A stretch of 64,000 nt of DNA from an uncultured Chitinophaga sp. (GTDB lineage: Bacteria > Bacteroidota > Bacteroidia > Chitinophagales > Chitinophagaceae): the NCBI GenBank assembly GCA_964508655.1, contig CAZDUO010000005.1, positions 34,650 through 98,649 on the forward strand, written 5' to 3'. Positions 1-64,000 of this stretch are shown here, piece by piece (position 1 is the first letter of the stretch; the number at the start of each line of letters is the position of its first letter). Made by a program: the position numbers and the translations under genes. The notes beneath the pieces are model-generated. The model was not told the DNA's origin. It made no database searches and was given only the letters and a program-made list of their open reading frames with translations.

Positions 1-1374
1 CATGCGGGAGCGGTCCATTTGATTGATGGCATTCCGCACAAGCCGGTCATCGCCGCTGTTGTAATATGAAACCAGCGCCTGAATACGGGTGTCGCCGATG
101 TATTGCAGTTGTTCATAGTAAGGACAATCCATGTAGGTTTCCCATGCACATAGCCGGGCGGTGCGCCAGCCGGTTTCAAAAATCTTATCCAGCAATTTGT
201 CATTTGCATCAAAGGATGCGTTCAGCTGAAAAGGATAACCGGTTAACAGGCTATATATATCTTCTATGACCAGCGGCTCATCTTTGGTAGCCACCTTTAC
301 CTGCACATAGCGAAAGGTTCTAAAGTTCAATGAGCTGAAATGTTGCATGTCTTTACCGCTTGAAATAACACTATCCTTTCTTCCAGCCATGCTTTTTCCT
401 TCCACTTCATCGCGGTTGCCTTTTTTAAATGTTTTACCGGGGCCATCGGGTTTTTCATTAAACAAGGCCTCGGCATAAGTAAGAGAAATGCCTGCATCTT
501 TTCCTTTACTGAAAATTATTTCGGGATAGGCATTGGTAAGAAAAGACTTGTCAAGAAGAAAAGAAACATTTGAATGTGGCGGAATGGTCAGCGGCATTTT
601 TGCAACAGGAAACCCGGCCGGAACCGTGAAGCCTTCTGATTTTCTCACTGATGAAAAGCGCTGCAGCGTCAGTTCCATTTGCGGCAGCGGTGATGGCACG
701 AGCATCCAGTCGGCAATGTCCACTGTGCCTTTGGGTGTGGCGCCGCGCCAACCGATTCTCGTTGCATGGGGCCAGGCACTGTCGTCAAATTCTTTTTTCA
801 TCCAGCCCTGCGGCATCAATTTCATGTCAACCAGCTCGCCGGGGCCGGCCACATAGTAAGTATTGTATCCGATGCCGGTGAGTGGCGAATAGGCCGGATT
901 CTTAAAAACCTTCCAGCTTTGATTTGTATTGATGATTTCTTCGTTGGCTGTATTGCCCTGCAATAAAAAACCTGTGCGGTTTGAAATCTGTCCTTCGGGC
1001 CGGTATTCGCCTTCATTCCATACCACAGCCGCTACAATATTTTCTCCCTGTATAAAATGAGGGGCTATATTCACCGTTTCAAAATTCCAGTAATTCAAAT
1101 CGCTCCTGGCCGGGCCCAGCGAAACCAGCTTTTCATTTACCAGCAAAGCATAGCGGTTGTCGGCCGAAACATGCACAATAAAGGAAGCCGGTTTTTCTGC
1201 CAAAGAAATTTTTTTTCTGAAATAATATACCCCGTAACCTTTTGCCGGCGCATCGGGCGCAGTAATCCAGTAAGCTGACCAATGCCTGCTGAGCAAGGAA
1301 GGATTGATGGTTTGTGAAAAGACATATCCCGGGCAGAATATTAAAATTGCCAGGTTCATTATACTTTTCTTCAT
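1..1374 (-). CDS. alpha-L-rhamnosidase, GH78 family (N-terminal 458 codons; 3' end lies beyond the window edge)
   Basis: Absent from the ORF track because there is no stop inside the window. My reverse-complement translation from the ATG (complement of 1372-1374) stays open to position 1. It reads MKKSIMNLAILIFCPGYVFSQ (signal peptide) ... YFRKKISLAEKPASFIVHVSADNRYALLVNEKLV ... MDCPYYEQLQYIGDTRIQAL. The domain order and the DCP..E....GD motif parallel the adjacent GH78 ORF. Confidence 0.75.
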   Translation of the reverse strand, partial: MKKSIMNLAILIFCPGYVFSQTINPSLLSRHWSAYWITAPDAPAKGYGVYYFRKKISLAEKPASFIVHVSADNRYALLVNEKLVSLGPARSDLNYWNFETVNIAPHFIQGENIVAAVVWNEGEYRPEGQISNRTGFLLQGNTANEEIINTNQSWKVFKNPAYSPLTGIGYNTYYVAGPGELVDMKLMPQGWMKKEFDDSAWPHATRIGWRGATPKGTVDIADWMLVPSPLPQMELTLQRFSSVRKSEGFTVPAGFPVAKMPLTIPPHSNVSFLLDKSFLTNAYPEIIFSKGKDAGISLTYAEALFNEKPDGPGKTFKKGNRDEVEGKSMAGRKDSVISSGKDMQHFSSLNFRTFRYVQVKVATKDEPLVIEDIYSLLTGYPFQLNASFDANDKLLDKIFETGWRTARLCAWETYMDCPYYEQLQYIGDTRIQALVSYYNSGDDRLVRNAINQMDRSRM

Positions 1375-1447
1375 GATAAAACGCTCCGGTGTGTTTTTTT
1401 TACTCAACAGGTATTTTACTGCTTTCGTACAGTAACCCTATAAGGTT

Positions 1448-4150
1448 TTATTTTGAAACTTCAAACTTGTATTTGCCTGAACCAAGTTTTAAAATCACAT
1501 TCCCGTTTTCTGCTGCGGCAAGCTGTATGTCTTTTGATGAAGAAACCGGCATCCCGCTTTCTTTAATCTTTTCTGCTCCTGCAGCAGGCACATACACGGT
1601 TGCTGTTGTATTGGCAGGAATTTCCACGTCTATTAAGATTTTATCTCCTTCCAGCTTCCAGCCACTGATAATTTTGCCATAATAAGTTTGAAGAGTGGCG
1701 GCAGCATGTGTGAGCCCGCCGCCAATATGTGGTTTTATCCTGATATGCTTATAACCCGGGGCATCCTCATACGTATCCAGCCCTGCCATCACCCGGTACA
1801 TCCAGTCGCCGATGGCGCCATAAGCATAATGATTGAATGAATTCATCGTAGGTGTCTGGAAGCTGCTGTCGGGTTTTATACCATCCCAACGTTCCCAGAT
1901 GGTAGTGGCGCCCATCTTTACCGGGTACAACCACGAGGGGTATGTTTCCTGCATTAATAACTGGTAAGCGATATCCGTTTTTCCAAAGCGGCTGAGCACA
2001 TGACATAAATACGGCGTGCCGAGAAAACCGGTGGTAAGATGATTATTGTAGCTCCTGATATTCTGCACCAGTTTTTCCACGGCCTGCTCACGCAGGTTTT
2101 CAGGCAGCATGTCAAAATTCAATGCAAGCACATAAGCCGTTTGTGTGCCTGACACCAGGCGGCCATTGGGCGTCAGGTATTCTTTTACAAAAGCCTCTTT
2201 GATATTTTTTAATAGTTCGGTGTACCTGTCAGCATCATCTTTTTTGCCAAGAATATTTGCCGCATGAATCATGATTTGAACGGAGTTGGCAAAAAAACAT
2301 TGGGCAATCATGTATTTATCAGTCACTGCAGAGCGACCGTCGCGGTCGTCATCCGGATCATAAAACAACCAATCGCCAAAATGAAAGCCGGTATTCCACA
2401 AATAATTCTTGCTGGCCTTCTCCATATAGCCCACCCATGCCTGCATGCTGTTGTACTGGTTTTCCAAAATTTTTTTATCGCCATAAGCCAGGTACATATT
2501 CCAGGGAATAATAGTAGCAGCGTCGGCCCAGCCGGTAGCGCCGCCTGCCATCGGGCCAAGCACATTTGGAATGACAAAAGGCACACTGCCATTGGGTTGC
2601 TGATCGGCTTCCACATCACGCAGCCATTTGGCAAAAAAATTATTGACGCCAAAATTGAAAGCTGCTGTTCTTGAAAAGGCCTGTGCATCGCCGGTCCAGC
2701 CGAGGCGCTCATCCCGCTGCGGGCAATCGGTGGGCACATCGAGAAAATTTCCACGCTGCCCCCACTGAATATTCTGCTGTAATTGATTGAGCAATGCATG
2801 AGAAGATGTAAACGTGCCGGTCGGCTTCATATCCGAATACAGAGCCACTGCCGTAAAATTTTCCGGGATGATTTCATCCACTCCTTCTATCATGATGTAG
2901 CGGAAGCCATAAAAAGTAAAATGCGGTTCAAATGTTTCATCGCTTTTACCGGATAAAATATAAGTAGCTGTTGCTTTGGCCACACGGAGGTTATCGGTAT
3001 AAAAATTTCCCTCTTTGTCCAGCACTTCGGCATGATAAATTTTAACAGTATCGCCTGCATTGCCTTTCGCTTTTACCAGTACCCAGCCCACAAGATTCTG
3101 CCCGAAGTCAATCACCTTTTCTCCTCTGGGAGTTGTAATAACTTTCACCGGTTTGAAACGCTCCTGTTTTTTTACGGGTTCATTGTATGTGGCCAGTAAA
3201 TTATCAAAAGCATGGCCGGCGGTTTTCACATCGCTCCACCCGGCATCATTGTAGCCGGCTGTTGACCAGCCGGTTTTTTCTTCCCTTGCATCAATGGTTT
3301 CGCCGTGATAAATTTCTGCATAGCGGATAGCGCCTGTGGATGATTTCCATGTCTCATCCGATACAATGGAAGCGGTAGTCCCATCTGAGTAGGTAATATC
3401 GAGCTGAAACAATATGGCGAGTTTTTTTCCATACACATTTTTATTGCCGCTCCAGGCAAGAAAGCCGCGGTACCATCCGTTGCCAGCCATTACTCCTATC
3501 GCATTATTGCCGCTGCTTAGCAGCCCGGTAACATCATACACCTGGTACTGCAGCCGCTTGTTGTAGCTGGTCCAGCCGGGGGTGAGGTAATAATCACCCA
3601 CCCGTTGGCCATTTATCTGTGCTTCGTACATGCCGTGAGCGGTGATGTACGCTGTGGCGGAAACAATCTTTTTACTGACGGAAAAATTTTTTCTGAAATA
3701 CTGTGCCGGCCGGTTGATGGAGTCTTCGGTAAAGCCTGCTTCAATCCATTTTGCTTTCCAGGCTGATTTATCAAAAAATGCAGTTTGAAAAAATGCCGGT
3801 TCACTCCATGGCGATGCTTTGCCGTCATTGTCCCACACACGTACCTGCCATGTATATTTTTTGCCTGATTGCAATGCGGCGCCTCCATAAGGCACCTGTA
3901 CCGATTGGTCGCTCATTATCTTCCCGCTTTTCCACACAGTAGTTTTCCCGGAGCGGATATTTATTTCATACGATGTTTGCAACACATTCCGGCGGTCGCT
4001 TACAAGTTGCCAGCTGAACCGCGGCTGCTGCACATCAATGCCAACTGGGTTTTCGAGATTTTCGCAAAGCAAGTTATCAACTTTCACCTGGGCATTGAGG
4101 GAAATTTCAAATACAAGCTGGCATATAACGGCAAGTACAATTTTTTTCAT
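1448..4150 (-). CDS. alpha-L-rhamnosidase, GH78 family
   Basis: Based on the 961-aa track ORF. Motifs seen: PRFSWQL, KYTWQVRVWD, AKWIEA, YFRKNF, YITAHGMYEAQINGQRVGD, DCPQRDERLGWTGDAQ. I place the start at internal M62 (MKKIVLAVICQLVFEISLNAQ, signal peptide; cat at 4148-4150). The longer ORF would overlap uxuA. Confidence 0.88.
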   Translation of the reverse strand: MKKIVLAVICQLVFEISLNAQVKVDNLLCENLENPVGIDVQQPRFSWQLVSDRRNVLQTSYEINIRSGKTTVWKSGKIMSDQSVQVPYGGAALQSGKKYTWQVRVWDNDGKASPWSEPAFFQTAFFDKSAWKAKWIEAGFTEDSINRPAQYFRKNFSVSKKIVSATAYITAHGMYEAQINGQRVGDYYLTPGWTSYNKRLQYQVYDVTGLLSSGNNAIGVMAGNGWYRGFLAWSGNKNVYGKKLAILFQLDITYSDGTTASIVSDETWKSSTGAIRYAEIYHGETIDAREEKTGWSTAGYNDAGWSDVKTAGHAFDNLLATYNEPVKKQERFKPVKVITTPRGEKVIDFGQNLVGWVLVKAKGNAGDTVKIYHAEVLDKEGNFYTDNLRVAKATATYILSGKSDETFEPHFTFYGFRYIMIEGVDEIIPENFTAVALYSDMKPTGTFTSSHALLNQLQQNIQWGQRGNFLDVPTDCPQRDERLGWTGDAQAFSRTAAFNFGVNNFFAKWLRDVEADQQPNGSVPFVIPNVLGPMAGGATGWADAATIIPWNMYLAYGDKKILENQYNSMQAWVGYMEKASKNYLWNTGFHFGDWLFYDPDDDRDGRSAVTDKYMIAQCFFANSVQIMIHAANILGKKDDADRYTELLKNIKEAFVKEYLTPNGRLVSGTQTAYVLALNFDMLPENLREQAVEKLVQNIRSYNNHLTTGFLGTPYLCHVLSRFGKTDIAYQLLMQETYPSWLYPVKMGATTIWERWDGIKPDSSFQTPTMNSFNHYAYGAIGDWMYRVMAGLDTYEDAPGYKHIRIKPHIGGGLTHAAATLQTYYGKIISGWKLEGDKILIDVEIPANTTATVYVPAAGAEKIKESGMPVSSSKDIQLAAAENGNVILKLGSGKYKFEVSK

Positions 4151-4307
4151 CGCAGAAATTTTAAACAGATAAGTTAGGAAATCTTCCGTAAAGTTATGGG
4201 CCGGTACAGGATAACTGTCATGCAGCATCCTGCCACCTGCTTGTTTTTCTGTATGGTTAAAAAAACCATTTCCTTCCGGTTTTATCAAAATAAAATTTTT
4301 GCGTGCT

Positions 4308-5480
4308 TCAGCTAAGTGAAAGACATTTTGCAATACCCAGTTCCATCCCTCTTATTTCAGCCAGGCCCCTTAACCGGCCGATGGCTGAATAACCAGGATA
4401 GGTTTTCTTTTTCAGGTCATCCAGCATCTGGTGGCCGTGATCAGGCCGCATGGGAATGGAAACTTTTCTGCGCTGCATTATCAGTAATACTTCTTTGATG
4501 ACAGCATACATGTCGGTGTCGCCGTCGAGATGGTCGGCTTCAAAAAAATTTCCTTCGGCATCACGCTTTGTATTGCGCAAATGAAGAAAGTGAATATGAT
4601 CGCCAAAACGCCTGACCATTTTTGGCAAATTGTTATCGGGTCTTACGCCGTATGAACCTGTACAAAAACATAAACCATTTGCTGGTGAAGGCGCAGCATC
4701 CAGCAAATCGGCGGCATCCTGCTCCGTGCTTACAATCCGGGGCAATCCTAAAACAGGATACGGCGGATCGTCGGGATGAATGGCCATTTGCAAACCATTT
4801 TTTTCTGCCACCGGCACTACCTGCTGCAGAAAATAAAAAAGATGCTGCTTGAGTTTAACCGCATCAATATGACTGTACGTTTTAAGAGCTTCCAGAATTT
4901 GCTCCACGGTAAATTGCTCTTTACTGCCGGGCAAACCAAGCAATGTATTGCGGAAAAGGGTTTCAATTTCTTCCGACGTCATTGTTTGCAGTCGCTCTTC
5001 CGCTTTCTTTATTTCTTCTTTCGAATAATCTTTTTCCGCACCCGGCCTTTTCAGCAGAAATAAATCAAAGGCGATAAATGCAGCCCGTTCAAAACGCAAG
5101 GCCTTGCTGCCGTCGGGCATGGTGTAAGAAATATCCGTCCGCATCCAGTCGAGGATGGGCATGAAATTATAGGTGACCACTTTCAGCCCGCATTGGGCCA
5201 CATGGCGCAGGCTCTGCTTATAGTTTTCAATGTGCTGTTTGTAATGGCCGGTTTGCTTTTTGATATCTTCACTCACCGGCAGGCTTTCAATCACCGTCCA
5301 TGTCATGCCGGCGGCTTCCACCTGTTCTTTTCTTTTAATGATTTCATCCACCGGCCACACTTCGCCTACGGGAATATAATGAAGCGCCGTAACCACTCCT
5401 GCGCAACCGGCCTGTCGGATATCCGATAAACTCACCGGGTCATCAGGCCCGTACCAGCGCATGGTTTGGTGCATCAGCAT
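4308..5480 (-). CDS. uxuA: mannonate dehydratase
   Basis: 390 aa. The N-terminus [19 protein letters not shown], the HFLHLRN motif and the length are typical of UxuA. Function is the glucuronate catabolic step D-mannonate to KDG. Confidence 0.88.
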
Positions 5481-5547
5481 AGTAATTCTTAAGATTATTG
5501 ATTATTCATTCAGTTCGAATTTCCGGCATCAGACTTCCGAAATCAAA

Positions 5548-7302
5548 CTATCCCCTGAAATACAAATACGCTGCCAGTATCAAAGCCAGCACGAGTGCAG
5601 ACAGCAATACTTCTTTGGCGCCCCAGCTTGCTTTGTTGATTTTCCTGTCTTCATCAGATAAAGTAGAAAAGGTGAGGCCACTGATTTTTGCATAATCAGG
5701 CTTTTTACCTGCATAGCTCACCATGATGAAAACAATAATACAGACAATTGTTATCAGCAGACTATAATACTGGAAAAAGATATTGTTTACAATCCACAAA
5801 AAAGAACCTTCACTGTAAGAAAAGCCGCCAATCAGTTTTACCGGCGTGTCAACAATGAGGCGGAACAGGCCCATTGCTATGCCGGTTATTAGTGTGGCAA
5901 TACATCCGGCAGCATTCATCCGTTTCATAAAAATGCCGAAGAAGAAAACAACAAAGATGGGCGGCGCCAGGTAAGCCTGAACACCCTGCAGGTAATCGTA
6001 CAATCCTTTTCCGCCCTGAATTACCGGTATCCATGCAAGTCCTATCAGCACCATCACACCAGTAGCCACTCTGCCAATCCACACCAGCTTGTGTTGCGAA
6101 GCATTGGGCCGGAAGCGGGAATAAAAATCCATAGTGAACAAAGTGGATGAGGCGTTGAACACTCCCGCCAGTGAACTCATAAGCGCTGCCAGCAAACCGG
6201 CCACCACGATACCTCTTACACCAACCGGCAACACATTTATCACCAATAGAGGAAATGCCTGCTGTGCATTATCTCTTATCACATTTCCCTGTGCATCGAT
6301 CAAAGCAGTTTGTAATGCGGTTACCTGGCCGCTTTTTGCCAGCGCAAAACATATAATGCCGGGAATAATAAAAATGAATACAGGCAATAATTTTAAAAAA
6401 GCGGCAAAAATGGAACCGCGTCTTGCTTCCTTTACCGAAGGAGCACCCAGAGTTCGCTGCACTATATACTGGTCGGTGCACCAGTACCAAAGCCCGATGA
6501 TGGGCGCACAAAAAAGCATGCCCACCCAGGGATAATTATCATTAAAATACCAGGCGGCACGCCCGGCTTCTTTCACCGGCGCCCAGGTGCCTTCGGTACC
6601 GGCGGGTACGATGGGTTTCCAGAGATTGAACATCTCGCTGCCGGTAATTTCTTTCAGTTCACTCCAGCCGCCCAGCGCTTTTAATCCATAATAAGTAACG
6701 AGGAAGGAACCCAAAATCAAAACGATAGTTTGAATGGCTTCGGTGTAAGCCACCGCCCTCAGCCCACCGATGATAGTATAGATGCCGGTAAGCACTATAA
6801 CAAGAATGGAACCTATCCAGAAACTGTTTAATCCCCAAAAATTCACATCGGGCAGCAATACGCTGAAAACAATTCCACCGGCAAAAATGCCGACAGCAAT
6901 TTTGGTAAGGATATAAGCGATGAGTGAAATAACCGAAAGAATGGTGCGTGCCTTTGGTGAAAATCTTTTTTCAAGAAATTCAGGCATGGTAAATACTTTA
7001 GAACGCATATAGAAAGGCACCATCACCCAGGCCAGCACCAAAAGACACCAGGCATGCAATTCATAATGTGCCAGCGCCACACCATCGGTAGCGCCGGAGC
7101 CGGCCAGGCCTACAAGATGTTCCGAACCAATATTGGAAGCAAAGATGGAAGCGCCGATAATGAACCAGCCGAGGTGACGCCCGGCAAGAAAATAATCTTC
7201 CGCCGAATCTTTTTTCTTTTTTAATGCCCACCAGGAGATGCCGGCAATAACGGCAAAATACAGGACGACTACAAGCCAGTCCCAGCCTGTAATAAAATTC
7301 AT
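5548..7302 (-). CDS. sodium:solute symporter family (SGLT-like) sugar transporter, probably pentose uptake
   Basis: 584 aa and highly hydrophobic, with many predicted TM segments. SSF-type N-terminus: DYFLAGRHLGWFIIGASIFASNIGSEHLVGLAGSG. It lies directly downstream of xylA. Confidence 0.85.
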   Translation of the reverse strand: MNFITGWDWLVVVLYFAVIAGISWWALKKKKDSAEDYFLAGRHLGWFIIGASIFASNIGSEHLVGLAGSGATDGVALAHYELHAWCLLVLAWVMVPFYMRSKVFTMPEFLEKRFSPKARTILSVISLIAYILTKIAVGIFAGGIVFSVLLPDVNFWGLNSFWIGSILVIVLTGIYTIIGGLRAVAYTEAIQTIVLILGSFLVTYYGLKALGGWSELKEITGSEMFNLWKPIVPAGTEGTWAPVKEAGRAAWYFNDNYPWVGMLFCAPIIGLWYWCTDQYIVQRTLGAPSVKEARRGSIFAAFLKLLPVFIFIIPGIICFALAKSGQVTALQTALIDAQGNVIRDNAQQAFPLLVINVLPVGVRGIVVAGLLAALMSSLAGVFNASSTLFTMDFYSRFRPNASQHKLVWIGRVATGVMVLIGLAWIPVIQGGKGLYDYLQGVQAYLAPPIFVVFFFGIFMKRMNAAGCIATLITGIAMGLFRLIVDTPVKLIGGFSYSEGSFLWIVNNIFFQYYSLLITIVCIIVFIMVSYAGKKPDYAKISGLTFSTLSDEDRKINKASWGAKEVLLSALVLALILAAYLYFRG

Positions 7303-7426
7303 AAGCGTTGATTTTATTTTTAGTGAAACTCAAAAGCCAGACGTAAAACAAAAGCCCGGAAGTTTCACCTTTCAACCTTCTTCGCCAGGGCTTTTGAAGG
7401 CAAACATATCACGACTCACGATATAA

Positions 7427-8755
7427 TCAAATATACCTGTTGATAATATTCTCCAGCCACTCCTGCCGGCCGCTGCGCATGACCGGTTCGCCGTTTTCAA
7501 TGGCGTAAGTTCTCAGGTCTTCCAGTGACAACTTTCCTTCTTCAAATTCTTTTCCTTTGCCGCTGTCGAATGTAGCATATCTTTCTTTTCTGAACTTCCG
7601 GTAATCAGATTTATTTAAAATATTGTCGGCAACAATCAATGCTCTTGCAAAAGCATCCATGCCGCCGATATGGGCATGAAAGAGGTCTTCGACATTAGTG
7701 GAGTTGCGGCGCACCTTAGCATCGAAGTTGATACCGCCTCCCTTAAAGCCACCTGCTTCTGTTATCACCAGCATGGCTTCCACCAGCTCATTAATGTTAT
7801 TGGGAAACTGGTCGGTGTCCCAGCCGTTCTGGTAATCGCCACGATTGGCATCCATGCTGCCCAGCAGGCCGGCATCGGCGGCACATTGCAGTTCGTGAGT
7901 AAAAGAATGCCCCGCCAGCGTGGCATGATTCACTTCTACGTTCAGTTTGAAATCATTCAGCAAATCGTACTGGCGCAGAAAACCGATGACGGTTTCCACA
8001 TCATAATCATACTGGTGCTTGCTCGGCTCACAAGGCTTGGGCTCAATGAAGAATGTTCCTTTAAATCCGTTTCTTCTTGCATAGTCTTTTGCCGCATGTA
8101 AAAATTTTGCAAGGTGTTCTTTTTCCCGTTTCATGTCTGTGTTCAGCAAACTCATATAACCTTCTCTCCCGCCCCAGAACACATAATTTTCGCCACCGAG
8201 TGCAATAGTGGCATCCAGCGCAGCCTTTACCTGGGCCGCTGCATGAGTGAGTACATGAAAATCGGGATTGGTAGCGGCCCCGTTCATATATCTTCTGTTG
8301 GAAAAAAGATTGGCTGTGCCCCAGAGCAGTTTTACCCCTGTTTCTTCCTGTTTTTCTTTCAGGTAATCCGTTATGGCCTGCAGCCTCCGTTCGTTTTCCA
8401 TTACATCATTGGTGTAATCCACGGCATCTACATCGTGAAAGCAGTAATAGGGTATGCCAAGTTTTGTAATAAATTCAAAAGCCGCATCGGCTTTATCTTT
8501 TGCTCTCTCTACCGGATCGCTTTTTTCATTCCAGGCAAACAGGTGCGTAGGTTCGCCAAAGGGGTCGGCGCCGCTGCCGCAGAAGCTGTGCCAGTAGGCG
8601 CAGGCAAACCGCAGCCAGTCTTTCATGGTTTTGCCGGCCACTGCTTTATTTTCATCATACCAGCGGAAGGCAAGGGGGTTGTCTGTGTCTTGTCCTTCAT
8701 ATTTAATGGCGGGAACTTTTCGGAAAAATTCTTTTTTGAGTGTAGCGACGTTCAT
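7427..8755 (-). CDS. xylA: xylose isomerase
   Basis: Motifs seen: [58 protein letters not shown] place the start at [11 protein letters not shown] (cat at 8753-8755). The 19-codon upstream extension looks non-native. Confidence 0.93.
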
Positions 8756-8812
8756 ACTGTTAAATTTAATTGAGGGGCATAAAAATAAACTTTTTTTTCC
8801 AAATGAAAACAA

Positions 8813-8838
8813 AGGAAGGATGAAGAATCATCCCTCCT
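8813..8838 (-). terminator. intrinsic terminator hairpin downstream of the GH30 gene (copy 1 of a repeated stem-loop)
   Basis: Minus-strand RNA reads AGGAGGGAUGA-UUCU-UCAUCCUUCCU: an 11-bp stem including one G-U pair, with a 4-nt loop. It is followed by UUUGUUUUCAUUU. On the plus strand the same position would be an A-C mismatch. Confidence 0.6.
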
Positions 8839-8984
8839 GATGCTTGCTTATATTATGCAAAACGGAAAAAGTTTTTCAATGGGTTTATAAAAATTCTGTC
8901 AGTATTTTTATTTTTTCAATTATTTTCTGTGCTTGCCCTTACCTCTGTCCTGTTTAACAGGATTATTAAATCTTTTCCTGCCTG

Positions 8985-10244
8985 TTATTGCTCAACAAAA
9001 GTGGTTATACTGTAAGGGGGCAAGGAATGAACAAAGCTGTTATAGGCAGCCGTTATTTTTGCACCTTCCAGTACATTGGAACCGGAAGCAGTAGCATAAG
9101 GTATAACCTCACTTATCGTTGCATCCTGGAATGAAATTTTCTGCTTTACCTCTGTGCCGCGAATATTGATGGCTACAACGATTTTCTTATTCCCGTTTTT
9201 ATAAGCTGAAACATAAACACCCGATAAACTATTTTCTGTAGTTCCAAGGCGGATTGACCCGGGTTTGATAAACCGGGCAAAATGCGAGATGACGTATCCC
9301 CGCTTTGTTACGATTCCATCCTGCCCGATGGGTCCATAAAACCGTTTTCCATACCACCAGATATAAGCATTGAAATTTGCTTTAGCCAGGCAATCATGAA
9401 TTTCAACGGTGGTGTTCAGGCTGGCAGTGTAGGAAGTATCTGTATCCAGGTGTTCTGTCATCCACACTTCTTTGCCTTTATTCTTTGCCAGTTGGTTTTC
9501 CACTATTCCGCTGCCATAGATGTGGCCACCTGCAATATCCAGGTTGGCTGCCGCAGCATCATCTGCTAAAATGGTATTGACATAATTCTGATTATTATTA
9601 AATGATTCCGGGGCCATCACATTTGTATTGGTTATAAGATGCCCGTGATTCTTCAGAAAAACCCGCATTTCATCGGCTGTCCAACTACAACTTTCATAGG
9701 TTACCTGGATGTCCGGTTCATTTTGAACTGATATGGCATATAATGCAGCCCCGTTAGCCGCCATATAGTTTGCAAAATCATTCAAATACTTTGCATAGGC
9801 TGCCCCGCTGTCGGGAATTAATGAGCCGCCGACAAGATTGTTATTGGTTTTCATGGCAGGTGGCGGGCTCCATGGCGTGGCAATCACTCTTGCTCCCCGC
9901 TGTATGGCTGCCTTTGCATAATTCAATTCGACCAATCGCCATGCATCATCGGTTGCCACTCTTATTCTAAGAATATTCAACCCTACCTGGCCATTGGCAG
10001 CGCCAAATAGCCGGTCAAACTCGTCGCTGGTCAAAGGAGTGGTGTTGGGCGGATTGAAAACCGTAGCACAACCAAAACCCTGGATCGTTTGTTTGATGTC
10101 ATTTCCTAAAACTGTTATTTCAGCTGTAACAGGCGGAATAGAAACAGGTCCGCTATTGTTGTTGTCACTTTTATTAGAACATGAAAGCAACAATAAAACC
10201 ATTGCAAGTAGCTGTCCCATTTTATTCAATGACTGATTCATCAA
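8985..10244 (-). CDS. GH30 subfamily-8-like glucuronoxylan-specific endo-beta-1,4-xylanase (XynC-like), lipoprotein
   Basis: 419 aa with a lipobox (LLLLSCSN). Motifs seen: QTIQGFG, LNILRIRV, PWSPPPAMK, LYAISVQNEPD, VWMTEH, YIWWYGKRFYGPIGQDGIVTKRGY, VYVSAYKNGNKKIVVAINI. From memory it is collinear with Bacillus XynC. Confidence 0.85.
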   Translation of the reverse strand: MMNQSLNKMGQLLAMVLLLLSCSNKSDNNNSGPVSIPPVTAEITVLGNDIKQTIQGFGCATVFNPPNTTPLTSDEFDRLFGAANGQVGLNILRIRVATDDAWRLVELNYAKAAIQRGARVIATPWSPPPAMKTNNNLVGGSLIPDSGAAYAKYLNDFANYMAANGAALYAISVQNEPDIQVTYESCSWTADEMRVFLKNHGHLITNTNVMAPESFNNNQNYVNTILADDAAAANLDIAGGHIYGSGIVENQLAKNKGKEVWMTEHLDTDTSYTASLNTTVEIHDCLAKANFNAYIWWYGKRFYGPIGQDGIVTKRGYVISHFARFIKPGSIRLGTTENSLSGVYVSAYKNGNKKIVVAINIRGTEVKQKISFQDATISEVIPYATASGSNVLEGAKITAAYNSFVHSLPPYSITTFVEQ

Positions 10245-10360
10245 TTCATTTGGTTTTTATTTCCACAACCGCGGGTTTTAAACCATCGGCTGATGTCTAT
10301 TAATTTAATAAGTTAAAATGCACAATATGGAATGAGTCTTGAAATTTAATTTTAAAATAA

Positions 10361-10386
10361 AGGAAGGATGAAGAATCACCCCTCCT
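10361..10386 (-). terminator. intrinsic terminator hairpin downstream of the DUF255 gene (copy 2 of the repeated stem-loop)
   Basis: Minus-strand RNA reads AGGAGGGGUGA-UUCU-UCAUCCUUCCU: an 11-bp stem with two G-U pairs, followed by UUAUUUUAAAAUU. It matches the 8813-8838 element at 25 of 26 positions. Confidence 0.6.
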
Positions 10387-10462
10387 TACTAATGCTTAGC
10401 CCTTCGGCTCTGCTGTATGTAAAATCCTACTTCTAGTCTCATTTTATGTTTCTCTATGATAC

Positions 10463-12445
10463 TTATAATTTATTTCTGATCTGGGTTAATGCTTCGTCTA
10501 CTTCTTCGACAGGTTTTTTACAAATTTTATTTTTACATACGTAGATCATTGTTCTATTTTCAACCAGCTTGTTCTCCAATAAAGGAAGATTTTCCTTATT
10601 TGTGCCGCCAATCATAATGCAATCAGGTAAATATTTTCTTTGAATGCTTTTGTTTTTTGCAACTGCATCTTTACCCATTACTACTACTTCGTAAGTGCCA
10701 TAAGAAAAAAGCCCGGCAAGGCTGCACCAGGCTGCATGAAAAGCAGGAAACATCTTCCATTTTTCAGATACAACAAGCAACATTGTCCTGGACAAATCAA
10801 TATAATCGCTTTTATCATAAATGATACCCAATGTATAAAGAACCCAAGCCATTATTGTGTTGGAGGACGGTATAACATCATCAGCCGTTTCTATTTTCTT
10901 TACTATAAGCTTCGTTTCATTTGCAGGAGTGTAATAAAACAGATCGGTATTTTTATCATAAAAATTCTTGAAAGCGTATTCAGTAATTTGCTTTGCCAGC
11001 CCGAGCCAGTGTTTATCGAAACTCACCTGGTAGAGTTTAATAAATGCATAAGCGGTCCAGGCATAGTCATCGAGAAAGCCATCGACAGTGATTTTTTTAT
11101 CTTTAAAAACTCTTTTCAGGCTTCCGTTACTGTTAAGCATATTTTTTTCAAGATACTCTGCAATAGTAAGTGCTTTTGTTAAGTAATCCTGTTCACCCAA
11201 AGCAGAATAGGCATCTGTATAGCCTTTCAGCATTATTGCATTCCATGCGGTTAAAAGCTTTTTATCAGTTGTTGGTTTAATTCGTCTGTTTCTTTCAGTT
11301 AACAGCTTGTCTTTTGCTTTATTTAATATGGAAATAAATTCATCGGCTAACCGACTCTTTGAAATTGCAAACTCTTCTGGTGTACAAGTCGCTGTTAAAA
11401 TATTATTTCCCTTCTTCCAATTTCCTGCAGACGTTACATTGAAATACTCTGCCAGTAAAATATCATCGCCGGCTATTCTTTTAAAATCATTTTCTGTCCA
11501 AGTATAAAATTCCCCTTCTGCATTTTCTGTGTCAGCATTCACAGAGCTGTAATAACTACCATAAGGCGAAGCCAATTCTTTTTCAATAAAAGAAATTGTT
11601 TCTGTGATGACCTTTTTATAAAGACCATTTTGCGTGACCTGAAAAGCATGGGCATATAAACTTATGAGTTGGGCATTATCATAAAGCATTTTTTCAAAAT
11701 GAGGAATGTGCCATTCACCGTCAGTTGAATACCGGGCAAATCCGCCTCCAAGCTGATCATATATCCCACCCAAAGCCATTTTTGTAAGTGTGGTTGAAGC
11801 TGCATCGATTGCCTGGGTATTTCCTGTGTGATAATGATACTGTAACAAAAACTCAGTAACAACTGGCATTGGAAATTTTGGAGCTCCTTTTAATCCGCCA
11901 TTAACTGTATCCAATTTCAAATAAATACTGTCAAACATTTTTTGATAATCCTGATTACTCACCGATAGAGGCATGCCATCAGTTTTGTTAAATGAAAGTG
12001 TTTCATCAGCAATTCCCCGGGTAAGTGCATCAGCCTGTTTTATTACGAGATCATGTTTCTCTTTGTAGGCCTTTGAAATATCAATAAGTAAATTCTTCCA
12101 GCTATTCTTACTATAGTAAGTGCCTGCAAAAAATGGTTTTCCATCAGGTAAAGCAAATGCATTTAATGGCCAGCCACCGCTGCCGGAGATCAACCGGCAT
12201 GCAGACATATATATATTATCAATGTCAGGTCTTTCTTCCCTGTCCACTTTTATACAAATAAAATTTTCATTCATTAATCTTGCCACTGCCGTATCCATGA
12301 ATGATTCCTTTTCCATTTCATGACACCAATGACAGGAAGCATATCCAATACTAATAAGGAGCGGCTTGTTTACTTTAATTGCGTTGGCAATTGCTTCATC
12401 ACCCCATTCGTACCAATCTACAGGATTATCGGCATGTTGCTGCAA
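10463..12445 (-). CDS. thioredoxin-domain protein, DUF255/YyaL-like (Trx-like N-domain plus alpha/alpha-barrel)
   Basis: 660 aa. The N-terminus [13 protein letters not shown] ... [18 protein letters not shown] is the hallmark of the family. The track start at 12445 is a TTG. The frame stays open upstream and encodes a lipoprotein signal peptide (see findings). Confidence 0.8.
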
Positions 12446-12548
12446 GTATGGACTGGATGCTGACGCAAGCCTGTTTTTCTTAACATCATCATTATTGCAT
12501 GCAGCTAAAAGACCAATGAGTAATATGGAAATAAAATATTTTATTGTT

Positions 12549-15500
12549 TTAATTTTTAAGATTGGCAGCTATCGGGTTATTCCTTTTAATTTCAAAAGCT
12601 CTGAGCAGATCATTATTGGAACTAACAAGTACAATCATACCGGCTTTTGTTTTTATCGTCTTAATATCTTTTACATTATAAGGAACATAAAATCCACTCT
12701 CCGGTGGTTTTGTGGAAATAAAGTTTCCTTGACCATCTCCTTTCATAAATAAACCAACCGAAGCGTCTGCCGGGGTTGTTTCCACTTCTACATCGAATTT
12801 ATTTCCGGCAATCAGCATATCTTTTTTGCCATCATTATCATAGTCATTAACTAAAATTCCATTGACTGATGACAGTTGCGCCTCAACAGGTAATTTTTTG
12901 ATTGTAAACTTTCCTTTATCATTTATAAAGATTACAGAAGAAAAAAGATATGCCTGCCGGTGATAGGCACTTTCAATATCCTCTCCTAAAATTCCTTTCA
13001 GATCACTTTCTGCAAAGGATAAGAATGTAGAAAACTTCTTTGCGATCATCGGGCATTGTTGAGAGGTACATTCGCGGCCACGAATAGGAACCAGGATATC
13101 ATTAAGATGCTTTGCAAGAAAAATATCATTGGTGCCATTATTGTCAAAATCTTTTGCAAAAACCTCGAATGGCTTTTCTTTACTTGCCGAAAATTTATAG
13201 TTTTCTCCAAGATTACCGCAGATCAAATCCATGTCACCATCGCCATCTATATCATCTGCTATTATTTTATTCCACCATCCTTCTGTATTTTCCAAACCAT
13301 ATTTTGCTGTAACATCTTTCATCTTCCCGCCGCTATATTCAAACACTTTTATAGCCATCCATTCGCCTGCAATAATGAGTTCAGGTTTTTTATCTCCATT
13401 CAGATCAGATGCCACTGCAGTTTTTACCATACCGGTAAATTTTAATTCAGAGGCCAGTTCATTAGTTTTATCGGTAAAAACTCCTTTATCATTTATCAAC
13501 AAATAACTTTCCGCCGGTTTTGGATATTGATGCGGCATTACCTCTGCACCCCGGAAAATATCAAGGTCGCCATCGTTATCAAGATCAAAAGCAAGCACAC
13601 ATGAGCCACTACTCATGGTATTTGGAATGGTTTTTTTTGAAAAATTTCCTTTCCCATCATTTATATAAAGCCTGTCCTGGTAAAGTGGTGAGCCGTTTTC
13701 AAATTCACTTCCTCCACTTACAACATACAAATCAGCATCACCATCATTATCTGAATCGAAAAAAGCACACCCCATATCTTCATATTGTTTATCTGCATCA
13801 AATGCTGCGATATTTTCTTTGGTAAATTTTTCATTTTTCTGAACATATAAAACACCGGCCTGGTCTTTTGCACCGCCAACATAAAAATCTTCTTCACCAT
13901 CGCCATTTACATCGCCAGTGGCTATAAATGGGCCGCTGCGTGAAAATTCATGTGGCAATAAAACCTGGTCGGTATATTCATCGTACACATTTTCTTTATG
14001 CAAGAATGGTTGTGACAAGAGTTGATTTGTCGCATCGGCAAATGAAGAATTATAAACTATGCGACTAATGTTATTTACAACAGCATCCTTATAATTTGCT
14101 TTTACTACTTGATTCGCTGTAATACCAGTCAACTTATTTTCTTTTCCATCCGGCCAAATAATAATTATACTATCAACATCGGCGACCTTTCCCAACCCAA
14201 AATGTACTACTGCTTCATTTGAAGAAAGATAACCCCGGACAGTTTTTTGCTGAAAGCTTTGTTGCATTTTTCCATCATAGTACAGAGATATCTTTGCACC
14301 GATACCGTCAGGATTTTTTTCAGGACCTGCTAATTTTATTTTGAGATAATTATTCTTTTTGTTTGTATTATTTTCATAAAGCGATGCTTCTTCATCAAGA
14401 TTGTTAACAACAAGATCAAGATCACCGTCATTATCAAAGTCAGCAACAGCTGCACCGTTTGAAAATGTGCTGTCCTCAAATCCCCATGGCCGGGAAACAT
14501 TTTCAAATTTTAACTGCCCGTTATTCTTAAATAAATAATTTCTTACTTTAATCGGCTTATACAATTCAATAAACTCTTTGAATCCTTTTGAAAAATATTC
14601 CTCAGTATTCGCATAACCGCTTACCTCCATATGTTGTCTCAGTTTCTGATCAATATCGCCATCAAACACATCGCGGCGGTAGCCATTGGCAACAAAAATG
14701 TCCCGGTTTCCATCATTATTAAAATCACAGACAAGAGTGCTCCAGCTCCATTCAGTTTTTGAGACCTCTGCTAAATGAGATATATCGCTAAAAAAACCAT
14801 TGCCCTGATTTAAATGCAGCGCATTGTGCATGTATTGTTTTTGAAAACCGCTGTCAACGATTGCCCAAAATCCCTGCACATCCATTCGTGGCATTGACAC
14901 TTTGGAACGCTTATAATTCTCAGGCAACATTTCAGTTACCATTATATCTTCAAAGCCATCATTATTTATATCCGCAATATCTGCCCCCATTGAAAAAAGT
15001 GATATATGATTGGTTGCTTTTTTTATTTCATCACGAAAGGTTCCGTCTTTCTGATTAATGTACATATAATCGTTGTCTGCATAATCATTCGATACATAAA
15101 TATCATTATACCCATCATTATTCAGATCAGCAGTTACAACTGCCAGGGCATATCCATAGTTGTTGGTGATGCCTGCCTGCTTACCAATTTCTTTAAACTT
15201 GTTATCATCATTCCGGTATAATTTATCTCTGGCAAAATCGGGTGGATTTCTTTTACCTGCTACCATCTTTGACAAACCAAGAAAAAATGAATCAGGGCGA
15301 TTGGTGATATAAACATCGAGATCGTTGTCATTATCCATATCAAAGAAAGCAGCATGAAGTGAAAACCCTTTTTCATCAAGTCCATATTCTTTTGCCTGCT
15401 CTTTAAAGGTGAGATCATGTTGATTAATGTAAAGAAGATTTATTCTTTCTGCTTCTGTTTCACCAAATCCCCCTTTACAAACATAAATGTCCTGCCATCC

Positions 15501-15911
15501 GTCATTATTAATATCAACAATAGTGACTCCGTTATCCCAACCTTTGCCGCCATCAACAGCAGCAGTAGCAGTCACATCTTTAAATTTAAATCCACCCTGG
15601 TTGATATATAATTTATTAGGTACATCATTCCCGGTAAAATAGACATCCTGCAGGCCATCATTATTAAAATCACCGATTCCTACACCGCCGCCATTGTACA
15701 CATAAGCGAATTTGTCGAAGAAATTTTTTTCAAAATTCTCATCAACAAGATTGTTAAATGTAATTCCACTTTGTGCTGAAGTTATTTTTTTAAATACAGG
15801 ATCAATTACAAATATTGAATTTGAATTTTTATCATTACAAGCAATTAATACAAAAATAAACGGTGCGATCAGCCATAAGAAATAAGAATATGCTTTTGTT
15901 TTTTGAAACAT
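12549..15911 (-). CDS. VCBS/FG-GAP repeat protein with central ASPIC/UnbV domain (CRTAC1-like), lipoprotein
   Basis: There are many D.NNDG..D(I/V)(Y/F)V calcium-binding FG-GAP/VCBS repeats, e.g. [48 protein letters not shown]. The central segment [38 protein letters not shown] is ASPIC/UnbV-like. I place the start at ATG 15911 ([29 protein letters not shown], lipobox), not at the TTG at 15962. Confidence 0.82.
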
Positions 15912-15986
15912 GAATTCGCTTTTAAAATTTAGCAAGGCTGTTGTCGCCTTGAAAATAGCCAAGATATTTTTTCCAAACCACAGCCG

Positions 15987-16280
15987 CTATGTTCTTTTCT
16001 CATTTGGAACTCTTTCTACATTTTGTAAATAAACTGATGATGCAGTTGAATCAAATCTCGACCATGCATCATATACCGATGTCCATACCAATGCTAACAT
16101 TCTTGATGTAACTGTTGGCCTGGGTCTGTACAGATCGGTATTATTAGCAGTCGCTTCTAATGATATCTTCCCCCACTCATAAACAATATTCTTATCTCCC
16201 ATTGGTTGTATTGATTCGTTTTCAGCAATACAACTAGAAATGAGTATAGTGATGAATGTGTGTTGGACAAATAATTTCAT
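15987..16280 (-). pseudogene. 97-codon remnant: N-terminal fragment of a PAP2/vanadium-haloperoxidase-like protein
   Basis: It has a signal peptide/lipobox (MKLFVQHTFITILISSC). This is followed by EWGKISLEATANN...RPRPTVTSRMLALVWTSVYDAWSRFD. That pattern (W...L.A....RP.PTV.SR.LA.V.T..YDAW..YD) begins the ~450-aa haloperoxidase-like genes usually found between susD and VCBS/ASPIC genes. The ORF stops after 97 codons, only 24 nt from the VCBS gene region. Confidence 0.5.
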
Positions 16281-16305
16281 AGACAGAAAAACTAAAAATT
16301 TAAAA

Positions 16306-16333
16306 ACCGGGAAAAAGTGAACTTATCCCCGGT
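16306..16333 (-). terminator. intrinsic terminator downstream of susD
   Basis: Minus-strand RNA reads ACCGGGGA-(12-nt loop)-UUCCCGGU: an 8-bp stem including one G-U pair. UUUUUAAAUUUUU follows immediately. Confidence 0.55.
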
Positions 16334-16360
16334 GTAATGAAAAGAAAACTGCGACAAATT

Positions 16361-18178
16361 TTAATAGCCGGGATTCTGTGGATATTTAGGCCCGGTTGTT
16401 ACAAGATTGATCTGGCTTTGTGGAATCGGCCTCAGGTAGTCTCTTGCTGGATTAAAATTTGTAATCGGATTATATGTTGCCAATCTTGATTGTAATGTTT
16501 TTGTACGAACAAGATCATACCATCTCATCCACTCGCCAAACAATTCTCTTGTACGTTCATCAAGAATGAAATCAATTGTTATTTGTCCAGGAGTTACCTG
16601 GTTTGCCAATGCTGCTGCGGCGTTTTGTGCTGGTGTATTTGTTGCTCTGTAAGCTGCACGGGTACGTAGCACATTGATCATGTTCGCAGCATTTGTTGTA
16701 TTACCTGCTTTGAAGGCAGCTTCAGCTGCGATGAGATATGTTTCTGCAAAACGCATCAAAATAAATGGCCTGTCAGATGCATCATTTGTATGCAGTCTTG
16801 TTACATCATCATGCTTTTTCATCGGTGGGAAAAAATTCACATCATACTGGCTGGGCAATACCTGAACTGCCCTGGAAGCTCTTCTGATATCTTCAGTTAT
16901 TGCATTTGTGCCAAAAAGCTTAATAGCAGTATCAACATTTTTCACCCAGGTGTATGTAGTTAAAGGGCTATTCATCGGATCAGCAGGATTAGAAGCTCTT
17001 GTTACGGTAATAGTAACAGGTGCGCCACTTGTAAGTGGCCCGGGACGGTTAAAAATCCAGAAAGTTTGAAAAGTTTTTTCATAACGTGAGTCATTTACCC
17101 TTTCCGCAAATGCAGTACTTAATGTATAAGTTGAAGGACGAACTCGTCCAAAGGGACGGCCATTCTGAATGTCTCTGTCAACTGGATTAGCATTTACCGT
17201 AGGTGCGCCGGTGATGCCCGCGTTAATATTGGTATTGAATATTGGATAATTCGGTCTTTGATAAAAGGCTGAGCCATTAAATTTCCCACCGGGATTTCCA
17301 GTACCAAATCCGGAAGTCTCTGCGCCTTTAGGATCCATATTTCTATCCACAACCCATAAAATCTCTCTTCCATATTCATTTCCTTCTTTGAACACATCAG
17401 CAAAATCTGCCCAAAGATCTAATGTACCGCTGCCATTTCCATAAAGTGCTTTGTTAGTGATCAGGTCAAGCGCCTGGTTGTAGGCATCGGTAAAATCTGT
17501 TGCCTTAGCTGCAGCAGACCATCCTCTTGTGAGGTAAACTTTTGCAAGCAAATGTTTGGCTACACCTTTCGCTGCACGACCAGGAGTTGGATTTGCTTTA
17601 AATGGCAAATCGGTAATAGCTTCTGTAAGATCTTTAACTATCTGATCATACACAGTGGCGATGGGGTCTCGTTTTGCTTCTGTGGTCGGGCTACTCGCAA
17701 AAGTCGTACTGAGTGTAACGTCGCCAAAAGTTTGCACAAGCATAAAATAAAAATATGCTCGAAGAAATTTTGCCTCACCAGTTATTCTTGTTTGTTCTGC
17801 TGCTGGTAAACCAACAGTTGCCACATTTTCCAATACTCCGTTGCAGCTGTTAATCGAACGATATGACCAATCCCAAATAGATTGAATTGCGCCATCATTA
17901 GTCTGCAATGTATAAGTGTGGAAGTTTCCGCTTGTTCCAAATCCCGAAAGATGTTCATCAGTACCAATCATGGTATTGTAACACATCCCTTCCTGGCAAT
18001 ACCAGTTACGGATATTGGAATAAGCTCCTATGATTGCAGCATCGATACCGCCGGGAGTTTTAAAATAATCCGGAAGTATGTTTGATCTGTTTTGCTCATC
18101 AAGGACTTTACTACAGCCTGATGAAAACAGCAATGAACAGATCATTAAGAATCCTGCTATTTTATTTAAAATTTTCAT
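16361..18178 (-). CDS. susD: RagB/SusD family nutrient-binding outer-membrane lipoprotein
   Basis: 605 aa with a lipobox (LLFSSGCSK). SusD-type TPR-like core: RAYFYFMLVQTFGDV, AKVYLTRGW, and the C-terminal DERTRELFGEWMRWYDLVRT ... RPIPQSQI. It lies directly downstream of susC. Confidence 0.9.
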   Translation of the reverse strand: MKILNKIAGFLMICSLLFSSGCSKVLDEQNRSNILPDYFKTPGGIDAAIIGAYSNIRNWYCQEGMCYNTMIGTDEHLSGFGTSGNFHTYTLQTNDGAIQSIWDWSYRSINSCNGVLENVATVGLPAAEQTRITGEAKFLRAYFYFMLVQTFGDVTLSTTFASSPTTEAKRDPIATVYDQIVKDLTEAITDLPFKANPTPGRAAKGVAKHLLAKVYLTRGWSAAAKATDFTDAYNQALDLITNKALYGNGSGTLDLWADFADVFKEGNEYGREILWVVDRNMDPKGAETSGFGTGNPGGKFNGSAFYQRPNYPIFNTNINAGITGAPTVNANPVDRDIQNGRPFGRVRPSTYTLSTAFAERVNDSRYEKTFQTFWIFNRPGPLTSGAPVTITVTRASNPADPMNSPLTTYTWVKNVDTAIKLFGTNAITEDIRRASRAVQVLPSQYDVNFFPPMKKHDDVTRLHTNDASDRPFILMRFAETYLIAAEAAFKAGNTTNAANMINVLRTRAAYRATNTPAQNAAAALANQVTPGQITIDFILDERTRELFGEWMRWYDLVRTKTLQSRLATYNPITNFNPARDYLRPIPQSQINLVTTGPKYPQNPGY

Positions 18179-18198
18179 ATTACTATTTTTTACAAGTA

Positions 18199-21100
18199 TT
18201 ATAATTTCAAATTGATTCCAAAAATAAATTCCTGCGTTGGAGGTGTATTTATGCTCATAGTGATTGTTCTCGCAGGAGCTGAGGTGCCACCACCCTGTGG
18301 TCCTAATGCACCTCCTGTACCTGTTCCCTCCGGATCAATTGCATATCCATCTCTAACCATTGAAGAATAAATAATAAACGGATTGGTGACGGTAACAAAT
18401 ATCCTTGCCGAACTGATGCTGGCTCTGGATAAAAGTTTCGTTGGTAATGTATAGCCAAAATTGATGCTCCTTACTCTGATGAAACTGGCATCATAATAAC
18501 CCAATGTTGAAGAATAATTGTCATTAAGGATCTGCCCTTCAGGATGTGGAAAATTATTTGTAGGATTTGTTGGTGTCCAGTAATCCACTTTCCATTGATT
18601 CACCCTTGCTTGCATAAAGAATGCATAACCGCCGGCACCGCCATTGTTTGATTGCAAGTAAGTGGCAATTGCTGTACCTCCCCATCTTGCAAATGCTACA
18701 ACGGACAGATCAAAATTTTTATAAGTAAACCGGTTAGTCATGCCGGCGATCCATTTTGGTTGTGCACTACCAATTATCTGCAAGTCGGCTGCCGTAATCC
18801 TGTTATCCTTATTAAGGTCTTCCACACGAATGCGGCCGACTGCTTGGGGAGCTCCAAATAGCGTTATTTCGGCAGCATCTTTTGTTTGCCATATTCCAAT
18901 CTTTTTGTAATCATAAATAACATTGAGGGGTTGGCCAACAAACCATCCATTTCCTACATCCTGTAACTTTCCGGGTTCTTCAAGTGCAGTAATTTTTTCT
19001 CTGTTAAGGCTCCAATTAATATCGGTTGTCCATCTAAAACCCGATCTTGTATCAATATTAACCGAGCTTAATACAATTTCAACTCCCTTTGTTTCCGTAC
19101 TGGCTGCATTTGTAAAAATAGCGTCAGCGCCATTACTTAACGGTAATGATTTTCTTACTAAAATATCTTTTGTATCTGCATTGTAAACATCTATTGAACC
19201 GGTAATACGATTTCTGAATAATCCAAAGTCCAAACCAAAATTGATAGCGGTAGTTTCTTCCCATTTTAATTTTGGATTTGGAAGTACACTAACATAATAC
19301 CCGGTTGTGGTTGTATTTCCGAAATTATAATTATTAGTTGCTAAGTTTCCTAAAGTAGAATATGGAGCAAGCCCCTGCTGCGCAGATCTGCCCCATCCTA
19401 TTCTTAACTTCAGATTTGAAAGCCAGGTAACACGTTGAAGAAATGATTCATCATTTACATTCCAACTTCCTGCCACGGCAGGGTAATTAGTATATTTATT
19501 TCCCGGAGATAGTATTGAAGAGCCATCTCTGCGGAATGTGGCTGTGAGGTTATACTTATTATTAAATGTATAATTTCCCCTTGCCATATATGATATTAGC
19601 CCTGATCTTGAATAGCTGCCAGAACCGGTAATGACACTGGCAAATTGTGCAGGATTGGTATTTTGTACATAGTCTGCAGGAATACCAGTACCACTGAAAT
19701 TTGAATTTCTTGATTCTTGCTCCTGCACCTCGTAAACAGCAGTCGCATTAATTCTGTGTTTCTGCGCTATAGTTTTATCATAAGTCAATTGGTGAAAAAT
19801 ATTATAGTTCCATGCTTCTCCATCGCTGGTGGAAGCAGTGTTGGAAAGAAAGGGAGTACTGGAACTTCCGGTAAGAACAGTATTGGCGCCACGGTAAGTA
19901 CCATAATTATCCTGGCGAATATCCAACTGTACATTCAGCCTGTATTTTAAACCCTCAATAATTTGCAACTCTCCATACAACGTATTATACGTTCTTATTC
20001 TTCGCCTCCTGTCATAAACTGCATCTTTATTAGTAAGTGTTAATGGATTTAATCTGAAACCAACATCCTGGTGACCAACCAATGGCTGCACATTTACTGA
20101 ACCGTCGGCGTTATAAGGTGATAAAAGAGGACTTAAAGCAAGTGTGTTGTACATAGGATTCACGCCATCTCCTTCTGTATAACTCAACGTATTCATCGTG
20201 TTTAAACCAACTTTTATTCTTTTACCAATTTTTTGATCCAGGGTGGCCCTTAATGAAAAACGTTCAAAGCCAACCAAAGGAATAACACCCTCCTGGTTGA
20301 GATAACTAAGACCCATTCCATATTGTGTAAGATCCGTTCCGCCAGAAAGACTCAGGTCGTGAGATTGAACAAATCCTTTTTTATAGAGCAGGGTTTGCCA
20401 ATCTGTACTTGTCCCTGCAGCCTTTCCATCTAATTCAGCTTGAGTAAATACTGTTGGCCCTCCTCCTGAACCTCCATATCTTGATTCAGCTTTGAAAGCA
20501 TAATATTCCTCGCCATTGAATACAGGAAATTTATCAATGATCTGGCTCCATCCCAAACTTGTATTATAACTAATAACCGGCTTCCCGGTTTTTCCTCTTT
20601 TAGTAGTTATGATAATAACTCCATTAGAACCTCTTGAACCATAAATAGCCGTTGCCGATGCATCCTTTAAAATATCTATGTTCGCAATATCGTCCACATT
20701 AAGGTCATTAATACTTCCGAAGTATGGAAATCCATCTACCACAAGCAATGGATCATTTCCAGCAGTCAGGCTACGATTGCCACGAATCCGAATCTGGCCG
20801 CTTGAACCAGGTCTTACGCCGGTTCTTGAAATATCTACACCTGCTGCACGACCTTGCAATGCCATAGTTAAATTTATAGCAGGCACTTCATCCAAAACTT
20901 TTTCTCCTACTGAAACAACTGAACCTGTAATATCTTTCTTCCTTTGCGTTCCATACCCGGTTACAATAATTTCTCCCAGCGTTTTTTCATTAGAAACTAA
21001 TGTAACATTAACTGTCGCCTGATTATTCACTTTCACTTCCTGAGTAATGAAATCAACCGCGGAGATAACCAGTGTTGCATTCGAACTGGCAGTTAACTGG

Positions 21101-21327
21101 AATTCACCGGCGTCGTTTGTGGCGGTACCATTCCCTGTTCCTTTTACAGTTACCGAGGCACCAGCCAGAGGCTGCCCATCATCTCTTAAAACTTTTCCAC
21201 GAATCGTAATATTCTGTGCAAAAGTGTTGGCTGAGAGTAACAACATTGAAAGCAGCGACAAAGTTGCTACCATCAAAAACCGCTTGCTCAGCAGCAGAGG
21301 GTTTTTCAAAATGGCATTTTTTTTCAT
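18199..21327 (-). CDS. susC: SusC/RagA family TonB-linked outer-membrane transporter
   Basis: 1042 aa. It has a signal peptide and a carboxypeptidase-regulatory-like domain (ITIRGKVLRDDGQPLAGASVTVKGT..GTATNDAGEFQL). The plug region reads VVTGYGTQRKKDITGSV ... ALQGRAAGV ... IRIRG ... PLLVVDG ... DIANIDILKDASATAIYGSRGSNGVIIITTKRG. It has a long beta-barrel and ends in an aromatic-rich terminal strand. Confidence 0.93.
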   Translation of the reverse strand: MKKNAILKNPLLLSKRFLMVATLSLLSMLLLSANTFAQNITIRGKVLRDDGQPLAGASVTVKGTGNGTATNDAGEFQLTASSNATLVISAVDFITQEVKVNNQATVNVTLVSNEKTLGEIIVTGYGTQRKKDITGSVVSVGEKVLDEVPAINLTMALQGRAAGVDISRTGVRPGSSGQIRIRGNRSLTAGNDPLLVVDGFPYFGSINDLNVDDIANIDILKDASATAIYGSRGSNGVIIITTKRGKTGKPVISYNTSLGWSQIIDKFPVFNGEEYYAFKAESRYGGSGGGPTVFTQAELDGKAAGTSTDWQTLLYKKGFVQSHDLSLSGGTDLTQYGMGLSYLNQEGVIPLVGFERFSLRATLDQKIGKRIKVGLNTMNTLSYTEGDGVNPMYNTLALSPLLSPYNADGSVNVQPLVGHQDVGFRLNPLTLTNKDAVYDRRRRIRTYNTLYGELQIIEGLKYRLNVQLDIRQDNYGTYRGANTVLTGSSSTPFLSNTASTSDGEAWNYNIFHQLTYDKTIAQKHRINATAVYEVQEQESRNSNFSGTGIPADYVQNTNPAQFASVITGSGSYSRSGLISYMARGNYTFNNKYNLTATFRRDGSSILSPGNKYTNYPAVAGSWNVNDESFLQRVTWLSNLKLRIGWGRSAQQGLAPYSTLGNLATNNYNFGNTTTTGYYVSVLPNPKLKWEETTAINFGLDFGLFRNRITGSIDVYNADTKDILVRKSLPLSNGADAIFTNAASTETKGVEIVLSSVNIDTRSGFRWTTDINWSLNREKITALEEPGKLQDVGNGWFVGQPLNVIYDYKKIGIWQTKDAAEITLFGAPQAVGRIRVEDLNKDNRITAADLQIIGSAQPKWIAGMTNRFTYKNFDLSVVAFARWGGTAIATYLQSNNGGAGGYAFFMQARVNQWKVDYWTPTNPTNNFPHPEGQILNDNYSSTLGYYDASFIRVRSINFGYTLPTKLLSRASISSARIFVTVTNPFIIYSSMVRDGYAIDPEGTGTGGALGPQGGGTSAPARTITMSINTPPTQEFIFGINLKL

Positions 21328-21593
21328 AACGTTTATTTTGGCAGTTGAAAACTTAAAAAACTTATTTTATTGATAAGAACAAAGTGAGCATCATTTAATT
21401 TCTCATTGGAGAAATTAAGTATTGAAAATATTTTATGTGAAGAAATAACTTGTGCAGCAAAGCACGATGAAGATTGAAAATGTAGCCCAATTTTTTTCAT
21501 ACAGCAGCCGGTCGAAGATTGATTTTTGTATTGTGAATGCAGCAAGCAGAACTGCAATTTCACATAACGAATATAGGAGATTTTTTAAAAAAT

Positions 21594-21607
21594 TGCAACC
21601 GATTGCA
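21594..21607. promoter_or_regulatory. LacI/GalR-type operator candidate (TGCAACCGATTGCA) in the susC / lacI-1 divergent region
   Basis: 14-bp imperfect palindrome with 6 of 7 symmetric pairs and a central CG. It fits the generic LacI-family pattern TGnAAnCGnTTnCA. It sits in an AT-rich context 36 nt upstream of the lacI-1 ATG. An identical 14-mer recurs at 22704. Confidence 0.55.
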
Positions 21608-21642
21608 ATTTTTTTTTAAAAAATTTTTCTTTTATTTGTGTT

Positions 21643-22680
21643 ATGACCCCGGCCAAAGAGATTACCATTTATGATATTGCCAAACACCTGAACATTTCGG
21701 CCACTACTGTCAGCCGGGGCTTGAAGAACCATCCTGCCATTAATAAGAATACCAGGAAAAAAATTTTTGAAGCTGCCCATCATCTCGGTTACCGATCCAA
21801 CACATTTGCCAGCAGCCTGCGGAGCAAAAAAACGCATACCATCGGCATCATTGTGCCCCGGCTTAACAGTTATTTTATGGCCGCCGTGCTTTCGGGCATG
21901 GAAGATGCCGCCAGCCGTGAAAATTATAACCTCATCATCAGCCAGTCGCTTGAAAATGCGGAAAAAGAAATAGCCAATGCCCACACTATGTTTAATAAAA
22001 GGGTGGATGGCCTGCTGGTGTCCCTGGCTTACAACACTGAGAATATTGAACACTTTGAACCTTTTTTTAAAAAAAACATCCCCGTAGTTTTTTTCGACCG
22101 TGTGCATGAACATCTTGAAAGCACCAGCATTGTAATAGATAATTTCCGGGCCGCCTACGATGTGACGAAACACTTGATAGAACAGGGTTGCAGGCGCATC
22201 ATGCACCTGGGCGGCAATATGCTGCGCAATGTATATGCCGATCGCTTAAGAGGTTATAAACAGGCTTTGCTGGAACATAACATTCCCTTCGATGAAAGAC
22301 TGGTTTACATAAGTAAACTGAATGAAGAGGCAGGTACCGAAGCTGCCGCACACATATTGCGTATGGGCAGCAAAAAACCGGACGGGGTTTTTTCGGCAAA
22401 TGACACTACCGCTGTTTATTGCATGAAGAAACTGAAAGATGAAGGCATCCGTATACCTGCCGACATCGCTTTTGCCGGGTTCAATAATGACCCCATAAGT
22501 AAAATAATCGAACCGAATCTTACCACGGTGAATTATTCAGGTTATGAAATCGGCAAAACAGCCGTATCCAATCTGGTTAATCACCTGAAGGGTATGTCGA
22601 GTGTAAAAAATACCAATGTGGTTATCTTGCGGGCCGATCTGATTATCCGGGAATCATCCTTAAAAAAGACTTCCTCCTGA
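21643..22680 (+). CDS. LacI family transcriptional regulator (paralog 1)
   Basis: 345 aa. N-terminal HTH: TIYDIAKHLNISATTVSRGLKNHPAINKNTRKKIFEAAHHLGYRSN. This is followed by a periplasmic-binding-protein-like sugar-binding core. Confidence 0.9.
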   Translation: MTPAKEITIYDIAKHLNISATTVSRGLKNHPAINKNTRKKIFEAAHHLGYRSNTFASSLRSKKTHTIGIIVPRLNSYFMAAVLSGMEDAASRENYNLIISQSLENAEKEIANAHTMFNKRVDGLLVSLAYNTENIEHFEPFFKKNIPVVFFDRVHEHLESTSIVIDNFRAAYDVTKHLIEQGCRRIMHLGGNMLRNVYADRLRGYKQALLEHNIPFDERLVYISKLNEEAGTEAAAHILRMGSKKPDGVFSANDTTAVYCMKKLKDEGIRIPADIAFAGFNNDPISKIIEPNLTTVNYSGYEIGKTAVSNLVNHLKGMSSVKNTNVVILRADLIIRESSLKKTSS

Positions 22681-22703
22681 TTTAATTTTTTTTCCGATTT
22701 TTA

Positions 22704-22717
22704 TGCAACCGATTGCA
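22704..22717. promoter_or_regulatory. second copy of the LacI-type operator candidate (TGCAACCGATTGCA)
   Basis: Exact 14-mer repeat of 21594-21607. It ends 2 nt before the lacI-2 ATG at 22720. Confidence 0.5.
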
Positions 22718-22719
22718 AG

Positions 22720-23757
22720 ATGAAGCCTAAAAAAGACGTAACGATATACGATATTGCTCAAAAACTTTCGCTGTCTTCAGCCACAGTCAGCCGGGGTTTA
22801 AAAAATCATCCTGCCATTAATAAGAACACCCGGAAAAAGATTCAGCAAACAGCCAGGGAACTCGGTTACCGGCATAACACATTTGCCAGCAGCCTGCGCA
22901 AACAAAAAACCAATACCATTGGCGTGAGTGTGCATGAGCTGAACAGTAACTTTATTACTTCTGTGCTGGCAGGCATTGAAAAAGTAACAACTGAAGCTGG
23001 TTACGACTTGATTATTGCCCACTCATCAGAAAACCGTGAAAAGGAAGAGGCCAATGTACTCAATCTCTTTCATAAGCGGGTTGATGGTTTGATTGCATCC
23101 CTTGCATTTGATACAGACGGCCTGGAGCATTACAATCATTTTCATGAAAAAAATATTCCCGTCATTTTTTTCGACCGGGTGGAAGAAGAAAACAACAACA
23201 CGAAAGTGATAATTGATAACTATAAATGCGGCTACCAGGCTACCCAACACCTGATTGAGCAAGGCTGCAGGCGTATTGTGCTGGTTACTGCCAACCTGAA
23301 AAGGAACGTATATGCCCGGCGCCACAATGGCTACATGGATGCACTGTATGACAACGGCATCCCTTATGAAAAAGGCATGGTGCTGATAAAAGACCTGAGC
23401 GAACAATGCGGACGGGAAGCTGCTTTGGAAATAATGAAAATGAAACCACTTCCTGACGGCGCTTTCATTACCAACGATTTTTCGGCTGCTGTGTGCATGC
23501 AGACGCTGAAAGAACATGGCATCCGGATTCCCGACGATTTTGCCATTGTCGGATTTAACAACGATGCCATCGGCAAAATTGTAGAGCCGCAACTCACCAC
23601 CATTAACTACCCGGGCATGGAAATGGGAGAAATTGCCGCCTGTAACCTCATTAACCACCTGAATGGTATTGCCAATATAAAAAATACACAGACAATCGTT
23701 ATAAGATCCGATTTGATTGTAAGAAAATCATCCCTCAAAAAGAAAACCAGCAGCTGA
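22720..23757 (+). CDS. LacI family transcriptional regulator (paralog 2)
   Basis: 345 aa, the same length as paralog 1 and collinear with it. HTH: TIYDIAQKLSLSSATVSRGLKNHPAINKNTRKKIQQTARELGYRHN. Both paralogs end ...SSLKK(K)TSS. Confidence 0.9.
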   Translation: MKPKKDVTIYDIAQKLSLSSATVSRGLKNHPAINKNTRKKIQQTARELGYRHNTFASSLRKQKTNTIGVSVHELNSNFITSVLAGIEKVTTEAGYDLIIAHSSENREKEEANVLNLFHKRVDGLIASLAFDTDGLEHYNHFHEKNIPVIFFDRVEEENNNTKVIIDNYKCGYQATQHLIEQGCRRIVLVTANLKRNVYARRHNGYMDALYDNGIPYEKGMVLIKDLSEQCGREAALEIMKMKPLPDGAFITNDFSAAVCMQTLKEHGIRIPDDFAIVGFNNDAIGKIVEPQLTTINYPGMEMGEIAACNLINHLNGIANIKNTQTIVIRSDLIVRKSSLKKKTSS

Positions 23758-23771
23758 GGCTGACAACAGGA

Positions 23772-25952
23772 ATGAAAACGGTACTGCTTATCATATTTCT
23801 GTTTACCACTTCCCTGCTGAAAGCAGAGAACGGCTACGATCTGTGGCTGCGGTATAAAAAAGTTGATGACCAGATTTTGCTTAACCAATATAAGAATCAG
23901 ATAAAGTCTGTCCTTTTTGATGTTTATTTAAAGGAGACATCACCGACTTTTGAAATAGCTAAAGAAGAATTAATTCACGGTTTGCAAAGGTTACTTGGTA
24001 AAAATATTACTGAAGGAAAAGACTTTTCAAGCAATCAACTTATAATTAATAAGAAGCGCTCAGAAATTATACAAACAAGCATAGACTTATCTGCGGAAAA
24101 CTTAGGAAGCGAAGGTTTTAAAATTATTTCTTTAAAAAAAGTTTTTAACAAAGATAACAGCGGTATCAGCAACGTCATAGTAATTACTGCTAATACAGAT
24201 ATTGGTATTTTATACGGCGTGTTTCATTTTTTGAGACTGATGCAAACCCATCAATCAATCTCAAATCTCAAAATCGTTTCTTCTCCTAAAATGAAATTAC
24301 GTTTACTCAATCACTGGGACAACCTCAACCGTACAGTGGAACGGGGTTATGCAGGCTTCTCCATCTGGGACTGGCACAAGCTACCCGGTTTTATTGACAA
24401 ACGCTACACTGATTACGCCAGGGTCAATGCTTCTATAGGAATAAACGGAACGGTGCTTACCAATGTAAATGCCAATGCAACCATCCTTACAAAACCCTGG
24501 CTGGAAAAAGTAAAAGCACTGGCCGCTGTGTTTCGTCCGTATGGCCTTAAAGTGTATCTTACTGCCCGCTTCAGTGCACCCATCGAAATCGGCGCCATGA
24601 AAACCGCCGATCCGCTGAACGATACCGTGCAGCTTTGGTGGAAACAAAAAGCAAAAGAGATTTATGAGCTGATTCCCGACTTTGGCGGCTTCCTGGTAAA
24701 AGCAAACAGCGAAGGACAGCCCGGCCCGCAGGATTATAACCGCTCCCATGCCGACGGCGCCAATATGCTGGCCGATGCTGTGGCTCCCTTCGGCGGCATC
24801 GTGATGTGGCGGGCATTTGTGTACAATCCGGAATCAGACGACCGCTTTAAGCAGGCTTATGAAGAATTCAAACCGCTGGACGGTAAATTCAGGAAGAATG
24901 TACTGGCGCAGGTAAAAAACGGGCCGATAGATTTTCAACCAAGAGAGCCATTCTCGCCTTTATTTGGCGCCATGCCACAAACTCCTCTGATGATGGAGTT
25001 TCAACTGACGCAGGAATACACAGGCCAGGGAACTCATCTTTTTTTTGCTGCTCCTATGTTTAAAGAAGTACTGATTGCTGACACCTATGCAAAAGGAAAG
25101 AACTCAACTGTTGCAAAAGTGATTGATGGAAGTTTGAATAATCATGAACTGAGCGGCATGGCCGGGGTAAGCAATATCGGCAACGACATCAACTGGTGCG
25201 GTCATCCATTTGCACAGGCCAACTGGTATGCGCTGGGCCGATTGAGCTGGGATTATGATTTATCACCAGCGCAAATTGCTACGGAATGGATAAATCAAAC
25301 CTTTACACATGATAAGAAATCAGTTGCCGTAATAAGAAATATCATGCTTCAGTCCCGGGAAGCTTTGGTGAATTATATGACCCCCGTCGGATTAACACAC
25401 ATCATGTACAATGGTCATCACTATGGACCGATGCCATGGGGGAATACGTTAAACCGCCCGGATTGGAACCCCGTTTACTATCATAAAGCAGATTCAATCG
25501 GAATCGGTTTTGACAGAACATCCGGGGGTTCCAATGCACTGGCCCAATACAAACCTGAAGTAAGCAGCCAGTTTGCCGATATGTATAAATGCCCTGATGA
25601 CTATTTATTGTGGTTCCATCATGTCCCCTGGAACCATAAAATGCAAAGCGGCCGTACATTGTGGAATGAACTCTGCCATAAATATTATACCGGTGTTGAT
25701 TCTGTTAAATCTTTTATCAGGCAGTGGAACAGTGTTGAAAAATCTATAGATAAAGAAAGATTCGGACAGGTGAAACAACTGCTGAACATTCAACTGAAAG
25801 ATGCAATATGGTGGCGCAATGCATGCCTGTTGTATTTCCAGACCTTTTCTAAAATGCCGATACCCGCATACTATGAACAACCAGACAAAACACTGGAATA
25901 TTATAAAAGTATAAGGATATTGTATGCGCCGGGGAACACCCCTGTCCCCTAA
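23772..25952 (+). CDS. aguA: alpha-glucuronidase, GH67
   Basis: 726 aa with a signal peptide followed by ENGYDLWLRY. Motifs seen: RLLNHWDNLNRTVERGYAG, FLVKANSEGQPGP, MMEFQLTQEYTGQG. Length and order are typical of GH67. Confidence 0.9.
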   Translation: MKTVLLIIFLFTTSLLKAENGYDLWLRYKKVDDQILLNQYKNQIKSVLFDVYLKETSPTFEIAKEELIHGLQRLLGKNITEGKDFSSNQLIINKKRSEIIQTSIDLSAENLGSEGFKIISLKKVFNKDNSGISNVIVITANTDIGILYGVFHFLRLMQTHQSISNLKIVSSPKMKLRLLNHWDNLNRTVERGYAGFSIWDWHKLPGFIDKRYTDYARVNASIGINGTVLTNVNANATILTKPWLEKVKALAAVFRPYGLKVYLTARFSAPIEIGAMKTADPLNDTVQLWWKQKAKEIYELIPDFGGFLVKANSEGQPGPQDYNRSHADGANMLADAVAPFGGIVMWRAFVYNPESDDRFKQAYEEFKPLDGKFRKNVLAQVKNGPIDFQPREPFSPLFGAMPQTPLMMEFQLTQEYTGQGTHLFFAAPMFKEVLIADTYAKGKNSTVAKVIDGSLNNHELSGMAGVSNIGNDINWCGHPFAQANWYALGRLSWDYDLSPAQIATEWINQTFTHDKKSVAVIRNIMLQSREALVNYMTPVGLTHIMYNGHHYGPMPWGNTLNRPDWNPVYYHKADSIGIGFDRTSGGSNALAQYKPEVSSQFADMYKCPDDYLLWFHHVPWNHKMQSGRTLWNELCHKYYTGVDSVKSFIRQWNSVEKSIDKERFGQVKQLLNIQLKDAIWWRNACLLYFQTFSKMPIPAYYEQPDKTLEYYKSIRILYAPGNTPVP

Positions 25953-26057
25953 AGGGGAAATTAAATTTGAACACCCTTGTTCTTTTTTAAAAATTACGAT
26001 TATTGAGTTTGAAAAAAAAATCGGGTACAATAAACCAAAAGAGTAAATAAAAATAGT

Positions 26058-26834
26058 ATGAGTAGCAAAAACTCCCCGCCGGATGGCGCGGCCGGGGATA
26101 AACGGGTAGCCATAGTAACCGGAGGCGGTTCGGGCATCGGGTTTGCCATTACCCAAAAATTTGTCTGCGCCGGCATTGAAACAATAATTGCCGGCAGGAA
26201 TCAGAAAAAACTTTCGCAGGCAAAAGAAAAACTCGGTCCGCTTTGTCACGCCATAACATGCGATGTAAGCCATCTGGCATCCATACCGGGTTTTGTGAAT
26301 AATATCATCAAAAAATTCGGGCATATTGATATCCTGGTGAACAATGCCGGCATCAATATGAAAAAAGACTTTTGCGAAGTGATGGATGAAGATTTTCAAC
26401 AGGTAATTACCACCAACCTTACTGCTGTTTTTGTAATGAGCCGCGAAGTGGCAAAAAATATGCTGAAGAAAAAATCAGGATGCATTATTAATATCAGCAG
26501 TATGGCGGCACAGTACGGCCTGCCGAAAGTAATTGCCTACAGCGCCAGCAAAACAGCGATTGATGGGATGACAAGAGCCATGGCAGTGGAACTTTCGCCA
26601 AAAGGAATTCGTGTGAATGCAATTGCACCTGGCTTTATCATTACCGACATGACCGATAAGGCGCTTAACAGCGACACCGAACGCAAGGAAAAAGTTTTAT
26701 CACGGACCCCCATGGGCTATATGGGCCTGCCGTCCGACATTGGCGATGCGGCTTTGTTCCTGGCAAGTGATGCGGCAAAATATATTACCGGCGTAGTGTT
26801 GCCGGTGGATGGTGGTAACAGTATTGGGTTTTAA
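26058..26834 (+). CDS. SDR family oxidoreductase (KduD/gluconate-5-dehydrogenase-like; possibly the SDR-type D-mannonate oxidoreductase)
   Basis: 258 aa. Motifs seen: TGGGSGIG Rossmann motif, NNAG, and the S...YSASK catalytic triad context. There is no signal peptide. The specific substrate is inferred only from the uronate context. Confidence 0.85.
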   Translation: MSSKNSPPDGAAGDKRVAIVTGGGSGIGFAITQKFVCAGIETIIAGRNQKKLSQAKEKLGPLCHAITCDVSHLASIPGFVNNIIKKFGHIDILVNNAGINMKKDFCEVMDEDFQQVITTNLTAVFVMSREVAKNMLKKKSGCIINISSMAAQYGLPKVIAYSASKTAIDGMTRAMAVELSPKGIRVNAIAPGFIITDMTDKALNSDTERKEKVLSRTPMGYMGLPSDIGDAALFLASDAAKYITGVVLPVDGGNSIGF

Positions 26835-26868
26835 AACTTTTTAGTTGACCGGCTGAACCGCTCCGATG

Positions 26869-26913
26869 AAGCGTCCCTTGCGACGCTTTGTAAAACCCGA
26901 CATTTATCGTCGG
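26869..26913 (+). repeat. pair of short stem-loops after the SDR gene (terminator or REP-like element)
   Basis: The first is AAGCGTC-ccttgc-GACGCTT, a 7-bp stem at 26869-26888. The second is CCGAC-atttat-GTCGG, a 5-bp stem at 26897-26913. There is no strong T-tract. Confidence 0.35.
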
Positions 26914-26945
26914 TGTCCGTTCAAATGCAGAATATCTATTGAGCT

Positions 26946-29537
26946 ATGAAAAGAACTTTTCTCATAATTGCCTTTAACTTTTTGGGATTTGCCTCTGGCA
27001 ATGCCCAATTGATATCTGAAACAAAACAACCCCTTTCATTTTCATTAACGGAAGCTCTCATTTACGTTGACAGCGAAGATTATGCCCTTGTAAAAAAATC
27101 TGCCGGGCTGCTGCAGCAGGATATTGAAATGGTCACCGGCAAAAAGCTTCCCTTCATCCACGATGTGCAATCAGCCAAAGGCAATCTCATCATCATCGGT
27201 TCTGCTGAAAAATCCACACTGATAAAGCAACTGATTCAGCAGAAAAAAATCAATGGCGCTTATATTAAAAACAAATGGGAAGCCTGTTTGCAGCAAACGA
27301 TTCAAAATCCAATGCCGGGAATCACAAATGCACTTATCCTGGCAGGCAGCGACAGAAGAGGAACTGCCTACGCCATATTTGACCTGTCCAAACAAACCGG
27401 CGTATCGCCCTGGTACTGGTGGGCCGATGTACCGGTGAAAAAGAAAACTGAATGGTATGTAAAAACAAATGTTATCATCACCGACTCACCGAAAGTAAAA
27501 TACCGCGGCATCTTTATCAACGACGAAGCTCCGGCGCTGAGCAACTGGAGCAAAGAAAAGTTTGGCGGCTTCAACCATAAGTTCTACTCAAAAGTCTTTG
27601 AGCTGATTCTGCGCCTGAAAGGAAATTACCTGTGGCCTGCCATGTGGGGCAATGCTTTTTACGACGATGATTCGCTGAACATAAAAACAGCCGATGAATT
27701 CGGCATCGTCATCGGCACTTCACATCATGAGCCGTTGATGCGGGCACACGATGAGTGGAGACGGTACGGCAAGGGGCAAAAATGGAACTACGACAGCACC
27801 GAAGCCGGCCTGAAAGAATTCTGGCACGGCGGCATGCAGCGGGCATGGAATGAAAAAATCGTCAGCATCGGCATGCGGGGCGATGGCGATGAACCAATGA
27901 CGAGGGAAACCGCTACCGCCCTGCTGGAAAGAATTGTAAAAGACCAGCGCAAAATTATTGAAGAAGTAACCGGCAAACCCGCAAACGAAACACCCCAGCT
28001 CTGGGCACTGTATAAAGAAGTGCAGGATTATTATGACAAAGGAATGAGAGTGCCCGATGATGTGACTTTATTATTATGCGATGACAACTGGGGCAATATC
28101 CGCAAGCTTCCCAAACTAACCGACCCGTCGAGAAAAGGCGGTTACGGAATCTATTACCATTTTGACTACGTAGGCGGGCCGAGAAATTACAAATGGCTCA
28201 ACACAAACAATATTGCAAGAGTGTGGGAGCAAATGCACCTGGCTTACGAATATGGAGTAAAGCAGATATGGATTGTCAATGTCGGCGACATAAAACCAAT
28301 GGAATTTCCAATTTCCTTCTGGTTAGATTATGCATGGAACCCGGAAAAGATTGGTACTGATGACCTGCAGAAATACACGGAAGAATGGGCGGCCGCACAG
28401 TTTGGAAAAAATTATGCAAGAGAAATTGCTGAAATTATTTCAAAGTACAGCAAGTATAACAGCAGGAGAAAACCGGAACTGCTTGATCAGAACACATACA
28501 GCCTGTATAATTACCCGGATTTTGAAACAGAGAACAGTTATAATGAATTTGAAAAAGTGGCATATGATTACAAAATCTTATTTAATCAAGCTCAAAAAAT
28601 TAACAATGAACTGCCTGTTGAATCCAGGAATGCATTTTTTCAATTGGTTCTTCACCCTGTAAAAGCCTGCGCCAACCTGAACGAAATGTATTATTATGTT
28701 GCCCTGAACAGGGAAGCATATAAAAACAAATATGAAGTGGCCAATGAGTATGCAGATAAAGTAAAACAGCTTTATATCAACGACTCGCTGATTTCGCTTG
28801 AGTATCATAAACTCAATAACGGCAAATGGAACCACATGATGAGCCAGACACATATTGGCTACACGTACTGGCAGCAGCCGCCGGTGAATAAAATACCGGT
28901 ATTGAAATTTGTGTCAAAAGATTCGGTGAATAAAGATGGCGTGAAAATTACAGATGACGAAATCCGCAGTGCCAAATCTCTGATTCCTGAAAATTTTAGC
29001 GGGCATGCATTTTATGAATGGGACGGTTATATCTCAATAGAAGCTTCGCATTTCACCAAAGCAATAAACACAAACGGCATCACCTGGAAAATTTTGCCTG
29101 GCCATGGAAGAACCACTGATGCAGTTACTCCATTTCCTGTTACTGCACCTGAACAAAAACCCGGCAGCAATGCGCCGCACCTCCAATACGAGTTTTATAC
29201 TTACAGCTCCGGCGAATTCAGCATCCAGGCTTACTTCTCTCCCACACTAAATTTTCATGGAACTGAAAACGGGTTGCAGTATGCAATTTCCATAGATGAC
29301 GAAGCGCCGCAAATCATCAGCATCAACAAAGAAGACAAGACCAGCATCAGCGGTATCTGGAATAAATGGGTGGCTGAAAATATTATTATCAAAACGACAA
29401 AACATAAAATAGCCACCCCCGGCAGGCATGTGCTGAAATACCGGATGGTGAACCCGGGCGTGGTGCTGCAAAAACTGGTTTTGGATTTTGGAGGAGTAAA
29501 ACCAAGCTATCTTGGCCCGCCGGAAACAAAAAAATAA
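26946..29537 (+). CDS. GH115 xylan alpha-1,2-glucuronidase
   Basis: 863 aa with a signal peptide. Motifs seen: GSDRRGTAYAIFDLSKQTGVSPWYWWADVP, KYRGIFINDE, NYLWPAMW, GTSHHEP, GMRGDGD. Confidence 0.85.
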   Translation: MKRTFLIIAFNFLGFASGNAQLISETKQPLSFSLTEALIYVDSEDYALVKKSAGLLQQDIEMVTGKKLPFIHDVQSAKGNLIIIGSAEKSTLIKQLIQQKKINGAYIKNKWEACLQQTIQNPMPGITNALILAGSDRRGTAYAIFDLSKQTGVSPWYWWADVPVKKKTEWYVKTNVIITDSPKVKYRGIFINDEAPALSNWSKEKFGGFNHKFYSKVFELILRLKGNYLWPAMWGNAFYDDDSLNIKTADEFGIVIGTSHHEPLMRAHDEWRRYGKGQKWNYDSTEAGLKEFWHGGMQRAWNEKIVSIGMRGDGDEPMTRETATALLERIVKDQRKIIEEVTGKPANETPQLWALYKEVQDYYDKGMRVPDDVTLLLCDDNWGNIRKLPKLTDPSRKGGYGIYYHFDYVGGPRNYKWLNTNNIARVWEQMHLAYEYGVKQIWIVNVGDIKPMEFPISFWLDYAWNPEKIGTDDLQKYTEEWAAAQFGKNYAREIAEIISKYSKYNSRRKPELLDQNTYSLYNYPDFETENSYNEFEKVAYDYKILFNQAQKINNELPVESRNAFFQLVLHPVKACANLNEMYYYVALNREAYKNKYEVANEYADKVKQLYINDSLISLEYHKLNNGKWNHMMSQTHIGYTYWQQPPVNKIPVLKFVSKDSVNKDGVKITDDEIRSAKSLIPENFSGHAFYEWDGYISIEASHFTKAINTNGITWKILPGHGRTTDAVTPFPVTAPEQKPGSNAPHLQYEFYTYSSGEFSIQAYFSPTLNFHGTENGLQYAISIDDEAPQIISINKEDKTSISGIWNKWVAENIIIKTTKHKIATPGRHVLKYRMVNPGVVLQKLVLDFGGVKPSYLGPPETKK

Positions 29538-29541
29538 ACAG

Positions 29542-29599
29542 CTCACAGATTACACAGATTGTCACATTAAAATCTGTGTAAATCCGTGAAATCTGTGAG
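29542..29599. repeat. REP-like inverted repeat built from CACAGAT/CACGGAT units (copy 1)
   Basis: Sequence: CTCACAGATTACACAGATT-gtcacatta-AATCTGTGTAAATCCGTGAAATCTGTGAG. The outer stem is 10 bp and the inner stem 9 bp, with a bulge. It starts 5 nt after the GH115 stop. Confidence 0.7.
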
Positions 29600-29623
29600 A
29601 GTAAAAATAAAAAACAGTTTAAA

Positions 29624-30706
29624 ATGAAATCAAACCTTCTGTTTGTAACTATCATCACGCATTTATTACTTGCCTGCAATAACCAGTTAAAAAAAAACAA
29701 GGAACAGGCTACTGATACAACTGACCAGTTACCGAAGAAAGAATACCTTTCGCAGCTGCTGGTGACGCATATTTATACAGCCGACCCTTCGGCGCATGTC
29801 TTTAACGGCCGCATTTATATTTATCCTTCGCACGACACCGCAACAGGTGCAAAAGAAGATGACCTCGGAAGCCATTTCGATATGAGAGATTACCATATTC
29901 TTTCAATGGATTCCATTGGTGCACCGGTTATGGATCATGGTGTGGCGCTGGACATTAAAGACGTGCCATGGGCCGGCCGCCAGATGTGGGCGCCGGATGC
30001 GGCATTTGCCAACGGCAAATATTATCTCTACTTCCCGGTAAAGGATAAACAGGATATTTTCCGTATCGGTGTGGCGGTAAGCGATAAACCCGAAGGACCC
30101 TTTGTTGCCGAAAAAGAACCCATTAAAAACAGCTACAGCATTGACCCCTGTGTGTTCAAAGATGATAATGGTTCTTTCTATATGTATTTCGGCGGTATCT
30201 GGGGTGGTCAGTTACAGCGATGGAATAATAATAAGTATGATGCAAAAGCGGATAACCGTAAAGCGGAGGAGCCGGCAATTCTCCCAAGAATGGCAAGCCT
30301 CAACAAGGATATGAAAAGTTTTTCCGAAGAAGTGAAAGAAGTTAAACTGGTGGATAAAGATGGCAACCTGTTTAAAGAAAAAGATAATGACAAACGCTTT
30401 TTCGAAGCAGCTTGGGTTTTCAAATACAAAAGCAAATACTATTTCACCTATTCAACAGGCGATACACATTTCCTGTGTTATGCCACCGGCGACAGTCCCT
30501 ACGGGCCTTTTACCTACCAGGGTGTATTGCTGAACCCCGTGGAAGGCTGGACCAACCATCATTCAATTATAGAAATAAACGGTAAGTGGTATTTATTTTA
30601 TCATGATGTGCAGCTGAGCGGTAAAACACATTTAAGAAATGTAAAACTAACAGAGCTGAAATTTAATGATGATGGAAGCATCCAAACATTGACTGCGCAG
30701 AAATAG
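29624..30706 (+). CDS. GH43 family beta-xylosidase/alpha-L-arabinofuranosidase, lipoprotein
   Basis: 360 aa with a lipobox (LLLACNN). Motifs seen: ADPSAHVFNGRIYIYPSHD, MWAPDAAFANGKYYLYFPV, YSIDPCVFKDDNGSFYMYFGG, FFEAAWVFKYKSKYYFTYS. This is five-bladed propeller GH43 logic. Confidence 0.8.
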   Translation: MKSNLLFVTIITHLLLACNNQLKKNKEQATDTTDQLPKKEYLSQLLVTHIYTADPSAHVFNGRIYIYPSHDTATGAKEDDLGSHFDMRDYHILSMDSIGAPVMDHGVALDIKDVPWAGRQMWAPDAAFANGKYYLYFPVKDKQDIFRIGVAVSDKPEGPFVAEKEPIKNSYSIDPCVFKDDNGSFYMYFGGIWGGQLQRWNNNKYDAKADNRKAEEPAILPRMASLNKDMKSFSEEVKEVKLVDKDGNLFKEKDNDKRFFEAAWVFKYKSKYYFTYSTGDTHFLCYATGDSPYGPFTYQGVLLNPVEGWTNHHSIIEINGKWYLFYHDVQLSGKTHLRNVKLTELKFNDDGSIQTLTAQK

Positions 30707-30710
30707 GAAC

Positions 30711-30768
30711 ACGGATGACGCGGAGTTGGCAGATCGTCACCGATTCTATCCGTTTTATCAGCGTCATC
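30711..30768. repeat. REP-like palindromic element of the related CACGGAT type
   Basis: Sequence: ACGGATGACGC...GCGTCATC, an 8-bp outer stem (GATGACGC/GCGTCATC), with internal ACGGAT/ATCCGT complementarity. It lies between the GH43 stop and the GH10 start. The track ORF start at 30715 reads through it. Confidence 0.5.
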
Positions 30769-30819
30769 TGCGTACCCATTGGTTCTTATAATTATGATAA
30801 AAGCATAAAACAAATAAGG

Positions 30820-31890
30820 ATGAAAAAAATAATCTTCCTCGCTGCGATTCTACTATCAACCCTGATCCGGGCGCAAACTGAAAATGGTTTGAAAGATTAT
30901 TACAATGAATATTTCACCATCGGTGTGGCGGTATCGCCGCGGGCACTGAAAACTGATGAGGCCGGGCTCATCATGCAGCATTTCGGAAGCATGACAGCCG
31001 AGAATGCCATGAAAATGGGACCCATTCATCCGGAAGAAAACAGGCACGACTGGGCCGGCGCCGATTCCATTGCGGCCTTTGCCAGAAGAAACAACCTGAA
31101 GCTTCGCGGCCATACGCTTTGCTGGCACAACCAGGCACCCCGCTGGTTTTTTATCCATGCAAACGGCGATACGGTGACAAAAGAAGTTCTTTTGCAGCGG
31201 CTGAAAGAACACATTACTGCCGTGGTGACAAGATACAAGGATGTAATTTATGCCTGGGATGTGGTGAATGAAGTGATTTCTGACAGGCCCGATGAATTTT
31301 ACAGGAACTCACCGTTTTACCGCATCTGCGGTGACGAATTTATAGCCAAAGCTTTTGAATATGCACATGCGGCCGATCCGAAAGCATTGCTTTTTTATAA
31401 TGACTACAATGAGATTAACCCGGTAAAGCGGGAAAAAATTTATACCCTGGTGAAAAATCTGAAAGATGCCGGCGTGCCCATTCATGGTTTGGGGCTGCAG
31501 GGGCATTGGTCAATTTTTGAACCCACAGAGCAAGTGCTGACAGAAACTTTTGAAAAGTTTAAACTGCTTGGTGTACAACTGCAGATAACCGAGTTGGACC
31601 TGTCGGTGTACCCGAAGGAACACAGCAGAAGAGAACGAAAACCCGAAGATGCCGATACAGCATACACACCCGAACGGGAAACAAAGCAGGCTGAAATGTA
31701 TGAAATGATTTTCCGTGTGTTCAGAAAATATAAAGATGTGCTGACGGGCGTTACCTTCTGGAACATCAGCGACCGCCATAGCTGGCTGGATAATTTTCCC
31801 GTGCCGGGAAGAAAAGATCACCCGCTGCTGTTTGACCGGAATTTGAAACCTAAAAAAGCTTATTGGAATATCGTGACTTTCACAGATTGA
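30820..31890 (+). CDS. GH10 endo-1,4-beta-xylanase
   Basis: I place the start at MKKIIFLAAILLSTLIRAQ (ATG at 30820). Motifs seen: LRGHTLCWHNQ.P.W, YAWDVVNE (acid/base Glu), LLFYNDYN, LQITELDLS (nucleophile Glu), TFWNISD. Confidence 0.92.
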   Translation: MKKIIFLAAILLSTLIRAQTENGLKDYYNEYFTIGVAVSPRALKTDEAGLIMQHFGSMTAENAMKMGPIHPEENRHDWAGADSIAAFARRNNLKLRGHTLCWHNQAPRWFFIHANGDTVTKEVLLQRLKEHITAVVTRYKDVIYAWDVVNEVISDRPDEFYRNSPFYRICGDEFIAKAFEYAHAADPKALLFYNDYNEINPVKREKIYTLVKNLKDAGVPIHGLGLQGHWSIFEPTEQVLTETFEKFKLLGVQLQITELDLSVYPKEHSRRERKPEDADTAYTPERETKQAEMYEMIFRVFRKYKDVLTGVTFWNISDRHSWLDNFPVPGRKDHPLLFDRNLKPKKAYWNIVTFTD

Positions 31891-32104
31891 ACGGAAATAT
31901 AGAGTTGTGGCAAAATGATTAACGCTGTTTTTTTAATTCACAATATGCACAGGAAGTGTTTTAAATAGATGGGCAGAGATTCATTGCTGATGTGGAAAAA
32001 CCGAATGATGAACGGAAATTCCATCCTGTGCTAATGCTCCGGATGGCAGGTGCGACAGAAGCTTAATAGTAAGACAAAAGCTGGCCTTATAAAAATTTTC
32101 ATTA

Positions 32105-34720
32105 ATGAAAAAAAATATTCTGATTACTGTTTTGTTTTTCTCATTTACACTTCATGCCCAGGACTTCAAATCATTCCCCATGTGGAATCCATCATTACCA
32201 ATTGAACAACGGGTAAATGATGTGGTCAGCCGGTTGACGCTGGAAGAAAAAGTGAAACAGATGCTGAATGCAACACCTTCAGTTCCCAGATTAGGTATTC
32301 CCGCTTATGACTGGTGGAATGAAGTGCTGCATGGTGTGGCGAGAACTCCATTTAAAGTTACATCCTACCCGCAGGCAATCGGCATGGCAGCAACATGGGA
32401 CACAAACTCAATGTACCGTATGGCCGACTACTCAGCACTCGAAGGAAGAGCCATACATAATAAAGCAATCGAACTCGGCAGAACTAACGAAAGATACCTG
32501 GGCCTTACTTACTGGACGCCGAACATCAACATCTTTCGAGACCCAAGATGGGGCCGCGGCCAGGAAACCTATGGCGAAGATCCGTTCTTAACTGCCATGC
32601 TGGCAAGGGCATTTGTAAGAGGCTTACAGGGCGAAGACCCGAAATACCTGAAAGCCGCGGCCTGTGCCAAACACTACGCTGTTCATAGCGGCCCCGAACC
32701 ATCGAGACATGTTGACAATTTTAATCCATCCACTTATGATTTATGGGATACATACCTGCCTGCATTTAAAGAATTAATTACAAAAGCTAATGTGGCTGGC
32801 GTAATGTGCGCCTACAATGCCGTAAATACACAGCCTTGCTGTGCAAATGATTTGCTGATGAATGATATTCTGCGCAAACATTGGAATTTTACCGGCTATG
32901 TTACGAGCGACTGCTGGGCCATTGATGATTTCTTTAAATATCATAAAACACATAAAGATTCTGTAACTGCTGCAGTAGATGGCGTAATGCACGGCACGGA
33001 TATCGAGTGTGGCACTTCGGTTTATTATACATTATATAATGGAGTAAAAAATGGTATGATAAAAGAAGAGCAAATTGATATTTCATTGAGAAGACTGTTT
33101 ATGATACGCTACCGGCTGGGTATGTTCGACCCGCCGGAGATGGTAAAGTTTGCCCAAACACCGGCATCCGTACTGGAAGCGCCGGCTCATAAAGCCCATG
33201 CATTGAAAATGGCGCAGCAAAGTTTGGTGTTGTTAAAAAATGAAACCAATACCTTGCCTTTGAAAAAAACAATTAAAAAAATTGCAGTGCTTGGGCCGAA
33301 TGCTGATAACCGGATATCGGTATTGGGAAATTACAATGGTACGCCTTCAAAAGTCGTTTCATTGCTGGATGGCCTGAAAGAAAAAATCGACAGCCATGTG
33401 GAGATCATTTATGAACAGGCCATCAATTTCGTAAACGATACCATGCTGGTTTATGAAGATGTAAGTAACCAGTACAGCATGGAAGGAAGTAAAGGTTTCA
33501 AAGCCGAATATTTTAATAACCGTGAACTACAGGGCAATCCCGTTACAACAAAAACGGAAACCAGGATTGATAATATCTGGCAGGAAGGCCAGGATGTAGT
33601 GGAAGGAATCAAGGCAAATAATTTCTCGGTACGCTATACTTCCAATTATACAGCAGCAAGGGATGGTTATATTACTTTTGAAATTGAAGCCGATGACGGC
33701 TATCGTTTTCTCATAAATGACAGAACGGTAATCAATGCCTGGCAGCGTAACCGCTGGGGCGCCAGAAACTACAAACTGGAAACAAAAAAAGATTCAGTTT
33801 ACAGGCTGGTGTTAGAATACTGGCAGGGTGAAGGCAAGGCAAATGTTGCTTTGCGTGCCGGCAATTTCAAAAGAACAGATTTCAATACAGTGGCTGAAAA
33901 AGTAAAAGATGCTGACGTAATCATTTTTGCGGGAGGCATTTCACCCCAGCTTGAAGGAGAAGAAATGCCGGTAAACGCACCGGGCTTTAATGGCGGCGAC
34001 AAAACAACAATCTTATTACCTGCAGTTCAAACCGAACTGATGAAAGCATTGAAATCAACCGGAAAACCGGTAGTGTTTGTAATGATGACAGGAAGCGCCA
34101 TCGCTATTCCATGGGAAAATGAAAATATTCCTGCCATCGTGAATGCATGGTATGGCGGACAAGCTGCAGGTACTGCCATCGCTGATGTTTTGTTTGGCGA
34201 TTATAATCCTGCAGGCCGTTTGCCTGTTACATTTTACAAAAGCGACAGCGACCTCCCGGATTTCAAGAGCTATGATATGACCAACAGGACATATCGCTAT
34301 TTTACAGGTGAAGCATTGTATCCTTTTGGTTATGGATTGAGTTATTCAACATTTAACTATAGCGGATTAACAGCGCCTGCATCTGTAATAAGAGGAAAAA
34401 ATATAACCATTACCGCAATTGTAAAGAATACCGGCAAGAAAGATGGAGAGGAAGTGGTGCAACTGTATATATCCTACCCGGGCATAAAAGAAAAAGCCCC
34501 TTTAAAAATGCTGAAAGGATTTAAGCGTATTTTATTAAAGGCCGGCGAAAGCAAAAAAATCTCATTTACTCTTACACCCGAGCAGCTAAGTCTGGTAAAT
34601 GAAAATGGAAAAATTTATCAGCCAAAAGGCAATATGACAATCAGTGTTGGCGGAGGTCAGCCGGGTGTAAAAAACAAAACAACCAGTAATGTGGTGACAA
34701 AACTGGTAACAATTGAATAA
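32105..34720 (+). CDS. GH3 beta-xylosidase/beta-glucosidase with inserted PA14 domain
   Basis: 871 aa with a signal peptide. Motifs seen: WWNEVLHGV, RDPRWGRGQETYGEDP, GYVTSDC (nucleophile Asp context). A PA14-like insertion (GFKAEYFNNRELQGNPV ... YRFLINDRTVINAW) splits the alpha/beta sandwich domain. The C-terminal domain is Fn3-like. Confidence 0.9.
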   Translation: MKKNILITVLFFSFTLHAQDFKSFPMWNPSLPIEQRVNDVVSRLTLEEKVKQMLNATPSVPRLGIPAYDWWNEVLHGVARTPFKVTSYPQAIGMAATWDTNSMYRMADYSALEGRAIHNKAIELGRTNERYLGLTYWTPNINIFRDPRWGRGQETYGEDPFLTAMLARAFVRGLQGEDPKYLKAAACAKHYAVHSGPEPSRHVDNFNPSTYDLWDTYLPAFKELITKANVAGVMCAYNAVNTQPCCANDLLMNDILRKHWNFTGYVTSDCWAIDDFFKYHKTHKDSVTAAVDGVMHGTDIECGTSVYYTLYNGVKNGMIKEEQIDISLRRLFMIRYRLGMFDPPEMVKFAQTPASVLEAPAHKAHALKMAQQSLVLLKNETNTLPLKKTIKKIAVLGPNADNRISVLGNYNGTPSKVVSLLDGLKEKIDSHVEIIYEQAINFVNDTMLVYEDVSNQYSMEGSKGFKAEYFNNRELQGNPVTTKTETRIDNIWQEGQDVVEGIKANNFSVRYTSNYTAARDGYITFEIEADDGYRFLINDRTVINAWQRNRWGARNYKLETKKDSVYRLVLEYWQGEGKANVALRAGNFKRTDFNTVAEKVKDADVIIFAGGISPQLEGEEMPVNAPGFNGGDKTTILLPAVQTELMKALKSTGKPVVFVMMTGSAIAIPWENENIPAIVNAWYGGQAAGTAIADVLFGDYNPAGRLPVTFYKSDSDLPDFKSYDMTNRTYRYFTGEALYPFGYGLSYSTFNYSGLTAPASVIRGKNITITAIVKNTGKKDGEEVVQLYISYPGIKEKAPLKMLKGFKRILLKAGESKKISFTLTPEQLSLVNENGKIYQPKGNMTISVGGGQPGVKNKTTSNVVTKLVTIE

Positions 34721-34734
34721 AAAAAGTAATTGAT

Positions 34735-35919
34735 ATGAACACACACAAAACAGGCAGAAGAAAATTTTTACACAACGTAACAAAAGCATCAGGCATGATG
34801 CTGTTAGCGCCATTAGCGGGTGCAGCCAAATTTAAATCTGTAAAATCCTGCAGTAAGCCGGTTGACACATTTATTCCTCCCGGTAAAATAAAGTTTGCTG
34901 TTATCAATATCAATCATCCGCATATTTATGGAATGACCGATGCCATAAAACGGGGCGGTGGCGAACTGGTTTCGGTTTATGCCAAAGAAGCTGATTTGTT
35001 AGCCGCTTATGTAAAAACATATCCTGATGTTAAGCAGGCGAAAAGTGAGAATGAAATTTTAAACGACCCTTCCATCCAATTAGTGTTAAGCTCCGGCATA
35101 CCCGATGAAAGGGCGCCGCTGGGTATAAAAGTAATGCAGCATGGAAAAGATTATTTAACGGATAAGCCCGGTATTATTACATTAAAGCAACTGGCCGAAG
35201 TAAAGAAGGTGCAGAAAGAAACCAAACGCATTTACTCCATCATGTACAGTGAACGATTGGAAAACCGTGGCACAGAAAAAGCCAGCCAGTTAGTTAAGGC
35301 TGGTGCAATAGGAAATGTAATTCAAACTATAAACATCGCACCACACCGCATCAGCAATAAGTTCGGCACTTCCGGTTTGGCAGTAAGGCCCGACTGGTTT
35401 TGGGATAAGAAAAGATATGGTGGTATTTTAACAGATATTGGCTCACACCAGTTCGACCAGTTTCTGCATTTTACTAATTCAACTGAGGCAAAAATTTTAG
35501 CATCGCAGGTGGGCAATGTACATTTTCCGCAGGCACCGAACTTTGAAGATTTTGGAGATGTGATGCTGACGGGCAATGGCGGCACCGGTTATATACGGGT
35601 GGACTGGTTTACACCAAACGGATTAGACAGTTGGGGCGATGGCCGCCTGACCATACTGGGAACGGATGGATATATTGAAGTAAGAAAAAACATTGACATT
35701 CTCTCCGGCAATAAAGGCGGTAACCATTTATACTTAGTCAATCAAAAAGAAACAGTGCACATGGATTGTAATAATGAACCGCTGCCTTTCGGGCCTTTGT
35801 TTGTAGATGATGTGCTGAACAGAACAGAAACCGCCATGAGCCAGGCACATTGTTTTTTGGCAACAGAGCTGGCATTGCTGGCGCAGAAAAATGCAAAGGT
35901 GATGGGATTGAAAAAATAA
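34735..35919 (+). CDS. Gfo/Idh/MocA family oxidoreductase with twin-arginine (Tat) signal
   Basis: 394 aa. The N-terminus is MNTHKTGRRKFLHNVTKASGMMLLAPLAGAA (RRxFL Tat motif), followed by a Rossmann-type KFAVININHPHIYGM region. It starts 14 nt after the GH3 stop. Confidence 0.8.
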   Translation: MNTHKTGRRKFLHNVTKASGMMLLAPLAGAAKFKSVKSCSKPVDTFIPPGKIKFAVININHPHIYGMTDAIKRGGGELVSVYAKEADLLAAYVKTYPDVKQAKSENEILNDPSIQLVLSSGIPDERAPLGIKVMQHGKDYLTDKPGIITLKQLAEVKKVQKETKRIYSIMYSERLENRGTEKASQLVKAGAIGNVIQTINIAPHRISNKFGTSGLAVRPDWFWDKKRYGGILTDIGSHQFDQFLHFTNSTEAKILASQVGNVHFPQAPNFEDFGDVMLTGNGGTGYIRVDWFTPNGLDSWGDGRLTILGTDGYIEVRKNIDILSGNKGGNHLYLVNQKETVHMDCNNEPLPFGPLFVDDVLNRTETAMSQAHCFLATELALLAQKNAKVMGLKK

Positions 35920-35935
35920 ATGCCCGCAGTTTTTT

Positions 35936-36020
35936 AACCGCTAAGAACGCAATGTATTTCGCAAAGGGCACAAAGGCTTATCGTACTTTGCGCTGTATTT
36001 CCTTAGCGGCCTTTGCGGTT
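35936..36020. repeat. REP-like long imperfect inverted repeat built from CGCAAAG/CGCTAAG units
   Basis: Sequence: AACCGCTAAG..CGCAAAG...CTTTGCG..CTTAGCGG..GCGGTT. The arms pair at the CCGCTAAG/CTTAGCGG, CGCAAAG/CTTTGCG and AACCGC/GCGGTT blocks, around a centre near 35975. Confidence 0.55.
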
Positions 36021-36082
36021 ATACTTGCACAATAGAATTTATGCCGTACAAGTGAGTGACACAACGATGCTAATTAGAATTA

Positions 36083-36100
36083 TCCCGATAGCTATCGGGA
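36083..36100. repeat. perfect 18-bp palindrome TCCCGATAGCTATCGGGA, 36 nt upstream of the second Tat-oxidoreductase
   Basis: The first 9 nt (TCCCGATAG) are the exact reverse complement of the last 9 (CTATCGGGA). It could be a protein-binding site or a 7-bp/4-nt-loop hairpin. Confidence 0.6.
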
Positions 36101-36135
36101 CAGGTAACAAAAAATAAATTAATAAACTAAACTGT

Positions 36136-37515
36136 ATGAAAAAGAATAAAACAAGCCGCAGAAAATTTATAGGCGATACTTTAAAAGCCTCCGCATTGCT
36201 GGCTTTCCCCTCCATTGTCCCTGCCAGTGTGTTTGGTAAAAATTCACCCAGCAACCGCATTAATATAGCTGCTATTGGTGCAGGTCGTATTTCCCGCACA
36301 CATGATATGCCGGGTGTGTGGCAATACGATTATACGCAACTGATGGCTGTTTGTGATGTTGATTCGTTAAGAGCGGAAGACGGCAAAAAACTAATCAATG
36401 AATACTACACAAAACGTGATGGTAAACCATTTGATGGCGTAAAAGTTTATACAGATTACCGTGAGCTGTTATTGAACAAGGATATTGACGCCGTACTCAT
36501 CAGCACTCCTGACCATTCACATGCCATGATTGGTGTGGCTGCAGCAAAAGCAGGCAAACATATTTATATGCAGAAACCTGCTTCGCTTACGATTGCTGAA
36601 GGAAGAATTATCAGTGATGTGGTTAAGAAAAGCGGAGTGAAGTTTCAAATAGGCAGCCAGCAAAGAAGTAGTGAACAATTTAGATATGCTGCAGAGTTAG
36701 TACGCAACGGAAGAATTGGCGAATTAAAAACAGTGTATGTAGGTTTACCCGGCGATCCACCCGGTGGTAATAAAACCGAAATGCCTGTTCCAAAAAATCT
36801 GAACTATGATATGTGGCTCGCATCCACACCTGAAGTTTATTACACAGAAGAACGGGTGCATCCTCAAAAAGATTATGGCAGGCCAGGATGGTTACGCTGC
36901 GAGCAATTTGGCGCCGGTATGATTACTGGCTGGGGCTCGCATCATATTGACAGTGCTCATTGGGGCATGGGAATGGAAACCAGTGGGCCAGTTGAAATAT
37001 GGTGTGATAAGGTGGAGTTTGCAACAGGTGGTTTATGGGATGTACATGGCCTTTTTAAAACCGGCGCCCGGTATGCCAATGGCGTTACCATGATAGTTAG
37101 TAATGAATTTCAGAACGGGATAAAATTTGAAGGCTCCGAAGGCTGGATATTTGTTTCAAGAGGCGATTACCAGGTAACGGCCAGCGACCCCGCTAAACCC
37201 GGTGAGCAGGCAAAAAAAATTGATGCCAGCAACCCGGCCGTGCTCACATCGGTAATTGGCGAAAATGAATTTCATTTTACCGTAAGCAAAAATCATCACG
37301 GCAACTGGCTGGAGGCAATACGGGATAACAAAGCCACCATTGCGCCGGTGGAAGAAGCACACCGCAGTTGCAGTACATGTCTTTTGCATCATATAAGTAT
37401 GAAACTGAAAAGAAAACTGTATTGGGATCCGCAGAAAGAAAAATTTGAAAATGATGAGGAAGCCAATAAAATGTTATCCAGACCGCAACGCAAAGTGTAT
37501 GAGGTAAAATACTGA
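36136..37515 (+). CDS. Gfo/Idh/MocA family oxidoreductase with Tat signal (GH109-like architecture)
   Basis: 459 aa. The N-terminus is MKKNKTSRRKFIGDTLKASALLAFPSIVPASVFG (Tat motif). Also seen: INIAAIGAGRISRTH Rossmann and DAVLISTPDHSHA. The size and Tat signal resemble NAD-dependent GH109-type proteins. Confidence 0.8.
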   Translation: MKKNKTSRRKFIGDTLKASALLAFPSIVPASVFGKNSPSNRINIAAIGAGRISRTHDMPGVWQYDYTQLMAVCDVDSLRAEDGKKLINEYYTKRDGKPFDGVKVYTDYRELLLNKDIDAVLISTPDHSHAMIGVAAAKAGKHIYMQKPASLTIAEGRIISDVVKKSGVKFQIGSQQRSSEQFRYAAELVRNGRIGELKTVYVGLPGDPPGGNKTEMPVPKNLNYDMWLASTPEVYYTEERVHPQKDYGRPGWLRCEQFGAGMITGWGSHHIDSAHWGMGMETSGPVEIWCDKVEFATGGLWDVHGLFKTGARYANGVTMIVSNEFQNGIKFEGSEGWIFVSRGDYQVTASDPAKPGEQAKKIDASNPAVLTSVIGENEFHFTVSKNHHGNWLEAIRDNKATIAPVEEAHRSCSTCLLHHISMKLKRKLYWDPQKEKFENDEEANKMLSRPQRKVYEVKY

Positions 37516-37744
37516 TATAAAACATTCTTCATTACCTGATGCTGCTTCCGGCCTTCAGTTTTTTTGCAGACAGATCCAACTCTTTCCGGTAAATACAACT
37601 GCAAAAACCTGATGGTAAAATGCATAAAATAGTATTGGGGTTTTGCAAGCAGGCATACGTAAGATGCTGCGTCTTTACAGATCAAATGAAGAATGATTTT
37701 TTCGATAAAACCTTTAAAGTATCCAGGATCCGGAATTAGGGCAT

Positions 37745-38056
37745 TTGTGCCTCCGGGCTTTACTCCACGGGTACCCGGTGAGTGATATATCTTTTTCTGC
37801 TACAATCAGAAATGCGTTTGATAATATAAGTGCAAAATTCCACGGCGTTGAATTATACAAGACTGCAAGTGGCCGGAGTATTATATTGCCGGAGCATCTG
37901 GTGAAAGAACAGGAAGTTTATTTTGCAATTGTGACTGAAAAATTCCTTGAATATTTAAAAAACAGCTATTTGCCTGCATGGGAGCTACCGGATATGACCG
38001 CTATATATTTCACCACAATACGGAGACTTGAGCATGCTTTAAAAAACAAAGACTGA
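37745..38056 (+). pseudogene. remnant: C-terminal fragment of a 'putative oxidoreductase C-terminal domain' (Gfo/Idh/MocA-associated) gene
   Basis: The only start is a TTG. The translated tail IILPEHLVKEQEVYFAIVTEKFLEYLKNSYLPAWELPDMTAIYFTTIRRLEHALKN resembles the conserved C-terminus (..GHEAHF..VTE.FL.YLK.G.LP.WE.PNM..KY.TT..ALE.A) of ~420-aa oxidoreductases. Key residues have diverged and about 300 codons are missing. Confidence 0.45.
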
Positions 38057-39996
38057 TGAAAAAATTTTTAACTGTTTGTATAGCAAGCGCTGTCCTTCAG
38101 CCCGTGTTTACACAGGTGAAGCTGCCGCAACTGATCCGCGACAGCATGATTCTTCAACGGGATGTACCGCTGAAGATTTGGGGCTGGGCATCACCCGGTG
38201 AAAAAGTGAATATCCGGTTTTTGAATAAAAAATATTCAACCCGTACCGGAACGGATGGTAATTGGTTGATCACGCTTTCTCCGGCAAATGCAGGCGGGCC
38301 CTTTACAATGGATATCACGGGGAAGAATAAAATAATACTCAAGGAAATCCTGGTTGGCGATGTATGGTTTTGCAGCGGGCAATCCAATATGGTGCATCAA
38401 ATGGGAATTCATGATGTATTGTATGCAAAAGAAATTGCTGAAGCAAATAACCCGCAGATACGGCAGTTCTGGATTCAAACGATGACAAACCTGCAAGGTC
38501 CCCTCAATGATTTTCCATCCGTCCCGAATGTCTCGGGATGGAAATCTGCAGTGGGAGAAGATATCAGGCCGTTCTCTGCTGTTGCTTACTTCTTTGCAAA
38601 AAAAATTTATGAAAAATATCATATCCCCATTGGCATTATCAATTCAAGTGTTGGCGGCACACCCATCGAGGCATGGATAAGTGAAGAAGGGTTAAAAGAT
38701 TTTGCTGAAATACAAAAAACTATTCAGAAAAATAAAGACACTGCCTATATAAATAGCTTGAACAGACCGGCAAATACCAACAGGCCTTCACCGCAAATCA
38801 CTGATCTGGGTTTAATAAGTTCACCCAGGTGGTTTGATGTTTCTTACTCCCCAAAAAGCTGGAAGAACATAAACATTCCCGGCTACTGGGAAGACCAGGG
38901 CATCAAAGATTTGAATGGCGTGGTTTGGTACCGCAAAGAAATTGATATTCCCGCATTCATGACTGGTAAGCCGGCAAAAGTTTTTCTCGGAAGAATTGTA
39001 GATGCCGATGTATTATATATTAATGGCAAACAGGTTGGCCTTACCACGTATCAATATCCGCAAAGAAGATACCCTGTTGCCGCTGACGTGTTGAAAGCAG
39101 GTAAAAACATTTTTGTTATTAAAGTAACCAACACCGCAGGCAAAGGCGGGTTTGTTCCTGATAAACCATATTACATTTTCTCCGGCAATGATACGGTTGA
39201 CCTGAAGGGAACATGGCAATATAAAGTGGGTGATGTATTTATTCCCCGTGCGCCGGGTGGCGGCGGTTTGGGCATCAGTGCACAAAATCAACCCACAGCT
39301 TTATACAATGCAATGGCGGCGCCTGCCATTAATTATACTATCAGGGGATTTGTTTGGTACCAGGGCGAATCCAATACCGGAAGGGCCGCTGAATATGCAA
39401 AGCTTCAGCCGGCATTGATTAATGACTGGCGCAGTAAATGGAACCTGGGTGAGCTGCCTTTTATCTATGCACAGCTGCCCGGTTTTATGGATTATAACTA
39501 TATCCCATCTGAAAGTAACTGGGCAATGTTCCGGGAGTCACAATTAAAATCTTTATCAGTTCCCAATACAGCGATGGCTGTTGCCATTGACCTGGGTGAG
39601 TGGAATGATATTCATCCCGATAATAAAAAAGATGTGGGTGAGCGGCTGGCTCTAGGCGCATTAAAGATTGCGTATGGAGAAAATATTGTTTACTCCGGCC
39701 CCATTTTTCAATCAGCAACAATTGAAGGAAATAAAATCATCATCAGCTTTCATCATACAGGAAGTGGTTTAACAACAAATGATGGCGAAGCGCCTGCTGA
39801 GTTTGCCATTGCAGGCGAAGACAAAAAATTTGTATGGGCAAAAGCAAGAATAGATGGTAATAAAGTTGTGGTATGGAATGATGAAGTGCAAAATCCGAAG
39901 TATGTAAGATATGCATGGGCTGACAATCCTGTGAATCCGAACTTATATAATAAAGAAGGTTTACCAGCGTCACCATTCAGAACAGATGAAAAATAA
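38056..39996 (+). CDS. sialate-O-acetylesterase-like (SASA/SGNH) carbohydrate esterase, probable acetyl-xylan esterase, with inserted beta-sandwich domain
   Basis: 646 aa with a signal peptide. Motifs seen: GDVWFCSGQSNM (catalytic Ser block), FVWYQGESN, DIHPDNKKDVGERLA. The middle segment (NGVVWYRKEIDIP ... LYINGKQVG) looks like a galactose-binding-like sandwich. Its ATG overlaps the stop of the upstream remnant (TGATG). Confidence 0.8.
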   Translation: MKKFLTVCIASAVLQPVFTQVKLPQLIRDSMILQRDVPLKIWGWASPGEKVNIRFLNKKYSTRTGTDGNWLITLSPANAGGPFTMDITGKNKIILKEILVGDVWFCSGQSNMVHQMGIHDVLYAKEIAEANNPQIRQFWIQTMTNLQGPLNDFPSVPNVSGWKSAVGEDIRPFSAVAYFFAKKIYEKYHIPIGIINSSVGGTPIEAWISEEGLKDFAEIQKTIQKNKDTAYINSLNRPANTNRPSPQITDLGLISSPRWFDVSYSPKSWKNINIPGYWEDQGIKDLNGVVWYRKEIDIPAFMTGKPAKVFLGRIVDADVLYINGKQVGLTTYQYPQRRYPVAADVLKAGKNIFVIKVTNTAGKGGFVPDKPYYIFSGNDTVDLKGTWQYKVGDVFIPRAPGGGGLGISAQNQPTALYNAMAAPAINYTIRGFVWYQGESNTGRAAEYAKLQPALINDWRSKWNLGELPFIYAQLPGFMDYNYIPSESNWAMFRESQLKSLSVPNTAMAVAIDLGEWNDIHPDNKKDVGERLALGALKIAYGENIVYSGPIFQSATIEGNKIIISFHHTGSGLTTNDGEAPAEFAIAGEDKKFVWAKARIDGNKVVVWNDEVQNPKYVRYAWADNPVNPNLYNKEGLPASPFRTDEK

Positions 39997-39998
39997 TT

Positions 39999-40087
39999 CT
40001 CACAGATTACACAGATTTACACAGAATGAAGCCATATAAACTACATATACAATAAAAGAATCTGTGGATGTCTGTGAAATCTGTGAG
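39999..40087. repeat. REP-like inverted repeat built from CACAGAT units (copy 2)
   Basis: Sequence: CTCACAGATTACACAGATTTACACAGAAT ... GAATCTGTGGATGTCTGTGAAATCTGTGAG. The outer 10 bp are identical to copy 1. Each arm has three 10-nt-spaced CACAGA units around an AT-rich ~30-nt centre. It starts 3 nt after the esterase stop. Confidence 0.7.
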
Positions 40088-40100
40088 CTAAAAAAATATT

Positions 40101-41651
40101 ATGAGTATAAAGCTTTTTTTTGTTGTAGGTCTTGTACTGGTAAACACCGGAATTGTAAAAGCTCAAATAGACAGCAGCCGGTTTCCCCGACTTACCACAT
40201 TCACGACACAACAGGACCATGATAATATGAAACAGCAATTGGGCATTACCAAACTAAGACCGGGCTTCAGTGGAAATGAAACAGCGCCTAATCATGCCAA
40301 CTATGATGAATCGCTTGCAAATCCCTGTCCGCAATTACCCGATGCACTTACGTTAAAGAGCGGAAAAAAAGTAACCGATGCCGATACATGGTGGAAACAA
40401 CGCCGCCCTGAATTAGTGGAAGAGTTTGAAAGGGAAGTATATGGACGTTTGCCAAAAAAAATTCCGAAAGTAACATGGGCAGTAAAGGTTACTGACCGTG
40501 AATTTGTAAACCGTGTTCCGGTAATTGTAAAAATGCTGTCAGGTCATGTTGATAACAGCGAATATCCCTTAATCAATGTTGATATTAATATGATGCTGGT
40601 GGTGCCAACCAATGTAAAAGGCCCCGTTCCGGTATTAATGATGTTCAGCGGCCGTCCTTCTTTTCCTGCACCGGCACAGCCTTCACCGGAGGAGCTGGAA
40701 AAAATAAATACAGCGTATAAAGAACTGATGATAAAAACTGACCCGGGTCTCAAAACGATATTTGAAAAATACCCGGCCTATCAACCCATCACACGAATAC
40801 CAGCGCCTGATTTTTTTGCACCACCCAAACCTGATGAAGAACTCACACCGCAGGAAAGATTATTAGCTGCCGGTTGGGGTTATGTGCAAATTGAAACAGG
40901 CAGCATACAAGCCGATAATGGTGCAGGACTTACAAGAGGCATTATTGGATTATGTAATAAAGGACAACCCCGTAAACCTGATGATTGGGGAACTTTACGG
41001 GCATGGGCATGGGGTGCAGCAAGAGGATTGGATTATTTAGAAACCGATACATTGGTTGATGCAAAGAAAGTGGGTATCGAAGGTGTGTCCCGTTATGGAA
41101 AAGCAGCCTTGGTCACATTGGCATTTGAACCACGCTTTGCTGTTGGATTAATAGGTTCATCGGGTAAAGGCGGCGTTACACTGCATCGTCGATTCTTTGG
41201 AGAGGCAGTAGAAAATCTTGCAGGTGGCGGAGAATATCACTGGATGGCGGGTAATTATTTAAAGTATGCAACGGAAGAAGGTTCATCAGGAAAAAAGACC
41301 GGTTGTGATTTACCGGTTGATTCACATGAGTTGCTTGCATTATGTGCGCCACGACTGGTATTTGTGAGTTATGGCATTCCGGAAAAAGGTGATGCAAAAT
41401 GGCTTGACCAGGCTGGTAGTTATATGGCCACTGTTGCTGCCGGTTCTGTTTTTAAATTATTAGGTGTAAAAGACCTTGGCGTTTCCAATGATTATATGAA
41501 AGAAAAAATGCCGCCGGCGCTTACAGGTTTGCTGGATGGAGAATTAGCCTGGCGGCAGCATGATGGCGGACATACGGATGCGCCGAATTTCAAATTCTTT
41601 ATCCCCTGGGCAAATAAGTTTTTAAAGTATGAAAGAAAAGCAGCACAATAA
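40101..41651 (+). CDS. CE15-like glucuronoyl esterase (alpha/beta hydrolase)
   Basis: 516 aa with a signal peptide. The G-x-S-R-x-G-K nucleophile block (GVSRYGKAAL) and a C-terminal HDGGH histidine block are as in bacterial CE15 enzymes. The call comes from motif memory and the xylan context only. Confidence 0.6.
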   Translation: MSIKLFFVVGLVLVNTGIVKAQIDSSRFPRLTTFTTQQDHDNMKQQLGITKLRPGFSGNETAPNHANYDESLANPCPQLPDALTLKSGKKVTDADTWWKQRRPELVEEFEREVYGRLPKKIPKVTWAVKVTDREFVNRVPVIVKMLSGHVDNSEYPLINVDINMMLVVPTNVKGPVPVLMMFSGRPSFPAPAQPSPEELEKINTAYKELMIKTDPGLKTIFEKYPAYQPITRIPAPDFFAPPKPDEELTPQERLLAAGWGYVQIETGSIQADNGAGLTRGIIGLCNKGQPRKPDDWGTLRAWAWGAARGLDYLETDTLVDAKKVGIEGVSRYGKAALVTLAFEPRFAVGLIGSSGKGGVTLHRRFFGEAVENLAGGGEYHWMAGNYLKYATEEGSSGKKTGCDLPVDSHELLALCAPRLVFVSYGIPEKGDAKWLDQAGSYMATVAAGSVFKLLGVKDLGVSNDYMKEKMPPALTGLLDGELAWRQHDGGHTDAPNFKFFIPWANKFLKYERKAAQ

Positions 41652-41688
41652 ATCAAAATAATTATTTAACCTAAAAGCAGATAAAAAA

Positions 41689-43236
41689 ATGCAACCAATA
41701 AATTGGAACTCCCTGCTTCTTGCAACGGTAATATTTTTCAGCCAAACCCTGTTTGCCCAAAACAAAATTATTCTTGACCTCTCAAAGGCAAAAGACACCA
41801 TCAACCGGAATATCTATGGCCATTTTGCCGAACATCTTGGCCATTGTATTTATGATGGTATTTATACAACGGGAAAAAATATTCCCAATAAAAACGGCAT
41901 CCGGCTGGATATTGTTGATGCGCTTAAAAAACTGAAAACCCCCGTGCTGCGCTGGCCCGGTGGTTGTTTTGCTGATACCTATCACTGGAAAGATGCCATA
42001 GGCCCCAAAGAAAAACGTAAACAAATATCCAACACTTCATGGGGCAATGTAAGAGAAGACAACAGCTTCGGCACCCATGAATTTCTCGACTTCTGTGAAA
42101 TGATTGGCGCTGAACCTTACCTCGCTGTCAATATGGGCGGCGGTACCGTGCAGGAAGCAGTGGACTGGGTGCAATATGTTAATCATGCCAATGGCAGCAG
42201 CTATTTAACGGATATGCGAATGCAAAATGGAAGGGTCAATCCGTGGAAAGTAAAATACTGGGGCGTTGGAAACGAATCATGGGATTGCGGCGGGAATATG
42301 ACGGCGGATTATTATGTAAATGAATACCGGAAGTACGCAACCATGATGACAAGCTACAGCAATACGGAAGGATTATTTCGTATAGCTGTTGGGCCCGGTA
42401 CCGAAGATTATGCGTGGACCGAAACTGTAATGAAGCAAATTCCCGCCCGGCGCATTGAAGGTGTTTCCATCCATCATTATTCTGTTATTAACTGGAGCAA
42501 AAAGGGTTCGGCTACTCAATTTTCCGAAGATGAATATTTCCGGACCATGGAGCAGGCATGGCGAATGGAACGGATGGTGCGAAAGAACAAAGAGGTAATG
42601 GATAAATACGACCCGCAAAAAAGAGTGGCGCTGATTGTAGACGAGTGGGGCGGCTGGTACGATGTGGAGCCCGGTACCAATGGCGCCTTCCTGTACCAGC
42701 AAAATACCATGCGGGATGCCATGATTGCCGGTTTAACTCTGAATATCTTTAATAATCACTGCGACCGGGTGCGGATGGCCAACCTGGCCCAAATGGTAAA
42801 TGTATTGCAGGCTGTTATTCTTACCAAAGAAGAAAAACTCGTACTCACACCCACTTATCATGTAATGGAAATGTATAATGTACACCAGGATGCCCAAATG
42901 ATTCCGCTGGCGATGACAAGCAATGATTATGTAATGGGGGATAAAAAAATACAGGCGGTCTCTGCTTCTGCTTCAAAAGATAAAAGCGGCGTAACGCATA
43001 TTTCTCTGGTAAATATAGATGCCAATAAAGAGCAGGAAGTACTGGTAGATTTGGGAAGCCTCAGTGCGAAAACTATTACAGGCCGTATCCTTCAGTCGGC
43101 AAAACTGCAGGACCACAACACATTTGATAATCCCCAAAAAATAAAACCGGCCGTATTTACCGGCGCCACACTCAATGGGAGCCATCTTTCAGTTAAGATT
43201 CCGCCTTTTTCAGTTGTGGTGCTGGCGCTTAAATGA
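41689..43236 (+). CDS. GH51 alpha-L-arabinofuranosidase
   Basis: 515 aa with a signal peptide. Motifs seen: NRNIYGHFAEHLGHCIYDGIY, LRWPGGCFADTYHWKDAIGP, YWGVGNESWDCGG (acid/base Glu), IVDEWG (nucleophile Glu). Confidence 0.88.
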   Translation: MQPINWNSLLLATVIFFSQTLFAQNKIILDLSKAKDTINRNIYGHFAEHLGHCIYDGIYTTGKNIPNKNGIRLDIVDALKKLKTPVLRWPGGCFADTYHWKDAIGPKEKRKQISNTSWGNVREDNSFGTHEFLDFCEMIGAEPYLAVNMGGGTVQEAVDWVQYVNHANGSSYLTDMRMQNGRVNPWKVKYWGVGNESWDCGGNMTADYYVNEYRKYATMMTSYSNTEGLFRIAVGPGTEDYAWTETVMKQIPARRIEGVSIHHYSVINWSKKGSATQFSEDEYFRTMEQAWRMERMVRKNKEVMDKYDPQKRVALIVDEWGGWYDVEPGTNGAFLYQQNTMRDAMIAGLTLNIFNNHCDRVRMANLAQMVNVLQAVILTKEEKLVLTPTYHVMEMYNVHQDAQMIPLAMTSNDYVMGDKKIQAVSASASKDKSGVTHISLVNIDANKEQEVLVDLGSLSAKTITGRILQSAKLQDHNTFDNPQKIKPAVFTGATLNGSHLSVKIPPFSVVVLALK

Positions 43237-43300
43237 TACGTAAAAATCAAAAGGAATAAGAATTACATAAATCATGTATTTAAAAAATAAATCATCAACA

Positions 43301-46490
<3,190 letters not shown>

Positions 46491-46560
46491 CACTGACCAG
46501 TAATAAAAAATTATTTGTGTAATACGTCAATACTGATTTTTATTCAAACATTCTAGTTAA

Positions 46561-48810
46561 ATGAAAATATCAGTTAAAATTATGGGAGCTGTAATCATGC
46601 TCTTGTTTTTTCTTAATGGAACTGTCAGAAAGTTTATGCCGGATAATGACCATAATACTTGGTCGCACTATGGCGGCAGCCCGGATCAGTCAAAGTATTT
46701 TAATGCTTCAGAAATCACTAAGGAAAATGTGAACCGGGTGCAGGTAGCCTGGTATTATCCTACCATGGATTCTTCCTTTAATTTTTTCAGCCCCATCATT
46801 GTAGATACCATCATGTATGTTATGGCAAATAATTCTTCCCTCGTCGCCATCCATGCACAAACAGGCAAAGAAATCTGGATTCATGCCAACCTGCAGGGAT
46901 TAACCCGCCGGGGTATTAATTATTGGGAAAGCAAAGACAGGAAAGACAGGCGTTTGTTGTTTACACTCAACAATACCTTACAGGCCATTGATGCGTTGAC
47001 AGGAAAATCAATAATGACCTTTGGTAAAAACGGATATGTAGATATGAGAGAAGGTCTTGACCGGCCTGTTTCCACTATCCGGCGTATGCAGTCCATGATG
47101 CCCGGGGTTATATTTGAAGATTTGATTATAATGGGTTCTGCTCCGGGTGAAGCATATTTTTCTCCGCCGGGTCATATCAGAGCTTACAATGTAGTAACCG
47201 GTAAAAAAGTCTGGACATTTCATACCGTTCCCCACCCGGGTGAATACGGATATAATACGTGGCCAAAAGATGCGTACAAATATGTTGGCGGAACGAATGT
47301 ATGGAGTGAAATTTCCGTTGATACAAAAAGAGGTATTGCGTATTTGCCTCTCGGCTCACCCACTTTCGATTTTTATGGCGCTGACCGTATCGGAGCAAAT
47401 CTCTTTGGCAATTGTCTGGTTGCCCTTAATGCAAGAACAGGCAAGCGTATCTGGCATTTTCAAACCATACACCATGATCTCTGGGATTATGATCTGGCTT
47501 CGGCGCCGCAATTAATTACAGTAAACCGCAATGGTAAGTCTATTGATGCCGTAGCTATTGCCACCAAACACGGCTTTATGTTTGTATTCGATCGTGTTAC
47601 CGGCAAACCGGTATTCCCGATTGTAGAAAAACCGTTTCCGGCCAGCAACATGCCAGGCGAGAAAGCATGGCCTACCCAACCCATTCCTTCACTACCCAGT
47701 TTTACCAGGCATGAAGTGACAAAAGACATGATCAACCCGTATTACTCAGAAGAAGAAAAGAAAAAATGGCATAAACGAATTGATTCTGCCAAATCAGGTT
47801 TATTTGTTCCTCCATCAGATAAATATGAAACAATTATGCTGCCCGGCGCATTGGGTGGTGTAAACTTTGGCAATACGGCTTCTGACCCCGCCAAAGGAAT
47901 GATGTATATTTTAACGCAGGAGTATCCTTCCATTTATAAACTGGAAAGAATAAAAACTCCCAGGGAATTAATGTCGTCAGATGATAAACAAAAAGCTCAG
48001 ACACTATATGCTACTTCCTGCAAATCCTGCCACGGAGATAATATGACTGGCCGGGGTATTGCGCCTTCGGTAATTAATGCGGGGCAGCGCATAACTTTAG
48101 ATGACTTTAAAACCCTGATAACTGTTGGACGTGGTCAAATGCCCGGCCTTATTCATGCAGATGATCAAAAAATAAATGCATTGTATCGTTACCTGGGAGG
48201 TACTATTTCAAGATTTCCTTCTGGCGGGCAGCAAAGAAGAACTGAAACCAAAATGCCCGATGGCCCTGTTGTTGCATCAGGCGGCGCACCGGTTAAACCG
48301 GATACCAAAATTATTCCGCCCATGTCAGATTATCCTACCGGGGTAGTGCGGCCCAAAAACCGTTATACAACAGATTATGGTACCGCATGGCCCGATCTGT
48401 TGGGACCTACCTGGGCATGGGTAATGGCATATGATCTGAATACCGGAACTGTCAAATGGAAACAACCTTTGGGCGAAGATACCAAAGCATCCATGGCCGG
48501 CGATAAAACGGCCGGCGCAGTAAACGGTTCGCAAAGGAAAGGGATTGTTGTTACCTCCACCGGGGTATTGTTTTGCAATGGCAAAGGCGGTAAACTATAT
48601 GCTTATGATGCAGACAACGGAACCCTTTTATGGGAAACAACATTAAGCTATGAATCGAATACACAACCGGTGATGTATGAATTGAACGGCAAACAATACC
48701 TGGTGGTGAATGCCACCAATAATTTTACAAAGGATAGTTATGATCATTCCAAAGACCCGGGAGCTTTACCAAGAGCCTATGTAGTGTATGCGCTTCCGGG
48801 CAGCAAGTAA
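46561..48810 (+). CDS. PQQ-dependent (glucose-dehydrogenase-family) beta-propeller dehydrogenase with an internal mono-haem cytochrome c module
   Basis: 749 aa with an N-terminal hydrophobic signal/anchor. PQQ-GDH-type motifs: WSHYGGSPDQSKY, NVNRVQVAW, LVALNARTGKRIWHFQTIHHDLWDYDL, FMFVFDRVTGKP, AWPTQPIP. Around residues 480-560 there are a CKSCHG (CxxCH) motif and a downstream GQMPG (axial Met candidate). Further propeller blades follow (VMAYDLNTGTVKWK, LYAYDADNGTLLWE). Confidence 0.8.
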   Translation: MKISVKIMGAVIMLLFFLNGTVRKFMPDNDHNTWSHYGGSPDQSKYFNASEITKENVNRVQVAWYYPTMDSSFNFFSPIIVDTIMYVMANNSSLVAIHAQTGKEIWIHANLQGLTRRGINYWESKDRKDRRLLFTLNNTLQAIDALTGKSIMTFGKNGYVDMREGLDRPVSTIRRMQSMMPGVIFEDLIIMGSAPGEAYFSPPGHIRAYNVVTGKKVWTFHTVPHPGEYGYNTWPKDAYKYVGGTNVWSEISVDTKRGIAYLPLGSPTFDFYGADRIGANLFGNCLVALNARTGKRIWHFQTIHHDLWDYDLASAPQLITVNRNGKSIDAVAIATKHGFMFVFDRVTGKPVFPIVEKPFPASNMPGEKAWPTQPIPSLPSFTRHEVTKDMINPYYSEEEKKKWHKRIDSAKSGLFVPPSDKYETIMLPGALGGVNFGNTASDPAKGMMYILTQEYPSIYKLERIKTPRELMSSDDKQKAQTLYATSCKSCHGDNMTGRGIAPSVINAGQRITLDDFKTLITVGRGQMPGLIHADDQKINALYRYLGGTISRFPSGGQQRRTETKMPDGPVVASGGAPVKPDTKIIPPMSDYPTGVVRPKNRYTTDYGTAWPDLLGPTWAWVMAYDLNTGTVKWKQPLGEDTKASMAGDKTAGAVNGSQRKGIVVTSTGVLFCNGKGGKLYAYDADNGTLLWETTLSYESNTQPVMYELNGKQYLVVNATNNFTKDSYDHSKDPGALPRAYVVYALPGSK

Positions 48811-48878
48811 AATAACTATTATCAACACATCGGGATATGTGTACAGGTAATTTATATAGTTAACCAAAACTCAAAATC

Positions 48879-50093
48879 ATGAACAGCTTGCTTGTTACAT
48901 TGGCAGTTAGCATCAGCCTATCTGCATCATCCCAAACCCTCAGCAAACGTGTAATACATAATGACCCTTCCAAATACAGGGAACTGCCAGCCGTACATGC
49001 AGGCGCGGGTAAAATGGGATTTACACAATTGATTGGCAGAACAGAGCTATCCACCAATTTTCTTTACCTGCACGCAGGTTCTATCCAGCCCAAATCGGGT
49101 ATCGGGCAGCATTTTCACCATACTATTGAAGAAATGTTTGTTATACTGGATGGCGAAGCGGAGTTTACTATCAATGGGCGTACATCTAAAATAAAAGCCC
49201 CGGCGCTGGTTCCTTGTAAAATGGGTAACTCTCATGGAATCTATAATCCGGGAAACACACCCATTCGCTGGATGAATTTTGCAGTCAGTACAACCAAAGG
49301 CCGCGGTGATGCATTCGACTTGGGTGATAACCGTGTGGGGGCAGCATTGGATCCAATTCCGCAATTTGTTTCCGGCCAATTGAAAAAAGATTTACTGAAG
49401 ACGAATAACAATATCTATCCGGGCAATGGTATTTTATACCGCCGCATTTTTGGCCCCGATGTATTTTCTACCAATTGGGATCATGTGGTCCATGTAATAA
49501 TACCAGCAGGCAGTACCACCGGGCCAAGATTACTTGAAGGAATTGAAGAGGTGTATTACGTAATAAAAGGCTCAGGCATTATAACGGCTGGTTCAGAAAC
49601 TGCAGCCATAACAGCTGATGATTCTTTCTACGGATTGCTGGGGGAACAATTCAACCTCGCTAATAACGGAAAGGAAGATCTTGAATTACTGGTGATTGGT
49701 ATTGCCGCTTCAAAGCGGCAAAAAAATCCTGATAACCTTAAACCACTTGCCAATCCAAAAGCCATTCTGCTGCAGATGGATTTTGTAGTGCCAAAAGAAA
49801 ACAGCGAGGCATTCGAAAAAATGTACCACTCCATTTATGTACCTGCTATGACTGTACAGAAAGGATATGTGGGGTCAAAATTATTGCGCATTTTCCCGGA
49901 GAATATCAGCAAAGAAATACAGGCTGAACCAACAACCTATAACTATTCAATTCAAATTTCTTTTGCCACGGAAGAAGACCGGAGAAAATGGGTGGCCAGC
50001 CCGCAACACCAGATTGCATGGCCTGCAGCAGCAGGGCTGGTTAAAGAATACAAGTGGAGAGGCTTTGATGTAATGGGTGATGATAATCAGTAA
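48879..50093 (+). CDS. secreted bicupin protein with C-terminal ABM/Dabb-like (ferredoxin-fold) domain
   Basis: 404 aa with a signal peptide (MNSLLVTLAVSISLSASSQ). Cupin 1 has a metal motif: GIGQHFHHTIEEMFVILDGEAEF...GNSHGIYN. Cupin 2 (EGIEEVYYVIKGSG) lacks the His cluster. The C-terminal ~100 aa (LLQMDFVVPKENSEAFEKMYHSIYVPAMTVQKGYVGSKLLRIF...SIQISFATEEDRRKWVASPQH) look like an antibiotic-biosynthesis-monooxygenase fold. Confidence 0.55.
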   Translation: MNSLLVTLAVSISLSASSQTLSKRVIHNDPSKYRELPAVHAGAGKMGFTQLIGRTELSTNFLYLHAGSIQPKSGIGQHFHHTIEEMFVILDGEAEFTINGRTSKIKAPALVPCKMGNSHGIYNPGNTPIRWMNFAVSTTKGRGDAFDLGDNRVGAALDPIPQFVSGQLKKDLLKTNNNIYPGNGILYRRIFGPDVFSTNWDHVVHVIIPAGSTTGPRLLEGIEEVYYVIKGSGIITAGSETAAITADDSFYGLLGEQFNLANNGKEDLELLVIGIAASKRQKNPDNLKPLANPKAILLQMDFVVPKENSEAFEKMYHSIYVPAMTVQKGYVGSKLLRIFPENISKEIQAEPTTYNYSIQISFATEEDRRKWVASPQHQIAWPAAAGLVKEYKWRGFDVMGDDNQ

Positions 50094-50148
50094 TAAGCCA
50101 TTTACGGAAAATAGCAAGAACATAAACAAAAAACGGCCGGTATTCACA

Positions 50149-51804
50149 ATGCGAATTAAAACTTACTTAGCAGCTGCGTTGATAATTTATATCAACATGT
50201 TTTCCGTCACAGCACAAGACATTCCGCCAACAACATCATTGGTGTATCCCGGTGTTGATGGCAGGCTGGTGTATGTGGCGGATAGTTTGGGAAACAGGAT
50301 TCCAGATTTTTCCAATGCAGGATATAAAGGCGGAGGCGTTGCCATTCCGTATGTACCCGTTAAAGCAATCATTTGGCCGGTGGCAGGAGACAATGCAGAT
50401 AAAGTACAAAAAGCGATAGACAGTGTGTCTGCTCTTACTCCGGATATGTATGGCTTCAGGGGCGCTGTATTATTGAAGATGGGGTTTTACCAGTTAGACA
50501 AACCTCTATATATAAAAACTTCGGGTGTGGTGCTTCGTGGCGAAGGCATGAGCGATATTGGTACTATACTATTTGGAAAAACACCTAAACAACAACCGGC
50601 GCCGGGGCCCGGTCGTGGCGGAAGACCGGCATTGATAAACATCACCGGCGACTCCGGTATCGTAGTGCAGGAAGAAACAAAACAACTGATTACCGATAAC
50701 TATGTGCCGGTTGGCGCTAACAGTTTCAATGTAGTATCTGCCAAAACTTTTAAAAAAGGAGATAAGATTTTAGTTCGCCGCAATGGCAATGAAGACTGGA
50801 TAAAAGAAATTGGTGAAGACAGCGCTACTGTGGGAAGAAACAGGTGGCGGCCTTTTGTAATAACTTATGACAGAATAATTACAGACATAAAAGGGAATAC
50901 CATAACCGTCGATGGCCCCATTTTCACAGCAATCGAAACCCGCTGGGGAGGAGGCGATATTTTAAAATACAATGATAAACGCATAGAGCAGGTAGGAATT
51001 GAAAACCTGCGTGGCGTATCCGAGTATGACCCTGCTGTTCGTACAAAGGCATATGGTAATATGGACCGTCCTTCGATTGATGACCCGGTAACCCGGTATG
51101 AAGGGGAAGAATATTTTTCCGACGAAAATCATTATGGCAATTTTATCAACTTTAGTAATGCAAAAAATGCATGGGTAAGGAATATGACAGCCCTTCATTT
51201 TGCCAATAGCGTAGTGCAGGCCAATGCGGGTACCAAATGGATTACCGTTCAGGATTGTGAATCAAAAGAACCGGTTTCAGTAAGAGCAGGCGGCAGAAGG
51301 TTTACTTTTCAAATGAACGGACAGTTTTGCCTGGTACAAAGATGCCTCTCGCAAAAGGGAAGACATTCATTTGTGCTGCAAGGTTCTGAAGCAAGCGGCA
51401 ATGTTTTTTATGATTGTAAAGCTGTCAATCCTTATTCTACCAGTGAGCCACATAACCGCTGGGTGAACGGAGTACTTTATGATAATGTGAAAGCGCCGCT
51501 TACTGCAAGGTTCTGGAAAGATTTTATCATCGGCTGGGCGGGAGCCAATATTGTATTCTGGAATTGCGAAGGGGATTTTCGCATTCAACAGCCTCCTACT
51601 GCGCAAAACTATTCTTTTGGCCATATAGGAGTAGCCGGAATTATTTTTAATACAACATTGCAGGATTATGTAAAACCAAGAGGCTATATCGAATCCCTGG
51701 ATAAACATGTTGCACCCGGAAGTCTATACTTAACACAATTAAAAGAACGACTGGGGGAAAATGCAATAAAGAATATAGCAAAAGGCGCAGGAGGAATAGA
51801 ATAA
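50149..51804 (+). CDS. secreted protein of unknown family, probable right-handed beta-helix (pectin-lyase fold)
   Basis: I place the start at MRIKTYLAAALIIYINMFSVTAQD (ATG at 50149). The N-terminal region DFSNAGYKGGGVAIPYVPVKAIIWP..GDNADKVQKAIDSVS resembles the entry segment of pectate-lyase-superfamily / GH28-related proteins. Later repetitive segments are Asn/Gly-rich (NFINFSNAKNAWVRNM, ANIVFWNCEG). The family was not identified. Confidence 0.35.
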   Translation: MRIKTYLAAALIIYINMFSVTAQDIPPTTSLVYPGVDGRLVYVADSLGNRIPDFSNAGYKGGGVAIPYVPVKAIIWPVAGDNADKVQKAIDSVSALTPDMYGFRGAVLLKMGFYQLDKPLYIKTSGVVLRGEGMSDIGTILFGKTPKQQPAPGPGRGGRPALINITGDSGIVVQEETKQLITDNYVPVGANSFNVVSAKTFKKGDKILVRRNGNEDWIKEIGEDSATVGRNRWRPFVITYDRIITDIKGNTITVDGPIFTAIETRWGGGDILKYNDKRIEQVGIENLRGVSEYDPAVRTKAYGNMDRPSIDDPVTRYEGEEYFSDENHYGNFINFSNAKNAWVRNMTALHFANSVVQANAGTKWITVQDCESKEPVSVRAGGRRFTFQMNGQFCLVQRCLSQKGRHSFVLQGSEASGNVFYDCKAVNPYSTSEPHNRWVNGVLYDNVKAPLTARFWKDFIIGWAGANIVFWNCEGDFRIQQPPTAQNYSFGHIGVAGIIFNTTLQDYVKPRGYIESLDKHVAPGSLYLTQLKERLGENAIKNIAKGAGGIE

Positions 51805-51843
51805 CTTAATAAAAACTGTCAATCTTTTAAAACCGGTTATTAT

Positions 51844-52767
51844 ATGAAATTAAAAACTGCTGTTCTGTGTTTACTGTCATGCACTGTCCTTTTTATTAAT
51901 TCTGTTGCACAAACTATTTCAAAAGAAGAACTCATCTTTCTTACTTCGGCATGGAAGGGAGAAAGATTTGCAGACGGAAGGCCCAGGATTTCAGACAGCC
52001 TGCTGCAAAGGGCAAAACATATCATGATTGATGATGCATGGACAGTGCTGAAAAATGAAGGCTACCTGAACCAGTTTGAAGGCGGATGGAAAACAGTGAA
52101 TGATACCCCGATGACTGGCCGTGCATTGACGGCCATGTATATGCCCAGTCGCCCCGATGTGGAAAAGAATATTAAAGAAAGAGGATCCCAACAGGGAAGA
52201 AAAGGCAATACCAATTCATGGCCGATAGATATACTCACCAAAGGTGATTTGTATGTAGCTGATGCATTTGGAAAAATCAGCGGCGGCCCTATCATGGGTG
52301 CTACATTAGCCAATTCCATATTTAGTAAATCGGGCAATGGTGTTGTCTTTGATGGCGCTGCCAGAGATTTACAGGAAATAAAAAACATTAAAGGCTTCAA
52401 TGCTTTTGTACGGGACTTTCATCCATCCTTTACCGAAGAAATGGTATTGATGGGGCTTAATACTCCAATTCGTATAGGCAATGTAATGGTGCTTCCCGGC
52501 GATTTGGTTATTGCCACAAGAGAAGGGGTACTTTTTGTGCCGGCACACATGGCAGAGCAGGTGGTGAGCACAGCGGAGTTTGTGATACGCAAAGACCAGT
52601 TTGGTTTTGAAATGGTTCGCAGCGGTAAATACAGCACAGGCGAAATTGACAGCCAATGGGGCGATGAAATAAAAACTGAATTTTTAAAATGGCTGGAGAA
52701 ACATCCGGAGTTGGGAAAGATGACCCGTGCGGAACTGGATAAGATGATGAGTAAAAGAACCTGGTAG
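51844..52767 (+). CDS. RraA / HMG-CHA aldolase family protein carrying a signal peptide
   Basis: 307 aa with a signal peptide (MKLKTAVLCLLSCTVLFINSVAQT). The core GDLYVADAFGKISGGPIMGATLANSIFSKSGNGVVFDGAARDLQEIKNIKGFNAFVRDFHPS ... VMVLPGDLVIATREGVLFVP matches the RraA-family pattern (G.v.V.D...A..G...a......G..G.V.dG..RD). Confidence 0.6.
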   Translation: MKLKTAVLCLLSCTVLFINSVAQTISKEELIFLTSAWKGERFADGRPRISDSLLQRAKHIMIDDAWTVLKNEGYLNQFEGGWKTVNDTPMTGRALTAMYMPSRPDVEKNIKERGSQQGRKGNTNSWPIDILTKGDLYVADAFGKISGGPIMGATLANSIFSKSGNGVVFDGAARDLQEIKNIKGFNAFVRDFHPSFTEEMVLMGLNTPIRIGNVMVLPGDLVIATREGVLFVPAHMAEQVVSTAEFVIRKDQFGFEMVRSGKYSTGEIDSQWGDEIKTEFLKWLEKHPELGKMTRAELDKMMSKRTW

Positions 52768-52792
52768 GTAACTTAATTTTTAAAAAATAAAT

Positions 52793-53389
52793 ATGAAAAA
52801 GCTCGCCGTTGTGACAAGCCTTCTGTTATCCCTCGTTGTAATTAGTTTATCCGCCTATCCACAAACCAGTGAATGGACGGAAAGAAAAGCTAAAAAATGG
52901 TTTAAGAAAAAAGAATACCTGAATGGGTTAAAAGCCACTCCGCATGTAGCTATTAATAAAGTGGAATTTGCCAGGCAATACCACCTCAACAAAATATTTT
53001 GGGTTAAAGCCTTTGCTTTTTTAAGAGACACCAATTTAATAACGTTGAAAAATGGCCGGCATACTATTGACGGGGATAACGTGTATGCTATAGTTTCCGA
53101 AGCGCCTACAAAGGATTACGATAAAACTGCATTTGAATCGCATAAAAATTACATTGACCTGCAATATGTAATAACCGGTGAAGAAAATATGGGAAGGACT
53201 CCTGTGGAATCTTTAAAGGTTGACAAAGCTTACAATGAAAAGGCTGATATTGCCTACTATACAGGAGACGGAAAAATTTATACGGTGCCAGCAAACAATT
53301 TTCTTCTTTTTTTTCCTGGCGAAGCTCACCGGCCAAATATTACTCCGGGTGGAAATAAAGTAGTGAAAAAGGTAGTTATAAAAATATGA
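52793..53389 (+). CDS. YhcH/YjgK/YiaL (DUF386, EbgC-like cupin) family protein carrying a signal peptide
   Basis: 198 aa with a signal peptide (MKKLAVVTSLLLSLVVISLSAYPQ). Family motifs: FESHKNYIDLQYVITGEENMG and FFPGEAHRPN. Confidence 0.7.
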   Translation: MKKLAVVTSLLLSLVVISLSAYPQTSEWTERKAKKWFKKKEYLNGLKATPHVAINKVEFARQYHLNKIFWVKAFAFLRDTNLITLKNGRHTIDGDNVYAIVSEAPTKDYDKTAFESHKNYIDLQYVITGEENMGRTPVESLKVDKAYNEKADIAYYTGDGKIYTVPANNFLLFFPGEAHRPNITPGGNKVVKKVVIKI

Positions 53390-53452
53390 GCGGCTTAGGT
53401 GTAATTTTTATTCAGAATCAGGTACACAATAAAAACAGCAAATCTGAATATC

Positions 53453-54877
53453 ATGGGTATGAAAAAAATAGTTTTGCTCAGTTCGTTTCTGTTATTACTA
53501 ACATGCATTTCAAAACTATTTGCCATTATCCGGCTGCCGCCCATTATGAGCAGCAATATGGTGCTGCAGCAAAATTCACAGGCAACATTATGGGGATGGG
53601 CAAGCCCGACTGAGCGGTTTGTTATTATCTCCTCATGGAAGAATACAGTTGATTCCGTAACGGCATTAAATACCGGAAAGTGGAAAGCAAAAATCAGCAC
53701 GCCGGCAGCAGGCGGACCTTATACCATTACGATCAAAGGCCGGTTCAATACAATTGTATTGGAAAATATTCTGATTGGTGAAGTTTGGATTTGTTCCGGC
53801 CAGTCAAATATGGAAATGAGCAATACCAAACAAATACAGGACGAGCTGCCCACCTGCAAGAATGATAATATACGTTTCTTCACTGTATTCAAAAAAACTT
53901 CTGAATTTCCGCAGGATCATTGCGAAGGTGAATGGGTATCCTGCAACGAAGAAACATTACGGCGATTCAGCGCTGCAGGCTATTTTTTTGGAAAAAAATT
54001 GCATACTGAGCTGAATAATGTTCCTATAGGTCTTATTCAGTCAGCCTGGAGCGGAACCCCGGTGGAATTGTGGGAACCTGCTGAAGTACTCGACAGTGAT
54101 CCTGAAATGAAAGAAGCTGCTGCTAAAATAAGAGATGTGACCTACCGGCCCAATAAGCCCGGGTATATTTATAATGCAATGATCTACCCAATCTCCCATT
54201 ACACCATTGCCGGTGTTATCTGGTACCAGGGTGAGGGGAATACAGCAAGAGCCGGCACCTACGAAAAAATGTTTACAGGCATGATCGGCGCCTGGCGAAA
54301 ACAGTTTGAACAGGATTTTCCTTTTTATTACGTGCAAATTGCCCCCTATACTTATGAAACCCCTTATGAAGCGGCTTTGCTGATGGAACAGCAAACCCGT
54401 TCGCTATCTTATCCGAAAACCGGCATGGTAGTAATCACCGATCTTGTTGATAACATCAAAGACCAGCATCCGAAAGACAAATTAAATGTGGGTTTGCGTT
54501 TAGCCAATATTGCATTGGCAGAAACATACAAGCTAAATATACCTACGCCTGTTTACAAAAATCCAAAGTATAAAAGAATGGAAGTAAGTAAAGGGAAAGT
54601 AAACCTGTATTTTGACAATGCGCCCAATGGTTTTATGGTACAAGGAGATAGTGCAGCTACTGAATTTCTCATTGCAGGAAGTGATCAATACTTTTTGCCG
54701 GCTGAGGTAAAACTGGAAAAAGACAGGATCGTTGTCTCAAACAAACAGATCTCCAATCCGGTTGCAGTCCGGTTTTCTTTCAGCAATACCGGCATGTCGA
54801 ATGTGTTTAACAAAGAAGGATTACCTATTATTCCCTTCCGGACGGATAACTGGGAAGTAATACCGGTGAAACAGTAA
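53453..54877 (+). CDS. sialate-O-acetylesterase-like (SASA/SGNH) carbohydrate esterase, second copy
   Basis: 474 aa with a signal peptide. Motifs seen: GEVWICSGQSNME, GVIWYQGEGN, DQHPKDKLNVGLRLA. It is collinear with the 38056 gene but lacks its inserted sandwich domain. Confidence 0.82.
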   Translation: MGMKKIVLLSSFLLLLTCISKLFAIIRLPPIMSSNMVLQQNSQATLWGWASPTERFVIISSWKNTVDSVTALNTGKWKAKISTPAAGGPYTITIKGRFNTIVLENILIGEVWICSGQSNMEMSNTKQIQDELPTCKNDNIRFFTVFKKTSEFPQDHCEGEWVSCNEETLRRFSAAGYFFGKKLHTELNNVPIGLIQSAWSGTPVELWEPAEVLDSDPEMKEAAAKIRDVTYRPNKPGYIYNAMIYPISHYTIAGVIWYQGEGNTARAGTYEKMFTGMIGAWRKQFEQDFPFYYVQIAPYTYETPYEAALLMEQQTRSLSYPKTGMVVITDLVDNIKDQHPKDKLNVGLRLANIALAETYKLNIPTPVYKNPKYKRMEVSKGKVNLYFDNAPNGFMVQGDSAATEFLIAGSDQYFLPAEVKLEKDRIVVSNKQISNPVAVRFSFSNTGMSNVFNKEGLPIIPFRTDNWEVIPVKQ

Positions 54878-54903
54878 AAAACGTTGCCGTTTCAGGTAAT
54901 ACA

Positions 54904-55899
54904 TTATTTCATTTTTACTCTCAGCAAAAACTGCGTGGCGGTTATAAACAGAGTTTTATTATCGGGAGTTAATGCACAGTTGGAAGCCGATACGCCATTG
55001 ATCTTAATTTTTCCGATCAGCTTACCGGCTTTGGAAAATATCCAGATGCCGCCCGGGCCGGTGGCAAACACATTTCCCTTCTTATCTATCTTAAGACCAT
55101 CACATAGTCCTCCGCCTTTTTCATTGCTTACATCATAAAATAATGCAGCATTCGTCAATGAGCCATCTGAAGAAACATCATAAGTGTGCCACATTTTTTT
55201 CCGGTTATCAGAATTGGCCACCAATAATTTTTTTCCGCCCGGAAACATGGCAATACCATTTGGCGACTCAATGGAGTCAATTAACAAGGTAATATTACCC
55301 GACTTATCCATTCTGTACACACCCTGCATTGTAAGATCTTTAACCGGATCTCTGGTACCTCTTTCAAATCCATAAGCCGGATCGGTGAAATAAACGTCGC
55401 CATCCGTTGTAACATAAAGATCGTTTGGGCTATTCAGTCTTTTACCCTGGTAAGTACCGGCAACTGTAATAAATTTTGACTGCGGTGCATTAAGTGGTGC
55501 ATCCATCATGGCCACCCTCCTGTCCCCATGCTGGCAAACCAGTAATTTACCATCCTGTGAAAGTGCTAATCCGTTTGGCCCCATAAACCCGCCTCTTTTT
55601 ATGGTATCTGTATAACCTCCGGGTTTTACATACACTTCTTTGCCTTTAGCTTCCGTCCATTTATAAATTGTATTTCCCGGCACATCAGACACCAAAAGCA
55701 TTTTTTCTTTCTCTATCCACAACGGTCCTTCTGTAAATTGAAACCCTTCCGCAATAATTTCAACTTTCGCATCTTTCTTTATCAGTTTGGAAAGTTCTTT
55801 TGAAACAAACTCAATAGTACGGGTGCCGGGTTTTATTTCCTGTGTATGCCCGGAAATAATATATCCAAGTGCAAGCAAAAGAAATGTAATCTTCGTCAT
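54904..55899 (-). CDS. SMP-30/gluconolactonase/LRE family lactonase, secreted
   Basis: 331 aa with a signal peptide. Motifs seen: FTEGPLWIEKEKMLLVSDVPGNTIYKW, GPNGLALSQDGKLLVCQHGDRRV, LNSPNDLYVTTDGDVYFTDP, PNGIAMFPGGKKLLVANS. Confidence 0.85.
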   Translation of the reverse strand: MTKITFLLLALGYIISGHTQEIKPGTRTIEFVSKELSKLIKKDAKVEIIAEGFQFTEGPLWIEKEKMLLVSDVPGNTIYKWTEAKGKEVYVKPGGYTDTIKRGGFMGPNGLALSQDGKLLVCQHGDRRVAMMDAPLNAPQSKFITVAGTYQGKRLNSPNDLYVTTDGDVYFTDPAYGFERGTRDPVKDLTMQGVYRMDKSGNITLLIDSIESPNGIAMFPGGKKLLVANSDNRKKMWHTYDVSSDGSLTNAALFYDVSNEKGGGLCDGLKIDKKGNVFATGPGGIWIFSKAGKLIGKIKINGVSASNCALTPDNKTLFITATQFLLRVKMK

Positions 55900-55974
55900 A
55901 AATTTTTATTTATAAATAAATGCAGCCAACTGCTGCCGGAAATAAATACTGGTTGTTGGCATATGTATGTCCGC

Positions 55975-57924
55975 TTACAAATAATTCACAAACCCCTCCA
56001 TATTCGTCCGTATTTTATACACCTTACTATAGCTTACAATATAAAGTGTTTTCATATCAGCATCGCCAAAACAAAGACTAACCGGGAAGGAAGGCAGATT
56101 AATCATACCAAGAAATTCCCCTTTGGCGTTAAATATCTGAACACCATAAAAAGTGGCAACATACAGATTGCCCTGTTTATCAATTGCCATACCATCAGCG
56201 CTGGTAGACCGGGCTTTTCTGTCAAGTACATTCTCCGTCAAAAATAATTTTGCAAACTTCCGGCCATTGCTGATTGTTCCGTCAGCATTTACATCATAAG
56301 CCCAGATGAAATTATCTTTTTCACTGCTTACCGGATACCAGGATTCATCATCAATGCAATTGTTGATGTAAAGTGTTTTGCCATCCGGTGATAATACAAT
56401 GCCATTGGGCATGGCAAATTCATTAGGGTTGGTCAATCGGGTTACTTTTCCTTCCGGCGAAACATAATACACAGCCCGGCCCGGTTGAAATTTTTCAGGC
56501 TCCATTGTAAACTGCGGGTCGGTAAAATATACACCACCCTTTGCATCGGTCACAATATCATTGGGTCCGTCAATAGGTTTACCCTCGTACTTATCAGCAA
56601 TAACTTTTACCACTTCTCCCTTTGTTGTCATTTCCACTACCCGATGCCCCATCATATCGCAAACAAGCAGGTTCCCGTTTTTATAAGGATACAATCCATT
56701 GGTCTGCATTTTACCTTCAGTAATATTTTTATAACTGCCATTGGGGTTTAATTCTACTGTTGAACTTTTCTTCGGGCTTGCTCCCCAGTTCTGGTCGAAA
56801 TACATATTTGAAAAATAAATCTTCCCATTTATCCATTTGGGTCCTTCACTGAAGTTTAATTCGGGTTTTGTTTTTTTACCATCCACAATTAATTCCAATC
56901 TGGCATCTTCAGGAATAATGGACCGGTAAGCTGCCATTCTTGTTTTTTCTTTTTCAAGGTAATCCGTTCGAGCCGGCCAGAAAATATCCAAAGCATCGCA
57001 ACCCAACTCGCCAATCTTTGCACCATGCACCATATTGGCAGAAATACGCACTACATCACCCGCCTTCATCGGCTGTTCACCATCAAGCAGAATTTCATCA
57101 CAGGCGCCACGCAAACCGAACATCATTTGCTCCTCGGGATGTATATGATGCGGAAATACAGAATTGGGCTCCATAGAAATAAAACTCAGCTGCATATTCT
57201 TTCCTGAAATTAATCTTGAAGAAGCTCCCGGCGCCAGTTCAGTTAGCTGCATATCGTAGAGATTGTAAACAATCCCGGGCTTTACATTTGGTTCAAGTGT
57301 TGTATTGATATCAGCAAATTCAGCAGGAATATTTTTAAGTCCTGCTTTCTCAAGATAATCCGAACGCAAGGGGCTGTACAATTCCAGCAACCTGGCTCCT
57401 GATGCACCGGCCGTCAAAGCATTCTTAGTTCCTTTTTCGAGAAATACAAAATCCGTTTGCGGTGTAATGCTATGTATTCCATCCGGCGATTCTCTCTTCA
57501 ATCCGGTCATTGTCACAAAAGACCCATTTATTAACTGACTAACCGAACCTTCCAAAACAAACAGGAACCTGTCTGCCGGCAACACTTCTTCGGGGATTTT
57601 TGCACCAGGGTCAAGAGAAAGTGTACATACCAGTATTCCGCTTCCCCAAAACATTTTTGAGTTTACGCCGGTGTACAGCATTACGTTTGTCAAACTATCC
57701 ATGCTGGTTACTTTTGCCGCTTCGAGATTCGAGGTTAAGTTCTGCACGGGAAGACCCGGAATTTTTCTTTCCGTCAGATTATACTGCCCGATCAGCTTTT
57801 TGTTCTTAGTTACCCATCCGGGTTCAGAGCCGGCATCGGAACTGCAATTTGTGAGTACAAGTAAAATCGCACCAAGAAAGCCGCCGTAAATGGTTTTAGC
57901 CGCTAATAAGGATTGCATACTCAT
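55975..57924 (-). CDS. fusion lipoprotein: N-terminal bicupin + C-terminal SMP-30/gluconolactonase six-bladed propeller
   Basis: 649 aa with a lipobox (ILLVLTNCSS). Cupin 2 has a metal motif: FPHHIHPEEQMMFGLRGACDEILLDG...ANMVHGAKIG. From about residue 355 it reads FSEGPKWINGKIYFSNM ... GPNDIVTDAKGGVYFTDP ... PNGIVLSPDGKTLYINN ... ADGMAIDKQGNLYVA, a lactonase propeller. Confidence 0.75.
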   Translation of the reverse strand: MSMQSLLAAKTIYGGFLGAILLVLTNCSSDAGSEPGWVTKNKKLIGQYNLTERKIPGLPVQNLTSNLEAAKVTSMDSLTNVMLYTGVNSKMFWGSGILVCTLSLDPGAKIPEEVLPADRFLFVLEGSVSQLINGSFVTMTGLKRESPDGIHSITPQTDFVFLEKGTKNALTAGASGARLLELYSPLRSDYLEKAGLKNIPAEFADINTTLEPNVKPGIVYNLYDMQLTELAPGASSRLISGKNMQLSFISMEPNSVFPHHIHPEEQMMFGLRGACDEILLDGEQPMKAGDVVRISANMVHGAKIGELGCDALDIFWPARTDYLEKEKTRMAAYRSIIPEDARLELIVDGKKTKPELNFSEGPKWINGKIYFSNMYFDQNWGASPKKSSTVELNPNGSYKNITEGKMQTNGLYPYKNGNLLVCDMMGHRVVEMTTKGEVVKVIADKYEGKPIDGPNDIVTDAKGGVYFTDPQFTMEPEKFQPGRAVYYVSPEGKVTRLTNPNEFAMPNGIVLSPDGKTLYINNCIDDESWYPVSSEKDNFIWAYDVNADGTISNGRKFAKLFLTENVLDRKARSTSADGMAIDKQGNLYVATFYGVQIFNAKGEFLGMINLPSFPVSLCFGDADMKTLYIVSYSKVYKIRTNMEGFVNYL

Positions 57925-58100
57925 GTTTGTTTTGGTTTAACAGAAGGAAAAGTAGGAAGTTAATTTGGTGCATCAAATTTACGCTTGTCTGTTCAGAGAT
58001 AGTTTGTAAATTGACATCAACTTTTTTATTAATGACTGTTAGTACTGCTAATTCTTCGCTCCTATACTATCTGGATAAATTAAACCTAAATATAAATGAT

Positions 58101-58439
58101 ATGAAATACTTATTTACCTGGCTATTGCTTTTAGGAGGCTTAGCCGTTTTTGCACAAACCTCCATTGATGGCAACTGGAAAGGAACCCGCGAAACGCCAA
58201 ACGGCACTTTTGAAGTGAACTATACTTTTAAAGTGGAAGGAACTGAATTGAAAGGAACATGGAAAACCCAATTTGGAGAAGCCCCTTTGGAAAACGGAAA
58301 ATTTGATGGTAAAAAATTAACTTTTACTATTTCCTTCAACGATGTAACCATCAACAGCACGGGGGAAGTAATCAATGAAAACGAAATCCTGTTAAAAAAC
58401 GAAAGAGGTGAAATGAAGCTTACCCGTGTGAAATCGTAA
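58101..58439 (+). CDS. small secreted protein of unknown function (112 aa, beta-rich)
   Basis: I place the start at MKYLFTWLLLLGGLAVFAQT (ATG at 58101). The mature part has alternating beta-strand-like repeats (GNWKGTRETPNGTFEVNYTFKVEGTELKGTWKTQFGE...GKFDGKKLTFTISF). The track ORF start at 57927 adds 58 implausible codons. Confidence 0.55.
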   Translation: MKYLFTWLLLLGGLAVFAQTSIDGNWKGTRETPNGTFEVNYTFKVEGTELKGTWKTQFGEAPLENGKFDGKKLTFTISFNDVTINSTGEVINENEILLKNERGEMKLTRVKS

Positions 58440-58840
58440 GTTTCATTTAACAGGTTAAATTATTTTCTCCTGGACTTACTGTTTCAAATTATGTTCTGAT
58501 TTAAAAAAAAATTATATCCTGATAAATCTTTTACGCTGACTGCATCAACCTCTTTTAAATTACAGCCGTGAAAATTTAATCAATGCCTGAAAAAGGGTTA
58601 GTTGAAGGTTTAGAAAATCACCATTGTTTGCAAATATTTTCCGGATCATATCTGCAGCACCAATGGATATAATACACGTTTAAATGTAACAAAAGATAAA
58701 TAGCAACCCCGGTATGAATTAAGTATCATTAATAGCCAGATCAACGTGCAGAAAAATAATTCAAGACTGATGTATTAAATAGTAATGGATTTGTACCGGG
58801 TAAATGTTATAAGTAAAAAAAGGTAATCGCCTCTAAGTAA

Positions 58841-59857
58841 ATGAAAACACTTGTCTGCAAAGAGCCTGGAAAACTGGAATACTCCGGGGGAATCATGCCG
58901 CGTTTACAAAATAATCATTCCATTATAAAAATTAAACGAGTTGGTATCTGCGGCACAGACCTGCATGCCTTTGAAGGCACGCAGCCTTTTTTCAGCTATC
59001 CCCGTATTTTAGGTCATGAACTGGCCGGCGAGTTGATTGATTGTGATAATGCCCCCGGCTTTCAGAAAGGGGAAACTGTAACTTTTATTCCCTATTTTAA
59101 CTGTGGAGTTTGTGTTGCCTGCCGAAACGGGAAACCCAATAGTTGTGTACAACTGAAAGTATGCGGAGTGCATACAGATGGAGGTATGGCAGAATACCTT
59201 TCTGTTCCATCTCATTCATTACTGCACGGTGAGGGTTTAAGCTTTGATGAATTGGCATTGGTGGAGCCATTGGCCATCGGCGCACATGCTGTGAGCAGGG
59301 CAAATGTTGCAACGGGAGAATTTGTTCTGGTAGTTGGGGCGGGCCCTATTGGTTTAGGAATAATGGAATTTGCCGGAATAGCAGGCGGAACGGTCATTGC
59401 ATTGGATATTAACCCCGGGCGGTTGCAATTCTGTAAGGAAAAACTCAACGTCGCTTACACTATCAACGCTTTGACAGAAAATGTTTCCGGCCGGTTAAAA
59501 AAAATAACCAATGGCGACATGCCAACTGTCGTTATTGATGCAACAGGCAGTTTAAAAGCGATCAATGTTGCATTTCAATATATGGCCCATGGAGCCCGGT
59601 ATATACTGATCGGTTTGCAAAAAGGTGATATTTCATTCAACCACCCGGAATTCCATAAGAGAGAGGCTGCATTGATGAGCAGCCGGAATGCAACCCGTGA
59701 AGATTTTCAAAAGGTAATTGCAGCTATAAAAAAAGGGGATGTTAACCCTCTTAAATACATAACTCATCGTGTGAGCTTTGATAATGTAATCAACGAATTT
59801 AAAAACTGGCTTGATCCGGAAAATGGTGTAATTAAAGCTATGGTTGAAATAAACTGA
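58841..59857 (+). CDS. zinc-dependent medium-chain dehydrogenase, L-galactonate-5-dehydrogenase (LgoD/YjjN)-like
   Basis: 338 aa with no signal peptide. Motifs seen: GICGTDLHAFEGTQPFFSYPRILGHELAGE (catalytic Zn), a structural-Zn Cys cluster CGVCVACRNGKPNSC, and GAGPIGLG Rossmann. The LgoD-like assignment is from motif memory. Confidence 0.7.
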   Translation: MKTLVCKEPGKLEYSGGIMPRLQNNHSIIKIKRVGICGTDLHAFEGTQPFFSYPRILGHELAGELIDCDNAPGFQKGETVTFIPYFNCGVCVACRNGKPNSCVQLKVCGVHTDGGMAEYLSVPSHSLLHGEGLSFDELALVEPLAIGAHAVSRANVATGEFVLVVGAGPIGLGIMEFAGIAGGTVIALDINPGRLQFCKEKLNVAYTINALTENVSGRLKKITNGDMPTVVIDATGSLKAINVAFQYMAHGARYILIGLQKGDISFNHPEFHKREAALMSSRNATREDFQKVIAAIKKGDVNPLKYITHRVSFDNVINEFKNWLDPENGVIKAMVEIN

Positions 59858-59902
59858 TCCCAAATATGAAATGATGATTTTTTTCCCGGTAATTATACAA
59901 TT

Positions 59903-62380
59903 ATGAAACTATTCCTATCTGTTCTTTTCATTTCTTCAGCTTCAATAGTATTTGCGCAAAATAAACCCGGCCTTAAACTCTGGTACAAACAACCTGCCGG
60001 TAATACATGGGAAAATGCATTACCCATTGGTAACGGAAGATTGGGAGCCATGGTATATGGAAATGTAGAAAAAGAAACCATCCAGTTGAATGAACATACC
60101 TTGTGGAGCGGCGGCCCTAACCGGAACGATAATCCCCTTGCCCTGGATTCGCTTTCTGTTTTGCGTCAACTGATTTTTGATGGCAAACAAAAAGAAGCGG
60201 AACAGATGGCCGGCCGGATTATCATAAGTAAAAAATCACATGGGCAAATGTTTTTACCAGCCGGCAATCTCCATCTCGCTTTTAATGGTCATGAAAATTT
60301 TACAGACTTTTACCGGGAACTCGATATAGAAAAGGCCGTCGCAAAAACTACTTATAAAATAAATGGCATAACCTATACAAGAGAAGTACTGGCATCTTTT
60401 CCTGACAGGGTAATTGTAATAAACCTTACCGCCAATAAACCCCGCAGCATTTCATTCACTGCCTCTTATACAACACCGCTGCCAAAAGCAGAAATTAAAA
60501 CCATAGCAGCTAATCAACTCAGTTTTTCCGGAACCACTGTTGACCATGAGGGAGTGAAGGGAATGATAAAGTACAAAGGAATAATACAAATGAAAAACCG
60601 GGGTGGAACCGTTTCATCAACCGATACATCGCTGGTTGCAAGCAAAGCGGATGCTGTAACCATTTATATTTCGATAGCAACCAATTTTAATAACTATAAT
60701 GATGTGATCGGAAATGAAAATGAAAGAGCATTGAGTTACCTGAACATAGCGACTGTAAAATCGTTTTCAACTATATTACAAAATCATATTGCAGCCTACC
60801 AGAAATATTTTAACCGTGTAAAACTTGATTTGGGAAAAACGGAAGCTGCTTTGCTGCCGACTGATGAACGATTAAAGAATTTCAATTCGGCAAATGACCT
60901 GCAGTTTGTTACACTGTATTACCAGTTTGGCCGCTATCTTCTTATTTCATCGTCACAACCCGGCGGGCAACCTGCTAACCTTCAGGGCATCTGGAATAAT
61001 AAGGTGCGGCCGCCCTGGGACAGCAAGTACACTATCAACATCAATGCTGAAATGAATTACTGGCCGGCGGAAAAAACAAATTTGTCAGAGCTGCATGAGC
61101 CGTTTTTAACAATGGTAAAAGAAATGGCCATTACCGGTCAGCAAACCGCCAAAGATATGTACGGCGCCAGAGGATGGATGGCGCATCATAATACCGATAT
61201 CTGGCGTGCAACCGGCGCCGTGGATGGAGCCTTTTGGGGTGCATGGACGCAGGGCGGTGGCTGGACAAGCCAGCATCTCTTGGAGCACTATTTATACAAC
61301 GGTGATAAAAATTATTTAGCATCTGTTTATCCGGTATTAAAAGGCGCAGCAACTTTCTATGTTGATTTTTTAATTGAACATCCAAAAAACAACTGGCTTG
61401 TTGTTAATCCTGATATGTCGCCGGAAAATGCACCCGCTGCACACCAGGGTTCTTCACTGGATGCAGGCACCACCATGACCAATCAAATCATCTTTGATGT
61501 ATTCAGTTCTGTTATCCGTGCCGCAACCTTTTTAAATAAAGACAAAGCCTTTGCTGATACTTTAAAACAACTGCGCAGCCGTTTGGCGCCAATGCATATC
61601 GGTCAGCATGGCCAGCTGCAGGAGTGGCTCGATGATGTGGATGATCCGAATGACCACCATCGTCATATATCGCATTTGTACGGATTGTTTCCATCCAATC
61701 AAATTTCTCCATACCGCACACCGCAATTATACAGCGCTGCCAGGAACACATTGCTTCAGCGTGGTGATATATCTACCGGATGGAGCATGGGCTGGAAAGT
61801 GAACTGGTGGGCAAAAATGCTCGATGGCAATCATGCTTTCAAACTGATACAAAATCAACTGTCCCCTGCGGGTACTATTGAAGGAGGTGGCGGTACTTAC
61901 AATAATTTATTTGATGCACATCCGCCATTCCAGATTGACGGAAACTTTGGATGCACTTCCGGTATCACAGAAATGCTGATGCAAAGCAGCGATGGCGCTG
62001 TTCATTTATTGCCGGCATTGCCTGATGCCTGGGTAAATAAAGGAAGTATCTCGGGCCTGCGGGCGCCGGGCGGTTTTGAAATTATCAATATGCAATGGGG
62101 AGATGGAAAGGTTATGCAACTAACAGTAAAATCAAACGCAGGCGGCCATCTCCGTTTACGCCTTCCCAATGAAATGAAAATGAGTAATGGCGCTGCACTT
62201 ACAAAAGCTGCCGGTGAAAATAAAAATCCTTTTTACAAAACAGAAGAAACGGCAGCGCCGGTACTTTCACCAAAAGCTAAAATAGATTTGCCGCAACTGA
62301 AAGATACATGGCTATATGATATACAAACGGTAAAGGGCAAAACATATAGTCTTATTAATAAATTAACAGAAGTTAAATGA
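59903..62380 (+). CDS. GH95 alpha-L-fucosidase/alpha-L-galactosidase
   Basis: 825 aa with a signal peptide. The N-terminus reads LWYKQPAGNTWENALPIGNGRLGAMVYGNVEKETIQLNEHTLWSG. Also seen: NLQGIWN, YTININAEMNYWPAE, WMAHHNTDIW, HRHISHLYGLFP, GWSMGWKVNWWA, QIDGNFG. Confidence 0.88.
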   Translation: MKLFLSVLFISSASIVFAQNKPGLKLWYKQPAGNTWENALPIGNGRLGAMVYGNVEKETIQLNEHTLWSGGPNRNDNPLALDSLSVLRQLIFDGKQKEAEQMAGRIIISKKSHGQMFLPAGNLHLAFNGHENFTDFYRELDIEKAVAKTTYKINGITYTREVLASFPDRVIVINLTANKPRSISFTASYTTPLPKAEIKTIAANQLSFSGTTVDHEGVKGMIKYKGIIQMKNRGGTVSSTDTSLVASKADAVTIYISIATNFNNYNDVIGNENERALSYLNIATVKSFSTILQNHIAAYQKYFNRVKLDLGKTEAALLPTDERLKNFNSANDLQFVTLYYQFGRYLLISSSQPGGQPANLQGIWNNKVRPPWDSKYTININAEMNYWPAEKTNLSELHEPFLTMVKEMAITGQQTAKDMYGARGWMAHHNTDIWRATGAVDGAFWGAWTQGGGWTSQHLLEHYLYNGDKNYLASVYPVLKGAATFYVDFLIEHPKNNWLVVNPDMSPENAPAAHQGSSLDAGTTMTNQIIFDVFSSVIRAATFLNKDKAFADTLKQLRSRLAPMHIGQHGQLQEWLDDVDDPNDHHRHISHLYGLFPSNQISPYRTPQLYSAARNTLLQRGDISTGWSMGWKVNWWAKMLDGNHAFKLIQNQLSPAGTIEGGGGTYNNLFDAHPPFQIDGNFGCTSGITEMLMQSSDGAVHLLPALPDAWVNKGSISGLRAPGGFEIINMQWGDGKVMQLTVKSNAGGHLRLRLPNEMKMSNGAALTKAAGENKNPFYKTEETAAPVLSPKAKIDLPQLKDTWLYDIQTVKGKTYSLINKLTEVK

Positions 62381-64000
62381 AACTTCAATCGTTTATTTTA
62401 ATGGCTGCTGCCTGCTATGGATTATGTGCAAACAAAGTCATTGCACAGGATAAACTGTATACAAACGAATTTCCGTTAAGTGATGTGGTGATAACAAATG
62501 GTCCTTTTAAACATGCCCGTGATTTAAATATTACTGTTCTTTTAAAATATGATGTTGACCGCTTGTTGCAGCCCTATTTGAAAGAAGCGGGTTTGCCGGA
62601 GAAAGGATTACGTTATACAAACTGGGCCGGGCTGGATGGGCATGTGGGCGGCCATTACTTATCTGCACTTGCGATGAACTATGCAGCAACGGGAAATGCG
62701 GAATGTAAAAAGCGAATGGACTATATGCTGACGGAACTCAAGGCCTGCCAGGATGCGAATGGAAAAAATAATCCTGACTGGGGCGTTGGCTATATGGGTG
62801 CTGTGCCCGACAGCAAAACAATATGGTCATCATTTAAGACAGGTGATTTCACAGCCTACCGTTCTGCATGGGTGCCCTGGTATAATGTACATAAACTGTA
62901 TGCAGGTCTTCGGGATGCCTGGCTTTATACCGGCAGTGAAGAAGCTAAAACCATGTTTCTGAAATTTTGTGACTGGGGAATCAGCATCACAGCCGCATTA
63001 AGCAATGAACAGTTGCAATCCATGCTGGATGTGGAGCATGGCGGTATGAATGAAATATTTGCCGATGCTTATCAGATGACCCGTGATGAAAAGTACCTGA
63101 TTGCTGCAAAACGTTTTTCGCATAATTTATTGCTCGATGCCATGGCGGAGAGAACAGACAATCTTGATAATAAACATGCCAATACTCAGGTGCCGAAAGC
63201 AATCGGCTTTGCCAGAATCGGTGAACTGACCCATGATGAAAAGTATCACATCGCAGGAAAATTTTTTTGGGAAACAGTAACCACCCATCGTTCCCTTGCC
63301 TTTGGCGGCAACAGCCGCAGGGAATTTTTTCCATCCATCAATGCCTGCAGCGATTTTATAAATGACGTGGAAGGACCGGAATCCTGTAATACCTACAATA
63401 TGCTGCGGCTGACGGAAGATTTGTTCAGAGCAAATCCCCTGGCCGGGTATATTGATTTTTATGAACGGGCATTGTACAATCATATACTTTCCACACAACA
63501 CCCGGAGCATGGCGGTTATGTGTATTTCACTCCGGCGAGACCCATGCATTACCGGGTGTATTCAGCACCCAATGAAGCCATGTGGTGCTGCGTGGGCAGT
63601 GGTATGGAAAATCATGGCAAGTACAACCAGATTATTTATACGCATCAGAATGATGATTTGTATGTCAATCTTTTTATTGCCTCCGGACTGAACTGGAAAG
63701 CAAAAGGTATAAAGATTAAGCAGGTTACTAATTTTCCCAATGAAGAAAAAACAAAACTGATAATAACTGAAGGCGCTGCCGGTTTCCGTTTAATGATCCG
63801 GTATCCATCATGGGTAAAAGAGGACGGACTAAAGCTGTCTGTGAATGGCAATAATTTTGTTTACACCAAACTGCCTTCATCTTATATTGCAATAAACAGG
63901 AAGTGGAAAAAAGGTGATGTGGTTGAAATAAAATTACCCATGAAAACAAGGGTGGAGCAGTTACCCAACCTCCCCGCTTATATCGCCATCATGCACGGCC
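62377..64000 (+). CDS. GH127 (DUF1680) beta-L-arabinofuranosidase, 5' part (continues beyond window end)
   Basis: Absent from the ORF track because there is no stop in the window. The ATG at 62377 overlaps the GH95 stop (ATGA). My translation reads MKLQSFILMAAACYGLCANKVIAQ (signal) ... WAGLDGHVGGHYLSALAM ... VEHGGMNEIFADAYQMTRDEKYL ... KHANTQVPKAIG ... AFGGNSRREFF ... ESCNTYNMLRLTEDLF ... YERALYNHILSTQ ... AMWCCVGSGMENH. These are typical GH127 blocks, including the Cys cluster. Confidence 0.85.
   Translation, partial: MKLQSFILMAAACYGLCANKVIAQDKLYTNEFPLSDVVITNGPFKHARDLNITVLLKYDVDRLLQPYLKEAGLPEKGLRYTNWAGLDGHVGGHYLSALAMNYAATGNAECKKRMDYMLTELKACQDANGKNNPDWGVGYMGAVPDSKTIWSSFKTGDFTAYRSAWVPWYNVHKLYAGLRDAWLYTGSEEAKTMFLKFCDWGISITAALSNEQLQSMLDVEHGGMNEIFADAYQMTRDEKYLIAAKRFSHNLLLDAMAERTDNLDNKHANTQVPKAIGFARIGELTHDEKYHIAGKFFWETVTTHRSLAFGGNSRREFFPSINACSDFINDVEGPESCNTYNMLRLTEDLFRANPLAGYIDFYERALYNHILSTQHPEHGGYVYFTPARPMHYRVYSAPNEAMWCCVGSGMENHGKYNQIIYTHQNDDLYVNLFIASGLNWKAKGIKIKQVTNFPNEEKTKLIITEGAAGFRLMIRYPSWVKEDGLKLSVNGNNFVYTKLPSSYIAINRKWKKGDVVEIKLPMKTRVEQLPNLPAYIAIMHG

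Follow-up and report, generated by a model that had tools for sequence, protein, structure and literature searches.

The xylan-degrading gene cluster of soil Bacteroidota analyzed here contains a set of exported proteins (redox enzymes, lactonases, cupins and an RraA-like enzyme among them), encoded by nine genes at 46561-58439 of the window, a 64,000-nucleotide stretch of DNA. We propose, with a probability of roughly one half, that these nine genes are the window's part of a larger Bacteroidota system, an oxidative non-phosphorylative pathway for sugars and sugar acids located in the periplasm. The order of conversions may run, with about even odds, from an aldose or uronate to a lactone, an acid, a keto-deoxy acid and alpha-ketoglutarate semialdehyde, with electrons leaving through an inserted haem c. 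The proposal is built on protein families, export signals, co-localization and the ranking of homology to the enzyme FlDet, from which we infer all substrates and reactions. In the literature we found no description of this exported gene arrangement, in agreement with its designation as a candidate undescribed module in an earlier, sequence-only reading of the window.

The nine open reading frames of that reading were all recovered at the coordinates and with the families it had named (Pfam, NCBIfam). Its claim that the genes had been grafted on the end of the xylan locus does not hold, since an exported GH95 (59903-62380, plus strand) and a cytoplasmic Zn-dependent dehydrogenase (58841-59857, plus strand) flank the module downstream, so that the polysaccharide locus extends beyond it; GH95 is followed by a GH127 gene that runs past the window end. 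Both flanking genes recur in related loci (GH95 in L009, L017, L029, L030 and L085; homologs of the dehydrogenase in L029, L038, L045 and L085). Directly upstream lie two CE1-type esterase genes (43274-46490, plus strand; PF00756), and no discontinuity of GC content was seen across the module boundaries.

Loci were fetched with the RraA-like gene as an anchor, yielding 80 from Chitinophagales, Cytophagales, Flavobacteriales, Sphingobacteriales and Saprospiraceae. Of these, 34 have one or more further module genes within 10 kb. Among the 80 loci, the PQQ dehydrogenase gene was counted in 27, the bicupin in 26, the cupin-lactonase fusion in 19, the beta-helix gene in 17, the stand-alone lactonase in 14 and the small protein in 11; CE1 homologs occur in 18, mostly adjoining the PQQ or beta-helix gene. 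Both the PQQ and bicupin genes are found within 10 kb of the RraA ortholog in 22 of the 80 loci, which exceeds chance, as we estimate an expectation of less than 1% for a gene with one or two copies per genome of about 5 Mb. Conserved co-localization, an observation on which the sequence-only reading had made its claim of a system depend, was thus found in at least five orders, with shuffled gene order and orientation, and the module is a real functional neighborhood. The nine genes stand as a conserved set, and as a subset of a larger system, the dehydratase step of which is missing from the window. The module is not confined to xylan loci, because Aquiflexum and Cecembia have the core without xylanases.

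All nine proteins have an N-terminal h-region by a hydrophobicity and lipobox heuristic, as had been predicted for them, and the same heuristic detected none in the LacI, SDR and Zn-ADH controls. The export signal is kept in the orthologs of the PQQ enzyme (29/29), the bicupin (26/26), the cupin-lactonase fusion (18/18), the stand-alone lactonase (14/14), the small protein (11/11) and the RraA-like protein (114/120).

The first gene (46561-48810, plus strand) encodes an exported quinohaemoprotein, an eight-bladed PQQ dehydrogenase (PF01011, 4.7e-159, two stretches) whose propeller is interrupted before the last blades by an inserted cytochrome c domain (PF13442, residues 477-545, with CxxCH). 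The top NCBIfam model is the membrane glucose/quinate/shikimate dehydrogenase (328 bits, compared to 204 for the alcohol type), of which the periplasmic part is matched (profile positions 149-625 of 783). Thus the enzyme is nearest to the membrane glucose/quinate dehydrogenase subfamily but has no membrane anchor. The motifs SCKSCH, GQMP and HHDLWDYD are kept across 30 homologs.

In most loci that have both, the PQQ gene is directly followed, on its own strand, by the gene of an exported bicupin with a weak C-terminal ABM-like domain (48879-50093, plus strand; Cupin_2 in two stretches, DUF4286); in L010 and L030 the two genes adjoin but lie on opposite strands. The loci bearing the bicupin gene are almost the same set as those bearing the PQQ gene, and in a Mucilaginibacter genome a bicupin homolog adjoins an unrelated protein in which a six-bladed PQQ sugar dehydrogenase is fused to a cytochrome c. 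The N-terminal cupin of the bicupin has an HxH..E..H site, while the second cupin lacks histidine ligands; JGI names the homologs 'cupin / heme-degrading monooxygenase HmoA'. The AlphaFold2 model (mean pLDDT 72.9) matched generic bicupins in Foldseek, namely quercetinase YxaG, OxdC, MncA and vicilins, with TM scores of 0.41-0.49.

Two lactonase genes are transcribed from the minus strand. The SMP-30/gluconolactonase-type (SGL) enzyme (54904-55899; PF08450, 2.5e-42) is exported, has the TEGP, NSPND, PNG and DG motifs, and is closest among solved structures to a putative gluconolactonase (3e5z, 6.5e-32) and an exported gluconolactonase (3dr2, 3.6e-30). The second product (55975-57924; Cupin_2 and SGL) is a lipoprotein, with LTNC as a possible lipobox, in which a degenerate cupin is followed by a metal cupin and an SGL lactonase. 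Metal ligands are present only in the second cupin, as a 3His-1Gln site; these and the lactonase motifs are invariant in 20 orthologs.

The exported RraA-fold enzyme (51844-52767, plus strand; PF03737, 1.1e-16) had been described as lacking an assigned role; however, a plausible one exists, since FlDet of Flavobacterium sp. UMI-01, its closest characterized relative by sequence, is an RraA-family keto-deoxy-glucarate dehydratase/decarboxylase that converts 2-keto-3-deoxy-glucarate to alpha-ketoglutarate semialdehyde (PMC8563752). The top NCBIfam model, PRK08245, scores 104.6 bits, under the 208-bit cut-off, and ranks above LigK-type aldolases and RraA proper; FlDet itself scores 341 bits against this model and is 26% identical to the window protein over 220 aa. 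By sequence comparison the protein is thus divergently related to the FlDet subfamily and to class II pyruvate aldolases. FlDet has 237 aa and no signal peptide, whereas the window protein is exported. Compared to HMG/CHA aldolase, the metal-site Asp102, which FlDet has, is replaced by Ala, and the R-D catalytic motif is retained. The orthologs are 76-95% identical across Bacteroidota orders.

The gene of an exported beta-helix protein (50149-51804, plus strand; no Pfam match) from a widespread uncharacterized family mostly lies immediately 5' of the RraA gene in the 17 loci that have it; a CE1/COesterase gene (c44) separates the two in three Flavobacteriales loci, and in L007 they are on opposite strands. 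The protein probably depolymerizes glycans, as a lyase or a hydrolase: it scores 46.5 bits against the NCBIfam BT_3328 family hyaluronic acid endo-lyase model (cut-off 1100), and its weak structural model (mean pLDDT 51.8) gives tailspike depolymerases and a capsule lyase as top matches. At E<=1e-3 the family comprises 4131 cluster representatives, a large number of them 900-2000 aa long, and the 46 members scanned contain F5/8 type C (17), Big_2 (7), SLH (4) and CBM96 (3) domains. The exported SASA-type carbohydrate esterase (53453-54877, plus strand; PF03629, 2.2e-20; 9 of 80 loci) is a paralog, 35-39% identical, of the SASA gene at 38056-39996. The earlier label of non-CAZyme genes therefore holds only in part, as SASA is a carbohydrate esterase family and CBM-type domains occur fused to proteins related to the beta-helix protein. 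The exported YhcH/DUF386 cupin-like protein (52793-53389, plus strand; PF04074, 6e-38; TIGR00022 above cut-off), found in five of 80 loci and in L085, scores 80 bits against the N-acetylneuraminate anomerase model, under its cut-off of 160, and is a candidate for catalyzing the anomerization or ring opening of keto-deoxy sugar acids. The exported 112-aa protein (58101-58439, plus strand) has no match in Pfam or NCBIfam and travels with the module, its orthologs (61-83% identity) adjoining RraA, cupin-lactonase or PQQ genes.

No gene for the acid-sugar dehydratase step is present within the 64-kb window. Partners of the module found only in related loci include Tat-exported acid-sugar dehydratases of the enolase and UxuA types, additional exported RraA paralogs, SusC/D, acid-sugar transporters and an aldehyde dehydrogenase. 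Enolase-superfamily proteins (best model galactonate dehydratase, 1.8e-69) are encoded near the RraA gene in 39 of 80 loci, with a Tat motif in 32 of 37, and UxuA-like neighbors have it in eight of eight. A BASS transporter, an MFS transporter of the D-galactonate type, a GntP permease, an AraC regulator and an FGGY kinase resembling gluconokinase also recur, and five related loci encode an aldehyde dehydrogenase that lacks a signal peptide, the two best models being 2,5-dioxovalerate and alpha-ketoglutarate-semialdehyde dehydrogenases.

In the proposed pathway, GH43, GH51, GH67, GH115, GH95, GH127, CE1, CE15 and SASA enzymes, probably joined by the beta-helix enzyme, would release periplasmic mono- and short oligosaccharides. 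The PQQ dehydrogenase would oxidize an aldose or uronate, most likely pentoses or (4-O-methyl)glucuronate from glucuronoarabinoxylan, at C1 to a lactone, handing electrons through its own inserted haem c to an acceptor in the periplasm and on to the respiratory chain, and the two SGL lactonases would yield an aldonate or aldarate. A dehydratase, such as the Tat-exported enolase-superfamily or UxuA-type enzymes of related loci, could form the 2-keto-3-deoxy acid, which the RraA-like enzyme may convert to alpha-ketoglutarate semialdehyde by FlDet-type dehydration/decarboxylation or, alternatively, cleave to pyruvate and an aldehyde. The product would then be taken up through MFS, BASS or GntP transporters and finished in the cytoplasm by an aldehyde dehydrogenase; related loci encode both the transporters and this enzyme. 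As a guess, the bicupin-ABM protein, the fusion cupin domain and YhcH might be helpers in anomerization, lactone isomerization or ring opening. The whole extracytoplasmic route would be limited to enzymes without a need for NAD(P) or ATP.

The main rival explanation is oxidative cleavage of glycans by a copper cupin system like that of CelOCE. The fusion cupin aligns with CelOCE (9bwf, 1.1e-6), as well as with 4e2g (2.2e-14) and KdgF (about 5e-3), and shares with the first two PxHxHPxEQ, a His 38 residues on, and F.P.R..Y. Against the pathway stands that 3His cupins exported by Sec are more likely to be loaded with Cu or Zn, which suits redox better than isomerase chemistry. Also against the pathway are the dehydratase missing from the window, the score and Asp102 replacement of the RraA-like protein, and the lack of a signal peptide in FlDet; the benefit of producing small central metabolites beyond the inner membrane is not obvious. 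GH67, GH115 and CE15 are not module neighbors in any of the 80 loci (CE15 only in L085), which weakens the uronate version. Context backs the combination of a dehydrogenase with cytochrome c and lactonases that the sequence-only reading had already suggested, since the closest matches are the glucose/quinate dehydrogenase subfamily for the PQQ enzyme and exported gluconolactonases for the lactonases, and acid-sugar dehydratases, transporters and the gluconokinase-like kinase are recurrent neighbors.

A periplasmic PQQ glucose dehydrogenase and gluconolactonase are known from Pseudomonas and acetic acid bacteria. The Weimberg pentose and oxidative uronate routes proceed through a dehydrogenase, an SMP-30-type lactonase, a dehydratase, a keto-deoxy-acid dehydratase and an alpha-ketoglutarate-semialdehyde dehydrogenase, and the periplasmic pathway proposed here would have the same enzyme order.

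The nine genes of the module (46561-58439) lie inside a large polysaccharide locus of an uncultured Chitinophagaceae bacterium and encode a PQQ-haem c dehydrogenase, a bicupin-ABM protein, a beta-helix protein, an RraA-like protein, a YhcH protein, a SASA esterase, a stand-alone SGL lactonase, a cupin-lactonase fusion, and a 112-aa protein. The locus has the composition of a xylan PUL, that is, a SusC/SusD pair in one neighbourhood with GH10, GH43, GH3, GH67, GH115, GH51, CE15, CE1, and GH95. Its minus arm carries the genes for SusC (18199-21327), SusD (16361-18178), an FG-GAP/ASPIC protein, and a DUF255 protein. The plus arm consists, in this order, of two LacI genes, GH67, SDR, GH115, GH43, GH10, GH3, two GFO/IDH/MocA genes, SASA, CE15, GH51, and two CE1 genes, and the module genes come after the latter with gaps of 25-75 nt. 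Further 3' are a cytoplasmic Zn-dependent dehydrogenase, GH95, and then GH127, which runs past the end of the window. The sequence-only reading had treated the module as grafted onto the end of the xylan locus; because these three genes come after it, the module is embedded in the locus rather than appended. Its GC content (0.41-0.44) equals that of the flanking DNA, and neither GC nor skew shows a break at 46.5 kb or 58.4 kb, and grafting by recent transfer was rejected on this basis.

The scan for promoters and terminators, based on a sigma-70 consensus that is ill-suited to Bacteroidota, gave counts of 54 and 29 compared to 51.7 +/- 6.7 and 21.4 +/- 4.4 in shuffled sequences, so that the excess is not clear, and it placed no boundary mark between the CE1 and PQQ genes. 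No RNA family was found by the Rfam search of the window. The sole long intergenic space of the region is an AT-rich gap of 401 nt (58440-58840) between the genes of the 112-aa protein and the Zn-dehydrogenase; it has no Rfam match and likely holds a separate promoter.

Several other features of the locus were noted. Tandem LacI-family regulators with 55% identity (21643-22680 and 22720-23757, plus strand) stand at the head of the plus arm. The two GFO/IDH/MocA oxidoreductases between GH3 and the first SASA gene (34735-35919 and 36136-37515, plus strand) have twin-arginine signals (RRKF) and form a second set of predicted periplasmic redox enzymes. The stretch 10001-22000, spanning the DUF255, FG-GAP/ASPIC, SusD, and SusC genes, has a lower GC content (0.35-0.41 versus 0.41-0.47 elsewhere). 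Finally, the minus strand at 1448-10244 encodes a GH78 rhamnosidase, a cytoplasmic UxuA, an SSF transporter, a xylose-isomerase-like TIM-barrel protein, and a weak GH30-like protein, and therefore the usual cytoplasmic pathways for glucuronate and xylose are present alongside the exported module.

All nine ORFs and each of the family assignments made from the sequence alone were confirmed by an ORF check and by comparison with Pfam and NCBIfam. The export proposed for every member held as well: a simple hydrophobicity and lipobox test predicts an export signal in all nine proteins and in none of the LacI, SDR, and Zn-dehydrogenase controls, and the signals are kept in nearly all orthologues. 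In the cupins the signals are of the Sec type, and no Tat motif is present. In the related loci described below, twin-arginine motifs were found in 32 of 37 enolase-type and all eight UxuA-type proteins, and the kinase and the aldehyde dehydrogenase of these loci are without a signal.

Conservation of the neighbourhood was analyzed by scanning one genome per GTDB species for orthologues of the RraA-like protein, comparing all window proteins with the resulting 80 loci (10-kb flanks), and clustering all ORFs of these loci. The orthologues are 76-95% identical to the window protein, an unusually high level across orders. They come from Chitinophagales, Cytophagales (Spirosoma, Cyclobacteriaceae, Adhaeribacter, and Pontibacter), Flavobacteriales (Confluentibacter and Marixanthotalea), Sphingobacteriales (Mucilaginibacter), and Saprospiraceae/Haliscomenobacter.

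Two kinds of overlapping neighbourhoods were distinguished. The first, found at 34 of the 80 loci, contains at least one module gene in addition to RraA, namely PQQ-cytochrome c (27 loci), the bicupin (26), cupin-SGL (19), the beta-helix protein (17), SGL (14), the 112-aa protein (11), SASA (9), or YhcH (5); a CE1 gene is present in 18 loci. Gene order and orientation are repeatedly rearranged, and the membership is kept. Two adjacencies persist in most loci: the bicupin gene immediately follows the PQQ gene, and the RraA gene immediately follows that of the beta-helix protein. Outside the xylan context there are minimal cores, consisting of PQQ, bicupin, RraA, and cupin-SGL in Aquiflexum, Cecembia, and Cognataquiflexum, and of PQQ, bicupin, RraA, and SGL in Adhaeribacter. 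A locus from an independent metagenome organism (L085) has the order GH95, CE1/GH43, Zn-dehydrogenase, CE1, PQQ, bicupin, beta-helix, RraA, 112-aa protein, SGL, CE15, YhcH, cupin-SGL, and GH127. Thus the co-localisation expected of a module recurs in related genomes.

The second kind of neighbourhood, overlapping the first in 14 loci, combines the RraA orthologue with sugar-acid genes. Two or more RraA copies, that is, one or two further exported paralogues, are present in 46 loci, and an enolase-superfamily protein, whose best model is galactonate dehydratase (1.8e-69), in 39. Other members are UxuA-like dehydratases, SusC, SusD, a D-galactonate-type MFS transporter, a BASS transporter, a GntP permease, a gluconokinase-like FGGY kinase, an AraC regulator, and an aldehyde dehydrogenase. 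The two best models for the aldehyde dehydrogenase near RraA are 2,5-dioxovalerate and alpha-ketoglutarate-semialdehyde dehydrogenases. None of these partners is encoded in the 64-kb window. The idea of a functional module therefore stands as far as co-localisation and export are concerned, but the set reaches beyond the nine genes.

Six loci (L055, L060, L062, L064, L075, and L077) have SusC/SusD and no glycoside hydrolase, and are built of exported RraA paralogues, Tat enolase-superfamily or UxuA-like dehydratases, MFS or BASS transporters, an FGGY kinase, and sometimes a PQQ-cytochrome c paralogue. For instance, the Pontibacter locus L075 (369-13716) has the order SusC, SusD, RraA, enolase-type, enolase-type, RraA, RraA, enolase-type, BASS, and the Chitinophagaceae locus L077 (1130-14608) has SusC, SusD, two Tat UxuA-like genes, RraA, RraA, MFS, and the PQQ-cytochrome c paralogue. 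These look like loci for uptake and processing of sugar acids. In three Confluentibacter loci (L022, L032, and L042), a protein of the PF06439 '3-keto-disaccharide hydrolase' family is encoded between the cupin-SGL and Tat-enolase genes, and these loci also contain a COesterase gene and a second PQQ paralogue with 51% identity.

The RraA-like protein (51844-52767) has more than 7400 relatives below 1e-20, of which the best 120 are 88-95% identical. Among NCBIfam models, PRK08245 ranks first with 104.6 bits, although its cut-off of 208 is not reached, followed by PRK12764 (75.2 bits), the LigK type (about 51 bits, cut-off 304.5), and RraA proper (25.7 bits). The same two models lead for FlDet of Flavobacterium sp. 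UMI-01, with 341 bits for PRK08245 and the FAH-RraA fusion model PRK12764 second. FlDet, the sequence of which was taken from the supplement of PMC8563752, is an RraA-family enzyme that converts 2-keto-3-deoxy-glucarate to alpha-ketoglutarate semialdehyde; the aldehyde dehydrogenase FlDeg then forms alpha-ketoglutarate, and an exo-lyase gene adjoins fldet (PMC8563752). In BLASTP, residues 4-217 of FlDet align with residues 49-266 of the window protein at 26% identity over 220 residues, covering the whole catalytic domain; tblastn of FlDet against the window gave nothing at E 1e-3. The RraA-like member had been considered to have no assigned role in xylan systems. The characterised relative now suggests one, pointing to alpha-ketoglutarate semialdehyde as the periplasmic end product.

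Relatives of the RraA-like protein in PDB are yeast YER010C (5x15), 3k4i, and the HMG/CHA aldolase 3noj. The catalytic R-D pair is kept (AARD), and the position of Asp102 of HMG/CHA aldolase is occupied by Ala in the window protein and its orthologues, by Ser in one exported paralogue clade (P1), and by Asp in another (P2). The three exported clades, seen in loci L005-L084, share an N-terminal LT..WKGER..DGRP motif and a C-terminal extension. As to other identities, the RNase E regulator, a cytoplasmic protein of about 160 aa, was rejected on the basis of its low score (cut-off 136) and the length of 307 aa with a signal peptide, and the LigK aldolase of aromatic catabolism was set aside as less likely because it ranks under the FlDet subfamily.

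The dehydrogenase (46561-48810) matches the full-length propeller profile PF01011 (4.7e-159), with one stretch over residues 34-481 and another over the C-terminal blades. Its cytochrome c domain (PF13442, residues 477-545, CxxCH) is not appended but sits between blades of the eight-bladed propeller, between profile position 464 and the last blades, and thus lacks the C-terminal placement of type II alcohol dehydrogenases. The site for covalent haem c on the same chain, SCKSCH with the distal Met in GQMP, is conserved in homologues, and CxxCH occupies the corresponding position in the L077 paralogue, which is 34% identical. Among NCBIfam models, that of membrane glucose/quinate/shikimate dehydrogenases (TIGR03074) scores highest, with 328 bits for its periplasmic part, compared to 204 bits for the alcohol-dehydrogenase model. 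The match covers profile positions 149-625 only and falls under the cut-off of 832.65, and the N-terminus is a signal peptide rather than a membrane anchor. The best solved relatives, quinohaemoprotein alcohol dehydrogenases, align to the N-terminal half only (residues 25-363); they are the membrane subunit 8gy2 (4.6e-40) and 1kv9, 1yiq, and 1kb0 (down to 3.1e-36). Residues ~303-311 contain HHDLWDYD, with a DxD pattern that a 2026 preprint treats as the lanthanide-binding signature of eight-bladed PQQ enzymes including the glucose-dehydrogenase type. The enzyme may be lanthanide- rather than calcium-dependent.

Both lactonases, the stand-alone SGL protein (54904-55899, minus strand) and the C-terminal part of the fusion lipoprotein (55975-57924, minus strand), match positions 1-245 of the 246 positions of PF08450, and their best matches are a putative gluconolactonase (3e5z) and an exported one (3dr2). 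The canonical metal-ligand motifs with E, N, N, and D are readable in both proteins and invariant in cupin-SGL orthologues. In the 649-aa fusion, a degenerate cupin and an internal metal cupin precede the lactonase. The metal cupin has PxHxHP, Gln at +4, and His at +38, invariant in 20 orthologues and corresponding to the copper ligands given for the cellulose-cleaving cupin CelOCE (PMC11946906), with which it aligns (9bwf, E 1.1e-6). Closer is 4e2g, an uncharacterised cupin (2.2e-14), and KdgF also matches. In the bicupin-ABM protein, the first cupin has an HxH..E..H site, the second is without ligands, and an ABM-like domain is C-terminal. Its structural model is usable, but the fold matches are generic bicupins that do not separate a dioxygenase, decarboxylase, isomerase, and storage protein. 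In a Mucilaginibacter MAG (L087, 7056-11584), a 527-aa bicupin-ABM homologue is divergently transcribed from an unrelated fusion, 928 aa in length, in which ThuA, a six-bladed PQQ dehydrogenase (GSDH), PKD, and cytochrome c are combined; the bicupin is thereby linked to PQQ-cytochrome sugar dehydrogenases as a class.

The beta-helix protein belongs to a large uncharacterised family (4131 cluster representatives); its members frequently carry F5/8 type C, Big_2, SLH, or CBM96 domains, fusions that are a signature of a predicted extracellular glycan-active catalytic domain. An AlphaFold2 model from a shallow alignment has a mean pLDDT of 51.8 with the C-terminal half unmodelled, and its Foldseek matches have TM of 0.2-0.26. 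A single-sequence search of PDB gave nothing, and a profile of 46 diverse homologues found only a putative pectin lyase N-terminal motif (7chu, 8.8e-8). The model of the BT_3328 family hyaluronic acid endo-lyase reached 46.5 bits against a cut-off of 1100 and covered residues 117-347 only. Structure and profile searches support the label 'right-handed beta-helix depolymerase-like' for this putative enzyme and no more. The YhcH protein is assigned to the YhcH/YjgK/YiaL subfamily (98.7, cut-off 45.5) and falls short of the N-acetylneuraminate anomerase (YhcH/NanQ) equivalog (80.4 bits, cut-off 160).

We propose that the module runs an oxidative, non-phosphorylative route for sugars or sugar acids outside the cytoplasm. 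The probability of this general pathway is put at about 0.5; that of any specific substrate is much lower. The order of steps would be a C1 dehydrogenase, an SMP-30-type lactonase, an acid-sugar dehydratase, a keto-deoxy-acid dehydratase/decarboxylase yielding alpha-ketoglutarate semialdehyde, and an aldehyde dehydrogenase. The usual NAD-dependent first enzyme would be replaced by the PQQ-haem c protein, which could pass electrons to the respiratory chain, and every step ahead of the semialdehyde has a predicted Sec or Tat signal. The exported members all come from families whose sole cofactor requirement is a metal, PQQ, or haem, in keeping with the demands of chemistry in the periplasm. The same reaction order is known from the Weimberg pathway for pentoses and from oxidative uronate routes. 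Candidate substrates are L-arabinose and D-xylose, which could be freed by GH43, GH51, GH127, GH10, GH3, and CE1; (4-O-methyl)glucuronate, by GH67, GH115, and CE15; and L-galactose or L-fucose, by GH95. The weak points of the proposal are that the window has no dehydratase and that the RraA-like protein is under the subfamily cut-off and has a changed metal-site residue. In addition, any role of the bicupin-ABM protein, the cupin of the fusion, YhcH, and the 112-aa protein in this pathway would be a guess.

The cupins are central to the foremost alternative, which we regard as rather unlikely, namely that the module cleaves glycans oxidatively. The two Sec-exported candidate copper cupins, with the 3His-1Gln site of the fusion and the 3His-1Glu site of the bicupin, would cut xylan or cellulose-bound xylan at C1 as CelOCE does; the PQQ-haem c enzyme would supply electrons or H2O2, as a bacterial counterpart of the CDH or AA12 dehydrogenase that feeds LPMOs in fungi; both lactonases, fused and free, would open the chain-end lactone, and RraA and the dehydratases would process or peel the aldonic-acid ends. 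Such a lactone product would suit a cupin-lactonase fusion with the copper ligands and spacing of CelOCE, and the bicupin pairs both with the PQQ-cytochrome gene, directly upstream in most loci, and with a second kind of PQQ-cytochrome protein. By the precedent of MncA and CucA, Sec export favours loading of cupins with Cu or Zn, and the module is found within a polysaccharide locus beside a probable glycan depolymerase. The same ligand motif, however, occurs in the much closer 4e2g of unknown function; KdgF, which also matches, is a non-redox, uronate-linearising cupin; CelOCE is a free 115-residue homodimer without any fusion; and the recurrent neighbours are monosaccharide-acid enzymes, transporters, and a kinase, some of them in sugar-acid loci without glycoside hydrolases, which this alternative does not explain. 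Also unlikely is a reading of the module as a bacterial redox system that attacks polysaccharide directly, in which a PQQ-haem c enzyme fuelled by released sugars would drive Sec-exported CelOCE-like copper cupins cutting xylan or cellulose at C1, the fused lactonase would open the lactone, and exported dehydratases and RraA-fold enzymes would peel the acid ends, or, in a related version, the 4-O-methyl group of methylglucuronate would be expelled as methanol by beta-elimination. If true, either version of this reading would give the polysaccharide loci of Bacteroidota a new class of oxidative machinery other than LPMOs.

A distinctly unlikely route begins with the beta-helix protein as a lyase acting on 4-O-substituted glucuronate and eliminating the 4-substituent. 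A KdgF-like cupin and YhcH would linearise the unsaturated uronate to 4-deoxy-5-keto-uronate, the PQQ enzyme would oxidise its aldehyde, the lactonases would open the lactone form, and the RraA-like protein would act exactly as FlDet does in the oxidative DEHU pathway. The precedent is from Bacteroidota and has its RraA-family gene adjoining an exo-lyase gene (PMC8563752), as the RraA gene is directly 3' of the beta-helix gene in most loci studied here; the KdgF match of the cupin, a weak similarity of the beta-helix protein to the BT_3328 family model and to capsule lyases, the GH67, GH115, and CE15 genes of the window, and CE15 within the module of L085 are in line with it. On the other hand, the lyase call comes from a score far under the cut-off and from a low-confidence model, the beta-helix gene is absent from the minimal core of Cyclobacteriaceae and Adhaeribacter, and glucuronate-releasing enzymes are not general neighbours of the module. 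Breakdown of plant aromatics from lignin-carbohydrate complexes appears improbable. CE1, the commonest carbohydrate-esterase neighbour, and CE15 would free hydroxycinnamates, quinate, or aryl alcohols; the PQQ enzyme, whose best subfamily includes quinate and shikimate dehydrogenases, would be of the quinate/shikimate or alcohol type; the bicupin, with a fold resembling quercetin and salicylate dioxygenases, would cleave the ring; the lactonases would open a pyrone or lactone; and the RraA-like protein, which shares its fold with LigK/HMG aldolase, would be a LigK-type aldolase. Yet LigK models score lower than the FlDet subfamily model (51 versus 105 bits), and what recurs beside the module is not enzymes of aromatic pathways but acid-sugar dehydratases, a gluconokinase-like kinase, and galactonate-type transporters. 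Of the known routes for ferulate or protocatechuate, no hydratase, decarboxylase, or CoA-dependent enzyme was seen. Least probable of all, and very unlikely, is that there is no common pathway and the accessory genes co-travel as the region spreads by transfer among Bacteroidota. The unusually high identity (60-95%) of all module genes and of flanking CE1 and GH95 across orders is compatible with block transfer, but membership retained through repeated rearrangement, minimal cores persisting in unrelated contexts (with cupin-SGL in Cyclobacteriaceae and SGL in Adhaeribacter), and a GC content equal to that of the surroundings argue against it.

PULs are read almost wholly through their glycoside hydrolases, lyases, and esterases, and the non-CAZyme genes inside them are usually ignored. 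Here, a redox and sugar-acid module, built from families usually thought to be cytoplasmic and with a predicted Sec or Tat signal on each member, is common to Bacteroidota from soil, freshwater, and the sea that represent at least five orders. If the exported oxidative pathway is true, the cell would gain respiratory electrons from plant-cell-wall sugars ahead of import, a TCA-cycle precursor would be delivered without ATP or NAD(P) cost, and public sugars would become acids that competitors may not use. It would also provide functions for several large families that are uncharacterised so far, namely exported RraA-like proteins with more than 7000 relatives, a beta-helix family with more than 4000 cluster representatives, bicupin-ABM proteins, and cupin-lactonase fusions. 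We know of no resolved bacterial route for catabolism of 4-O-methylglucuronate, and the module offers a testable one. Our search of the literature found no description of exported RraA-like proteins, of Tat-exported acid-sugar dehydratases, or of the module gene set in polysaccharide loci. For a different PQQ family, six-bladed and encoded in CAZyme clusters, a 2026 preprint offers the speculation that it oxidises reducing ends and feeds cytochromes, and therefore the general idea is already under discussion. None of the reaction types is new in itself; the novelty lies in the compartment, in the exchange of the cofactor, in the enzyme families employed, and in the connection with polysaccharide loci.

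Several characterised systems resemble parts of the proposed pathway. The Weimberg pathway (XylB/C/D/X/A of Caulobacter) and the oxidative uronate route (Udh-Gli-Gci-KdgD of Agrobacterium and Pseudomonas) proceed through a C1 dehydrogenase, an SMP-30-type lactonase, an acid-sugar dehydratase (of the enolase superfamily in several versions), a keto-deoxy-acid dehydratase, and alpha-ketoglutarate-semialdehyde dehydrogenase. They are cytoplasmic and NAD(P)-dependent, and their last dehydratase is of the FAH or DHDPS family and not of the RraA fold, whereas here the steps up to the semialdehyde have predicted Sec or Tat signals and the first would use PQQ and haem. Periplasmic oxidation of glucose in Pseudomonas, Gluconobacter, and Zymomonas, by a membrane PQQ glucose dehydrogenase and gluconolactonase, shares with the module the PQQ subfamily, an exported SGL-type lactonase (such as 3dr2), and the predicted flow of electrons to respiration. 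The known dehydrogenase, however, has five N-terminal membrane helices and reduces ubiquinone, whereas the window enzyme begins with a predicted cleavable signal peptide and has its haem c domain inserted; the known process ends at gluconate or ketogluconate and involves no cupins, RraA-like proteins, or exported dehydratases. The type II quinohaemoprotein alcohol dehydrogenases are likewise soluble periplasmic eight-bladed PQQ propellers with one haem c on the same chain, but their haem domain is C-terminal rather than inserted, and family models place the window enzyme with sugar/quinate dehydrogenases and not with alcohol dehydrogenases.

CelOCE (Santos et al. 2025, PMC11946906; 9bwf) is secreted too, and belongs to the same Cupin_2 sub-group as the cupin of the fusion, with identical ligand positions and the C-terminal F.P.R..Y motif in common. 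The two differ in that the window cupin is the middle part of a lipoprotein fused to a lactonase, and CelOCE is free; their identity is about 30%, and 4e2g is closer. Another Bacteroidota system is the oxidative DEHU pathway of Flavobacterium sp. UMI-01 (FlRed, FlDet, and FlDeg; Nishiyama et al. 2021, PMC8563752). There, a PRK08245 RraA-family enzyme, the family of the best model for the window protein, makes alpha-ketoglutarate semialdehyde from a 2-keto-3-deoxy sugar diacid, an aldehyde dehydrogenase finishes the route to alpha-ketoglutarate, and the RraA-family gene adjoins the gene of a polysaccharide-cleaving enzyme. FlDet is a protein of 237 aa without a signal peptide that was purified from cell extract, and the oxidising enzyme of the pathway is an NAD-dependent SDR (PMC8563752), whereas the RraA-like protein of the window, a distant relative below the subfamily cut-off, has N- and C-terminal extensions and is predicted to be exported, oxidation is assigned to a PQQ-haem c enzyme, and the module has lactonases and cupins in addition.
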